In this document: positions 1 to 64,000 of the stretch, in pieces
Numbering within the stretch: the first letter of the stretch is position 1
Layout of the letters: each line of letters starts with the position of its first letter
Origin: Phycisphaerales bacterium
GTDB lineage: Bacteria; Planctomycetota; Phycisphaerae; Phycisphaerales; UBA1924
Assembly (NCBI GenBank): GCA_044371005.1
Contig: JBILUL010000007.1
Span: forward strand, 494 to 64,493
Length of the DNA stretch: 64,000 bases
Direction of reading: 5' to 3'
Made by a program: the position numbers and the translations under genes
Notes under the pieces: generated by a model
The model's input: the letters and a program-made list of their open reading frames with translations, nothing else
Database searches by the model: none
Told to the model about the DNA's origin: nothing

Positions 1-78
1 ACCGATGTCAATCAGGATGGTGGCGTTGACGGCCAGGACATCCAACCCTTCTTTGAACAGTGGCAGAACGGGTGCTGA
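1..78 (+). CDS. 3' end of a CDS truncated by the window edge; C-terminal dockerin/EF-hand-like Ca-binding repeat
   Basis: Frame 1 reads TDVNQDGGVDGQDIQPFFEQWQNGC followed by TGA at 76-78. This fits a DxNxDGxVDxxD pattern. Only 25 codons are visible. Confidence 0.35.
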   Translation, partial: TDVNQDGGVDGQDIQPFFEQWQNGC

Positions 79-293
79 TTCGGCAAGTCGCGGCTGACAA
101 CGTTCACAGAGAACTTCCCAACCGATCTGGTACGGAGCAGCCCTTCCGATCTGGCACACACTATGTAAGCCGGGCCTCCTGGCCGGACGGGACTGACGAG
201 AGCATGCTCGCGTGAGCGAGCTGTCCCAAGAATGCGGGATCGGATCATCAGGTGATCCTTCCCAAAGTCGCAGCCGAACCAGGAGACCCAGTT

Positions 294-821
294 ATGGACC
301 GAATCCTTGCACTTGACCTTGGCAAAAACAAGACCGCAGCCAGACTTCGCGTGGCCGATGGCCGCAAGGACTACTGCGTCGTGGTGCCGACCAAAGTGGC
401 TGACCTGAAGCAGTTGGCCGAGAATGTCCAACCCACCGTCGCTGTCATGGAGATGTCCACCGTGACGTACTGGGTGCACGACCTGTTCGCCCAGATGGGC
501 ACCAAGGTGGTGGTCACGGCCAACAACAGCCCCTGCTGGAAGTGGAAGAACACGGATTGCAAGTCCGATTCAACCGACACCGACAAGCTCATCAAGCTGT
601 ATCTCCTGGGTGAGTTCGAGCCGGTCCATATCCCCGGCATGGACACGAGAGAATGGCGGAGCTTCATCGCGTTCCGGCGTCATCAGGTCCAGGCTCGCAC
701 TCGCATCAAGAACGAGATCAAGAGTCTGCTGAGCGCAAAGCACATCCCGATCAGCGATGCGGATCGGATTGGACAGTCCGATGGGTTGCTGCGGTACCCC
801 TCGCACGCGTTGGAGCCGTGA
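294..821 (+). pseudogene. IS110-family (DEDD) transposase, N-terminal fragment only
   Basis: ORF 252..821 with ATG at 294 gives MDRILALDLGKNK..VAVMEMSTVTYW..KSDSTDTDKLIKL, typical of the IS110 N-terminal domain. Only ~175 aa are present and the C-terminal half is missing. The frame runs into an IS630-like end sequence from ~783. Confidence 0.7.
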
Positions 822-2331
822 TCGGTATCAAGTGATTTCGCAGGCGAGACAAGGCCACCCAGACTCGCCAGATGCCCCATGCAAGGACGGCCGCGCAGGT
901 AAGGGTGATCCACAGTGGCTTTGGCGAACTCATTCCAAGAGCAATCAATGCTGCCAGCCAGACGGCCGCCAGGCGCAGATTCCAGCGACAATGCTTGGCA
1001 AGCGCGGCGTCGCCCGCCAACATCGCCAGCTGAGTCTGGTGTGCGAGGATCAGCGCAAAATGCCCAAGCATGCTGGGAACAGCGATTGCCAGGATCACGC
1101 CCTGGGCGAGGAGTTGGTCCGACACTTCATCATAGAGCAACTCGATGAGAAACGTGGTGCACATGGTCGCGAGGGTACAGACTCGGGTCCAGAACATGAT
1201 CCGGTCGCCACGTGCGGAGCCCAGGTCCCGCATGGGCGGCGAGGTAGCAAGCCAGCTTCCAACGCAGACCACACCCCAGTCGGCGATGGTGAGGGCCTGC
1301 TCGATTGGTTTCGAGAATGTCAGGTCCGTGCCCGTGACAAACTTCGCGATCATCGAACGTGCTTCCCATATCAACTGAAGGACGATCCAAACCTGAAGAA
1401 TGATCAGTCCCCGCGAGATATCAAGTCGACGCTTGGCACTCATGGAGTTCAAGAGCGGAGCGGAATCGGTCGGTCGGGTCGTTCCGCACTCGGGGCATCG
1501 ATCAATCGTGACGCCGCGGAGCGAATAGCCACACTCAGGACAGTGCGTGGATGACGCCTGGCTGTCTGGCCTGTGGATTGCCCTCGGGAAGGGATGCCAG
1601 AGCCGCCACCACGGTGTACGAACCAGGTCCGCTAGCTGCAGTGAGAGAGCTGAAACAACCCCGCCACAGTCAGGGCACTGGCTCATGGTCGAAGGATCAA
1701 GCGTTCGACCACACTGGCAGGAGGCTGACTGTCGATTGTTGCTGGTCTGCTGCAGGACTCGTGCGCTGGCATCCATCCCTGAGCTTTGCAGCATCTCCTG
1801 AAGTTGGGCCAAGGCAGCATCCGTCGACGGACGGTCGCCGAAAGCGGCGAAGGGGATCAGAATTACATCAATCTCGTACGCCGAGCGGATGCCGATGTAC
1901 AACTCCGAGACCGGGCCGACCCAGTCGACCTGAGACCACGCGACATGGGTCGTGCCCGTCGCGGTGGACAGAACGACGCCATCCCTCGTTGCGACAAGAT
2001 GCACCTTCGTTGGAGGGCGAGCGGTTCCGTATTTGGCGTTGCGATTGAGCCTGCGATACCTTCTGAGCCAGCCAGTGTTGACTGCGGCACCCCAGATGGA
2101 ACAAATAGACAACCAGAACAACAGTTTGAGGATCAATCGGGGCGCGGCTTCCACCCCTTTGGCGATGACCACGATCAGGATCGCTGTCGAAACAGCGAAC
2201 CCGGCCACGACCAGTTCCCGCCGCCCCAGCCTTCGAATGGCCGGATACGACGCGAGCAGGTACTTCGCCACGAACATGTCGTTGGTGCCGTCGCGGGTGA
2301 AGGAAGCTCTGAGGGTTGGTGTTTCAGTCAT
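751..2331 (-). CDS. Polytopic membrane protein with two zinc-ribbon motifs; 3' end probably replaced by IS sequence
   Basis: ORF 751..2364 with ATG at 2331 (MTETPTLRASF). Several hydrophobic helices. Zinc-ribbon motifs are CQCGRTLDPSTMSQCPDCGG and CPECGYSLRGVTIDRCPECG. The last ~27 codons are read through IS-derived sequence (751-832). Confidence 0.6.
   Translation of the reverse strand: MTETPTLRASFTRDGTNDMFVAKYLLASYPAIRRLGRRELVVAGFAVSTAILIVVIAKGVEAAPRLILKLLFWLSICSIWGAAVNTGWLRRYRRLNRNAKYGTARPPTKVHLVATRDGVVLSTATGTTHVAWSQVDWVGPVSELYIGIRSAYEIDVILIPFAAFGDRPSTDAALAQLQEMLQSSGMDASARVLQQTSNNRQSASCQCGRTLDPSTMSQCPDCGGVVSALSLQLADLVRTPWWRLWHPFPRAIHRPDSQASSTHCPECGYSLRGVTIDRCPECGTTRPTDSAPLLNSMSAKRRLDISRGLIILQVWIVLQLIWEARSMIAKFVTGTDLTFSKPIEQALTIADWGVVCVGSWLATSPPMRDLGSARGDRIMFWTRVCTLATMCTTFLIELLYDEVSDQLLAQGVILAIAVPSMLGHFALILAHQTQLAMLAGDAALAKHCRWNLRLAAVWLAALIALGMSSPKPLWITLTCAAVLAWGIWRVWVALSRLRNHLIPITAPTRARGTAATHRTVQSDPHR
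783..830. repeat. Solo copy of the 3' terminal sequence of the IS630-like element (see 9481..9524)
   Basis: 800..830 (ctcgcacgcgttggagccgtgatcggtatca) matches 9494..9524 at 29 of 31 positions. Similarity extends upstream with a gap, so both ORFs end ..LLR..SHALEP. Confidence 0.75.
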
Positions 2332-2484
2332 GCAGCACCCGTGGGTCGTCGTCCATCGCACCATTCGTGAGGAATGAGCCCGCTTAAGATCGCATGGTAC
2401 TCATGCCCGGGCGACTGCGGCAAGTGGCTCAGAGTTGGTCAGCGGAGTATCCGATGGCACCCTCTCAGCGTGCTCAAGATCGAG

Positions 2485-2611
2485 ATGGTCTACCATTTGA
2501 AGTTCGACACAAGTGGAGAGGCCCGCGGCCTTCTTCGAATACATCAAGGTGTTCTCCAGCGGTCAGCGTCTCCACGCTGCCCTGGACTCCCAGAGCCCTG
2601 AACAGTTCGAG
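2485..2611 (+). pseudogene. Remnant of the C-terminal tail of an IS3-family (rve) transposase
   Basis: Two adjacent frames read HLKFDTSGEARGL and AAFFEYIKVFSSGQRLHAALDSQSPEQFE. These resemble the conserved IS3 OrfB tail (..EAR..iF.YIE.FYN..R.HS.L.y.SP..FE). No integrase core is present upstream and a frameshift lies inside the remnant. Confidence 0.5.
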
Positions 2612-2708
2612 GTGTGTCGGATCGGCAAGTCGAACGAGGTCAACGGATTCTTGGTCAGGAGAATGCTCTGCCGGATTCAACGGTGTTGGTGCGATCAGAT
2701 CATCGAGA

Positions 2709-4346
2709 ATGCAGAAAGAGAACTGCGCAGGCCTTATGGAACAGTTCGCGGAAATTCTCCGAAGTGCGCTGCCCACTGAGTTGTGGACACGGGCGACAAT
2801 CCTGCTGGCAGAGGATGAGGGCCGCGAGGCTGATGAGGTGGTTCGTGCCCGCCTCCTGCTCGAACAGGGGCGAGGCCTGCTGCGTTCGGCAGAGATTGAT
2901 CGCGGGCTTGCGTGCTTGGTCGCCTCGCTGATTGCACAATCGTCTGCGGAGCGTGCCGACCCGATCTCGGCGACTGCCATACTGCTCGAAGTGCTTGACT
3001 ATCTCGACGATCCGCAGTTGCGCCAGTGGGTCTCGTCTCGCGGCTTTCTTCCATCGGAACATCCGTGCCATGCAAAGCTCCAGTGCGCCCGGCTCCACGC
3101 CAAAGCCCAGGTGCATGTCGATCAGGCTCGGTACTCCGAAGCGGCAGCCGTCATCGATGATCTGCAGAGACTCATCCGCGGCGATACAGGCACCATTCCA
3201 TTCGATAGCCCGCTCCTCCTTGCGTACTTGAACGCGAGGCACTTGCGAGCGAGCTCGCAGATATTGTCGGGCGAGATCGTTGTGGCCGGTTACGAGTTGG
3301 CAGAATTGGCTCTCTGGCTTCAGCACGCGACGAGGCCGGATCTGCTGATGGTGGGACATCGCTTTGGGCGATCGTTGGTCACACTGTCGGATCATGCACC
3401 CACATCCCCAGCGTCCAAGCGTGGCACACTTCATTTCCGCTTTCCTTGGAGTGTCCCTTCACGCTTCACCAGCACTGCAAGTAGTTCATACATCCTGCCC
3501 ATGTTGCCACTCCCAGTTGTGCTGGTGGGAGTTCTCTTCGCATCATTTCCGCAGGTGGCTCCACCCTTCCGTTGGGGTGGCGGAATCGTTGCCGGAGTCG
3601 CGCTCCTCCTGGCAGTTGGCTTGGCGCTCTGGCGATACATCAGCGCCTCCGTCAAGTCCGTTGACGCCACTGTCGTGATGGAAGATGGATTCGAAGTAGT
3701 GGGGAAAAAGAGTGGCGAAGTTGTTTTCGCGTTACCCTGGAGCGAGGTCGTGAGCATCGCGTTTGTCGGCGGTCGTGCGTCCGAGGAACCATGCCTGGTC
3801 GTTCCGTTGACCGACAATAAGGGGAAAATCCGCTTTGGCGTCGGAGGCCTGCACGCGGCTGGGGTCAAGTGCATCTGTCAGAAAGGCGAGGTTGGCGGCT
3901 TCATCCTGCCTAAGCCCGCAGCTCGATTGCCCTTGTTCGTCCTGGTCGACATGCTCGTACGACGGTCGCGACCCCGCGAGGAGATGCTTCCCGCCGGTAC
4001 AGCGGTCGAAACCCGACTGCGATGTTGCGACCGTCCGGATCTTGAAACAACCAAGTCATTGAGCAGTGACCGTCACGGAACCTGCGCCCTTCGACGCTGC
4101 CGGACCTGCGGCCAGCCATGGCTGTACCGCTGGGACGAGTGGGTGGATTCCAGCGGCCCAGATCGTTCAACGACGTGGTATTGGCCCCTGAGCGAGGAGG
4201 AACGTGCCAGAATCGAGGCGGAAGGTTCGGAGCACGGCTTGGTTGAGAGCGAGCACGACCGGACCGTGTACATGTTTGAGCAGAGTGATGACAGGCCGGG
4301 TACAGTTTTTAGACTGGTTCGCGAGATCCCTGAGCGATTCTTCTGA
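2709..4346 (+). CDS. Hypothetical membrane protein (helical N-terminus, 2 TM helices, C-terminal CxxC domain)
   Basis: ORF 2394..4346. The first ~105 codons overlap the IS3 remnant and look non-coding, so I take ATG at 2709 (alternative 2736). TM segments are LPVVLVGVLFASF and GGIVAGVALLLAVGLALW. The C-terminal CRTCGQPWLYRWDEW..YWPLSEEERARIEA resembles ORF 4732..5112. Confidence 0.55.
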   Translation: MQKENCAGLMEQFAEILRSALPTELWTRATILLAEDEGREADEVVRARLLLEQGRGLLRSAEIDRGLACLVASLIAQSSAERADPISATAILLEVLDYLDDPQLRQWVSSRGFLPSEHPCHAKLQCARLHAKAQVHVDQARYSEAAAVIDDLQRLIRGDTGTIPFDSPLLLAYLNARHLRASSQILSGEIVVAGYELAELALWLQHATRPDLLMVGHRFGRSLVTLSDHAPTSPASKRGTLHFRFPWSVPSRFTSTASSSYILPMLPLPVVLVGVLFASFPQVAPPFRWGGGIVAGVALLLAVGLALWRYISASVKSVDATVVMEDGFEVVGKKSGEVVFALPWSEVVSIAFVGGRASEEPCLVVPLTDNKGKIRFGVGGLHAAGVKCICQKGEVGGFILPKPAARLPLFVLVDMLVRRSRPREEMLPAGTAVETRLRCCDRPDLETTKSLSSDRHGTCALRRCRTCGQPWLYRWDEWVDSSGPDRSTTWYWPLSEEERARIEAEGSEHGLVESEHDRTVYMFEQSDDRPGTVFRLVREIPERFF

Positions 4347-4429
4347 GCGGTTGCGGCATCATGTTGGCGTTGCGGCATGAAGAACGAAGGTGCTTTGGAG
4401 CGATGCTGGGCGATGAAAAAGACAAACAG

Positions 4430-4735
4430 ATGTTGGCCGTGAAAATACACAAAGCACAAATGCCGTGGTTGGGGCGTGGCTCGTATCTCGTTCCAGTGAC
4501 CGATTGGCTAACTGAGCGAGTCCATGTCAAGCACTGGATAAGACCGCTCAACCGATTCGACGCCGGAAGCAGAAACGATGCCGCGGTACGATTCATGACA
4601 TTGATTCGGGTTCCAGAATTGCACCCGGTGCTTCAGTTTGCGAACTGCTTTGAAAAGTATGCGATGGTCTGGATGGGCTGCCGAGTGGTTCCTGGGCCAC
4701 CTCGATCTGCTTTTGAACAGGAGTCTGTGAAATGA
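4430..4735 (+). CDS. Small conserved hypothetical protein, paralog 1 of a duplicated family
   Basis: MLAVKIHKAQMPWLGRGSYLVPVTDWLTERVHVKHWIRPLNRFDAG..FANCFEKYAMVWMGCRVVPGP is ~75-80% identical to the product of 5371... The stop overlaps the next ATG (ATGA at 4732-4735). The start is uncertain (4403 or 4430). Confidence 0.5.
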   Translation: MLAVKIHKAQMPWLGRGSYLVPVTDWLTERVHVKHWIRPLNRFDAGSRNDAAVRFMTLIRVPELHPVLQFANCFEKYAMVWMGCRVVPGPPRSAFEQESVK

Positions 4736-5112
4736 CGTGTATTTGTACGAGTACTACTCCGCTCGATGCATTGCGACATATCAGGTCAGCTGAAAGCACC
4801 ATTGAACTAATCAACGAGTCGTCGCTCGAAATGCGGCTGGTTGACTGCCCCGTTTGCGGCCATGCCTTTCTTTTCGTCTGTGTGGTATTCGCCGGATATA
4901 CGGACGATTCAGAGTGGGAGTACCGCGATTCGTACTACGTGCCGATTTCCAAGGCCGAACGAGAAGATCTTCTGATCAAGCGGCAAACAGAGGGGCAGTG
5001 CGAGCAGTTCGTCCGCGGGCTTAATCCCCCTCGACGACATATACACGTCCAATACTCGGCAGACGGATCGGTGGAGACAGAATGGCGAACCGGAAGCATT
5101 GTTATTCTGTAA
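4732..5112 (+). CDS. Small CxxC-domain protein, translationally coupled to 4430..4735
   Basis: 126-aa ORF with an ATGA overlap with the upstream gene. CPVCGHAFLF...YYVPISKAEREDLLIK resembles the C-terminus of the 2709..4346 product. The region looks AT-richer by eye. Confidence 0.5.
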   Translation: MTCICTSTTPLDALRHIRSAESTIELINESSLEMRLVDCPVCGHAFLFVCVVFAGYTDDSEWEYRDSYYVPISKAEREDLLIKRQTEGQCEQFVRGLNPPRRHIHVQYSADGSVETEWRTGSIVIL

Positions 5113-5370
5113 ACTACTCCGCTCGGTGATAAACGGGGAACACCCTCGGAAGCAGCGTGCGCTCGCCGGCTTCGCTGCGGGGTGTGGCAGACACATCTTC
5201 GAAAGCAGCGACGACAGGCCACAATCAGTCGTCGGTGCATTGTCGGAGCGATTGCCGCAAGGAACGAGGCCTCTGATGTCAAAGACTCACGGCAGCGCCG
5301 CCGGACCAGCGGTTTGAAGGGGTTGTGCTCATGGAATTGCTCTATACACTCAAGGTCAGCAAGGAATAAA

Positions 5371-5871
5371 GTGCTCGCGATCAAGCTCCACAAGACGAAA
5401 AAGCCCTGGTTGGGACGGGGATCCTATCTGGTTCCCGTAACCGATTGGCGAACTGGGCGAGTCCATATCAAGCACTGGATAAGGCTGCTCAACCGCTTCA
5501 ACGCCGGTAGCACAAACGATGCGATACGATTCATCACATTGGTTCGAATTCCAGACTCGCATCCGGTACTGCTGTTTGCGGACTGCTTTGAGAAGTATGC
5601 GATGGCCTGGATGGGCTGCCGCGTGGTCCCTGAGCCATTGTCTGCGCAAATGATGCTGGTCCAGCGGCTTCTGATGCTTTGGCCCGCGGATCGTATCGAC
5701 GAAGCACCTTCTCCGGCTCTCCTGCGGTCATTTAGCTTTCGCCAAGTAGGAGAGGCTCGCCGAATGTCGCCAGAACTCATACTGGCAAAGCGATTGCCAC
5801 CTTCGGCGACTCTGTGGACGAAGAGAGTGCAGCTGCTGTATGGGAAGCCTAAAAGAAAGGGTGACAGTTGA
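5371..5871 (+). CDS. Small conserved hypothetical protein, paralog 2
   Basis: GTG at 5371 is preceded by AAGGAA (5361-5366). VLAIKLHKTKKPWLGRGSYLVPVTDWRTGRVHIKHWIRLLNRFNAG..FADCFEKYAMAWMGCRVVPEP. The ~75-aa tail beyond the conserved part may not be genuine. Confidence 0.45.
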   Translation: MLAIKLHKTKKPWLGRGSYLVPVTDWRTGRVHIKHWIRLLNRFNAGSTNDAIRFITLVRIPDSHPVLLFADCFEKYAMAWMGCRVVPEPLSAQMMLVQRLLMLWPADRIDEAPSPALLRSFSFRQVGEARRMSPELILAKRLPPSATLWTKRVQLLYGKPKRKGDS

Positions 5872-5967
5872 TATGAGAGCTCGCCAATGTGAACACCCGA
5901 CAGACTTGAGCGGCAGAGCTTTGTGTCACAGCGACGGATTCGCCCCCGCATGCTCTCGCGGGTTGAT

Positions 5968-7452
5968 CTAGTGGTATATCTTGATCGCCGGCCAACGAGC
6001 TTTGACCGCCGCGACGCCCGCATCCGTCACCAGCGTGTTGTTGAGATACAACTCGGTCAAGTTCTGAAGGCCCATATCCGAACTCGACAGAGCCCTGAGC
6101 CCTGAGTCCGTGACCTGGGTGGAAGCAAGATTCAGCCAAGTCAGGGCATTGAGGCCGGTGTCTGCTCTCGCTGCGGCCACCAGTCCTGCATCCGTAATCT
6201 GCGTGCCGTAGAGGTTCAGTTTCGAGAGTAGCTTGAGCCCGGTGTCCGCTCGCGACAGCTCAGCCAAACCTGCGTCTGTGATCAGAGTTCTGTCAAGGTC
6301 CAGAGTGTTCAGTGCCTTGAGGCCCGTATCCGCACGCGCCAGAAGCACCAACCCAGCATCGGTCACCATCGTCGAAAAGAGACTCAATTCGGTGAGGGAT
6401 GCGAGCCCAGTGTCTGCTCGCGATATGTCCTTCAGCCCCTGCTCCGTCACGTGCGTGTTGCCCAGAATCAGGATCTTCAATGCCCTGAGTCCTGTGTCTG
6501 ATCTCGACAGGGCTTTCAGTTCCGCATCCGTCACCCGTTCCCCGCACACACTCAACCAGGTCAGTCCTTTGAGGCCAGTGTTTGATCTCGCCAGTTCCAT
6601 GAGTCCTGCGTGCGTTACCTTGGTGCCGCCGAGATCCAAGCCCGTAAGGGCCTTGAGGCCTGTATCCGATCGCGCCAACTCACGGAGTCCTGCATCCGTC
6701 AACTGGGTGTCCGAGAGAGAGAGTTCGCGCAATGCACTGAGCGCGGTGTCGGCGCGGGCCAGATGACTTACTCCCACATCCGTCACGAGCGTCTGGGTGA
6801 GGTACAATCTGGTCAGGGCCTTGAGGCCCGATTCCGGGCGAGCCAGGTCCATGAGCCCAGCGTCGGTGATCTGGTTGCGCCCGAGCAAGAGTTCAGTGAG
6901 GCCCCTGAGACCCGTGTCCTTCCTGGCAAGCTGCCGAAGCCCCGCGTCGGTTGTTGGCGTGTCATGGATGTCGAGAGTCGTCAGTGCCTTGAGGCCCATG
7001 TCCGAACGCGCCAGACTTTCCAGCCCCGCATCCGTCACGTGTGTGTTGCTGAGGACAAGCACGGTCAAGGTCTTGAGGCGTGTGTCCGCACGCGCCATGT
7101 GCATAAGTCCAGCATCGGTTACCGCCGCCCCGCCCAAGTTCAGCGTGGTCAGTGCGGTAAAGTCCGAGTCGGCACTCGCCAGGTACTTCAGTCCCGCGTC
7201 GGTCATCGTTCCCGCGGGTGCGCCGAGAATGGCCTCTCTGGCGTGGGGTGCCTGACCTACGAGTCGCAGTCCTGTCACGCGAGCGTACTCGGCCGGACCG
7301 AGCGGGTCGGTCGAATCAAGCCCCAGCGACACCCGGACTTGTTGGTCGATAAGGCCTCGCTCGGCAGCCGATATGGCCGGGACATCGGGCAGATCGGGCC
7401 CGCACCCGGAAACCAATATGCACGTAGCCGTAAGGGCAAAGAGCACTTTCAT
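5968..7452 (-). CDS. Leucine-rich-repeat lipoprotein (~17 tandem 24-25-aa repeats)
   Basis: ATG at 7452 gives MKVLFALTATCILVSGC, a signal peptide with a lipobox. It is followed by repeats of LKALTxLxLxxTxVTDAGLxxLARxDTG through to the C-terminus. Confidence 0.85.
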   Translation of the reverse strand: MKVLFALTATCILVSGCGPDLPDVPAISAAERGLIDQQVRVSLGLDSTDPLGPAEYARVTGLRLVGQAPHAREAILGAPAGTMTDAGLKYLASADSDFTALTTLNLGGAAVTDAGLMHMARADTRLKTLTVLVLSNTHVTDAGLESLARSDMGLKALTTLDIHDTPTTDAGLRQLARKDTGLRGLTELLLGRNQITDAGLMDLARPESGLKALTRLYLTQTLVTDVGVSHLARADTALSALRELSLSDTQLTDAGLRELARSDTGLKALTGLDLGGTKVTHAGLMELARSNTGLKGLTWLSVCGERVTDAELKALSRSDTGLRALKILILGNTHVTEQGLKDISRADTGLASLTELSLFSTMVTDAGLVLLARADTGLKALNTLDLDRTLITDAGLAELSRADTGLKLLSKLNLYGTQITDAGLVAAARADTGLNALTWLNLASTQVTDSGLRALSSSDMGLQNLTELYLNNTLVTDAGVAAVKARWPAIKIYH

Positions 7453-7648
7453 GGTGATGACGGTATGACACTGTTGTGTCCGACGCAGCGCCTTGTGCGC
7501 CGGCAGTCCAAGCCACAAGGGACGCGCACCTCGCGACGTTCCACTGCCAGGCATGGTCGCGTGGCCGACTCCAGCGTCTAGCGGTAGCCGCTGCCCCTTG
7601 ACAGAGATCGTACGTCCCTTGCGAAGCTGACCGAGCATATCCTGCTGC

Positions 7649-8215
7649 ATGAGCGATAAGTCAACATCTGCACTGTCTCGTGCCAAGGCGATGGCCATCG
7701 CGATGCACGATGGATGCGGCCACAAACGCTCCGATGGCGAACCCTACTGGCGTCACCCGGAGAGAATCGTCCAGACGCTGCACGCCGCGGGACTGGCCGA
7801 GGACGTTCTGTCCGCCGCGTGGCTGCATGATGTCCCTGAAGACTGCCCGGAGGACCGCGCGGGCTGCGAGGCGCTCCTCATCCAGATTGACCGCGAGTTC
7901 GGCTCCACCGTGGGGAATCTCGTCCGCGAGGTAACCAACTTCGCGACCAGTTCGGAGTCGATGGAAGAAAAGCAAGCAAGGTTGCGCGAGCACGCCAAGC
8001 ACATGACCGATCATGCCAAGTGGATCAAACTCGCCGATCGCCTGGACAATATCTCCGGAATGCACGGATGGTCCAACCAGAAGAAGGTGCGTTACGCGCA
8101 GGCAACTGTGGCCCTTTTGGATGCGCTCCGCCCATGGCCGATGGGTTCCGACGCTCTAGCCGCGGGGATCTCGCAGCGGGCAAATGCCATCCTCGCAGCG
8201 GCACGTGCTGATTGA
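7649..8215 (+). CDS. Stand-alone HD-domain protein, RelA/SpoT-type (p)ppGpp hydrolase-like (small alarmone hydrolase candidate)
   Basis: 188 aa. A..AIAMHDGCGHKRSDGEPYWRHPERIV..AAWLHDVPEDC..FGSTVGNLVREVTN matches the SpoT/Mesh1 HD motif order (H..HD..ED..FG..V..lV..vT). Confidence 0.75.
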   Translation: MSDKSTSALSRAKAMAIAMHDGCGHKRSDGEPYWRHPERIVQTLHAAGLAEDVLSAAWLHDVPEDCPEDRAGCEALLIQIDREFGSTVGNLVREVTNFATSSESMEEKQARLREHAKHMTDHAKWIKLADRLDNISGMHGWSNQKKVRYAQATVALLDALRPWPMGSDALAAGISQRANAILAAARAD

Positions 8216-8525
8216 ACAACCTGCTGTGGCAGCCGCGGGCCGAGTGCTCAGCATGACGATCTGGGCGACCCACCTTGGCGAGGACTCGAAGCGGGGATGC
8301 CAAAGAGCGTACGAACAGCGTGCAGCAATGGCGGGATGAACTGGATTGGGTATGCGACGGATCCCGTCTGAAACCGGGCAAGTTCGCGAGCATTTAGGCA
8401 TTGTGCCCGCCCTTCAAGATGGGGATAATGGTGATGGCTCATCATGGAGGCCGACGATGCTGAGGTCAGAACGCACTGGCGGCGACATTCAAAGACTATG
8501 AAGCGAGGTTCGACGCGAACGAAAC

Positions 8526-9515
8526 GTGGCACATCGCGATCGCCCCCGCGGTGTACTTCTGGCACACGAAGGCATCCAGACCATCGAGATCCAGCGGATG
8601 CTGGGCCGCAGCCGCGGCTTCGCGCAATGCTGGGCCTCCGCCACCGCGATGGAGGCATCGATGCCATCGCTCGCCTGCCGTACCCCGGGAACCACGCACG
8701 CATCGATGGCGTCCAGTTGCAGAAGTTCAAGGCCCGCATTGACGCAGGACCGGCCGCCAAGGACAAAGTCTGCACGCTCAGGGGTAAGGATGTGCAGCGA
8801 ATCCTCGATGAAGAACTGGGGGTCAAATACTCGCTCCAGGCGGTGTACGACCTGCTTCATCGCATGGGGTGTTCGTACCTGGCTCCCCGGCCTCTCCACG
8901 AACACCAGAATCTTGAGGCGCAGAAAGAGTTCTCACAGAAGCAAGCCCCCCTTTGTCCGCACCGTTCGCGAAACGATTGAACCACGCCGCGGGAGGTGCC
9001 GCACCTATTTCATGGACGAAGCGCGATTCGGCCAGCAACGGACACTGACCCGGACCTGGGCTGCCCGAGGTTCCCGCCCCACAGCTGTCAAGCATACTCG
9101 GTACGAGTTGGTGTACATGCACGCGGCGGTCGAACCAAAGTCTGGGGCAAGCATGGCGATTCAGGCACCTCAGGTGAACACGGAGACGATGAACGTGTTG
9201 CTCAAGATGCTCAGCCGCAAGCTCTGCAAGAATGAACACGCGGTGCTGATCATGGATCTGGCCGGATGGCATCGGGCCAAGCATCTGGTAACGCCCGACA
9301 ACATCACGGTGCTGTATCTGCCTCCGTATTCACCAGAGCTCAACCCCGTGGAGCGCCTGTGGGGGTACCTACGCAGTCACGACCTGAGCAGCCGAGCGTA
9401 CAAGGACTACAACCACATGCTCGATGAGCAAGCCAAGGATTGGCAGGTGTTGACAACAGCGTTGCTCAGGTCGGTGTGCGCCTGCCCGTATCTCTCGCAC
9501 GCGTTGGAGCCGTGA
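8526..9515 (+). pseudogene. IS630-family DDE transposase with two compensating frameshifts
   Basis: The N-terminal HTH (VLLAHEGIQTIEIQRMLGRSRGF) and C-terminal DDE part (YFMDEARFGQQ..LIMDLAGWH..LPPYSPELNPVERLW) are in one frame. The middle part (RDGGIDAIARL..VYDLLHRMGCSYLAPRP..EAQKEF) is in the frame of ORF 8444..8980. The shifts lie near 8650 (a 1-nt gap relative to the remnant at 11070) and at a C-run near 8945. Confidence 0.8.
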
Positions 9516-9524
9516 TTGGTGTCA
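9481..9524. repeat. 3' terminal sequence of the IS630-like element (partner of 783..830)
   Basis: ctcgcacgcgttggagccgtgattggtgtca at 9494..9524 is repeated at 800..830. Confidence 0.75.
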
Positions 9525-9701
9525 CACCACGTTTGACTACCGATCGCCGTTGGAATTGGAGGCATCGTTTGCCTCACATCTGGCGAGAGAATAATGTATC
9601 ACAGAGGTCTACCGGCGATGGGATGTACCAATCCTCCCCATTACGCATGCGTGCAAGCACGCATGCGGCCAATCACGAAAGTGGTCGAGAAAGCAACTGC
9701 A

Positions 9702-19200: not shown

Positions 19201-19552
19201 CACTGGTCTGCTCGAACTGGGCGATGTAGCCCGAGAAAAAGCGGATGGACCCGTCCGGAGCATTCAGCCGAATCGCCACCTTCTGCCCAAGTACCTTCAA
19301 TGGATCGATGGAGTGGTTCTCGCTGCGGAGCTTCGCGACACACTCAAAGGGCCTGCCCAGCTCTTCGGTCCAGGTGAAACTCCGCAGCAGGAGCGCATCA
19401 GCTTCCTGTCCGCCCACCGAGATGGCGATGGGCCGGTCCGACTGCGTCCAGACGCCGGCGTCGGATGCAGTCGTCCGGGGTGTCTCGCTGCGAGCCGAGG
19501 ATTTGCCCGACTGACCCGCTGCCGCCGACTTGCCCTTGTTCTTGCCCTGCAT
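16238..19552 (-). CDS. vgrG: VgrG spike protein with long non-canonical C-terminal extension
   Basis: ATG at 19552 is preceded by GAGGAG. The gp27/gp5-like core is visible ([18 protein letters not shown].., [71 protein letters not shown], then a beta-helix repeat region). After it come poly-Gly, an ~80-aa helical segment and a ~250-aa Ser/Gly tail. Confidence 0.9.
   Translation of the reverse strand: [1104 protein letters not shown]
16270..16900 (-). repeat. Low-complexity Ser/Gly(/Asn/Asp) coding region forming the VgrG C-terminal tail
   Basis: The minus strand reads ..[50 protein letters not shown]... Open shadow ORFs in other frames on both strands (PELLPE, RRARR repeats) reflect the repetitive nucleotide content. 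Confidence 0.85.
17131..17220 (-). repeat. Simple-sequence repeat (CTCCGC-type) encoding a ~24-residue poly-Gly / Gly-Ser run inside vgrG
   Basis: ctcctccgcctccgcctccgcctccgcctccgccgccccctcctccgcccccgccgccaccgcc translates on the minus strand as [34 protein letters not shown]. Confidence 0.9.
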
Positions 19553-19686
19553 CTTCACGCTCCTCAATTCAGCCCGATCCCCGGGACCACACGATGAAAT
19601 CCGAAACACCCGCCAAGCACGATGGGACTGGACAAGACTGGCATGCCATCACACGCCGCGATTCGCTCGTCCGAATTCCAAGCCGC

Positions 19687-20256
19687 TCACGAGTCAGCGC
19701 CCTTGAGCCGCACCGCCAGCCACGCCCTGGCACGATTCCAGTCCGATTCAACCGTTCGCAGCGATACACCAAGACACGCCGCAATCTGTTCGTGGGTGTA
19801 TCCGGCGAAGAACTTCATTCCCACCACCTCGGCATGCCGCGGATTGAGCTTGGCCAGTTCATCCATCGCTGCCGAAATCGCTTCGCAGTCCGCCTCATCT
19901 CGCCCGATCGCCGCGTCCGCCTGTTCGATTGGAATGCGGCTGAGCAACCCGCCGCGTTTTCCCGACTTGCGGGCCCGCGCGTGATCCACCAACGCATGAC
20001 GCAGCACCTGCGCGGCACGCCGGAAGAAATGCTCGCGATTCACCGCGACCTCACCCGAGGCCGAAATCCGCAGATATGCCTCATGCACCAGCGCCGTGCC
20101 CTGCAGCGTGTGCCCCGCGGCCTCCCGCTTGAGGAGGAATCGGGCAACGCGGCACAGCTCGTCGTATTCGGACCGCCACGAATCGCCTTCGGACGGCTCC
20201 ACCATCGGTGATCCACGATCCTCGTTCATCACGGCTGCTTCCCTCGGCAATTCCAT
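19687..20256 (-). CDS. ECF-type sigma-70 factor (TIGR02999-like, kinase-associated group)
   Basis: YDELCRVARFLLKREAAGHTLQGTALVHEAYLRI (region 2) and LNPRHAEVVGMKFFAGYTHEQIAACLGVSLRTVESDWNRARAWL (region 4 HTH). The start is uncertain (ATG at 20256 or 20229; the ORF extends to 20460). Confidence 0.85.
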   Translation of the reverse strand: MELPREAAVMNEDRGSPMVEPSEGDSWRSEYDELCRVARFLLKREAAGHTLQGTALVHEAYLRISASGEVAVNREHFFRRAAQVLRHALVDHARARKSGKRGGLLSRIPIEQADAAIGRDEADCEAISAAMDELAKLNPRHAEVVGMKFFAGYTHEQIAACLGVSLRTVESDWNRARAWLAVRLKGADS

Positions 20257-20437
20257 CAAGACCCGCTGCCCGCATCCCTTATGCGCCGCGGCGAACACAT
20301 CCAGACCGCCCGCGAGGGCAGGCCCCGGGGACTGATCGTATTCTCGCCTGCTCCCCCGAAACCACCCTGGTCCCGCTGATTCACGGGTACGCGAGCGATC
20401 CGGCGAGGCGCCGTGCCGCCCATCGTGACGCTCCAGA

Positions 20438-22492
20438 CTAGATGCGAGCCTTCGCGGCACTCAGAATCCCGCGAACTTCCGCATTGAGCGAGTGTTCCGC
20501 AAGCAGGATCGCCCGGATCCGTCGCATGACATCACCGAACAACTCAAGCGATTCATCGAACACGGTGTGCAGAGACTGATCACCGATGCTGCCAAGGTCC
20601 GCGTACGCGCTGTACGGGCCGCGATCCGGGAACATTCTCGCGATGGCGGCCAGAACCCTGTACCACAGATCCGCAGGAATCACACTTGCCAGCGATCCTT
20701 CCGATGCCACCGCCGGATCAAAGCACTGTTGCGGGCCCAGCTTGGTCGCCCAGTTCTGCTTGCCCGAACCGAACTGCCCGGCGATGCTCTGTACAAGCGA
20801 GTCAATGAGCGGCTTGGCCGGGTCTGGCCTGCCCAGCGTGTTCACGAGATCAAAGAAATCCCGCCTGACCGCCGGCAGATTCGAAGAGGTCCCGCACAGC
20901 AAGGTCCGCAGCGCCAGAACTCCGAGGCTGTGGAGATCAAACGGGGTCTTCCTGAACGCAATCGTTTCAAAGGAAACGTTTCCGATCTCCTCGCCGACGC
21001 CGACCATGACCTGCAGTGCCTGCTCATGAAGCCGCTGCGCAAACGTGCGAACCGCAATCGACGGTCTGGATTGCGTCAGATCCGCGGGACTGATCACGCT
21101 TCCGAAGAGCTCCACCGGCTGCCGACGCACCGTGCAGTCAATCCTGACCAGATCATTGATCCGAACCAGTGGCGGGTTGTCCGGGTACAACGCCAGTTCG
21201 AACGAGTGCTCCACGCCCCCGCCATCAGCCGCACGCAGCTCCGAACGCTTGAGCACAGAGAGCCTTCCCCGAGCTCTCGAGCCGGCACCCGAGACGTCCG
21301 GGCTGTATGCCGCGGCATCCATGTCCATGTCACCCGCCCCAAGCTCATCGATGGGCGCGAAGAAGGGCTGGCTTGTCGCGCGAATCGGAAGCCGAACCCC
21401 CTTCCCCGGACGGGTCAGGATCGTTCGGGAAGTCCAGAGCGGCGGAAGATCCGGGTCATGGCCGCCCGTCATCACGCTGAAGCTCGAAAGCCCCAGATTG
21501 AACATCGGTGACTGCGCCACCGTCACGAAATCCCGGACCGCCGCGATCGCACCGGTCAGCAATCGAAGCTTGAGGTACAGCACCTCAAGGATCTGGCCAA
21601 AACGTGAGGTATCCGCCGAAAGCAACCACCGTCGCGAGCCGATCCGGTCAAAGTCCGCCAGGTACGAGGCGACCTGCGTGGCATCGTCCGATGTTTCGAG
21701 CGTCTGACGCGACCGCCCGGGGAGCTTGGACAGCAGATCGACCATGGTCTCGTAGCCATGTGGCACAAGCTTGCGGACCATCAGACGCCCCGCACCGGGA
21801 TTGAGCGGGATCTGGTCGCTGCCCAACGACAGATGCGGTGCTTCGCGGCGGATCTGCTCCACCACGTGTTCATCCGAGTGCTCGAGACAGACAGGCCAGA
21901 ACGCCGGATCGCCCTCTGCGGCCGGCGTCCCCAGAACCAGATGACGCTCAATTGAACTCGAATACTTCATCCGCCCGGTTCGATGCAGCAACTCATCGTC
22001 ACGACACAGGGTCCAGGCGCGGCCCTTTGCATCCGCTGCCGGCCTGAGCGTGAAGGTGTTTCGGTCAAGATAGGTGGGGGCGGGATTGTGTGTCTCAAAG
22101 CCGGTCCGAATCACCGGAGCCCCTGAGCATCGCTCCATCGCCTCAACCATCAGTTCCCAGCGCCGGTCCAGGAGAGGATTATTCAGATTCTCGAGATAGC
22201 GAGGTATCTGCCAGTTGAGCCGGCTCAGATCCTGGATCCAGATCTCAAGCCAATCGAGCACCTTGCCCGAGATGTCCGTGATGCAGCCCAGATACACCCT
22301 GGCGTCAAGCTCCGTGCGCAGCGAGACCAGCGGCGAGCGGGCGGCGGACATCCCCATCCCGCCTTCCGACAGCGTCGCCACGCAGATCTGCAGTGGCCCC
22401 TGTGCCGCAAAGAGCGGCACCGCCCGAAAGATCGACTCTGGAAACCGGAACGGCAATCCCCGGTGTAGCAATGTTGCAAGGTCGGCCCGCAC
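20438..22492 (-). CDS. Hypothetical 684-aa protein between the kinase and the ECF sigma; possible degenerate kinase-like C-terminal part
   Basis: Long ORF with a GTG start at 22492, on the same strand as its neighbours. The segment FRKTPFDLHSLGVLALRTLLCG resembles a kinase C-lobe, but no catalytic motifs are seen. The function is unknown. Confidence 0.55.
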   Translation of the reverse strand: MRADLATLLHRGLPFRFPESIFRAVPLFAAQGPLQICVATLSEGGMGMSAARSPLVSLRTELDARVYLGCITDISGKVLDWLEIWIQDLSRLNWQIPRYLENLNNPLLDRRWELMVEAMERCSGAPVIRTGFETHNPAPTYLDRNTFTLRPAADAKGRAWTLCRDDELLHRTGRMKYSSSIERHLVLGTPAAEGDPAFWPVCLEHSDEHVVEQIRREAPHLSLGSDQIPLNPGAGRLMVRKLVPHGYETMVDLLSKLPGRSRQTLETSDDATQVASYLADFDRIGSRRWLLSADTSRFGQILEVLYLKLRLLTGAIAAVRDFVTVAQSPMFNLGLSSFSVMTGGHDPDLPPLWTSRTILTRPGKGVRLPIRATSQPFFAPIDELGAGDMDMDAAAYSPDVSGAGSRARGRLSVLKRSELRAADGGGVEHSFELALYPDNPPLVRINDLVRIDCTVRRQPVELFGSVISPADLTQSRPSIAVRTFAQRLHEQALQVMVGVGEEIGNVSFETIAFRKTPFDLHSLGVLALRTLLCGTSSNLPAVRRDFFDLVNTLGRPDPAKPLIDSLVQSIAGQFGSGKQNWATKLGPQQCFDPAVASEGSLASVIPADLWYRVLAAIARMFPDRGPYSAYADLGSIGDQSLHTVFDESLELFGDVMRRIRAILLAEHSLNAEVRGILSAAKARI

Positions 22493-22650
22493 GTGTCACT
22501 CCAGAAGTGTCCCGATGGTCAGAACCGACCCCGGTCCATGAGCCCCCTTCCAGTCTCACGGAAGGCAATCACCCGCCAATCATCGCCACCGCGCAGCGGC
22601 TCGGGGCGATCCCGAGGGGGCCGATTCTATGCGCACGCCCGTGTTGGCTG

Positions 22651-25600
22651 CTACCTGTCAAGCATCCGTTCGCAGCGGGCCAGCAACGCCTCAAGTTGCT
22701 GTCTGGTTCGGGGGTTGGTCACCCTCTCCGCACTGATCCTGGCATCAGCGGCCAGTTGGCGTGCACCCGGTCGGTGAAGCCCGGCCTGCGCCATCGCCAG
22801 AAAGACCCTGTTGAACGTCCTTCCAAGTTCGGTCGGTTCAGGGCGTGCAGAAGCGGTCGCCGTATTCAAGACACCCTCCGCCTCCGCGTACCGCCCCATC
22901 TGCACGCTCAGCGCCGCGTACGCAAACGCAATCCGTGACAGCGAGGCACGCCCTGTTGGTGATCGCGCCGCGCTCCACGCCCTGTAGAGCAGGCTCGCCG
23001 CGGCCAGATCCCGAGGCGTTCCCGTCCATGTCACGGCAATCTCGCACAGGTGCGCATCCAGACGCTGCTCAGGTCGCACCGACAAGTCATCATCCTGCAC
23101 CAGCAGCGCAGCCGCAATCCCCCGAGTGATCCCGTCCTCTCCTCCGATCGGATCCGCCAGATACCGCACCGCCGCCGCGACCACTCCGGCCGCGTTTGCC
23201 TCTTCCGGTCGGCGGAGCCCATCCGATTCCGACGCCCACGTCAGTGCCCTGAACGCACACTCCACGCTGCGACTCAGGATCTGCGGGGACCACACCGGCA
23301 CGTCACCCGGCACGCGCCGCACCGCCGATGGGACCGGTGCAGGTCCCTTGATTTCGCCATCCGGCCACCACCAAAGTTCCGCCCGCGGACCGCTCGTCGC
23401 ATACACAAGGGCGCTGCGTCCTGCCTGTCGCACACAGCGGACCTTGCCCTGATCACTGCTCGGGCCCGCAAGAAGCGAAACGATCGGCGAGTAGCTTTCG
23501 CTGAGCCACATATCGGGTTGAGGACACAGCAGCCGGACCGTGCCCGAACGACTTGCTCCGGCCAGTCGCCCAGAACCTGGCATGAAGGCGATGGACAGCA
23601 GACCAGCCAGATCATTGAAACGCCCACTGGGCCGGGCCTCCAGCCGTGCCCCCGGTTGCACACCCTCCACATCCCAAAGTGATATCCACCCATCGACCGA
23701 TGCGACCGCCACCCTCGAACCATCATCACTGATCGCCAGGCTCCCCTCCCGAAGGTCGTGTGGCTGGTGGAACCTCAATTGGTGGCTTACTTTGCGATCC
23801 GCGCCCCACAGCGAGAGCGTCCCATCAGCCCACAGTGCCGCCACCAAACATCCAGCCGCATCTGCCTTGATGCTCGCGATCCGACCTGTGCCCGAAGCGG
23901 GCGAAACCTCGCGGTGGCTCCCGTCGGAAATCGACAGAATGCCGATCGACCCGCCGGGCGTGCTGTAAATCACCTCGCGGCGATGCGCCAGCATGAGAAT
24001 CTGACAACCGGCAGGATCGCCCTCGCCGATGAAGTGCTCTGCCACCACCGTCAAAGCCCCCAGATCAATCACCAGAATCCGCCCGTGCTCCATCAGAACG
24101 GCTGCATGGCTTCCGTTGGCCTCACTCGACACTGAAACAGCAACCGCCCGCGAGGGCAGTGGAATGCGTGCCCAGGGCGAGGACATGCCCGTGCCGACGA
24201 CCGCGAGGAAGTCCACCCCCGCACCGCCCGGCACCACAAAAGCCATCACATCATCCCGGGCGTCCCAGCACCGCCAGCCCCGAGGATCGATGTACGTGGA
24301 TCGAGGCGCATTCCCAATGGGCACCATCGCGATCCGACCATCCGCCAGCTGGGCATAGCAGCGGCCCGCCGCCGACACCACAAGACTGGTCGCACCCGAA
24401 AGGTCGGGGCATCGCGCCGTGGCAACGCACGATCCGAGCCCCACGTCATGCTGGCGAAGCGTCCCATCCGCGTCGAGCGCAATCAGGCTTTCTCCATCCG
24501 CGATGAACGCGGCAAGCCGCGGCACCGCCGACTGCAGATGAATCGTCGCCTGCCTCACGGTCGCCACAAATCCAGGTGTGTCCGCCGCGTCAAGCGGCTG
24601 GCGAACCTCGAGCGACTCAATCGCCAGCGAACCGTCAGCCAGCGAACGTGCGATGCGACCGGTTTGCCGCAGCCCGGCGCCCCCCGGCCCGGAGCGCACC
24701 CCCACATCCACCGTCAACCTCATGCCAAGACGGGCATCCTGAACGCTGCCAAGCTGCTGCCGGATGTCGCCCGCCGCGGCTGCCCACAACTCCGGTGCCA
24801 CGCCCGCCGAGCCCGCCGTCACGAACAGGTCCGTCCCATCAACACTTGTCAGTTCCGACACCTCTGTCCCCACGTTCCAAGACACCACTTTCTGTTCGCT
24901 CGTGCTCCAGATCTGCAGGAGCCTGCCGGAGGCCGATTCACTCAACGCCGCGACATAGGCCCCGGTCCACGAGATGGCCGCGGCGAGCACCTTGCCTGAC
25001 TGCTCGGGCAACTCCACCATCCGCGGTTCACGAACTCGCGACCACATGAGTCGTCCACCCCGCACACAGGCAATACCAGCGACGTCACCGTCCAGCCAGG
25101 CACGCTCGATCGGTTCGGGCCCCAGCGACGTTTCACGCGGCGAAGATTCCCCCGTCTGCAAGGTCCACACGCTGCCACCGGCCGTCACCCACGAAACTGC
25201 TCCACGGGAAGAAGCCAACGCAATCACCGGCGTGGCGTTCGTGTGCACGAATCGGGGTGATCCCGGTTCATCCGGCCAGATCTCGACGCGAGCACCCATG
25301 GCACAGGCGATGCCGCCGCTGCTCCCCTCAACGCTGACCATGTGAACGCCCTGCTCGGCACCCGGGCCAGGGGTCGCGACAATCTGCACGGGCACAGAGA
25401 GCTGTGCATCAAGCAGCCGATACTCGAGGGATGTCCGGTTTGACTCGGCAACCATCGCCATCGTTGCGCGCGCCTGCGATGTCCCGTCGGCATCCAGGTG
25501 CCTTGCCACTTCAGACATCCGTCCCATGTCCTGGGACTGCGCGACCATCGCCAGCCGATGGCGTGACTGTCGATCCTTGTCGATGATCCGGATGGCCGAC

Positions 25601-26961
25601 CACGCCAGAATGCCGAAGATCAGCACCGCAACCGCCGATTGCCAGCGGTGTCGTTGGGCCCACCGCAGTGCCGTTCTCATCGGGGATGCCGGCCTCGCGA
25701 GAATCGGTCGACCCTTGAGTGAGTTGCGGATGTCCTGCATGAGCTCACGCACGGAGCTGTAACGGTGGGCAGGATCGCGCTCGAGCGCTCGCAGGACGAT
25801 CCAGTCAAGGTCCCCCGTCACTGCACGCACCAGTCCACGCGGCGACGTTCTGCGGCGAGACGCGATGGTCTGCGGTGATGGTGCCACCGGATCACGAACC
25901 GATCCGTCGGTTGGTTTGACGATTCCGGCCCGCCGCGGCGATGGCTCTTCTCGACGCGACTCGTGTCCTCGATGCCAGCGGCGGAACCGGATGCTGGGTC
26001 GGGGCGGATCCTGCTGGTGAAGGTGCCTGACACCCTCGCTGAACGACATTGATTCGAGGTTGCTCCAGTCAAAGGGCCCGATGCCCACCAGGAGTTCATA
26101 CAGCACCAGACCCAGGCTGTAAACATCCGTGCGTTCATCCAGCGCCGAGGTGGTCGAGACCGCCTGCTCCGGGCTCATGTACTGAGGCGTTCCGACCACC
26201 TTGCCGTGCACGGTCACCGCCTGGGATTCATCCCACGGGCGGTTATGGAGCGCCTTTGAAATGCCAAAGTCGATCACCTTGACTGTCTGAGTGTCATCCA
26301 CCCGCGAGACCAGAATGTTGGTGGGTTTGAGATCCCGATGCACAATCCGTTTGGTATGGGCGTGATGCACCGCATCGCAGACCTGCAGGAACAGCAGCAG
26401 TCGCGACTTGACCGACAATCGCTGCGCATCCGCGTGCGTCGTGATCGGCACGCCGGGCACGTACTCCATCACGATGTACGGATAGCCCTCCTGCGTGCGT
26501 CCGGAATCGAAGATCCCGGCGATGTTGGGGTGCCCCATCATCGAGAGCGCAATGCGCTCGGAGTTGAAGCGGCGGACGAACTCGCGAGAGTCCATTCCCG
26601 GCTTGAGCACCTTGATCGCAAACTGCCGCTCCACTGGTTCGGCCTGGCGTGCCAGATACACATCCGCCAGGCCTCCCTCACCGATCTTGCGAATCAGCGT
26701 GTAGCGGGATGGAATTGTCGGGAACGTGTCGGGTCGGTTCGCCCCGTCGGTCATGATGGAAAGTGGATCGTCCGTCACCGGGGAATCGATCCGCAGCTGA
26801 CCGCCCGCCGCGGCGAGCATGGCAGCCACTTCGGCGCGCAGCGAAGAGTCCGGCTCATTGGCCTCCAGAAACGCCATGCGCGCCTCCGGCGGCATCGCCG
26901 ACGCTCGGTCGTAGAGGTCGCACAGACGTTCGTACCGATCTTGCTGCTGTTGTGGTTCCAT
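22651..26961 (-). CDS. Receptor-type Ser/Thr protein kinase (N-terminal Hanks kinase, one TM helix, beta-propeller-like and TPR-like C-terminal region)
   Basis: ATG at 26961 (MEPQQQQDRYERL). Kinase motifs: IGEGGLADVYLA, AIKVLK, IVHRDLKPTNILV, KVIDFGISK, GTPQYMSPEQ. TM helix: SAVAVLIFGILAWSAIRII. The remainder is a ~900-aa repeat-like region. Confidence 0.9.
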   Translation of the reverse strand: MEPQQQQDRYERLCDLYDRASAMPPEARMAFLEANEPDSSLRAEVAAMLAAAGGQLRIDSPVTDDPLSIMTDGANRPDTFPTIPSRYTLIRKIGEGGLADVYLARQAEPVERQFAIKVLKPGMDSREFVRRFNSERIALSMMGHPNIAGIFDSGRTQEGYPYIVMEYVPGVPITTHADAQRLSVKSRLLLFLQVCDAVHHAHTKRIVHRDLKPTNILVSRVDDTQTVKVIDFGISKALHNRPWDESQAVTVHGKVVGTPQYMSPEQAVSTTSALDERTDVYSLGLVLYELLVGIGPFDWSNLESMSFSEGVRHLHQQDPPRPSIRFRRWHRGHESRREEPSPRRAGIVKPTDGSVRDPVAPSPQTIASRRRTSPRGLVRAVTGDLDWIVLRALERDPAHRYSSVRELMQDIRNSLKGRPILARPASPMRTALRWAQRHRWQSAVAVLIFGILAWSAIRIIDKDRQSRHRLAMVAQSQDMGRMSEVARHLDADGTSQARATMAMVAESNRTSLEYRLLDAQLSVPVQIVATPGPGAEQGVHMVSVEGSSGGIACAMGARVEIWPDEPGSPRFVHTNATPVIALASSRGAVSWVTAGGSVWTLQTGESSPRETSLGPEPIERAWLDGDVAGIACVRGGRLMWSRVREPRMVELPEQSGKVLAAAISWTGAYVAALSESASGRLLQIWSTSEQKVVSWNVGTEVSELTSVDGTDLFVTAGSAGVAPELWAAAAGDIRQQLGSVQDARLGMRLTVDVGVRSGPGGAGLRQTGRIARSLADGSLAIESLEVRQPLDAADTPGFVATVRQATIHLQSAVPRLAAFIADGESLIALDADGTLRQHDVGLGSCVATARCPDLSGATSLVVSAAGRCYAQLADGRIAMVPIGNAPRSTYIDPRGWRCWDARDDVMAFVVPGGAGVDFLAVVGTGMSSPWARIPLPSRAVAVSVSSEANGSHAAVLMEHGRILVIDLGALTVVAEHFIGEGDPAGCQILMLAHRREVIYSTPGGSIGILSISDGSHREVSPASGTGRIASIKADAAGCLVAALWADGTLSLWGADRKVSHQLRFHQPHDLREGSLAISDDGSRVAVASVDGWISLWDVEGVQPGARLEARPSGRFNDLAGLLSIAFMPGSGRLAGASRSGTVRLLCPQPDMWLSESYSPIVSLLAGPSSDQGKVRCVRQAGRSALVYATSGPRAELWWWPDGEIKGPAPVPSAVRRVPGDVPVWSPQILSRSVECAFRALTWASESDGLRRPEEANAAGVVAAAVRYLADPIGGEDGITRGIAAALLVQDDDLSVRPEQRLDAHLCEIAVTWTGTPRDLAAASLLYRAWSAARSPTGRASLSRIAFAYAALSVQMGRYAEAEGVLNTATASARPEPTELGRTFNRVFLAMAQAGLHRPGARQLAADARISAERVTNPRTRQQLEALLARCERMLDR

Positions 26962-27301
26962 GATCCCCGCGACGTGTCGCCTGCTCGCCAACCCACACCG
27001 TGCACTGGCGCGTGGCATCAGCAGCGAAGCGTACCAACCTTCTGGATGCGACCGCCACAGTAGCTGCTTGCGTTGGATTGAGAAGCCTCGCAAAGAAACC
27101 CATCGCGTGAACCGGATGCGCGACGGGCGATGTTTGATTGGTCTTTGTTTGGATTTCTTGCGAGGAGCGATGCTCGGGCTGCGCCCCATGAGAATGGCAC
27201 GGGCCTACGCTCTCGATCAAATTCTGACACCCTCTCAGGTATCAGGCGATCGAATGGTTCATCGCGGGGTGTGCGGTCGGAATGCTCAAGTGAGGTTTGG
27301 A

Positions 27302-27835
27302 ATGCGAATCAATCAGATGGTCATGGGTGCTGTCCTGGTTTCAGCACTGCTGGGCACGGGCTGCTGCACGAGCAACCCGGAGCCCAAGAAGGTCATGGCA
27401 GCGAAACTTGGCGGCAACTTCGCGCTTGCGGATGCTCCGGTTCCGCTGATCAAGGTCGACCTTGTCGGCATCCCCACCCAGGATCAGGAGACGATTCGCA
27501 TCATCTCGAACTCGGATGTGACCGCCTGGTTCTCCAGAACCGACCCGCGGTTCCTCGCCAACGAAGCCCGCATGATCAAGGGCGAGGTCAAGTACTTCGA
27601 TTCGACCCACCGGGGCGAGTTGGTCTACACCGATCAGGAACTCAAGGCAGCCTTCAAGACCGAAAAGCTCGATTCGATCACCATCATCGCCATTGCAGAC
27701 CTTCAGGGATTCACCTCAGTTCCCGGTCGCGATCCTCGCCTTGCCGTCAAATCTCTGGGGGGCGTGAAACTCTCGAGTGGCAACCTCTCCATCGTGGTGT
27801 CTCCCGACGGCGTCCGGATCAGTGAGTCCCGCTGA
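27302..27835 (+). CDS. Small lipoprotein (177 aa)
   Basis: ATG at 27302 follows GAGG. MRINQMVMGAVLVSALLGTGC is a signal peptide with a lipobox. The gene is divergent from the kinase gene and immediately upstream of the 1383-aa gene. Confidence 0.65.
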   Translation: MRINQMVMGAVLVSALLGTGCCTSNPEPKKVMAAKLGGNFALADAPVPLIKVDLVGIPTQDQETIRIISNSDVTAWFSRTDPRFLANEARMIKGEVKYFDSTHRGELVYTDQELKAAFKTEKLDSITIIAIADLQGFTSVPGRDPRLAVKSLGGVKLSSGNLSIVVSPDGVRISESR

Positions 27836-27909
27836 GCCCGAGTCCGCGGCCCAGAACACCTCGTTTCCGCGAGGTCGGCCTGAAACCCCTCCCGGTTCAT
27901 TGATCTGGC

Positions 27910-30900
27910 ATGTCGCAGAACATCGACATCAGTTCCGTTGCGCTCTCGAAAACGCCGCTGGTCGTGCAGGCTGCCGGATTGGTCGAGTCGTCGAAGGTCA
28001 CGCCCGGCACCGTTACGGTCGGTGGTCAGAGCCAGCCCGTCTGGGTCTTTGAACGCTCGAGAAAGCTGGGCGTTGATGTCGATACGGACCTGCTTGGCAA
28101 GGACGAGTTCAAGGGGAGCACCAGCGACCAGGTGGCGATGGCACAGGCCGCGCCCGGTGCCATGCTCCGGGTGCTCGCCTCAGGACAGTCAGGCGGCGAC
28201 GACGACTTTCGGATCTGGGCCATCACGCCGCAAGCGGGACAGTTGCTGCGTCCGGTCCTCCGACAGGGCAAGCAGCCGGACGATGAACTCGTGCGAGACA
28301 TCATCTGCGGCGTTCTCGCCGCACTGGTCGAGCTGGTCAACGGCACGGGTCGCTGGCACGGACGTCTCGGCGAGGACGATGCGATCGCATTCAGTCAGAC
28401 ACCCCAGGGCGTGCAACTCGTGCTCGCTCGGCCGAATTTCAAGGACCCGCTCTCAAAGGAGCGGGAAGAAGCCCTTAGTGCCAAGATTCGTCACGGCGGA
28501 GACGTCGATGATCTCAAGGATGTCGCCGATCTGCTGGCACAGGCCATCCTCAATGCCGCGGCACTTCCCAAAGTCCGGCGTTTTGCGCTGGCCGACGACG
28601 TGGACGCATGGACCCAGGCTCGCCCGAAGTCGGGGAAGGACTGGCACGCGATCTACAAGATGCTCCGCACCGCCGCGGGACGTAACCCCCCGGGAAGTGC
28701 TTCGGCAACATTCGCGCTGAATGAGATCACCAAGCTGTTGGGTCAGCCCAGACGTGCCAATACGAGGCCTCCCGCCGCGGCTGCGCCAGTTGCCCCCTCA
28801 CAAGCCGAGCAGGCGGCGAAGGCCAGGGAAGAGCGAGAGCGAGCGGCAGAGGCACAGGCTGCCAAGGTCAGGGAAGAGCGCGAGCGTGCGGCGGAGGCAC
28901 AGTCGACGAAGGCCAGGGAAGAACGCGAGCGAGCGGCAGAGGCACAGGCGGCGAAGGCTAGGGACGAGCGCGAGCGAGCAGCGCAGGCACAGGCTGCCAA
29001 GGCCAAGGAAGAACGCGAGCGGGCGGCAGAGGCTGCCAAGGTCAGCGAAGAACGCGAGCAGGCGGCAGAGGCACTGGCAGCGAAGGCCAAGGAAGAGCGC
29101 GAACGTGCGGTGCAGGAGCAGGCGGCGAAGGCCCAGGAAGAACGTGAGCGGGCAGCAAAGGCCAAGGAAGAACGCGAACGTGCGGCGAAGGAATTGGCAG
29201 CAAAGGCCAAGGAAGAACGCGAGCGTGCGGCGGAAGAGTTGGCTGCCAAAGCCAGGGAAGAACGCGACCGACTCGCGAAGGAGCAGGCGGCCAAAGCGAA
29301 GGAAGCACGCGAACGGGCAGCCGCGGCGAGCGCTTTTGAAGCTGAGGCAGATGAAGATTCCGGGTCAGTCTCCGCAGCGGCCGATCGGCTCGACAGCCAA
29401 CTCGTCGTTCCGGTCGAGGAGTCCTCAACGCGGCCTCAACGCCCTTCGAAGACCGATCCAAGCCGCACGTCTCCTGCTTCAGGCTCATCCGGAACGCAAG
29501 GCGGATCGTCGAAGCGATGGCTGCCGATCGCAGGAGTTGGCGCAGCGGTGTGCATTGCGGTGGTGGCGGTGGTGGTGTGGATGAATCGCCCATACAACCC
29601 GGATCGGGCACGTGAGGTCGCCAGAGAGTTAACGCTCAACGCACAGGACCTGGGCGATCCGAAGGACGAAAAGGAGGCTATTGCCAGTGTTGGCAAGCTG
29701 CTCAAGGGGCTCGAGTTTCGGGCAGAGACTGCCCCTGACGCACTTTCCAACGGCACCAAGGCCGTCTTGGATGAGGCGAACAGATTGTGGAACGCGAAGG
29801 CTGATACCTGGACAAAGCATCAGAGTTGGCCCGAAGAAAAAGCAATCGACAGTTGGAAACAGAGTATCCAAACGTGGACAGCGATCAAGCAGAAGCTGAA
29901 TGACGAAGTTCTCTCAGATGAAGGAAAGAAAGCGGAGTGGGAGATCAAGACCTTAGACAATCAGCCAGTTTCGCTGGAGAGCTTTGGGGGCTCGTTAGCA
30001 AAGAGACAGCGGGATGCGACGCAACATCCAACCGCTCCGCTCTACAGCGAAGCTCGCACGTGGTCGGGTGCTGATCCAAAACTGTCTTATGATCAGGTTC
30101 CGCGTGCAGTGGTTGAAAAGATCGCAGAGAAACTGGGGGCCGGGATTAGTCCAGATCAGCGAGCCAAGATCGAGGATCTTGTTGCTAAGCTCTTTAAGAG
30201 CAAGCCACAAAGCGGACCCCAACACGAAGACCTCGATGCACTGCTTCGCGAAATGAGTTCGCGGGGCCCTGATCAGAAAGGTGCGGACCAGAACGGCGGC
30301 GAGGCTGCTGCGACTGTCACACCGGAGCCACCGAAAGCAAAGTCAGTCGAGGAGGTGAAGAACGAGCTGGCCGAAAAGAACCCGTTTGTTAGAGCCCTGC
30401 TCGACAATAGGCACGTCAAGAGTGACGATTCGAAGGAGTGTCCGCCGGACACGAGGAAGAAGCTGACAGAAGAAGCGGAGCGACTGAAGCGGCTCGAGTC
30501 AGATCTTCTAGACTCGTGCAAAAAGCTGGTTGAGTGGAAAGCCGGCTCCCTCTCCGAGTTGGCCCAAACGGCCGACAAGCTCAGGGAACAGGTAGCAATC
30601 GCGGAGCTGCAGGAGGATCAGTGGAAGAATCTGCCTGAACCTGCACGTGAAGTGGTCGCGTACATCAAGAATCTGAAGAGTGAACCTCAAGAGTTGATCG
30701 AGGAACGCAAGAAGCTGCTCGGGGATTCAGCTGTTTCGAAATGGAAGCAGGGCCTGGTCGACTCCATACTGCTCCGGCTTAGAAATAAACTCTCCCAGAT
30801 TGCCGACAAGAACTGGGAGCAATTCGTCAGTTACGAGAACGCCGTCTTGGATATCCTCAGTAGCCCGGAAGGCAGCCGGTCTGACGAAGACATTGCCCGC

Positions 30901-32061
30901 GAGTTGGCACCGTTCATGGAGCAGTGGAAGAGCCGTCTGGCGAAGCTCGGGAGCGGATCGCCGCCATCGAGTCTCGCGACAGTGTTCATTGAGGGTTCGG
31001 AAACTCTGCCCAAGGACGTGCGATTTGTCTATTGGCGACATGTCCATGCTATTTGCTTAAGGTGGTTGATGAACACTCGCATTAACCTCGAAGGGAACCA
31101 GGTAACCCTAAGCCAAGAACAGTGGGACGGATTGATGGCTAGCCTGAAGCAGGAATTGAAAAGAGACTCGGAGCAAACCCGAGTGCTGCTATCCCATCGA
31201 TCTGCAGAAGAAAGGGGCACTTCAAGGTACATCGAGTTTGGCGATGGTGCGTTGAAGAATGTGACTCAGACGCTTTTGCCGGCAGCGACCGATGAAACGC
31301 AGTGGGTGCGTGTAACCCTCGGCGATACGGGCATTGTCTTCGGTAAGCACCGCAGCATGAAACAGTACGTTTCGGCCGACGAACTCTCGTGGCGTGCAGC
31401 CATGCAAGCGGGCGCAACGGTGTATGGAGATATCGGCCGGACCACCACGGGGCAGCGGCTGTTGCTTCGGACATTCACGAGAGACAAGGACAGCATTTGG
31501 TTCAATCACATGGCAAAGCTCGAGTTCACTGGGGATGACATGTATCCGGTACAGGGCATGACTTTTGATGAAGCGGTTGGGCTAGCAACTGCCCTTGGGT
31601 GCGTGCTCCCCGATTCGACCTCGATGCAGAGTATCGCAGAGCTGAGCAAGGGTGAAGGAAATCGAGTTCCAATTCCTGATGACGAGGACGATGGGAAGCC
31701 AGGCACGCAAAGAAGTAAGCAAAGAAGAAACCCGGCGTTCTTTCCGATGGACAACCAGATTGCGATCGACCTGACTTCGGCAATCGGGAAACGGCAGGTA
31801 GCTGCATTTGCCGAAAACCTGAAGAAGGTCAACGAAGAGGCCGGCTGGAGCAACGTGACGGCAAATGTTGCGGAGTGGTTGCAAGACGGGCGTGCATTTG
31901 GTGGCTCGGCCTTTACAGAAGCGAGTGATGGCATAAAGGACATCAGCAAGGCGTACTGCAACGTCGGCATGCGGCTCGCCGCCCCCGCCGCTCCTCCGGA
32001 ACCTGTAAAAACCACCTACACGATCTTCCTAGACAAGCCGCCGGCAAAGCCGCCGGCGTAG
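27910..32061 (+). CDS. 1383-aa single-pass membrane protein: kinase-like(?) N-domain, 12 x 15-aa charged repeats, TM helix, long helical region, degenerate FGE-sulfatase (SUMF1)-like C-terminal domain
   Basis: Uninterrupted ORF. Repeats of the form AKAREERERAAEAQA. TM helix: WLPIAGVGAAVCIAVVAVVVWM. C-terminal motifs YPVQGMTFDEAVGLATALGCVLP .. ANVAEWLQDG .. NVGMRLA follow the FGE-domain motif order (V.w.dA..y....g.rLP .. GNv.EW .. iGFR). Confidence 0.8.
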   Translation: MSQNIDISSVALSKTPLVVQAAGLVESSKVTPGTVTVGGQSQPVWVFERSRKLGVDVDTDLLGKDEFKGSTSDQVAMAQAAPGAMLRVLASGQSGGDDDFRIWAITPQAGQLLRPVLRQGKQPDDELVRDIICGVLAALVELVNGTGRWHGRLGEDDAIAFSQTPQGVQLVLARPNFKDPLSKEREEALSAKIRHGGDVDDLKDVADLLAQAILNAAALPKVRRFALADDVDAWTQARPKSGKDWHAIYKMLRTAAGRNPPGSASATFALNEITKLLGQPRRANTRPPAAAAPVAPSQAEQAAKAREERERAAEAQAAKVREERERAAEAQSTKAREERERAAEAQAAKARDERERAAQAQAAKAKEERERAAEAAKVSEEREQAAEALAAKAKEERERAVQEQAAKAQEERERAAKAKEERERAAKELAAKAKEERERAAEELAAKAREERDRLAKEQAAKAKEARERAAAASAFEAEADEDSGSVSAAADRLDSQLVVPVEESSTRPQRPSKTDPSRTSPASGSSGTQGGSSKRWLPIAGVGAAVCIAVVAVVVWMNRPYNPDRAREVARELTLNAQDLGDPKDEKEAIASVGKLLKGLEFRAETAPDALSNGTKAVLDEANRLWNAKADTWTKHQSWPEEKAIDSWKQSIQTWTAIKQKLNDEVLSDEGKKAEWEIKTLDNQPVSLESFGGSLAKRQRDATQHPTAPLYSEARTWSGADPKLSYDQVPRAVVEKIAEKLGAGISPDQRAKIEDLVAKLFKSKPQSGPQHEDLDALLREMSSRGPDQKGADQNGGEAAATVTPEPPKAKSVEEVKNELAEKNPFVRALLDNRHVKSDDSKECPPDTRKKLTEEAERLKRLESDLLDSCKKLVEWKAGSLSELAQTADKLREQVAIAELQEDQWKNLPEPAREVVAYIKNLKSEPQELIEERKKLLGDSAVSKWKQGLVDSILLRLRNKLSQIADKNWEQFVSYENAVLDILSSPEGSRSDEDIARELAPFMEQWKSRLAKLGSGSPPSSLATVFIEGSETLPKDVRFVYWRHVHAICLRWLMNTRINLEGNQVTLSQEQWDGLMASLKQELKRDSEQTRVLLSHRSAEERGTSRYIEFGDGALKNVTQTLLPAATDETQWVRVTLGDTGIVFGKHRSMKQYVSADELSWRAAMQAGATVYGDIGRTTTGQRLLLRTFTRDKDSIWFNHMAKLEFTGDDMYPVQGMTFDEAVGLATALGCVLPDSTSMQSIAELSKGEGNRVPIPDDEDDGKPGTQRSKQRRNPAFFPMDNQIAIDLTSAIGKRQVAAFAENLKKVNEEAGWSNVTANVAEWLQDGRAFGGSAFTEASDGIKDISKAYCNVGMRLAAPAAPPEPVKTTYTIFLDKPPAKPPA
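28816..29334 (+). repeat. Tandem in-frame repeat, 12 units of ~45 nt (15 aa; two shortened units)
   Basis: Units are AKAREERERAAEAQA, AKVREERERAAEAQS, TKAREERERAAEAQA, AKARDERERAAQAQA, AKAKEERERAAEA, AKVSEEREQAAEALA, AKAKEERERAVQEQA, AKAQEERERA, AKAKEERERAAKELA, AKAKEERERAAEELA, AKAREERDRLAKEQA and AKAKEARERAAAASA. Confidence 0.9.
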
Positions 32062-32129
32062 TCTTGACCGGACCCCAGCGGAGGTCACGCGGCCTCTGGC
32101 CGCCTCCCTGCGTGATCACCGCGGACCTC

Positions 32130-35100
32130 TCACTTCCCCGGCCCGCTCGTCTTCCCCGGTTCGCTCACATAGTTCAGCTGGCTCAGATCGGGCCTGGGCG
32201 CTGCCTGCGGCTTGAGTTCCACCTTGAAGCTCAGTCGGAATCCCACATCGCTGAAGCCCTTGCCGCGGCGGTTCTCGCCAAGCTCGATGGGATCCGTTCC
32301 CGTCGGGTCGGACAGAGCCGAACTGCCAGCGATCCACGTGGTTCGATCCGGCGAGATGGCGAACTCGGCAACGTTTCCGCGACGGAAGGCAGGTATCGCT
32401 TCACTTAGCGGCCCGGCGGGTGCGAAGAACGCGATTTCATCGGGCACATCGCTGTGCACCGCGAACCCCGCATCGTCCGTCACCTTGACCTTTGACTGAC
32501 CGCTGAAGAGCACTGAATCCGACGCGTGCGAACGGAGATTGCTCGGGGCGTACGGCTGTCTGCGAAATACAACAGGGGGCTTCTTGGCCAGTTCCTGGAC
32601 CTTGGTGTAGTACTCTTCGTGGAACGTCTTATCGCGCAGGTTGGAAATCTCCGAAGGCGAGGCTGCACTATACCAACTCACCTCCGGAAGCTCCATTCCG
32701 CAGACCGCAGCGAGCACCTGCGCGTCCTCAAAGGAGACATAGTTGAAGGGGTACTGCAATTCCGACCCGGCCTTCAACCCCAGTGGACCTTCTGCAATCT
32801 CCTGGGGCAGGTCGCCGGAGATGGTTGGGCCGAGTGTGCCCTTTCTGAGCCCAGGCAGCTTGCCGTAGGGCTGCCCGGCGTCATCCTTTCCCCCCTCGTC
32901 AAGCATCTCATAGGTCTGCAGCGGGCGAGTCTTGCCGCCGTCATCATTCATCCTGGCCTGCAACGCCGTGCGACGATCTGCAGGCAACGCCATCATCAGC
33001 GCTCGCGCCAACTCCACGGTTGTCTCGGTCGCAGCCACGTAACGGATGCTCTGGCCCGACCTTGCCGGAATGAATGTCACCGCAACGCCGTTGATCTTCA
33101 CGACTGCCACGGCGTCGGGGCCAGCGGGGTTCACCTCAAGCCTGCAAACCCCGTTGGATCCAATGGCCGCAGAAATCGCTTCGCCCACGTTCGGTTCCGC
33201 TTCCGGCGGCTTCAGATACTGCTGGAGCAGTTCAAGCTGCGCTTTCACCCCGCCCCCCGGGCTCTTCGCTTCCAACTCGGTCAGCAGCGGTTCCAGTTCC
33301 CGGGCAAGGGGATCCTGATCGGCTCCCGGGGCCCCATTGGGGCGTGCTCGCAGTGCATTGATGAGCAGGTTGGCACGAACCCAGTTCGGATAGCCGCTAC
33401 GGATCGTGTCAGGCGCCTGGCTGAGCAGATGCACCCACACAGCAGTGGCTCCCGCGTCGTTGCTGGCGACCGCGGCACCAAGCCGCTCCGACACGCGCGT
33501 CGTGATCGCGTCTGCCCAGTTGGGCGACTTGAGCATTCCATCGACGGACTTAGCCACGAGGGGCTGTGTCACATCTGCGGCTGGCAGGGTCTTCAGCAGT
33601 TCAAGAAACAGCGTGCCCCGAAGCCGCGGCATGATCGCCTCGACCAGCGCATCATCCTTCGATGTAGCCGGCGGCTCGACCGCAGCGGGAACATCCTTTT
33701 CCCAGAGCGTTCGAGCCTTGGCGGGGTCGTTCAGGGCGTCCTTGAACTCCTTGACAAGCTGCAAGATCTTCGGGTAGTCCGTCGCGGGAAGTTTGGCGAG
33801 GTCGTTAAACGCGGGTTCGTTGACCTTGAGCGGCTGCGGACCCGTTCGAAATGCCGTTTCGATCTTGGTCGCAAGGTCTGCGGCTGCCTGCTCAGCATCA
33901 AGCATTGCCCGGACTTGGGAGACAGCCTTGTCGGTTTCGCTCTTCCACGCATCAAAAACCAGCGGGTCCGCTCCCTCGATCGCTGCTTTGAAGGCTGCGG
34001 TCGCCGCGGTCTTCATCGAGGGATCCTTGGCCACTTTTTCCGCATGCGCGGCACACTGTCGAAGCACCTTCCATCGGTCGATCGCCGCGAACTGTTCTTT
34101 GACCTTGTCCTGCACTTCCTTGCCGCTGATGAGTGACTTCCATGCATCCGCATCGACTCTGGCGGGGAGTTGGCCCTTGAGTTGGTCGGCAAAGTCCTTC
34201 GGCAAGTCATCCATGTCGGCCGCTGGCACTAACCGATTGATCGCGGACGCGAGAGATTGGAGTACGTCCATGCGACCGGATTCGATCCCCGTTGCGTCGA
34301 AATTCACTTCCAGGTTCTCGTGGAGGCGTACCTTGACGTAGTCGTGGGATTCCTTCAGCTTGGACTTGAACGACCTCTGCGATTGCTCGCTGCCGTCGGG
34401 GAACTTGATCGCATCGAGATCGTTGAGAAACTGACCAAACTCAACGAGCGATTCGCGGCTGCTGGCTGAAAGCTCCACCTTGCCTTCGTCCCGCGGCTTG
34501 GGCGGAGTATCCGTCACGGGCTTGTCAGTCCCGGGCTTGATTGTGGTATCGACGTGCTTCTGCCCGTTTCCATCGTTATCCGAGCCCTTCCCCTTGTTCT
34601 GCAGCGCCCACCATCCGACAGCAGTCGCTGCGACCAGCGTCGCACCAAGTCCAGCCAAGACGACCGCGGAAGGGCCACGTCGTGGCTCATCAGCCGCCGC
34701 GGGTCGAGGGGCTTCGACTGCGGGTGACGGTGTAGGTTTCGGGGCGACAGTTGGCCGCGGAACCGCCTTGACGGCCGCGGCGACCTTTCCTTCAAGGGCT
34801 GACATCGAGCCGGGCTTGCTTGCCGGTTCATGCACTGTGGGAAGTGGTGACTCCTTGAGCCACGCATCAAGCATGCCACGGATCTGGGCAGTCTCATCGG
34901 TTGGTGGCGTTCGCCCACGCTCGGCAGTCATGGCGCCCTTGCCGCCGCGCCCGATGCCGATGGCTGCGATGTCAGAGGCCTTGCACGGGCCAACGAAAAG
35001 GTCGATCCAGTCACCCTTGAGCGGCACCACCAGCAGTGAATCCGCATCGGGGCCGCAGATCTTCCGAAGCAGTGATGCATGAGCAATCAATGATGCGCCA

Positions 35101-35837
35101 GCGGATTCCGGCATCCCGCCGATCACGGGAACCCGCACATGTGGCATCGAAGCGTTGCTGTGCCAGGCTCCCTTCACAGGGTCGCGTGCCAGTTTCAACT
35201 CAACCAGAAGCTCATGAATGGTTCGGATGAGCCCGGCGCGATCCGGGCCCAGCTGCGGGGTATCCGCAAGTGCGAGCCGCTCAGCCGGGAGGAGGCCGGA
35301 TGCCGGCGGGATGGCGCGAGCAGCTGATGCGAAGGCATCGAGCGAGGCAAAGAGATCTTCTCTGGTTGCCGCGGCGACCAGCGGTTGTGCATACTGCGAG
35401 AGCAAATCAAACAAGGGTGGGGCAACGGCTTCGGGCGGGCAATGCCCGCAATCCCACGCGGCAAAACTCACCGTGCGCCGCCCTTCGGTCGTGCCGTCGC
35501 GTGTGGGCGTCAGTTGCCCCGCGATGCAATGCTCACCCTTCGAGTCGACGATTCTGGCCAGGAAGAGATGGGTCGTGGGAAGCACGACCGATTTCGCCGT
35601 CGATTCGCCCGGTGCCTCCATCTCCGACGCATGACCCGAGAGCTTGATCGACCAGTCGAACATCCGTGACTTCACCACCTTGAGCGGCGAACTCACCCCG
35701 GTGATCCCCAGACGCGACTGGGCCTCGCCATCATCGGAAGTTGCGTGGTCGATGTACTCGGCCCAGAGCCGATGCTTGCCAAACATCGCCAGCCTCTGAC
35801 CGCCGGCCGCCGGGTTGGGAGTGGGGGAGGGATTCAT
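32130..35837 (-). CDS. TagF-like (DUF2094-like) N-terminal domain fused to a TM helix, a long helical region and an FGE-sulfatase-like C-terminal domain
   Basis: The ATG at 35837 lies 11 nt after the tssM stop. AMFGKHRLWAEYIDHA and IAGQLTPTRDGTTEGRRTVSFAAW resemble the TagF motifs fGKlP..gDF and G.m.PS.D.vGR.fPl. TM helix: VVLAGLGATLVAATAVGWWAL. C-terminal motifs are YPFNYVSFEDAQVLAAVCGMELP .. GNVAEFAI .. FSDVGFRLS. Confidence 0.7.
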   Translation of the reverse strand: MNPSPTPNPAAGGQRLAMFGKHRLWAEYIDHATSDDGEAQSRLGITGVSSPLKVVKSRMFDWSIKLSGHASEMEAPGESTAKSVVLPTTHLFLARIVDSKGEHCIAGQLTPTRDGTTEGRRTVSFAAWDCGHCPPEAVAPPLFDLLSQYAQPLVAAATREDLFASLDAFASAARAIPPASGLLPAERLALADTPQLGPDRAGLIRTIHELLVELKLARDPVKGAWHSNASMPHVRVPVIGGMPESAGASLIAHASLLRKICGPDADSLLVVPLKGDWIDLFVGPCKASDIAAIGIGRGGKGAMTAERGRTPPTDETAQIRGMLDAWLKESPLPTVHEPASKPGSMSALEGKVAAAVKAVPRPTVAPKPTPSPAVEAPRPAAADEPRRGPSAVVLAGLGATLVAATAVGWWALQNKGKGSDNDGNGQKHVDTTIKPGTDKPVTDTPPKPRDEGKVELSASSRESLVEFGQFLNDLDAIKFPDGSEQSQRSFKSKLKESHDYVKVRLHENLEVNFDATGIESGRMDVLQSLASAINRLVPAADMDDLPKDFADQLKGQLPARVDADAWKSLISGKEVQDKVKEQFAAIDRWKVLRQCAAHAEKVAKDPSMKTAATAAFKAAIEGADPLVFDAWKSETDKAVSQVRAMLDAEQAAADLATKIETAFRTGPQPLKVNEPAFNDLAKLPATDYPKILQLVKEFKDALNDPAKARTLWEKDVPAAVEPPATSKDDALVEAIMPRLRGTLFLELLKTLPAADVTQPLVAKSVDGMLKSPNWADAITTRVSERLGAAVASNDAGATAVWVHLLSQAPDTIRSGYPNWVRANLLINALRARPNGAPGADQDPLARELEPLLTELEAKSPGGGVKAQLELLQQYLKPPEAEPNVGEAISAAIGSNGVCRLEVNPAGPDAVAVVKINGVAVTFIPARSGQSIRYVAATETTVELARALMMALPADRRTALQARMNDDGGKTRPLQTYEMLDEGGKDDAGQPYGKLPGLRKGTLGPTISGDLPQEIAEGPLGLKAGSELQYPFNYVSFEDAQVLAAVCGMELPEVSWYSAASPSEISNLRDKTFHEEYYTKVQELAKKPPVVFRRQPYAPSNLRSHASDSVLFSGQSKVKVTDDAGFAVHSDVPDEIAFFAPAGPLSEAIPAFRRGNVAEFAISPDRTTWIAGSSALSDPTGTDPIELGENRRGKGFSDVGFRLSFKVELKPQAAPRPDLSQLNYVSEPGKTSGPGK

Positions 35838-35848
35838 GGCGTGGTGTT

Positions 35849-38800
35849 TCAGGGGGCGACGAGGTCGGAAGCGTTGACCTTGATGAACGAGCGGCCTTTG
35901 GCAACTTCAAGGGTGAAGGTCAGTGTCGTTTTCCCTTTCCCATCGCCCTCGGGGCCGACCGTGCTAACGGTCACGGAGTTAGTGGCGCTGTCAAGCCACT
36001 TCTGAACAAGACATGCCCAGACCGCGATCTCGCCATCGCAGATGAGTCCGACCATCTTGCCACCGTCGTTCACAGTTCGGTAGAACGAAAGCCGCGTCAC
36101 TGCCGTCAGGGGAACAGGCTTGCCAATCTCCGGGGTGGTCAGGGCTTCGTCAATGGCGTACGTGTTAAACTGGTAGCGGTTGAAACTCTCGACCTTGAAG
36201 GTCCAGTTGCTGCGCTGCTTGAGTGACAAGTAGTTGTTGAGCAGCAGCTCTAGTGCCTGTCTTGCCTTGTTTGCCGAATCCGACGACCATGATGGCAGTC
36301 GACATTCCATCAAATCGGGGCATTCGCCTGATGCCGACCCGGCCTTGGCTGCGACCTTGGCCGCTTCGATGAGGTACTCGGTCGCCAGAATTGCGTCATC
36401 GATCTGCTGATCTGCTATCTTCTGATCTGCAGAAATCACTGGAACTCCAACACCAACGCAGGCCGGTGCTTTCTTGACGAGATCGAAGCTGGCAGCGACC
36501 TTTGCCGCGGCGAGGTTCCTCGATTCGGTCTTGAGCAGGCTTACTGTTCGGTCGAACAACTCCTGCGCCCATAAGCCCCGCGTCGGGCGATCGCGACACG
36601 TCAGCAGATTCTGACTGACCAATTCGTAGAGAATCTTGGCTGCCTCGGAGTCGGTTGCCTTGTCGGCCAGCGTCGCCATCGCATTGGCGTTCCATTCTTC
36701 AAAACCAGCGAATGGACCAAGCTCGCCACATGCCGTCAGCTCATTGCTGAGTGTTACGAACATCATCGACACCTTGGTCGCATTGCCAAGCAGGAACCGC
36801 GTCGTATTCCAGTCGGCCACCTTGATCCTCTCAATAAGGCGAGCTGGAACAAGCGTGATGGCATTGACGAGATCTTTCCTGGACCGAGCGATGCTGTCGG
36901 CTGCAGATCTCCGCTGTGTCTCGATGGACTCCTTCTCAAACTTGAGGGTCGTACCGACGGCTTTGAGCGTCTGGTCAAGCTGTTTCAAGCTTGCCGCATT
37001 GCGCTTCCCTTCGAGCTCTGTCCAGTTGCGCAGATCACCCCACAGAGTGGAATCGACTCCATCCACCCATTCCGTACGCCTGACGTTTCCAAGCGCTGTC
37101 TGGACCTCTCTGATCTGCTCGCGAGCATCCAGCCATTCATTTCTTGGCTTGAGCACCTTTTCGTTGATCGCTCCAGCAAACTCCGATTGTGGCTCGATTG
37201 TGGCCTTCTCCTCAGACTTAGACAACCTCGCGAGCACATCAGAGTACTCGGTCCGATTCTTGAAGTCCGTCTTCCACTTGCTCCCGTCTCGCTTGATCAA
37301 TCCAGCGGACATTGTCGAGTATTTCGTCCTTGCATCGGCGAGGTTTTTCTTGAAGTCCTGCAGAGTGCGCAGTGTTCCCGCCAGGGAGTCCTGCAACGCG
37401 CTCAGTTGCGTCACACGCGAGACGCACTCTTCAAGGTCGGCGGCGGCAATGTCGCACAGTGCGCTGAAGGATGCAAGATCCGTGTCGTTCTCAGCCCCCG
37501 TCACATGAGTCGGCTTGAACGTGCAAGCAAGCGTCTTCTCGAGCTCTTTCAGGCGACCATCAAGTTGGTTCCAGGTGCTCGTGAACCCTGGGGTTGCATT
37601 CGTCACCTCTTGATTGGTCTTGGCTTCGAGAGCTTTGGCGGTCGTCTCGAGCATCTCCTTGTCCTTCGCGATCTGATTGCTCAGCGAAACTGCCCGGTAC
37701 ACGAGTTCCACGCGGTTGCTGCGATCGGTGATGTCCTTGAGTTTCTGCCGGTTCTCAACCGGGAGCGACTGTGCATAAAGCTCGCACAGCTCCTTAAGCC
37801 GATCCGACTTGAGCGCATCAACTTCGGCCAGCTTCGTCTGGGTCCGCAGAGCCAGTTCCCCATTCTTGTCGGTGGGTGCTCCGGCCTCGTTATTGAAGAC
37901 GCTCAGGCACCCAAAAAGCAGCGCCGCATCGTCACTGCCGCCGACTTGGTCGGCGATCAGTTTCTTCAGTTCCTTTGGCCCAAGGCTGGCGTTCTTCGAA
38001 CTCCTTGAAGCGTAGAGCAGCAAGGTTTCAATCGACGGGAACTGTTCGGGCTTGATGGCGGCGGGCTTGGCCTTCGGGCCTGGCGGTGCAATGAGTGCGG
38101 CGAGCTTGAAGAGTTCCGAAGCCGCATCGACCGCAGCCTGATCCCAAGGATGGCCTTCGGAGTTTTCTTCCGAAGGAAGCGAACTTTCAAGCTTCTTGTA
38201 CGTTGCCTGCGCCAGCGGCTTGAGCAGCATTACTTCAACCGCGAGCTTTGCCGCGTCTTCACGAGCTTCCTCCGCGAGGTTGCGTTCGACCGGGTAGATC
38301 GGGGACGAGAAATCCGCCTGGCTCGCGCGCAGAATCGCGATCAGTTTCATGGCTTCGCTTGGAAGCACGCTGGAGTTCTTGTCGATGATCGCGCTCTTGT
38401 CCTTGTCCAGGAAGTCTTCGCGATTGTCCGTGCTCAGCGCTGTTGCCAGCGTGTTGAGACTGTCACTGTGGCCTCCGATCTGACGGTGAAGTGACCATAC
38501 GCCGTACGAAGTGATCAGCAACCCCAACACGGCGGCGACCGCCGTGCTCACGATGGCGATCATGCTCCGACGCCAGTCCTCCTGTGCGATGTTCCCGGTT
38601 GTGGCGACCAGACCCGCTTCCTTGGTCACCTTGTTGGCGATCAGATCGTGGATGAACAGGCCAGTGTCGCGCTTTACCGCACCGGCGCCCATCTGCTCGA
38701 GGCGGCTCATCAGTTCATCGCGATTGTTGCCGAAGCTCGCCAGCAGGTCGTCATCGATGGCGATTCCCTGCGAGAGCGAACTGGTGAAATAGACGCCGCG

Positions 38801-39967
38801 GAAGAAGACCGGGAACGTCTGATCACCGACCTCCGCGGGAATGACCTTCTCGATGAACTTCTGCAGGCGGGGAATGATCTTCTGCTCGAACGCGTTGGGC
38901 AGCAGCACGGCTTCATCGATCGCGTCAGCACGCTCGATTCCATCACGCTTGGTCTGGGTCGCCAGGAATGCATCGCGGCGTTCCTTCATGTTCCGCAGCA
39001 GGCCGCGAAGATTGTCCACCAGTTTCGGTGTCGACGCCCGGCCGGCACGCGCTTTGTCCGCCTTGCCCGCCTTCATCGGGTCCGACCAGCCCACCACCTG
39101 GTGCGACCAGTTGTCCACATCGCCTGGCTCGGCAAAGACATCGTCAAAGCCCGGGATGCGATCACACTTGGTCAGAATGATGTAGACCGGGAACCGCACC
39201 TTGAGAATGTTGCGGATCATGTCAATGCCGCGGCGGACCGGCGCGATGACATCGTCATCAAACTGCTTTGCCGTCTGCGTGCGGATCGTCTCACCATCCA
39301 GGCACAGCATCAGCCCGTTGATCGGGTAGGCCGGTCGCACTTCCTTGAGCGTCTTGAGGAATGCTTCCCACGCCTTCGTGTCCTGAGTCAGAATGCCGCC
39401 CGCTGTGTCGAGCATCACCGCGTTGCGACCGAACCACCAGTCCATCATGTGCGTGCCGCCCACGCCAGGAACATTGAGCTTGTCGCCGCTGAGGAACTCC
39501 TGGCTGTCGGCATCGAAGAACTCAAGCTGGCTCTTCTCGAGCATGGTCGTCTTGCCGCTGCCCGTGGGGCCCGCCAGAAGGAACCAGGGCTGGGAGTAGA
39601 GCGTGACCTTCTGCCCGCCGCTCGAATCGCGGCGGATCTTGTCGCGGTAGTAGGTCAGCCCCTTGATCAGCTTCTCCTGAAGCGTCTGAAGCCGCTCGTG
39701 GTCTTCATCCGTCAGCGGCTTATCCGATGACCGGCTCATCTCGGCTTTCACCCGGTCGAAGATCGCATCATCCTTGGGAGCCACCAGCGTTCCCACCAGC
39801 ATCCAGACGGCCAGCGCGGCACAGCCGCAGAAGCCGATGATGCCCGCGATCTTGTAGACGCCCGGCAACTGCAGCCCCACGCCGCCTGCCGCGAGCGCCA
39901 TGAGCAGCAGCGACGTGATCTTTGCCACCACCGGAATCCGACCCCACAGTTGCTTGAGACCCATCAT
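35849..39967 (-). CDS. tssM: T6SS membrane-complex protein TssM (IcmF family)
   Basis: ATG at 39967 is preceded by AGGAAGAG. N-terminal TM helices are present. Walker A: QPWFLLAGPTGSGKTTMLEKS. There is a third TM helix near aa 480. The length (~1370 aa) and position next to tssL fit. Confidence 0.9.
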   Translation of the reverse strand: MMGLKQLWGRIPVVAKITSLLLMALAAGGVGLQLPGVYKIAGIIGFCGCAALAVWMLVGTLVAPKDDAIFDRVKAEMSRSSDKPLTDEDHERLQTLQEKLIKGLTYYRDKIRRDSSGGQKVTLYSQPWFLLAGPTGSGKTTMLEKSQLEFFDADSQEFLSGDKLNVPGVGGTHMMDWWFGRNAVMLDTAGGILTQDTKAWEAFLKTLKEVRPAYPINGLMLCLDGETIRTQTAKQFDDDVIAPVRRGIDMIRNILKVRFPVYIILTKCDRIPGFDDVFAEPGDVDNWSHQVVGWSDPMKAGKADKARAGRASTPKLVDNLRGLLRNMKERRDAFLATQTKRDGIERADAIDEAVLLPNAFEQKIIPRLQKFIEKVIPAEVGDQTFPVFFRGVYFTSSLSQGIAIDDDLLASFGNNRDELMSRLEQMGAGAVKRDTGLFIHDLIANKVTKEAGLVATTGNIAQEDWRRSMIAIVSTAVAAVLGLLITSYGVWSLHRQIGGHSDSLNTLATALSTDNREDFLDKDKSAIIDKNSSVLPSEAMKLIAILRASQADFSSPIYPVERNLAEEAREDAAKLAVEVMLLKPLAQATYKKLESSLPSEENSEGHPWDQAAVDAASELFKLAALIAPPGPKAKPAAIKPEQFPSIETLLLYASRSSKNASLGPKELKKLIADQVGGSDDAALLFGCLSVFNNEAGAPTDKNGELALRTQTKLAEVDALKSDRLKELCELYAQSLPVENRQKLKDITDRSNRVELVYRAVSLSNQIAKDKEMLETTAKALEAKTNQEVTNATPGFTSTWNQLDGRLKELEKTLACTFKPTHVTGAENDTDLASFSALCDIAAADLEECVSRVTQLSALQDSLAGTLRTLQDFKKNLADARTKYSTMSAGLIKRDGSKWKTDFKNRTEYSDVLARLSKSEEKATIEPQSEFAGAINEKVLKPRNEWLDAREQIREVQTALGNVRRTEWVDGVDSTLWGDLRNWTELEGKRNAASLKQLDQTLKAVGTTLKFEKESIETQRRSAADSIARSRKDLVNAITLVPARLIERIKVADWNTTRFLLGNATKVSMMFVTLSNELTACGELGPFAGFEEWNANAMATLADKATDSEAAKILYELVSQNLLTCRDRPTRGLWAQELFDRTVSLLKTESRNLAAAKVAASFDLVKKAPACVGVGVPVISADQKIADQQIDDAILATEYLIEAAKVAAKAGSASGECPDLMECRLPSWSSDSANKARQALELLLNNYLSLKQRSNWTFKVESFNRYQFNTYAIDEALTTPEIGKPVPLTAVTRLSFYRTVNDGGKMVGLICDGEIAVWACLVQKWLDSATNSVTVSTVGPEGDGKGKTTLTFTLEVAKGRSFIKVNASDLVAP

Positions 39968-40066
39968 GTATAGCTCTTCCTGATTCTGGATCAATGCTTC
40001 AGATACTCAATGCACATCGGTGCAACGCGAAAACGCCAAGGTGCGCGCACCAGGCCGCTCAACGGA

Positions 40067-40879
40067 TCATTTCGCCGAACCAGTCCCCTGGTCTGAATCC
40101 GGTTTTGGCTCCGACTTCTTGGTGACAGGTTCCGCCGATTGCTTGTCGTTTCCCAGTCGAACCCTATAGACGTCCTGGATCGCCTTGGTAGTTTGCTTTA
40201 CCGTCAGGGTGGCGAAGTAGAAAGCACCAAAGTACGCGATGATCACGAACCCGATGATTGCCACCAGGGTGACACCCGACTGCTTGATGCGGACGCTCGG
40301 CGGCGGTTCCACCGCCTTCTCTTCGATGAAGGGCTTTCCGGTGATCAGCGCCGGGAGCGACCGCGCCGAGTCATCGATGCCCAGTGAATCACGCAGACGC
40401 CCCATGTAGTCATTGAGCGTCTGCGGTTCGCGATTCCGGTCGCCATTGAACCCAAGTTCAAGCGCCCGCAGCATCACTTCGCGGCGGCCCCGCGTCTGAT
40501 CCGCGGGATTGTCGAGGAGGTACTCAAGGTGCTTGAAGAACAGGTCGGCCCAGCCCTGGTCGTGATAGGGCGCGCCAGCCGAGATCTGCTTCCACGCCTG
40601 ACGCAGCTGTCCATCGAACCGCCACGCGGTGTCATCGATCAGATGGCAGAGTGTCCGATGCACGCCGATGGTCGACAGCTCAATGTCGTTGTTGCCAGGC
40701 TCGGCGACATTGAACTCATCGCCAAGGCCCATTGCTTCCGCGTTGGCCTTGGCCTGTTCCAGTGCCGCCATCGCATCCCGCTGAAGCCGAGACACATCAA
40801 ACTTGGCACGCATGTGCCGCATGCGGTTCATTTGACACACGAATACGAACACCGGCTCGCACGCTTCCAGCATTGACAT
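40067..40879 (-). CDS. tssL: T6SS membrane-complex protein TssL (DotU family)
   Basis: ATG at 40879 (MSMLEACEPVFVFV). DotU-like order: LCHLIDDTAWRF..W....ADLFFKHLEYLLDNP...REVMLRALELGFNG. C-terminal TM helix: VTLVAIIGFVIIAYFGAFYFA. Confidence 0.85.
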   Translation of the reverse strand: MSMLEACEPVFVFVCQMNRMRHMRAKFDVSRLQRDAMAALEQAKANAEAMGLGDEFNVAEPGNNDIELSTIGVHRTLCHLIDDTAWRFDGQLRQAWKQISAGAPYHDQGWADLFFKHLEYLLDNPADQTRGRREVMLRALELGFNGDRNREPQTLNDYMGRLRDSLGIDDSARSLPALITGKPFIEEKAVEPPPSVRIKQSGVTLVAIIGFVIIAYFGAFYFATLTVKQTTKAIQDVYRVRLGNDKQSAEPVTKKSEPKPDSDQGTGSAK

Positions 40880-41349
40880 GGTGAGTGTTCCAGAATCCGA
40901 CACGACACCACCGCGCAAAGCGCAGGTGACGCCAAAGTGAAGATGGGTGGCTCAGGGGTTAGCGTGTTCTCGCCGCGTGACCCGCAGAGACTTGCAGGAG
41001 ATTTCGTGTTTCAACGAGATTTCGGTCGGCTGTTCGCATCCCAAGCATCGCACGCGCGAGTCGTCACAGACTCTTCCCCGCCGCGTTGCCCCAAGAAACG
41101 CCAACGAGGATAGCACGCGGCGACCCGCGCCGACCAGCACACAAGCGATTCTCACGATCAGCTGAACATGCGTTCGCTCACAAGCGCAGCGCGTGTCGAC
41201 CGCCGATCCGAACATTTTCCGAAGAAGCACACCGGCGCGGCGCGGACACCGGTGGCCTCACTCGCGTCTCATTCGATTGCGGATGCTGCCGGAGCCTCGG
41301 TTTGTTCGCCGCGTGGACGCAGCCGCTGTGGCTTGGGGGGCAACTGGGC

Positions 41350-41649
41350 TCATCCGCCGACGATGACGGTGGGGCACCCACCGACGATCACCCCGCCGTG
41401 CACGGTGTTGTCACCCATGCGTGCCGCGGGCTTGTAGCCGATCATGACGGTTGCCGAACCACGAATAATGACATCCGGAGGGCCGACGCAGATGCACTGG
41501 TCGGTCACCACCGCCGCGGGAAGAAAGCCGATCAGGACCGTGGGCACACACGGACCGACAATCGGGCCACCCACGTGCGGAATAGGCGGCACGCCAGGCG
41601 TCACCATCGGGCACACATGCATGTCGGTCAGACGAGCAGCTGGGGGCAT
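41350..41649 (-). CDS. Stand-alone PAAR-domain spike-tip protein (99 aa)
   Basis: ATG at 41649. MPPAARLTDMHVCPMVTPGVPPIPHVGGPIVGP..PAAVVTDQCICVG..PAARMGDNTVHGGVIVGGCPTVIVGG contains three PAAR-like motifs. Confidence 0.9.
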   Translation of the reverse strand: MPPAARLTDMHVCPMVTPGVPPIPHVGGPIVGPCVPTVLIGFLPAAVVTDQCICVGPPDVIIRGSATVMIGYKPAARMGDNTVHGGVIVGGCPTVIVGG

Positions 41650-41781
41650 GGCAGAGTTCCGATCAGGAAAGCGAGGGGAGAGTGACACTCGCCTCCACCG
41701 GCAGAGCATATGACACTTCTGATGGGTTCGTGGCACGGCATGCGGGGGAGAGCGAGGGGCAAGGGCAAGGTGCGGGAGATC

Positions 41782-42141
41782 CTACTTATCTTCCGGCGGG
41801 CGCTGACCTTGTGAGTGGTCATGATCGGGCGGGCAAGCCGGAAGGGTGATCGCGCTGAGCTGGCCGATCCGTTCTGTTCGGGAAAGATCGGGGTTTGTAA
41901 CGATGGTGCGGATCGACTCGATCGTGGTTGCATCAGGATTCGCCGCGGCGATTCGGGCAAACTGTGGCAACAGGGCGATTGCTTCACGTTCATCCGTTAC
42001 GCCGACCGCGCTGAGCAACTGCAGACACAGGCCGATCGTCTGATCAGAAGCGCCCGGCAGCGCTTCGCGCCAGGTTTCCATGGCGACCGACCGCGAAAGT
42101 TCCTCCAACAGGCGAAGTTGTGCGTTGCGAACCGTCAGCAT
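41782..42141 (-). CDS. Small helical hypothetical protein (119 aa), possible paralog of 45136..45495
   Basis: MLTVRNAQLRLLEELSRS.. compares with MFKLRQQQLELMRAHSRQ... Both are 119 aa and both sit directly upstream of a T6SS cargo or tip gene. Confidence 0.5.
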   Translation of the reverse strand: MLTVRNAQLRLLEELSRSVAMETWREALPGASDQTIGLCLQLLSAVGVTDEREAIALLPQFARIAAANPDATTIESIRTIVTNPDLSRTERIGQLSAITLPACPPDHDHSQGQRPPEDK

Positions 42142-42400
42142 GCTGATTCCTCCTTGCCGTCACCCCGGATCGTCTGGCCCCCGGAACCCATACCCGAACA
42201 ATCAGTACGAATCAGCGTGTTCGGGCAGCAGACGATCTCTCAGGGAGTTTCGCACCAGAGCGATCGCTGGATCCTCCGGTGCGAGTTGATTGGCGATGAT
42301 GCATCTACTGGGACCTGCAGGAATTGCTGAAGGCATCGCATCGACGGGTTCCAAGCCGTTCGGTGCCGCGGGGCGCAATCGAACTGGAAGGTTGGACGGG

Positions 42401-43267
42401 TTATCGCACATGCAGCAGGGATCCGGTAGCATCCTGGCAATAAACTGCCTTCATGTACCACGCCAGTGGCGCATCCTTGAACTCGAAACGGAGGATGCTG
42501 TCTCCGCTGGAATCCTCGAGGCGAGCCAGCTTGCCGTTGCCGTTCAGATGCACCTTCGCACGGTCAACGTCGAGGGCCGCGAGCTTGAGCTCGGAGTTCT
42601 TCAGCATCGAGAAGTAATCGGTCAGTTCGTATCCTGTCTCGACGCTGTCTTCGTAATAGGCTTGGGAGAGTTCGCGGGCCTTGAGTGAGACGATGTCGCG
42701 CACGGTCAGAACATCAAAGCGGCTCAGCGCCGCGTGCAGCCGCGAGTACGCTTCGATCAACCGTTGACGCGTGGCGGGATCGTTGGCGAAGGCGGGTGCC
42801 GTCCACCAGGCCCAGTCGGGAAAGCCATGGACGCACTCCGCGGCCCGGGTGGCGGTGTATCCGACAGTCGTGGGAGTCCGGGGTGTGGTGACGACTTCCA
42901 GGCCCGGGTAGGCCCGGGATGGTTCGAAACCTCGATTGCTCCGTGCCAGCGATCCGTCGAAAGCCAGGCCCGTGACCGGAATGTCCAACTCACGCGGCGT
43001 GCCATGTTCGCGAACAGCCAACACCACCTGAATCTGCGCGAGTTCGTCGATGGGGTCGCGGCCAGTGCCGGGCGAGGCCGCGTGCAAGGTCAGCGTGTTG
43101 GGGCCGGCGACCACCCACTGGTTGACGGGGATCGCAACCTTCAGTTCGCCATCGTCGGTTTCGGAGTGAATCTCCACGCCGTTGAGGGTTATCTTGAAGG
43201 CGCAGCCAGCGGACTGCACATTGGCCGTGAAGGTCGGGCGTTGAAGTTGGTCAGGGCGGGTGAACAT
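42401..43267 (-). CDS. Hypothetical soluble protein; candidate immunity protein for 43292..45139
   Basis: The ATG at 43267 lies 24 nt after the upstream stop. 288 aa with no signal peptide or TM segment. Its motifs resemble the 13791..14513 product. Confidence 0.6.
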   Translation of the reverse strand: MFTRPDQLQRPTFTANVQSAGCAFKITLNGVEIHSETDDGELKVAIPVNQWVVAGPNTLTLHAASPGTGRDPIDELAQIQVVLAVREHGTPRELDIPVTGLAFDGSLARSNRGFEPSRAYPGLEVVTTPRTPTTVGYTATRAAECVHGFPDWAWWTAPAFANDPATRQRLIEAYSRLHAALSRFDVLTVRDIVSLKARELSQAYYEDSVETGYELTDYFSMLKNSELKLAALDVDRAKVHLNGNGKLARLEDSSGDSILRFEFKDAPLAWYMKAVYCQDATGSLLHVR

Positions 43268-43291
43268 GGGAGCTTTGGTCCGGTGCTGAAA

Positions 43292-45139
43292 TCAGTCGCT
43301 GCTCTTGAAAAGGTAAAGCTTCCCCGGATCAGGACCCGAACCGGGCTCCTTCGGGTCTTCCGGGGCGGGGTAGGGTTTGAAGATCCAGATCGGGTCATTC
43401 GTCGGTTCAACCGACAACTCCGGCTCCGCCAACCTGGTCTTCGTAGACTCGGTATCGCCAGGCTCACCCGCGCTGCCATCCGCTTTGCTGGTTGCCTTCA
43501 ACTCCGCGCCAGCGGATCGATACGACGCGTAGTAAATCTGAAGCCCGTTGAACTGGAACTTTCCCGTGAGAAACGTCCCGTCGTCATCCGCCCCGATGGT
43601 GCCCGTCAAGACAATTCCGGACTTTGCCCCAAGTTTGTAGCCTTTCTTGAACTTGACGCACAAGACGGAGGCACTGGCTTCCGCCTTCCCCTCCAGGGAA
43701 ATCGCGACCTCGCCGCGTGCCTCTCCGGAACATTCAGCCGGCTCCTGACCAGTCCAGGAACACTTGGCGAGCAAGCTGCACTCGCCGCTTGCCGAAAGCT
43801 CCATCGCAATGTCTCCCGAAACCTGGGTGCTCTTTCCGGCCTTCACTCCCTCTTTGCATGCCTGCTTCGCCGCGAGCAGTACTTTGGAGATCATGTAGGC
43901 AGCCGGGCCGGCCTTCCCGAGTGCTCCAATGAGGGTCTCAAGAATGTCACACTTGCCCGTCATCTTGAGCAGTGGTTCAGCCCCAAACGACAGCTCCTTG
44001 GTCGCATGCACCCAGGGCTCAGTCGCGTGTTCGGTGAAAGATGCCTTGTAGCCCACCTTGAACTTCAGCGCATCAATCGTGATGCTCTTGGTGGCGTGTT
44101 GCTTGAGATCGGGGATCACCGCATCATAGAGGTCGCGGCTGTATTCCACGAACTTCAGGACATCCTTGAGCTTGTTCTCGATCTGTGATTTGAACTCGTA
44201 TGGTGTGCCGTCATAGGTGAGCTTGGCACTGCCCGAAACGGCCCATCGCGAAGTGGACAGACTCTGCTCTTGCTTGCTGTATCCGATTCCCGAAGATTCC
44301 CGTTCGAACCGACCCTCCGTGATTTCACCGTCCGCCGACACCGATCCTGGCTTGTAGACATCCACGTCCCGCTCGCCCCACTCGGTCGCCTGAGCAATGG
44401 CCATGTACTGAAGCCCCAGGCTCCATTCCCACGCGACATCAGGGAACACTTCGACAGTCGCTGGTCCCCATGGTCCAGCGGTGCCCGGTTCAATCGAGCA
44501 GTAATGAGGAACCAGTTCATACGTGGCTCTGGGTGTCTTCTCTTCGTCGAGGAAGAGGTACTTGAAGGGATCGTGAAGAGGGTCCCAGGGCTCACAGTGG
44601 ACCTTGAGTTCAGGCGTGAGGCTGTCGAGGGTTCCCTGCTCTGCGTTCGGTCCTCCGCTCCATTGAATTTTCACCGGTCGGTGTTGGCCGCACTGCGACT
44701 TGGATTCCTTCAATTCGAGGCAAATGGTGTCGGGCTTCTTCTCGGGGCCCGCGATCACCTGAAGGACATTACTGCGCTTCCCATCAGTTCGTGGCTCCGC
44801 AGGGAGCGAGAGCTTGGCCTTTCGTGGTGCTGTTTCGGGGGTTCCCTTGCTGTGCCCGCACTTGACCGTCATCGATTTGAGCTGGCAGATGCACTGCGGA
44901 CAGTCCGCCACGGCGTCGCCCGCCTTGATCGTCGATGTCGGCTCGGATTTCTCCTTTGCCTTGCGCAGCGACCGATAGATCTCCTTCCATTCGTCGGCCA
45001 GATCTTCTTCACTGGAATCCATGGCGATCGGGACGCGGTTTCCATCCCGCACCCGCTCAGGATGCGCTGCGTAGAACTGGTCATCGGCCTGGCGGACCAG
45101 TTCAGGATCGAGCTTGCTCCTGTACGCCTTTTTCGTCAT
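43292..45139 (-). CDS. Uncharacterised 615-aa protein; candidate DUF4123-dependent T6SS effector, paralogous to the C-terminal domain of the PAAR protein 14517..16130
   Basis: ATG at 45139 overlaps the upstream stop (ATGA). Shared motifs: CICQLKSMTVKCGH / CSVSDLTVSCDH; SNVLQVIAGP / SGVLQVVGTG; SKSQCGQH / GEQCAGPH. The C-terminal part is Gly/Ala-rich and amphipathic. Confidence 0.7.
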   Translation of the reverse strand: MTKKAYRSKLDPELVRQADDQFYAAHPERVRDGNRVPIAMDSSEEDLADEWKEIYRSLRKAKEKSEPTSTIKAGDAVADCPQCICQLKSMTVKCGHSKGTPETAPRKAKLSLPAEPRTDGKRSNVLQVIAGPEKKPDTICLELKESKSQCGQHRPVKIQWSGGPNAEQGTLDSLTPELKVHCEPWDPLHDPFKYLFLDEEKTPRATYELVPHYCSIEPGTAGPWGPATVEVFPDVAWEWSLGLQYMAIAQATEWGERDVDVYKPGSVSADGEITEGRFERESSGIGYSKQEQSLSTSRWAVSGSAKLTYDGTPYEFKSQIENKLKDVLKFVEYSRDLYDAVIPDLKQHATKSITIDALKFKVGYKASFTEHATEPWVHATKELSFGAEPLLKMTGKCDILETLIGALGKAGPAAYMISKVLLAAKQACKEGVKAGKSTQVSGDIAMELSASGECSLLAKCSWTGQEPAECSGEARGEVAISLEGKAEASASVLCVKFKKGYKLGAKSGIVLTGTIGADDDGTFLTGKFQFNGLQIYYASYRSAGAELKATSKADGSAGEPGDTESTKTRLAEPELSVEPTNDPIWIFKPYPAPEDPKEPGSGPDPGKLYLFKSSD

Positions 45140-45495
45140 GCCCCGTGCGCTCCCCGGAACTCCAGTTCGGCTTCGGCATCGGTGACTCTGTCTCCCGGCA
45201 TCGCATTCTGCGCACTGATGACCGCCATCAGCCAGTCCGGCAGTTCCAACGGAACATGCAACGGACCAGCCTCCGCCGCGACCAGTGCCAGCCGTGTGAC
45301 CTCCGATGCACCCTCAATCCCAAGCGACTCCGAGAGTGTCACCAGATTCTCCACCCACGCTTGGAGACCTTCCATCCCGATCGCCGCGGCAGCCTCAGGG
45401 TCATTGGCCGCCACCTTTGCGGCAAGGTCATGGATGAACATCTGCCGCGAGTGGGCACGCATCAACTCAAGCTGTTGCTGTCGAAGCTTGAACAT
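45136..45495 (-). CDS. Small helical hypothetical protein (119 aa), translationally coupled to the 615-aa effector candidate
   Basis: ATGA overlap at 45136-45139 with the downstream gene. The N-terminal MFKLRQQQLELM resembles the 41782..42141 product. Confidence 0.55.
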   Translation of the reverse strand: MFKLRQQQLELMRAHSRQMFIHDLAAKVAANDPEAAAAIGMEGLQAWVENLVTLSESLGIEGASEVTRLALVAAEAGPLHVPLELPDWLMAVISAQNAMPGDRVTDAEAELEFRGAHGA

Positions 45496-45580
45496 CCGTT
45501 GCCTTTCACTCCACCGTCATGCCGCTGCCTTTCGGTCGGGCTTGCACAGCCCGCCCTGTCCGGACCGACTCCTTCGGGAA

Positions 45581-46129
45581 TCACTCACGTTCGCCAAGAT
45601 CGTGCTCGCGGCGCACCAGCGAGCCACTCTCATCAAGCCCGTTGACGACCAGCATCTGGGGATTCTGCCCTTCGAACAGGATCGTCATCAGTGGTCCGAA
45701 CATCGCCTTGAGTTCCTCCGAACTGCACGTGGGAAGAAAAACACGCATCACGCGCGGGTCGTAATAGCGGAAATAGAGCACCTGGTCATCCGGATCTCGC
45801 ACGAGAAAGAGCGAGCGCAGATGCTTGCGGACATCCCTCATGGAAACTTCATGCTCCGCGCGGATGAAGATGCCCCAGTGATGCCCCCATCCCTGCTCCA
45901 GGATCTGGGTCAGCATCGGACTCCCCGGCTCGAGCTTGACCAGATACGGCGCGGTCTCGAGCATGTCCGGTTCCAGCTCGCCGCTGTAAAGGCATTCGTG
46001 CTCGGGTTCAAAATCGTGGAGAAGATCAAGCAAAGGGTCCGCAGACGCCCCGTCCAGAACTGCGTACACGGCGCAGTGCTTGTTGGCGAACAACATTCGT
46101 TCGACGGTTTGTCTGGAATCACTTTCCAT
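45581..46129 (-). CDS. DUF4123-family T6SS effector adaptor/chaperone (Tap/Tec-like)
   Basis: AVYAVLDGASADPLLDLL..ECLYSGELEPDMLETAPYLVKLEP...WGHHWGIFIR...VRKHLRSLFLV..PDDQVLYFRYYDPRVMRVFL matches the DUF4123 motif order (YAllDGA..LY.g.....aPyLv.L..W g..f......lr......g....fRfyDPRvl). The start is ATG 46129 or, less likely, 46279 (ATGA overlap with the amidase stop). Confidence 0.8.
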   Translation of the reverse strand: MESDSRQTVERMLFANKHCAVYAVLDGASADPLLDLLHDFEPEHECLYSGELEPDMLETAPYLVKLEPGSPMLTQILEQGWGHHWGIFIRAEHEVSMRDVRKHLRSLFLVRDPDDQVLYFRYYDPRVMRVFLPTCSSEELKAMFGPLMTILFEGQNPQMLVVNGLDESGSLVRREHDLGERE

Positions 46130-46275
46130 GCTGATTGTGTTCGTGCGTGCCACGTCCCTCGCATCGTCCCGACTCCACCGCCGGCAAACTCTAGCCTCGG
46201 TCGTCGTGCATTCCAGCAGAGCACTCACACGTGTCCGGTCCCTCCCCGCGCCCCTGCTGAACATACACCCACGAA

Positions 46276-46656
46276 TCACCTGCTTCGCGCCCGATAGAAC
46301 TCATGAGCCGGTGTATTGGTTCGATAGCCCGGCCCGCCCCAGAAATCGCGCTGCACGAACTCCGAGACCCAGTTCTGGCCGTTGTAGATCGCGGCGTGTC
46401 CTGATGGGCTGCCGCCCGAGTACGGTTGAATCACAACCACATCACCGACCCGAGGTGAGTACCCCGACGCCGGCACCCGCTCAAACCCGTTCGCGGCAAG
46501 CGGAGTTCCAAGGTTCCGGGCATGCGGGGCTCGAACATCGATCCCTCCCGCTGCTAACGCTTCCCTGACTGCTCGGGCGCAGTGACCGGTTGCGGCCCCA
46601 GAGTTGACGGCATGAGTGCTGGCATGGTTCGCGGCTGCTTGAGCATCGTACGGCAT
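46276..46656 (-). CDS. Small papain-like (NlpC/P60-CHAP / Tse1-like) amidase; candidate peptidoglycan-targeting T6SS effector
   Basis: ATG at 46656 is preceded by GAAGGA. 126 aa with no signal peptide. Putative catalytic Cys in ATGHCARAVREALAAGGI and His in SPSGHAAIYNG, with the same order and spacing logic as Tse1 (C..SGFV..AAELGV ... GHVAVV). Confidence 0.65.
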   Translation of the reverse strand: MPYDAQAAANHASTHAVNSGAATGHCARAVREALAAGGIDVRAPHARNLGTPLAANGFERVPASGYSPRVGDVVVIQPYSGGSPSGHAAIYNGQNWVSEFVQRDFWGGPGYRTNTPAHEFYRARSR

Positions 46657-46941
46657 TGTTTCGGTCCTTCTGTAACAGTTGCGGCCGTCGTCGCCAGCCA
46701 CGCCAGAGACTTGGGCCCCTTCACCCACCATCAGCGAAACCGGAGTGGGTGACCCGCAGACTGTGCTGAAGATTTTCAAACGAGGCCAGTTCCTGGCCGC
46801 CGCGGCGTGCGAACTGGGCCGATTGCATTTTGTGTGGATCCGGTAACTCCACGGGAGATACACTAGCCGCTCGCTCGGGAGGACGTACCCGGGCGATCTC
46901 TCTCGATCGAGGTTGGGTGTACTACATTGACCAGCACGCTC

Positions 46942-48027
46942 ATGGCTCAGGTTGTTGCGGTCTGCAACGAGATTCGTCTCGCGCAGGCTGAACTTGTCGA
47001 CGCACCGCCTCAGCGGCGTGCGGGCATCATCGCCGATGTCATCGACAGCCACCTTGCTCGTCAAGGAAACTTCGAGGAACGTCAGCGGTTTCTCGAACTG
47101 GTCGAAGAGCGGTTCCCGATCGTCGTTGAGTCCGTTCAGGTTGCAACTCCCAGTCCCGCCCCGGCCCCGGATGCCGCCACGCTTCGCGCCACTGCTGAAC
47201 GGCTTGAGGCCGAGCTTTCAGACCCCTTCAAACTCGCGACCCGCCTTGCGGATCTTTGGGCGAAGCAGTCGACTGATCACCGCAGACAGATCATCGAAAT
47301 GCTGCAGCGCCGGGCACCCGTCCCGGTACCAGCCTCTGGAGCGACCACCGGTCCCACGCCTCCCACCGTCCCGGCCGCCAGTGATTCCGCCAGCTCTATC
47401 CCACCCGCCGCCGTGTCACCCGGTACGGTGGACCCATCCCTGTTGACTGAGTTCGCGGCCGCCGCGTTCGGACCCGCTGCCAAGACGCCACCCAAGGTCG
47501 ACTATCCCCGCCTGATCGCGTTGGCCACGCAGTTGATCAAGCAGATCCAGGCTTGGGATCTCGATGCGCTCGCCTCACTGGCCACCCTGAACATCGAATC
47601 CAGTTCGCTTCGCTACACCCCATTCGATGAATTTCAGCGTGCGACGCGGCAGTTCTTCGAGCAACCCGCAGTAACTACGTACGAGCAGATCTCCGAGAAC
47701 CGCCGTCGCATCATCGGTCGCTCGTACCTGCAGCCCAAGACCACGCAGCTCAAGCTGCAGTTGAGTTGCGCAGCCCAGATGGTCGGCCTGACCGAAGCCC
47801 ATCTTCGCGAACGGTTCGCGCCCAGGTCCATCCTCGAAAAGGCCGCCGAGGAGAAAACCAAGCACGACAAGAGCGTCGGGCTTCTCGGAAAGGCCATGAG
47901 CGTCGAGACGGCATTTTCCAAGGTGCTTGAACAGCGGCTTTCCGGAACACGGGACTTTCCGGATCTGAAGACACAGATGCAGGATTTTGCGGGTGAGGGC
48001 ATTCGCACGGCGATGGGAAAGACTTGA
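46942..48027 (+). CDS. Hypothetical protein immediately upstream of tssK (T6SS-associated by position)
   Basis: ORF 46927..48027 with ATG at 46942 (MAQVVAVCNEIRLAQ). A central Pro/Ala/Ser-rich linker is present. I recognised no family motif. It ends 66 nt before the tssK ATG. Confidence 0.55.
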   Translation: MAQVVAVCNEIRLAQAELVDAPPQRRAGIIADVIDSHLARQGNFEERQRFLELVEERFPIVVESVQVATPSPAPAPDAATLRATAERLEAELSDPFKLATRLADLWAKQSTDHRRQIIEMLQRRAPVPVPASGATTGPTPPTVPAASDSASSIPPAAVSPGTVDPSLLTEFAAAAFGPAAKTPPKVDYPRLIALATQLIKQIQAWDLDALASLATLNIESSSLRYTPFDEFQRATRQFFEQPAVTTYEQISENRRRIIGRSYLQPKTTQLKLQLSCAAQMVGLTEAHLRERFAPRSILEKAAEEKTKHDKSVGLLGKAMSVETAFSKVLEQRLSGTRDFPDLKTQMQDFAGEGIRTAMGKT

Positions 48028-48093
48028 TGAAACCTCCCACGCCTCTGCGTGGGATCGTGGATGCCCATGGGGCATGGATTGTGGGAGCAAAAG

Positions 48094-49515
48094 ATGTTCA
48101 GAGACGGTCAGTTGAGTTGGCGTGAAGGACTCTTTCTGCAGCAGCATCACATGCAGCTGATGCAGCGGCTCGTCGCCGATCAGTTTGTCGCCGAAAGGGC
48201 CGGGGCGATCCACCACCCAAGGGGCGTGATCACGGCTGTACTCGACGAAACGGAACTTCGGGCAGGTCAAGTCGCATTCAAGGCCCTTCATGCCGTCATG
48301 CCCAGCGGCGTCGAAGTCTTTCACGGGCATAACGCGAAAATCCTGCCCTTCAACATCAGTAACGAGCTTCGAGCCCGTGGCGGCGATGTAACGGTCTTCC
48401 TCGCAGTCCCCCGTCGCCAGAACTCCGGACGAAATGTCGCCGAGTCCACAAGCCGCGTCGACGCGATTGAAGTCAAGCACATCTTCCGCGCTGGCATCCA
48501 GCAGGTCGAGGACTATGTAACCGGCGGAAACCGGCAGGAGGTCGAGGTTCACAGCATCAATGCGTGGCTCACTTCTCGCGAGGATGATCGCCAGAACATG
48601 GAGTATCTGCCACTGCTCAAGGTGTCCCAGCAGGCAGCCGAGGCCGACGGGTCTCCGGCCATGCCAAGGGAGAAGCCCGATTACATCCCCCCGATCCTCC
48701 TCGTCAGCGGCTCACGCGCTTTCCAGGGCAGGCTCCGGCAGTTGATCGCCGCGATCGCACAATCACGCCAGGTTCTCTTCAAGGAACTTCGGGCGTACAA
48801 CCCCGAAGAGCCCTTCAGCCCCAAAGCGGTCCGTCCGATGCTTCGGCTCTGCCATCTGAACGCGGCGATGGGGTATCTTTCGACGGTCGTTGAGACTCCA
48901 AGTGTCACGCCCATCGAGATTTACCACTACCTTCGTTCGTTGCTGGGCAATCTCGCCGCGTTGCATTGTTATGGTGCCGGTGAGGACTATGCCGAGGACG
49001 CCGCCAAGGACCCCGCCGCGGCACCTGCGTACAACCACGACGACCCGAATCTATGGGTGTTCGAACTGTTCCGGAAGTTCAATCCCAAACTGCTGGTGGG
49101 TGATATCACGCCCCATTTCCGCGAGTTGCGATTCGAACCCCGAGAGAAGCAGTTCATGGCCCAGCTCGACCAGAAGGTCTTCTCCGAGGGCAAGGAATTC
49201 TTCATCGGCATCAAGAATCCCAGGCAGCACCGCGATACCTATCGCCAGATCGTGGAGGCGCCGCACAACTTCAAGCTCGTTCCGGATGCCTCCCGAACCA
49301 GTCCTTTCTCGGGGGCGCAGTTACGTCTGGTCGACGACCCGCCGGGCGACCTCCCGACCGATGGAGAATGGGTCTTCTTCATCATCGAGCGAGAGCGGGA
49401 ACGACGCGTCTGGCAGCAGATTCAGCAGGATCCCACCCGCAGGGTCTGGATTGTCCCCCCTGCCGGCGAACCCACTCTTGCATCAGCACAATATTCATTC
49501 TTTGTGACGATCTGA
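48094..49515 (+). CDS. tssK: T6SS baseplate protein TssK
   Basis: ATG at 48094 follows GGGAGC. The N-terminus MFRDGQLSWREGLFLQQHHMQLMQR matches the TssK signature (v.W.eGmfL.PQHfQQ.dr). About 470 aa. Confidence 0.85.
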   Translation: MFRDGQLSWREGLFLQQHHMQLMQRLVADQFVAERAGAIHHPRGVITAVLDETELRAGQVAFKALHAVMPSGVEVFHGHNAKILPFNISNELRARGGDVTVFLAVPRRQNSGRNVAESTSRVDAIEVKHIFRAGIQQVEDYVTGGNRQEVEVHSINAWLTSREDDRQNMEYLPLLKVSQQAAEADGSPAMPREKPDYIPPILLVSGSRAFQGRLRQLIAAIAQSRQVLFKELRAYNPEEPFSPKAVRPMLRLCHLNAAMGYLSTVVETPSVTPIEIYHYLRSLLGNLAALHCYGAGEDYAEDAAKDPAAAPAYNHDDPNLWVFELFRKFNPKLLVGDITPHFRELRFEPREKQFMAQLDQKVFSEGKEFFIGIKNPRQHRDTYRQIVEAPHNFKLVPDASRTSPFSGAQLRLVDDPPGDLPTDGEWVFFIIERERERRVWQQIQQDPTRRVWIVPPAGEPTLASAQYSFFVTI

Positions 49516-49716
49516 CAATCCAACACCGCGTGAAGGCTGTGCATGACCGCAGCAGGCACCGGTTGAACCGCAGTTCGGACATAGATACCATCGGCGGCGA
49601 ACCAGTGTCCGGTAGAGGGACCTATTCGCATCGGAACAGGACGGCCTAAGCCGCGTTTGAGGGCGATGTTCAATCACAATCCATTTGGTTTCAGCATCTG
49701 ACGACTGAGGAAAACA

Positions 49717-51786
49717 ATGCAGGCAGCCACTGAATCGCATACGTTCCGTGAACTTCGGCATCCATTGGTGAACGTCGCCGCCAGAGGGTCGGTGGCATGG
49801 CTCGCGCTTGTCGCAGGCACGCTGTGCGCGTGTTCGCTCCCGGCGATGGCCCAGGAGAAGGCCGCCGCAGCTCCTGCACCGGTCCAGCCGGCAGCTGCCG
49901 CGAAGCCCGCTGCGGCTGACGATGGTCTCTTTCTCGTGTCGGTGATCAAGATCACTGCTGGTGAAGCCGCGGGCCTCCTGAGTGATTCGGATATCGCGGG
50001 CACCAGAATTGAAGTCGTGCTGGATGAAAAGACCGGGGCACTGCGTGCGGCGAAGACTGACGACGAAGGCAAGAATGTCATTCGCCACGTGCGTCTGGGC
50101 GATCTCGCGCAGCAGCCTGCCAAGTTCGATGCGACCGGCCTTCAGAAGATTGCTTCGGGTCTGGTGACAGCCTTCAACTACAAGGGGTACATGGCAGTGG
50201 CCGTGCTCCCCGCCGCGACCGATGTGAATGACAACGGCAACGACATTCGCGGCGGACGCAGCGAACTGCACATGGAGGTCCTGACCGGCACCATCGCAGG
50301 CGTTGAGGTCATTCCGATGACCGATCCGAAGGAGACCAAGCCCATCAGCCAGGCATGGGCCAAGTCGCGTCAGCAGGCTGTTGCCGCGAGGATCAAGGCC
50401 GGTTCTCCCGCGCAGCCGGGCGACCTGGTCAAGAGCGAGCCCATCGATCGCTTCGTCAATCGCATGAATCGGCACCCCGGGCGGCGCGTGGACGCTGCGA
50501 TCGCCGTAGCCGATTATCCCGGCCGCCGTGGCGACGAGAAGAAGCCTGACGCGGTCGCCGGGGCCAATCCCGTTCAGCTCAACTACATGCTCAACGAGGG
50601 CAAGCCCTGGACCATCTACGCACAGGCATCAAACACCGGCACGCCCGAAACAAGCGAGTGGCGTGAGCGATTCGGCTTCGTCCACAACCAGCTCACGGGC
50701 AACGACGACATTCTGCAGCTGGACTACATCACCGCCGCGTTTGATACGTCGAACGCAGTGCTGGGCTCGTACGACACGGCGCTGGGCAACACGGGCAAGT
50801 GGCGTGGCAAGGTCTTCGGCAACTGGTCGGAGTATGACGCGTCGGAGGTCGGCGGATCGGGCGGCGCTCCTGGGTTCCAGAACTACTCGGGCGCTGGCTT
50901 TGAGTACGGCGCGGAAGTCACCTACAACCTCGCACAGTGGGGCGATACCTTCCTCGATGCGTCGGGTGGCATCAGGTATTCTTCTCAGGAGGTCCAGAGC
51001 GACACCGGCGACGGCAACGGGCAGTTCCTCATTCCTTCCCTTGGCTTCTCCCTCAATCAGATCAACTCCGCTCAGTCGCTCTTTGCAACTGCAAAGCTCG
51101 AAGGGGATGCCATTCAGGACGATGACGAGTTTCGCGAGAGGCTCGGCCGCATTGCTCCCAGCGAGCACTGGCTTGTCTTCAAGGCTTCCGCTGACTACAG
51201 CCGCTATCTCGACGCCCAGCCGTTCGAGAAGGGCGGAACGAGCAAGGCGCACGAGATCGGCTTCTCCGGACGCGTCCAGTACGCGTTCGACGATGCCCGT
51301 CTGGTGCCCACCGAAGAGACCATCATGGGTGGTTTCTACTCCGTCCGCGGCTACGACGAATCGCTGACCGCTGGCGACAGCTCCATCTCAGCCACCGTCG
51401 AGTATCGCCTGCACATTGCCCAGCTTCTGGGCAACGGCGGCTCAAGCGAGGCCGATTCGGCTGTTCCTCGCCCCGACACTCCGGGCGCAGAATCCAGCTT
51501 CCGCACGTCAGCGAGCCTTGCTGACTGGGATCTGATTGCTCGCACGTTCATCGATGGCGCGTATGTGATGACCAACGACATCGATGCTGCGGGCACCCGC
51601 GCCTTTGAGTTCACCGATCAGAAACTGCTCAGCGCGGGCCTGGGCCTTGAACTCAGCTTCAAGCGGCGTTACTCGGCCCGCGTCGACTGGGGCGTTGTGC
51701 TCCACGATGTGGACGATGCCAACGGCACGAAGCAGGCCGAAGTCGGCGACAATCGATTCCACTTCCTCTTCACCGTCGCGTACTGA
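49717..51786 (+). CDS. Two-partner-secretion outer-membrane transporter (TpsB; ShlB/FhaC/CdiB family)
   Basis: Signal peptide ..AWLALVAGTLCACSLPAMA/QE. A POTRA-like region is followed by a beta-barrel containing HNQLTGNDDILQLDY and GGFYSVRGYDE, and ending in an aromatic-rich strand (FHFLFTVAY). Confidence 0.85.
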   Translation: MQAATESHTFRELRHPLVNVAARGSVAWLALVAGTLCACSLPAMAQEKAAAAPAPVQPAAAAKPAAADDGLFLVSVIKITAGEAAGLLSDSDIAGTRIEVVLDEKTGALRAAKTDDEGKNVIRHVRLGDLAQQPAKFDATGLQKIASGLVTAFNYKGYMAVAVLPAATDVNDNGNDIRGGRSELHMEVLTGTIAGVEVIPMTDPKETKPISQAWAKSRQQAVAARIKAGSPAQPGDLVKSEPIDRFVNRMNRHPGRRVDAAIAVADYPGRRGDEKKPDAVAGANPVQLNYMLNEGKPWTIYAQASNTGTPETSEWRERFGFVHNQLTGNDDILQLDYITAAFDTSNAVLGSYDTALGNTGKWRGKVFGNWSEYDASEVGGSGGAPGFQNYSGAGFEYGAEVTYNLAQWGDTFLDASGGIRYSSQEVQSDTGDGNGQFLIPSLGFSLNQINSAQSLFATAKLEGDAIQDDDEFRERLGRIAPSEHWLVFKASADYSRYLDAQPFEKGGTSKAHEIGFSGRVQYAFDDARLVPTEETIMGGFYSVRGYDESLTAGDSSISATVEYRLHIAQLLGNGGSSEADSAVPRPDTPGAESSFRTSASLADWDLIARTFIDGAYVMTNDIDAAGTRAFEFTDQKLLSAGLGLELSFKRRYSARVDWGVVLHDVDDANGTKQAEVGDNRFHFLFTVAY

Positions 51787-51916
51787 ACCACAGCAGCCTG
51801 AAACCGCGGCTTGCGCGTGAATCTACGCGGCGCACGCAGCGGGAAGACGTTTCAACCCTCACGACTCACACACCGCGGGCGAACCTCGCCCCGATTCTGC
51901 TCGGAGCCCACTGATC

Positions 51917-54900
51917 ATGAACGCCATGAACTCCACCTCCTGGACCAACCCCGGCCGCCAGACTCTCCCCACCCTGACGCGGGCCGTCTCGCTCCGCAAG
52001 AACTGGCTGCTCGCCTCCGCAGGCCGCGCCATTGCCATTTCCACTCTCATGGCGATGGCTGCCAATGCGCACGCCGGACCCGATGGTGCCCGCGTCGTTC
52101 GCGGCGATGTCTCGATCACCCAGAACGGCCCGAACACGGTCATTCGCGCCTCCGATCGCAGCATCATCAACTTCAAGCAGTTCAACATCGGTCGCACCGA
52201 GACCGTTCAGTTCATCCAGCCCAGCGCCAACGCCCGCGTGCTCAACCGCATCGATGGCGGGTCACCCACCCGGATCGACGGTTCGCTCTTGGCCAACGGC
52301 CGCGTCTATCTGGTCAATCCCTCAGGCGTGCTCTTCTCCAAGACCGCGGTCGTCAATGTCGGAACCCTCTTCGCCGCGGCGGGCAACATCGCCGATTCTG
52401 ACTTCATCCGTGGTCGCGACCGCTTCACCAATCTGAGCGGTCCGGTGATCAACCAAGGTTCAATCGTCGCCGGTGGCGTGGGCTTCTTCGGACAGACCGT
52501 CACCAACTTCGGCAGCATCGTCGCCGCGACTGATGATGTGATCATGGTGGCTGGGCAGGATGCGTTCGTCGGCAAGCGTGATGGCGGACTGATGGCCAAG
52601 GTCACCCCGGCGACCAGGACGTCCGACGCGGCGTCGACTGATGCGGGGGCCTCTGTAGGCAACAGCGGCACGATCAGTGCTGCTCGCGGGCGCCTCTGGA
52701 TGGGCGCATCCGATGCTGCGGGCGCTGCGGTGTGGAACTCCGGTTCGGTCAAGGCGAAGGCTGTTACTGCTCAGGCGACCGGTGCCAGCGGACAGCCCGC
52801 GGGCAACGCGACCATTGGCGGCAGCATCGATGTGTCCAACGCGGCGGGCAAGGGCGGATCGGTCGCGGTCGATGCCGGTTCAACGTCGGTTCAGAACGCT
52901 CAGATCGTCGCTACCGGCAACACGGGCGGGTCGGTCATTGTGACCGGTGACCAAGTCAGCATGATCAACTCGTCCATCGATGCATCCGGCCGCAACGGCG
53001 GCGGCGATGTGCGAGTCGGCGGTGATGCGTTCGGCAAGGGGCCGCTGCACACTGCCCAGACGACTCACATCAGCTCCGATAGTTCGATCAAGGTGGATGC
53101 CACGGTTCGCGGCAATGGCGGTACCGCCGTTGTCTGGTCCGACCAGTTGTCAAGCGTCTACGGATCCATTTCGGCTCGCGGCGGCTCAAGCGGCGGCGAT
53201 GGTGGTTTCATCGAGACCTCGAGCAAGGGGTATGTCGACATTTCCAGCAGTGGCATCACAGCTTCTGCGGCTTCGGGCGCGGCAGGCACCTGGCTGATCG
53301 ACCCCGTCGACGTTGAAATTTCCGCCGCGGGCCTCGATGATGGCCCAACGGTGAACCGTGATACGGTCGAATCGTCGCTCAACGGCGGCACGAACGTCAT
53401 CATCACAACGGCAATCGCCGGCACTCAGGGAGACGGCGACATTACGGTGACCGACTCGATCACCAAGTCCAGCGGATCCGCGGCGACGTTGACGCTGCGA
53501 GCAGCAGACGACATCCTGATCAATGCTCCGATCTCGGCCACTGGTGGCTCCGTGCTCAATGTCACGCTCGAGGCCAACAGCGCGAACCTCGGTGGTGACG
53601 ATACGGATCTCGCCGCAGGCTCAGTGCTTCTGAGCGCGCCCATCACGCTCCCGGGTGGCACATTCACCTCCAGCGGCGTGAACTTCACATCGTTCAATGA
53701 TGGTGGTGGCATTTCTTCCGCCGTATCCGCCGCGGGGATCGACATCAACCACACGGCGACGGTGACGCTGGGCGATCAGTTGCTCGCCCAGTCTGCCGCG
53801 CTGTCGGTTGGGAGCGCGACACTCGACATCAATGCTGCGATCGAATCGACACTTGGCGATGTCACGATGACGACCGATGCGATCTCGGTCAATGCCTCCG
53901 TCACGGGCGGCAACATCTCAATCCTCAATCGCTCGGGCGGAACTACGGTCGGACTTGGTGCTGGCGCGAGTACGCTGCAGCTGGGTATTTCGGAACTGCA
54001 GAATCTTTCCCCGTCTTTGCTCGGCAGCGTGACGATCGGATCGGCAACCGCTGGCGCAGTAACCGTTGGCACCCTCAATCTTGAGGCGTTCGGGGTGCTC
54101 TACAACCTGGCGATTTCTGGTGCTTCCATTTCGCTTGGGAACTTGACCGTTGATCAATCCGCGAGGCTCTCGCTCGCCGCGGCTAGCGGAGGCGTTTCTC
54201 AAACTGGTGCCCTCGTCGCGTCCAGCGTCGAACTTTCCGGGGTCGGCAACTTCATCCTGGACCGTTCCGACAACCAGATTGGCACCATCGCCGGTAGCGT
54301 GAGCGGGGATATCAGCATCCGCAACCTGAATGGAGTTGCCCTTACGGTCGATGCGGTTGGTTCCTCCAGCACGCTGGCCAGCAACGGCGGAAACATCACG
54401 CTGCGTGCGAGTTCGGTCCAGGTCGATGCGGCTGTGAACGCTGCTTCGGGAGACGTCACGATCACGACGGATGCACTCGCTGTGAATGCGGCCGTCTCCG
54501 GTAATGACATCGATGTCGTGAACGCCACGGCTACCACGACGATCGGGCTGGGCGCAGGCGCGGGAATCCTTCAACTTAATGCCGGCGAACTCGCTCGATT
54601 CGAACCGGCTCCCACTGGGACGCTCACCATCGGGTCGGCTACGGCGGGCGCAGTTTCGGTGAACGCGGTCAACCTCGCTGGTTCGTCAGTTCTCAACAAC
54701 CTTTCGCTGTCGGGTGCGTCGGTCGCGATTTCCGACCTGCTGCTCAATGGCACCTCAACGCTCACCCTCACCGCCGCGACTGGTGGCGTGACGCAGTCGG
54801 GCGCACTGGTTGCCGATCAGGTCGAACTTCTGGGCATCGGTGACTTCATTCTGGACCGTTCCGACAACCAGATCGGCACCATCGCCGGCACGGTCGATGG

Positions 54901-57900
54901 CGAGATCTCCGTTCGTAACTCGCTTTCGAGCCCGATCGCGGTGGAGTCAGTCGGCAGTTCGACATCACTTTCGAGCAGCGGCAATACCATCACGCTCGTC
55001 GGAGGAACCGTCAGCGTCAATCGTCCGCTCGATGCAGGCAGTGCCGATGTGTCAATCATCGCCTCCGATCTCAGCATTGACGGAACCAATGGCCTCGTTT
55101 CTGCGGGCCTGATCGACCTTCGCTCCAACGCCGGCGTGAACATCCGCGTTGGTGGCAGTGACGCGGCTGGCTGGGTGCTCTCGAATTCCGAGATCGCAAG
55201 GCTCGCTCCCCTGACCGGCGTGTTCATCCAGTCCGGCACGGCAGGTGCGTCGACACTCCAGATCACCGATGCCGATTTCCGCGGCATGCAGCCAGGATCT
55301 GACTCCGCATCGGTCATCCTTCGGGGCGCCGATCTTCGCATCGATGCGACCGGAGCCTTCGGCCTTCGAAGCGGACTGACCAGCACGGTCGTACTCTGGA
55401 ACACTGCGACCAGCGTGCCCGGTGCTACGACGCTTTCTCAGGCCGTCAACGCTCCGATCATCACGGCGAACCTCGGTCTCATGACTGAAGGCACGGGCGA
55501 GCTCCGCCTGCCAGCCAGCAACCAGATCTCCGGCTCGTTTGCTGGCTCCGTGGCTTACCTCAACTTGACGAGTCCTGTGACGTTGGGAACCGTGACGGCT
55601 GATCGTGTTCCTGCAGACCTGCGGGCAGGCGCACCAAGCGTTGTCAACGCCGGCACCGGCCAGATTTCGATCAGCGGCCTCTCCGGCACTCAGGTGTACC
55701 TGTGCGCTGATGACCTGACCATCAACGCCCCGATCACGTCAACGAATCTGTTCATCTGCGCCAACTCGCTGGCGATCAATGCATCGGTTTCTGCGACTTC
55801 GACCGCCTGGTTCGAGACTCTGACCGCTGGGCGGGACATCGTTCTTGGCTCGGCGACTACCGGCGGCTCGGTTCTGCGAATCGACGCGAACGAACTGGAT
55901 CTCATCAGCATCGGCGGCGGCGGATCGCTGACGTTCGGCAACCTTGCAGACCCCGGCAATCTCATCGCCTCAGGCGTCACTCGCACCGGACACGACCTCA
56001 ATCTCCTTGGCGATGGCATCACGCTGATCGGCGATCTCCAGGTGCTCGGCATCAACCGAGTGCTGCGCCTGAGCGCACAGGGCGGGGGCATCTCCCAGCA
56101 ACTCACTGGCGGAGCCATCTTCGCCTCTCGACTGCACGTTCGCTCACTCGGCGACGCATTCCTGGCCAATCCTGATAACGTCGTCGATGAGATTGCGGTC
56201 AGCGCCAGCGGCCAGCAGTTCCGCTTCCGCGGCACCTCGCAGCCCTTCTTCGGCATTCCGCCGGTCACATCGCTCACCCTGACGAGCGCTGCATCGGCCA
56301 GCTCGGTCCGCGGCGTCGATTCCAATGGTGCCGGTGGGGCCTACGAGATCACCTTCAGCACGACCGACATCTTCGGGGCGATTTCCGACGCTACGGCCCG
56401 CAGCCTGTCGGTTCGTGCGGACAGTCGCGACCTGATCCTGAACGTCCCTGTCAACGCCAGCGAGTCAGCACGCCTGATCGCGGCTGGAAATGTTTCGCAG
56501 CTGAGTACGGCGGGTATCACCACGCCGCTTCTGGGTGTCATCGCAGGCGGCTCCGTGCTGCTCTCGACCGCCAGCAACGACGTCGACTTCATCGCCGGCG
56601 AGTTCGGTGGCACGGTTGGATCCAGTCAGTGGCGATTCGAGGATACCGATGGGCTTGAGGTGTCCAACGTCGATATCGAGTCTGCTTCCCCGCAGCTCTA
56701 CCTGGGCACTTCCGGCCTGGGCACCATCGGAATTGCTTCGCTCACGAGCGGTGGTGAAATCTGGCTCAAGGCCGCAGATTCGATCGACATCAACCGCAAG
56801 CTCCTGGCGCTGGACGGCAACATCCGCATCACCTCGACCGGCGGCTATGTCCGTCAGGATCTGACCACCACTGGCAATGACGCGGCTTTCATCTCCGCTC
56901 AGACGCTCGCTGTCAGCGCCGCGGAAGTGCTTCTTGATCGCGCGGACAATGATGTGGCGGCACTCTCGGGCAAGACCACCGGCACCGGTGCGTTCGCATA
57001 CCGCGATGTGAACGATGTTGCAATCGATGTCGCGCTCGTCGACGCAGATGAGACCAACTCGCTCTTTGACGGGTCCAACGGCATCGTCACTTTTGATGGC
57101 GACATCTACATCTATTCTGGTGGGAATCTTGAGATCAACAATAAACTTGATGCGGGATCGCGCGACATCCGCATCACGTCGGGCGGCTACGTTCATCAGA
57201 ATCTGTCGCTCAACACGATCGGGCAATCTGGCGCCGCCTTCGTGCGTGCCAATCGCCTCGGTGTTCGTGCCGCTGACGACATTGATCTGGCCCGTCAGGA
57301 CAACGATGCCAGCTACTTCGCGGCAGTCACGACGAACAACACGCGGCGCATCGCCTTCCAGAATGTCGATGGGCTGACCATCGAGCAGGTCGACGCCTCC
57401 TCGGACGTTCGCCTCGCAGCACTCTTTGATCAGACCATCGGCGTGACTTCGGACGGCGGCGACGTGACCATCAAGACGCTTTCGGGCGATCTCGACCTCA
57501 ACCGCACCATCAATGCAGGCTTGGGCACGGTGCGATTGACGTCTGCCGGCTATGTCAAGCAGGATCTGGATCTGTCGACGGCGGGCACACCCAACGCGGC
57601 GAACATCATCGCCTCCAGCCTGGGTGTGAATGCCGCGGGCGAAGTGAATCTGAGCCGTCGGGACAACGATGTTGACATCCTCGCGGGCTCGGCTGGCAGT
57701 GTTCGCTTTGCCTATCAGGATGCCGACAGCCTGGTGATTTCCATCGTGCCCTATGACGTGGCGAATGTGCCGGGCGAAATCCCGGATGTGCTCTTCGCCA
57801 CGACTCGCGGCCTGACGACCAGCGATGACAATGTGACGCTCAAGAACCTCTCGGGTGATCTGGACATCAACGCCACGATCGACGCCGGAGCCGGCATCGT

Positions 57901-60900
57901 TCGCCTGACGTCCGCTGGGTATGTGAAGCAGCAGTTGACTCAGGTGGGTTTCGGCAGCGTGGAGCAAGCGAACATCATCGCGCAGGCATTGGCGGTGAAT
58001 GCTGGCGGCGAAGTGAACCTCAGCCGCAGCGACAATACCGTGACCGAACTCTCCGGCTCTGCTGGCACCGTGCGGTTCGCGTATCAGGATGCCTACGGGA
58101 TCAACGTCAACTTCATGACGAAGGACTGGGCGGTTGCTTCCGATGCCTCGTCTGATGAGCTCTTCGCCGGTTCCAACGGTCTGGCAACTTCGAACGCCGA
58201 TGTCACCCTCAAGAATAGCTTCGGGGATCTGTACCTACGCCGCGGCATCAACGCCGGTACAGGAACGGTTCGTTTGACCTCCGCGGGCTCTGTTGGGCAG
58301 AATGTCAGCCTCGCCACGATCGGTACCCCTGAAGCAGCAAACATCATCGCATCCGGTTTGGGCGTGAATGCTGTCTACGGAGTATTCCTCGCCCGCCGCG
58401 ACAACGACGTCGATACGCTCTCGGGCTCCTCGAGTGGGTCTTGGACCTTTCCGGCGGAGTCTTCGCGGTTTTCGTATCAGGACGCAGACGGAATCAACAT
58501 CAACTTCATCACTCAGGACCGGGCGGTGGCCTCCGATGCCTCGTCTGATGAGCTCTTCGCCGGTTCCAACGGCCTGTCCTCCCGGTCTGGTGTGACCGTC
58601 AAGAACCTCGCGGAGAACATCGACATCAACCGTGGCATCTACGCTGAAACCGCCGTCTTACTGACCTCCGCGGGCTATGTGAAGCAGAATCTCAGTCTCG
58701 CCACCATCGGCACCTCGGAGGCGGCGAACATCGTCGCGTACTATCTGGGCGTGAATGCTGACGGCGAAGTGAACCTCTCTCGTCGCGATAACGATGTGGA
58801 AAGCCTCTCGGGCTCGGCAGGCAGCGTCCGGTTTGCATATCAGGACGCAAACGACCTCACCATCGACTACACAACACGTGATGGCTGGTCTACCACGCTG
58901 GATAACGTGGCTCAGTCTGACGAAACCTTTGCCGGTGCCAACGGACTGGTGACCAACAACGTTGATGTGACCGTGAAGAGCCTCGCGGGGAACCTGCTCC
59001 TCCTCCGCGGCATCAACGCGGGGAGCGGCACCGTCCGCCTGACCGCGTCGGGCCATGTCGCGCAGGCTCTCAGCGTTGCTACCATCGGCACCTCGGTCGC
59101 GGCGAACATCATCGCAGGCGGTCTGGGTGTGAATGCTGGCGGCGAGGTGAACCTGGCGAGTCGCGACAATGATGTTGACGCACTCTCCGGTTCGGCTGGC
59201 ACCGTTCGGTTCGCGTATCAGGATGCCGATGGCCTGAACGTCTTCACAACGACACAGGACCGGGCAGATGCGTTGGACAACGCTTCCGACCTGCTCTTCT
59301 CAGGTGCGATCGGTCTGGCCACCGCCAACGTTAATGTGACGCTGAAGAGCCTCTCGGGCAATCTGGATATCAGCCGCCGGATCGATGCTGGCACCGGGAC
59401 CGTCCGCCTGACTTCTGCCGGATACATCAGGCAGGACCTGAATCCTGCGACAGTCGGTACTACGGACGCGGCGAACATTCTGGCGGGCACCCTGGGTGTC
59501 AATGCTGGCACCGATGTGAAGCTGATCCGCGCCGACAACAATGTGGGCGTGGTCAGTGGCACTTCGGTCGGCAACTTTGCCTACCAGGATGCCAACGGCG
59601 TCGAGGTCAGCGAAGTGAGCCCGGATGGGGACTGGCTTGACGTGATCCCGCCGCCCAACATCTTCCCGATCCCGTCGCCCACATTCGATGTGCTGTTCGC
59701 TGCGACCGACGGAATCTCAACCACCAACAGCGATATCACCCTGAAGAACCTCGATGGCAATCTGACGCTCAGCCGCGTCATCTCGGCCGGAACGGGAACT
59801 GTGCGACTCAACTCGGCAGGTGCTGTAACTCAGGGAGCGACCGCGTTCATCCAGGCAGCGAAGCTCGGCGTTCGCGCGGCAGGTTCCGTTAGCCTGGACG
59901 CGCCATCCGTCGACACTGATCTCGCGTCGGGCAACAAGGTTGGTCTGCTCTCAGTTGACATTTCCGGCGAGAACAGCAATCTCACCTATTACGAGCCTGC
60001 TTCGGCCAATGGCTTCGATGTTGATACGCTCACGGCAGATGACGACGGGCTCTTCACCGCTACCACTCAAGGCCTCCGCACTCGTGGCGGAAGCGTCATG
60101 CTTGCTGGCGGATCGGCCGCGACGAATGCCACCGGCACCGTTGTATTGAAGGCCGATGTGCTGACCGGCTTTGACACTGTCAACCGCGCCCGTCAGGGCG
60201 GCAACATCACGTTCAATGCTCCGGTCCGCGTCGGGGCCGTCGCTGTGAATGTCAGCAGTCGTTCTGCCGACACGATCGCAGTGCCGCGGTCAGTCGCGGC
60301 TGACGCGGCTGACGGCCAGGGAACGATCAGCTTCTGGAGTACGGTGGACGGAGTGAGTGCCGGAGCCAACAAGCTCAACGTGCTGACGCCGATCATCGCC
60401 GGCGAGCCCGCCGTGGGTTCTGTTAAAGAAATTCCGGTCGACACAGCGAAGATCGCGAGGATCGAGTTCCGCGGGGATGTGGGAAGTGCCACGCAGCTTG
60501 GCGGCCTGTATCTCAACGATCGGTCGAATGCGAACGGTGCAAGCAGTGCAGACATGCACCGCGAAGCGCTGGATCCGACCAGCCGCGCTCAGAACAACAC
60601 GATCCTGTTCGGTGAATTCGGAACTTCCGCAGACGCTCGCACGATTGCGGCGGGTGAATTGGTGGTTGGGCGGGGCGAAGTGGTCCAGGCGTCGGGACCG
60701 CTGAGCATCGCTGCGAACAGCATCATCCTGGGTGATATCGGCGTCCTGGGCGATTTCCGTGTCACCACAGGGACCACCGATGGAAAGCTGGACATTCAGT
60801 TCCGTACACGCCGGACAAGCCGTACCGGTGGCAAGTACGTCGGCGGCGTGGATGTTGTGGCGTTGAAGACGGCCGATAAATCGACAGACGGTGCGGTGAT

Positions 60901-64000: not shown

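Follow-up and report, generated by a model that had tools for sequence, protein, structure and literature searches.

Putative accessory membrane proteins with TagF-like, pseudokinase-like and FGE-like domains in a type VI secretion gene cluster of a Phycisphaerales bacterium

The window, a stretch of 64,000 nucleotides from a Phycisphaerales genome, carries a type VI secretion system (T6SS) gene cluster. On the minus strand, the TssL (DotU) gene (bp 40067-40918; Pfam DotU, 2.6e-12) precedes tssM (35849-39994; Pfam IcmF-related_N, 1.1e-38), which is followed after 11 nt and in the same orientation by the gene for protein A (32130-35837, 1235 aa). Convergent with A, on the plus strand, lies the gene for protein B (27910-32061, 1383 aa), downstream of a small lipoprotein-like ORF (27302-27835, plus strand, 177 aa). 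All three ORFs were confirmed at these coordinates, and the JGI gene callers gave identical ORFs on five or six contigs of metagenomic origin that carry the identical locus. The cluster has clearly undergone rearrangement, with tssK and tssA encoded on the other strand and a DDE transposase in the vicinity. TssM also matched TIGR03348 (2e-63), but only positions 42-554 of the 1168 in the model were covered. As noted before, none of the ORFs scanned in the window could be recognised as TssJ. No FHA-domain protein (a known TagF partner) was found, the sole FHA-related signal being a weak T6SS_FHA_C match in a conserved gene upstream of tssK.

The small ORF has a signal-peptide-like N-terminus ending in LLGTGCC and is probably co-transcribed with B. 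It showed no match in Pfam, NCBIfam, PDB or PADLOC, and no homologue was found in about 160 related loci. The lipoprotein, previously put forward as a possible partner of A and B, lies outside the conserved module.

Direct scans of A and B against Pfam and NCBIfam, with sub-domains included and a threshold as loose as E ≤ 10, yielded nothing. The Pfam check for DUF2094 and FGE-sulfatase was therefore empty for single sequences, but homology was detected through family profiles and one structure model, on which the domain assignments are based. Each protein contains exactly one strong hydrophobic segment (residues 389-411 in A, 536-560 in B).

For residues 1-330 of A (34848-35837, minus strand), an AF2 model was obtained from an 11-sequence alignment (pLDDT 81.3, pTM 0.84). 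In a Foldseek search of the PDB the top matches were the solved TagF structures of A. baylyi (9t0n; E 3.3e-8, prob 1.0, TM 0.54) and P. aeruginosa (6iz8; E 1.5e-3, prob 1.0). The model thus indicates that the N-terminal 330 aa of A, predicted to be cytoplasmic, have a TagF fold, in line with the TagF-like motifs seen earlier. G20, K21 and D114 are conserved in the family alignment (A1). Judged against the residue list in PMC5995506, A keeps only part of the TagF signature loops: it has the GK, but E-Y is found for D-F and T-R-D for S-x-D, and the Arg is shifted.

The sole hydropathy peak in A marks a single transmembrane (TM) helix (residues 389-411; 34605-34673, minus strand). At family level, the K/R bias flanking this helix favoured an N-in orientation (29 versus 11). 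A putative periplasmic linker follows (residues 412-904; 33126-34604, minus strand); it is poorly conserved, and only P0003 and P0004 could be aligned to parts of it. Residues 451-750 are low in Pro/Gly and high in A/E/L/K. The long helical middle regions proposed before are supported by composition only, the linker of A having about 490 helix-prone residues.

The N-terminal domain of B (residues 1-290; 27910-28779, plus strand) is a degenerate protein-kinase-like domain. Comparison by hhalign with the N-domains of 23 proteins of a family designated X gave 92.9% (E 3.6e-7, 174 columns). Profile A9, which includes B, matched 577 kinase chains in the PDB, the best being StkP (1.6e-10); the X-family domain matches StkP, PknI and PknA. 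Among 31 distinct X N-domains, 24 contain HGNL[KR], with Asn at the catalytic Asp of the HRD loop, and 27 lack the GxGxxG loop. B is still more degenerate, its catalytic loop being WHGRLGEDD with W in place of the VAIK lysine. Because HRD has become HGN in X and HGR in B, the glycine-rich loop is lost and the VAIK lysine is W in B, we predict that this domain is a pseudokinase that has lost its catalytic residues. The sequence-only reading had left it unnamed, and had missed both the pseudokinase and the membership of B in the conserved X family, whose genes normally precede tssK.

On the cytoplasmic side of its TM helix, B carries a tandem repeat (28810-29315, plus strand; TRF period 45, about 8 copies plus overlapping rows) of 45-nt units encoding a 15-aa QAAKAREERERAAEA-like sequence, apparently a charged helical spacer; helix formers account for 94-98% of residues 301-450. 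Most relatives of B are without the repeat and have their TM helix at about residue 250. In B the helix spans residues 536-560 (29515-29589, plus strand; hydropathy peak 2.7). The K/R bias in the X family favoured N-in in 25 proteins versus 3. For the putative periplasmic linker (residues 561-1089; 29590-31176, plus strand), helix-prone by composition only, no homologues were detectable, nor was a full-length homologue of B detected. Profile comparisons nevertheless place B in the conserved X family, with the same periplasmic design as A.

The C-terminal domains of A (residues 905-1210; 32208-33125, minus strand) and B (residues 1090-1383; 31177-32058, plus strand) resemble FGE-sulfatase domains. 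In a representative search, the A domain matched P0004 (2.8e-16), P0012 and P0014, the latter two of which exceed the Pfam FGE-sulfatase gathering score (32 bits versus 23.3). The claimed similarity between A and B was not significant in a direct BLASTP comparison (best E 0.25), but was evident at the profile level: hhalign of the B domain with the A-type profile A2 gave 94.8% (E 4.8e-8, 149 columns; 94.7% in a local rerun), the alignment running across all invariant motifs (P..LGC.LP, NVAEW, GGSA and VG.RLA). Profile A7, built from 29 family sequences with both domains among them, found FGE (8.3e-10) and SUMF1 (1.3e-9) in the PDB, and also SUMF2, EgtB and PorK, with PorK/GldK at E 0.004. Among the 28 PDB sequences with E ≤ 1, 27 were FGE-fold or FGE-like and the remaining one was CotH. 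An AF2 model of the A domain failed (pLDDT 34.6). These profiles show the C-domains of A and B to be homologous, FGE-like and of the same subfamily. The copper-binding catalytic Cys pair of FGE is replaced by non-Cys positions in the family consensus, A and B, and the domain is predicted to be non-catalytic in both. The subfamily is distinct (motifs LVGNVAEF, GGSALS.P and GFSDVGFRLAF) and occurs, C-terminally, almost only in T6SS-linked TagF-like and pseudokinase membrane proteins.

The sequence motifs first quoted in A and B are therefore real and beyond chance, as the TagF model, the A-B profile alignment and the PDB matches show. Hydropathy and profile A7 bore out the continuation of A, after a TM helix, into a degenerate FGE-like domain; hydropathy and the hhalign result did the same for the shared layout and C-terminal domain of B.

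In other genomes the expected linkage to tssM was found: of 80 GTDB loci, at least 69 have the TagF-like gene downstream of tssM and in the same orientation. A TM helix follows the TagF domain at the same place as in A in 46 of the 80 related TagF-like ORFs. A long periplasmic part is also present in 39 of these 46, at least 19 of which have a Pfam FGE-sulfatase domain, and the A-type C-domain was found in 10 long Planctomycete proteins. The content of the extension varies among relatives (TPR, Ig, Big_9 or nothing). Since TagF is a soluble protein of about 320 aa in many relatives (31/80), the system does not require the extension. The closest homologue of A, P0003, is found in the order tssK-tssL-tssM-P0003; a second locus reads tssK-tssL-tssM-P0013-tssA-tssB-tssC-hcp-tssE-tssF. 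B-type (X) genes are nearly constant in Planctomycete clusters and usually lie upstream of tssK-tssL-tssM, as in 23 of the 30 cases in which the downstream sequence extends for 5 kb or more. X is normally preceded by the gene u684, which the window contains as well (20438-22492). The convergent A/X arrangement recurs in locus L135 and probably in L162, and the periplasmic regions are long (about 500-1600 aa). The pair thus recurs in T6SS clusters of Planctomycetota and Verrucomicrobiota and is widespread there; read before as possibly lineage-specific, the module is not confined to this organism. No published description of the pair was found.

TagF acts post-translationally, via Hcp or via Fha (PMC5995506). 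In A. baylyi, TagF needs the bitopic protein TagZ, whose periplasmic domain is variable, to bring it to the membrane (bioRxiv 10.64898/2025.12.08.692957). We consider it somewhat likelier than an even chance that A and B are conserved accessory T6SS membrane proteins acting in phosphorylation-independent assembly control of the TagF/PpkA type. The TM helix of A would hold the TagF domain at the inner membrane beside TssM and TssL, where it could gate baseplate-to-sheath assembly. Beyond the membrane, A would continue as a long periplasmic helix-prone linker and a non-catalytic FGE-sulfatase-type domain. The paralogous FGE-like domains of A and B might bind a common envelope ligand, or each other, and the envelope state would be relayed, with no phosphorylation step, to the TagF and pseudokinase heads in the cytoplasm. 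The initial observation is confirmed, and its interpretation as envelope-spanning accessories or regulators supported.

The same data also fit a purely structural role. A and B might be trans-envelope parts whose long periplasmic linkers and FGE-like domains form or anchor the outer part of the membrane complex in a lineage without TssJ, as suggested by the unrecognised TssJ, by a TssM whose periplasmic half cannot be recognised (its matches are limited to IcmF-related_N and the first half of TIGR03348), by the near-constancy of X in Planctomycetes and by the long periplasmic regions. The FGE-fold lipoprotein PorK/GldK, also reached by profile A7, forms a ring in the periplasm as part of the type IX secretion system, which would be a comparable role. 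However, the PorK match is far weaker than the FGE match, the linkers are poorly conserved and the TagF-borne extension is variable or missing in relatives, while a TagF fold and a pseudokinase are both typical of regulators. We regard the structural role as rather unlikely. It is less probable still that B is an unrelated membrane protein, brought next to A by chance after a rearrangement, with only A belonging to the T6SS. Its opposite strand in a rearranged cluster and lack of a detectable full-length homologue would agree with this, but both of its ends match the X family, X shows synteny with tssK/L/M, the convergent arrangement recurs in L135 and u684 is in the window.

Planctomycetes encode many sulfatases, and the family profile is homologous to FGE/SUMF1. 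An active formylglycine-generating enzyme or related oxidase, modifying a secreted effector or a planctomycetal sulfatase and only incidentally linked to the T6SS, is nonetheless very improbable: the Cys pair is replaced, the domain terminates membrane-anchored TagF and pseudokinase proteins, and the synteny is with tssK/L/M and not with sulfatase genes.

Under the preferred reading, the A/B system would parallel the PpkA/Fha/TagF pathway but work independently of phosphorylation. By Foldseek, A has the same fold as TagF of the P. aeruginosa H1-T6SS (PA0076; 6iz8/2QNU) and of A. baylyi (ACIAD2683; 9t0n), with which it shares a gene position immediately behind tssM as well as the GK motif and the SxD-loop Asp. 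Canonical TagF is soluble, cytoplasmic and about 210-330 aa long, whereas A continues through a TM helix into a periplasmic part of about 820 residues, has no Pfam TagF_N match and keeps the Fha-binding loop residues only in part. The C-domains of A and B fall in the same superfamily as FGE/SUMF1, SUMF2 (pFGE) and PorK/GldK by profile search and, like SUMF2 and PorK, are without the catalytic cysteine pair. In layout, B and X correspond to PpkA and to bacterial Ser/Thr kinase-TM-FGE-sulfatase receptor kinases (kinase fold, one TM helix, periplasmic sensor-type domain). PpkA is the kinase of the T6SS threonine phosphorylation pathway; like it, B/X is encoded in the T6SS cluster alongside TagF, but its periplasmic domain is FGE-like, whereas that of PpkA is vWA-like. 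In TagF-PppA of Agrobacterium tumefaciens (Atu4331; PMC5995506), TagF is likewise fused to a second module in a T6SS cluster; that module is a cytoplasmic PP2C phosphatase, in A it is a TM helix with a periplasmic FGE-like domain. Unlike in that system, no kinase/phosphatase/FHA pathway was recognised here. The TagZ-TagF pair of A. baylyi resembles A in placing TagF at the membrane through a single-pass protein with a periplasmic domain. No sequence relationship was seen between TagZ and the TM/periplasmic part of A, and the TagZ periplasmic domain has no predicted fold and is dispensable, whereas that of A is a conserved FGE-like domain. A would join the roles of TagZ and TagF in one chain.

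Three ORFs are present between the gene of a Ser/Thr kinase (22651-27189, minus strand) and tssM (35849-39994, minus strand; recognised by Pfam IcmF-related_N and by TIGR03348). They encode a lipoprotein-like protein of 177 aa (27302-27835, plus strand), protein B of 1383 aa (27910-32061, plus strand) and, convergent with B, protein A of 1235 aa (32130-35837, minus strand), whose start is 11 nt from the stop codon of tssM. The same three genes were also called in five or six JGI metagenomes, on contigs with an identical locus.

The GC content of the window is 59-65%. TssL is encoded at 40067-40918 (minus strand), a DUF4123 adaptor at 45581-46279 (minus strand), TssK at 48049-49515 (plus strand), TssA at 61881-62981 (plus strand) and VgrG at 16238-19609 (minus strand). 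PAAR proteins are found at 11378-13405 (plus strand), 14517-16130 (minus strand) and about 41350-41736 (minus strand). The T6SS cluster is rearranged, which fits the location of tssK and tssA on the strand opposite to tssL and tssM as well as the flanks of the PAAR/effector region: a DDE_3 transposase (8526-9515, plus strand), a WD40 protein (9594-10838, plus strand) and an LRR protein (5968-7725, minus strand). Upstream of vgrG, the Ser/Thr kinase, the conserved unnamed gene u684 (20438-22492, minus strand; 684 aa, no Pfam match) and an ECF sigma factor of the planctomycete type (19687-20460, minus strand; PF07638, E 1.2e-37) are co-oriented (19687-27189, minus strand). The kinase (1512 aa) consists of a Pkinase domain (E 2e-40) followed by a TM helix, WD40 repeats and TPR. 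Together, these three genes may serve the spike/effector operon as a transcriptional module of the kinase-ECF kind.

Direct searches with A and B were empty. Neither protein had a Pfam or NCBIfam match, and excised sub-domains likewise gave nothing at E<=10. A PADLOC scan of A, B and the lipoprotein gave no match, and a phmmer search of PDB sequences with the same three proteins gave nothing meaningful. BLASTP of A against B was not significant (best E 0.25, on the motif YP....SFEDA..LA...G..LP). A word-indexed homolog search with A, the periplasmic part of B and the N-domain of B returned the query alone or nothing; low-complexity words probably saturated the candidates. The sequence-only reading had named a missing DUF2094 or FGE-sulfatase match as evidence against itself, and taken literally this is what the direct scans gave. 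More sensitive methods were therefore needed to settle the question, and with these the homology was found.

An exhaustive phmmer search with residues 10-1209 of A against 1.84 billion representative proteins yielded 14 proteins, 10 of which match A over its first ~330 residues. Relatives of this N-domain have the motifs FGKHPGWDDH and S.DGKGR..YP in common. Residues 1-330 of A did not reach the threshold of Pfam TagF_N (PF09867/DUF2094), with no match even at E<=10; P0005, a homolog of A, gave a sub-threshold match (17.2 bits, cutoff 27; E 0.005). A profile made from the TagF-domain alignment (A1) did not find TagF among PDB sequences, the relationship being visible by structure comparison only. 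Residues 1-330 were modelled with AlphaFold2 from an 11-sequence alignment (pLDDT 81.3, pTM 0.84) and the model was compared to the PDB with Foldseek. The first match was TagF of Acinetobacter baylyi (9t0n; E 3.3e-8, probability 1.0, TM-score 0.54/0.55) and the second TagF of Pseudomonas aeruginosa (6iz8, four chains; E about 1.5e-3, probability 1.0); beyond these two solved TagFs nothing was better than 3e-2 (FLCN). By this model, with both solved TagFs as the top matches, the N-domain of A has the two-domain TagF fold. The residues of PaTagF needed for function are G8, K9, D15, F16, S79, D81, R85 and P88 (Lin et al., PMC5995506). When these are placed by eye, without structural superposition, A reads FGKHRLWAEY, with GK kept and E-Y replacing D-F, and PTRDGTTEGRR, with T for S, D kept, R displaced and P lost.

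The C-terminal ~330 residues of A match three homologs, P0004 (E 2.8e-16), P0012 and P0014. The curated threshold of Pfam FGE-sulfatase (PF03781) is reached by neither A nor B. Its cutoff of 23.3 bits is exceeded by P0012 (32.4) and P0014 (32.0), and by proteins of the B-like family X from loci L079 (33.8), L047 (29.2), L055 (27.3) and L059 (26.2). All 18 PDB matches of a profile of 5 sequences (A2) were FGE-fold proteins (best E 0.0015). This profile also aligned to the last 294 residues of B with an hhalign probability of 94.8% (E 4.8e-8, 149 columns), a result reproduced on repeat. Together with the ORFs and the TM segments, this confirms the earlier observation that A and B form a pair beside tssM with the same C-terminal domain. 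Members from related loci were added to give a profile of 29 sequences including A and B (A7), which found Streptomyces FGE (8.3e-10) and human SUMF1 (1.3e-9) in the PDB, further SUMF2, EgtB and OvsA, and weakly PorK/GldK; the alignment to CalU17 covered positions 87-274 of 296, almost the whole domain.

The segment GGSYLCHDSYC of FGE, which holds the Cu-binding catalytic Cys pair, faces GGSALSPP in the family, and in the profile alignments A and B have no Cys at the positions of the pair. The possibility of an active FGE enzyme was rejected for this reason. Since the pair is absent from both, the C-terminal domains of A and B are not FGE enzymes; from the profiles, they are predicted to be FGE-fold domains of one non-catalytic subfamily. 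The AlphaFold2 model of the C-terminal domain of A, made from a 6-sequence alignment only, was unusable (pLDDT 34.6). An iterated HMM search from canonical verrucomicrobial FGE domains did not reach A or B. In an NJ tree, the FGE-like domains carried by TagF-like proteins and those carried by X proteins were not cleanly separated, so no statement is made on the timing of the duplication.

A and B each contain a single strongly hydrophobic segment (residues 389-411 and 536-560, respectively), and neither has an N-terminal signal peptide. In the single proteins the K/R bias around the TM helix is uninformative (3 vs 2 in A, 2 vs 3 in B). In the families, K/R lies on the N-terminal side in 29 vs 11 TagF-like proteins and in 25 vs 3 X proteins. 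We infer an N-in/C-out topology for A and B, because of this family bias, the cytoplasmic type of the N-domains and the lack of a signal peptide.

When the ORFs of the related loci were all scanned with an HMM built from the A/B-type domain, 16 genome loci showed a second ORF with such a C-terminal domain, located ~8 kb upstream of the gene for the TagF-like protein. These ORFs are incomplete at the locus edge, and full-length X proteins were collected by scanning metagenome contigs with the alignment of the A/B-type domain. The resulting 32 full-length proteins are built alike. An N-domain of ~250 aa is followed by a single TM helix, in most of them near residues 250-285, and then by ~450-1600 periplasmic residues that lead to the C-terminal FGE-like domain. 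The N-domain reads as protein-kinase-like (e.g. ...RPHGNLKPSNVLL...LTDP...), and Pfam Pkinase (PF00069) matched 3 of 10 X proteins below threshold (13-21 bits vs 31.7). A profile of 16 N-domain sequences including B (A9) matched 577 kinase chains of the PDB at E<=1, with StkP (1.6e-10), PknI (8e-8) and PknA among the best; HGNLKPSN of X aligns to HRDLKPQN of the kinases. The first 300 residues of B aligned to the X N-domain profile with a probability of 92.9% (E 3.6e-7, 174 columns).

Among 31 distinct X N-domains, the catalytic loop is HGNL[KR], with Asn replacing the catalytic Asp, in 24, and the Asp is kept (HGD) in one; the GxGxxG loop is absent in 27 and DFG is replaced by D-P in 24. B is more degenerate than X, with the catalytic loop WHGRLGEDD and a W at the position of the VAIK lysine. 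Judged by these residues, B and X are both predicted pseudokinases. The layout proposed for B and its FGE-like domain held, and the cytoplasmic N-domain is corrected to a putative pseudokinase domain. B also contains a tandem repeat (28810-29315, plus strand; period 45 nt, about 8-11 copies) of 15-aa charged units, QAAKAREERERAAEA; the strongly charged stretch that it encodes, helical by composition, separates the TM helix from the pseudokinase domain. Most X relatives lack this repeat.

The closest homolog of A, P0003 (1154 aa, 30% identity), has the same three-part layout, and on three contigs the gene order is tssK-tssL-tssM-P0003-...-shlB. For P0013 (TagF-like domain, TM helix, Big_9 and FGE-like domain) the order is shlB-x-tssK-tssL-tssM-P0013-tssA-tssB-tssC-hcp-tssE-tssF. 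When a single genome of each GTDB species was surveyed with the alignment of the FGKHPGWDDH type (the tighter A3), 331 relatives were obtained, of which the best 80 are nearly all from Verrucomicrobiota or Planctomycetota, the latter comprising Pirellulales, Planctomycetaceae, Phycisphaerae and Sedimentisphaerales. By tblastn, TssM was present in 69 of these 80 loci, every time upstream and on the same strand, at a distance from the TagF-like gene that fits a divergent C-terminal half of TssM. A adjoins tssM as TagF typically does, a position shared by the TagF-like genes of L005, of L009 and of at least 69 of the 80 GTDB loci. The TagF-like proteins of the best 80 of the 331 loci are soluble, of about 320-420 aa, in 31 cases; 39 have a TM helix and a periplasmic extension (540-1950 aa in total), 7 are short and end in or are cut just after the TM helix, and 3 are cut by the contig end with no TM helix seen. 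The extensions carry a Pfam FGE-sulfatase domain in 19 of 39 cases (best E 1.6e-21), TPR in about 7, and Ig and Big_9 in single cases. The A-type domain closes ten long TagF-like proteins of Planctomycetes. The TagF match by Foldseek, the FGE profiles and the linkage to tssM in other genomes support the sequence-only reading overall; the idea of a module specific to this organism has to be given up, its distribution being PVC-wide.

Of the 30 X-type genes with 5 kb or more of sequence downstream, 23 are followed by tssK, tssL and tssM. Clusters of Planctomycetota usually run u684 - X - preK - tssK - tssL - tssM - tagF-like - (shlB-like) - tssA - tssB - tssC; convergent TagF-FGE and X genes, as in the window, occur on contig L135 and probably on L162. 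In 21 related loci, the gene just before that of the X pseudokinase encodes a strong homolog of u684 (E 1e-72 to 1e-100); the u684 of the window is placed otherwise, between the Ser/Thr kinase and the ECF sigma factor. We count u684 as a further accessory gene of the T6SS clusters in PVC bacteria, conserved but uncharacterised. The gene preK (46927-48027, plus strand; 366 aa), directly upstream of tssK, has counterparts at the place between X and tssK in 38 related loci. Two of its relatives gave weak Pfam T6SS_FHA_C matches (E 0.0016 and 0.0047) and have no FHA domain; preK may be an Fha-like scaffold whose phosphothreonine reading was lost, and is a candidate partner of TagF.

X is nearly always present in the Planctomycete loci; in the Verrucomicrobiota loci an X-type gene with the A/B-type domain is absent from the corresponding upstream position in almost all, L076 being an exception. 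The verrucomicrobial TagF-like proteins (L010-L035) combine TPR repeats with an FGE-sulfatase domain of the canonical type (best Pfam E 1.6e-21). Each phylum seems to have its own version of the module.

A ShlB/TpsB-like outer-membrane gene adjoins the TagF-like gene in L005, L006, L009, L101, L116, L117 and L140, and also in L145, L150, L152, L154, L156 and L164. In the window, the ShlB-like protein (49717-51786, plus strand) and the TPS-domain protein of 3301 aa (51917-61822, plus strand) look like a two-partner secretion pair embedded in T6SS clusters. At the position of the ShlB-like gene, after the TagF-TM-FGE gene, the Planctomycetaceae locus L079 has a gene for a 622-aa protein with a caspase domain (14586-16454, plus strand; Peptidase_C14, E 4e-19).

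The lipoprotein (27302-27835) had no match in Pfam (including TssJ, PF12790), NCBIfam or the PDB, and no homolog in any related locus searched. It had been suggested as a possible third member of the module; both this role and that of TssJ were rejected, since it is not conserved in these loci. In agreement with the sequence-only reading, no TssJ was recognised in the window. TssM matched only IcmF-related_N and model positions 42-554 of 1168 of TIGR03348, and its periplasmic C-terminal part (about 800 aa) had no match to a known TssM C-domain. The ORFs scanned in the window and the precomputed Pfam lists of L005 and L009 contained neither an FHA nor a PP2C domain, the sole FHA-related signal being the weak T6SS_FHA_C matches in the gene upstream of tssK. 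The Ser/Thr kinase at 22651-27189 looks active, but lies beside the ECF sigma factor. The full set of the threonine phosphorylation pathway (PpkA-PppA-Fha) was not found in the scanned ORFs of the window.

In the literature, TagF is described as a post-translational brake or checkpoint of T6SS assembly. TagF of Pseudomonas and Agrobacterium binds Fha (PMC5995506) and that of A. baylyi binds Hcp; in A. baylyi, TagF has to be brought to the cell periphery by TagZ, which spans the membrane once and whose periplasmic domain is variable (bioRxiv 10.64898/2025.12.08.692957). By comparison, A would be a TagF with a built-in membrane anchor, located beside the TssL-TssM complex. The FGE-like domains of A and of the paralogous B/X would provide periplasmic input or contact each other, and A and B together could be a phosphorylation-independent analogue of the PpkA/Fha/TagF circuit, a reading consistent with the lack of FHA and PP2C domains in the scanned ORFs and with the FHA-less preK.

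Alternatively, A and B could be structural, and serve as the outer anchor in a lineage in which neither a TssJ nor the periplasmic half of TssM is recognisable. This reading has an analogy in type IX secretion, where PorK, of the FGE fold, forms a ring, and it is kept alive by the constancy of X; the TagF extension, however, is optional and variable among the relatives, as is not expected of such an anchor. Our preferred reading remains that of A and B as regulators. In its widest form, Planctomycetota and Verrucomicrobiota would have a distinct, phosphorylation-independent transmembrane control of T6SS, in which a membrane-integral TagF and a pseudokinase have paralogous, lectin-like FGE domains across the periplasm that pair among themselves or contact the cell wall or the outer membrane, stand in for the missing outer anchor of the TssJ type and directly link sheath assembly to contact with, or damage of, the envelope. 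We consider this full version improbable.

In open-access papers and bioRxiv preprints we found no TagF fused to a TM helix or to an FGE-sulfatase domain, no pseudokinase-FGE protein in T6SS clusters and no account of T6SS accessory genes in Planctomycetes or Verrucomicrobia. A recent phylogeny of 655 TagF homologs discusses diverse C-termini and does not mention these two phyla; the word 'transmembrane' occurs in it three times, for TagZ and TsmK and not for TagF. We therefore regard A as a TagF of new architecture and B/X as a new family of T6SS-associated pseudokinases; the folds that make up both are known. The pseudokinase-TM-FGE family, u684 and preK define an accessory gene set for the T6SS of a large, ecologically important superphylum, in which the T6SS seen here lacks a recognisable TssJ and has a divergent TssM.

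The positioning and control of TagF are under current study, and recent work has shown that a separate bitopic protein recruits it to the membrane. A TagF fused in evolution with its anchor and with a conserved domain in the periplasm is natural evidence for the importance of this tethering, and hints at periplasmic input controlling TagF. After PorK/GldK in type IX secretion, the FGE-like domains of A and B/X would be the second example of a secretion machine that contains FGE-fold domains without catalytic function.
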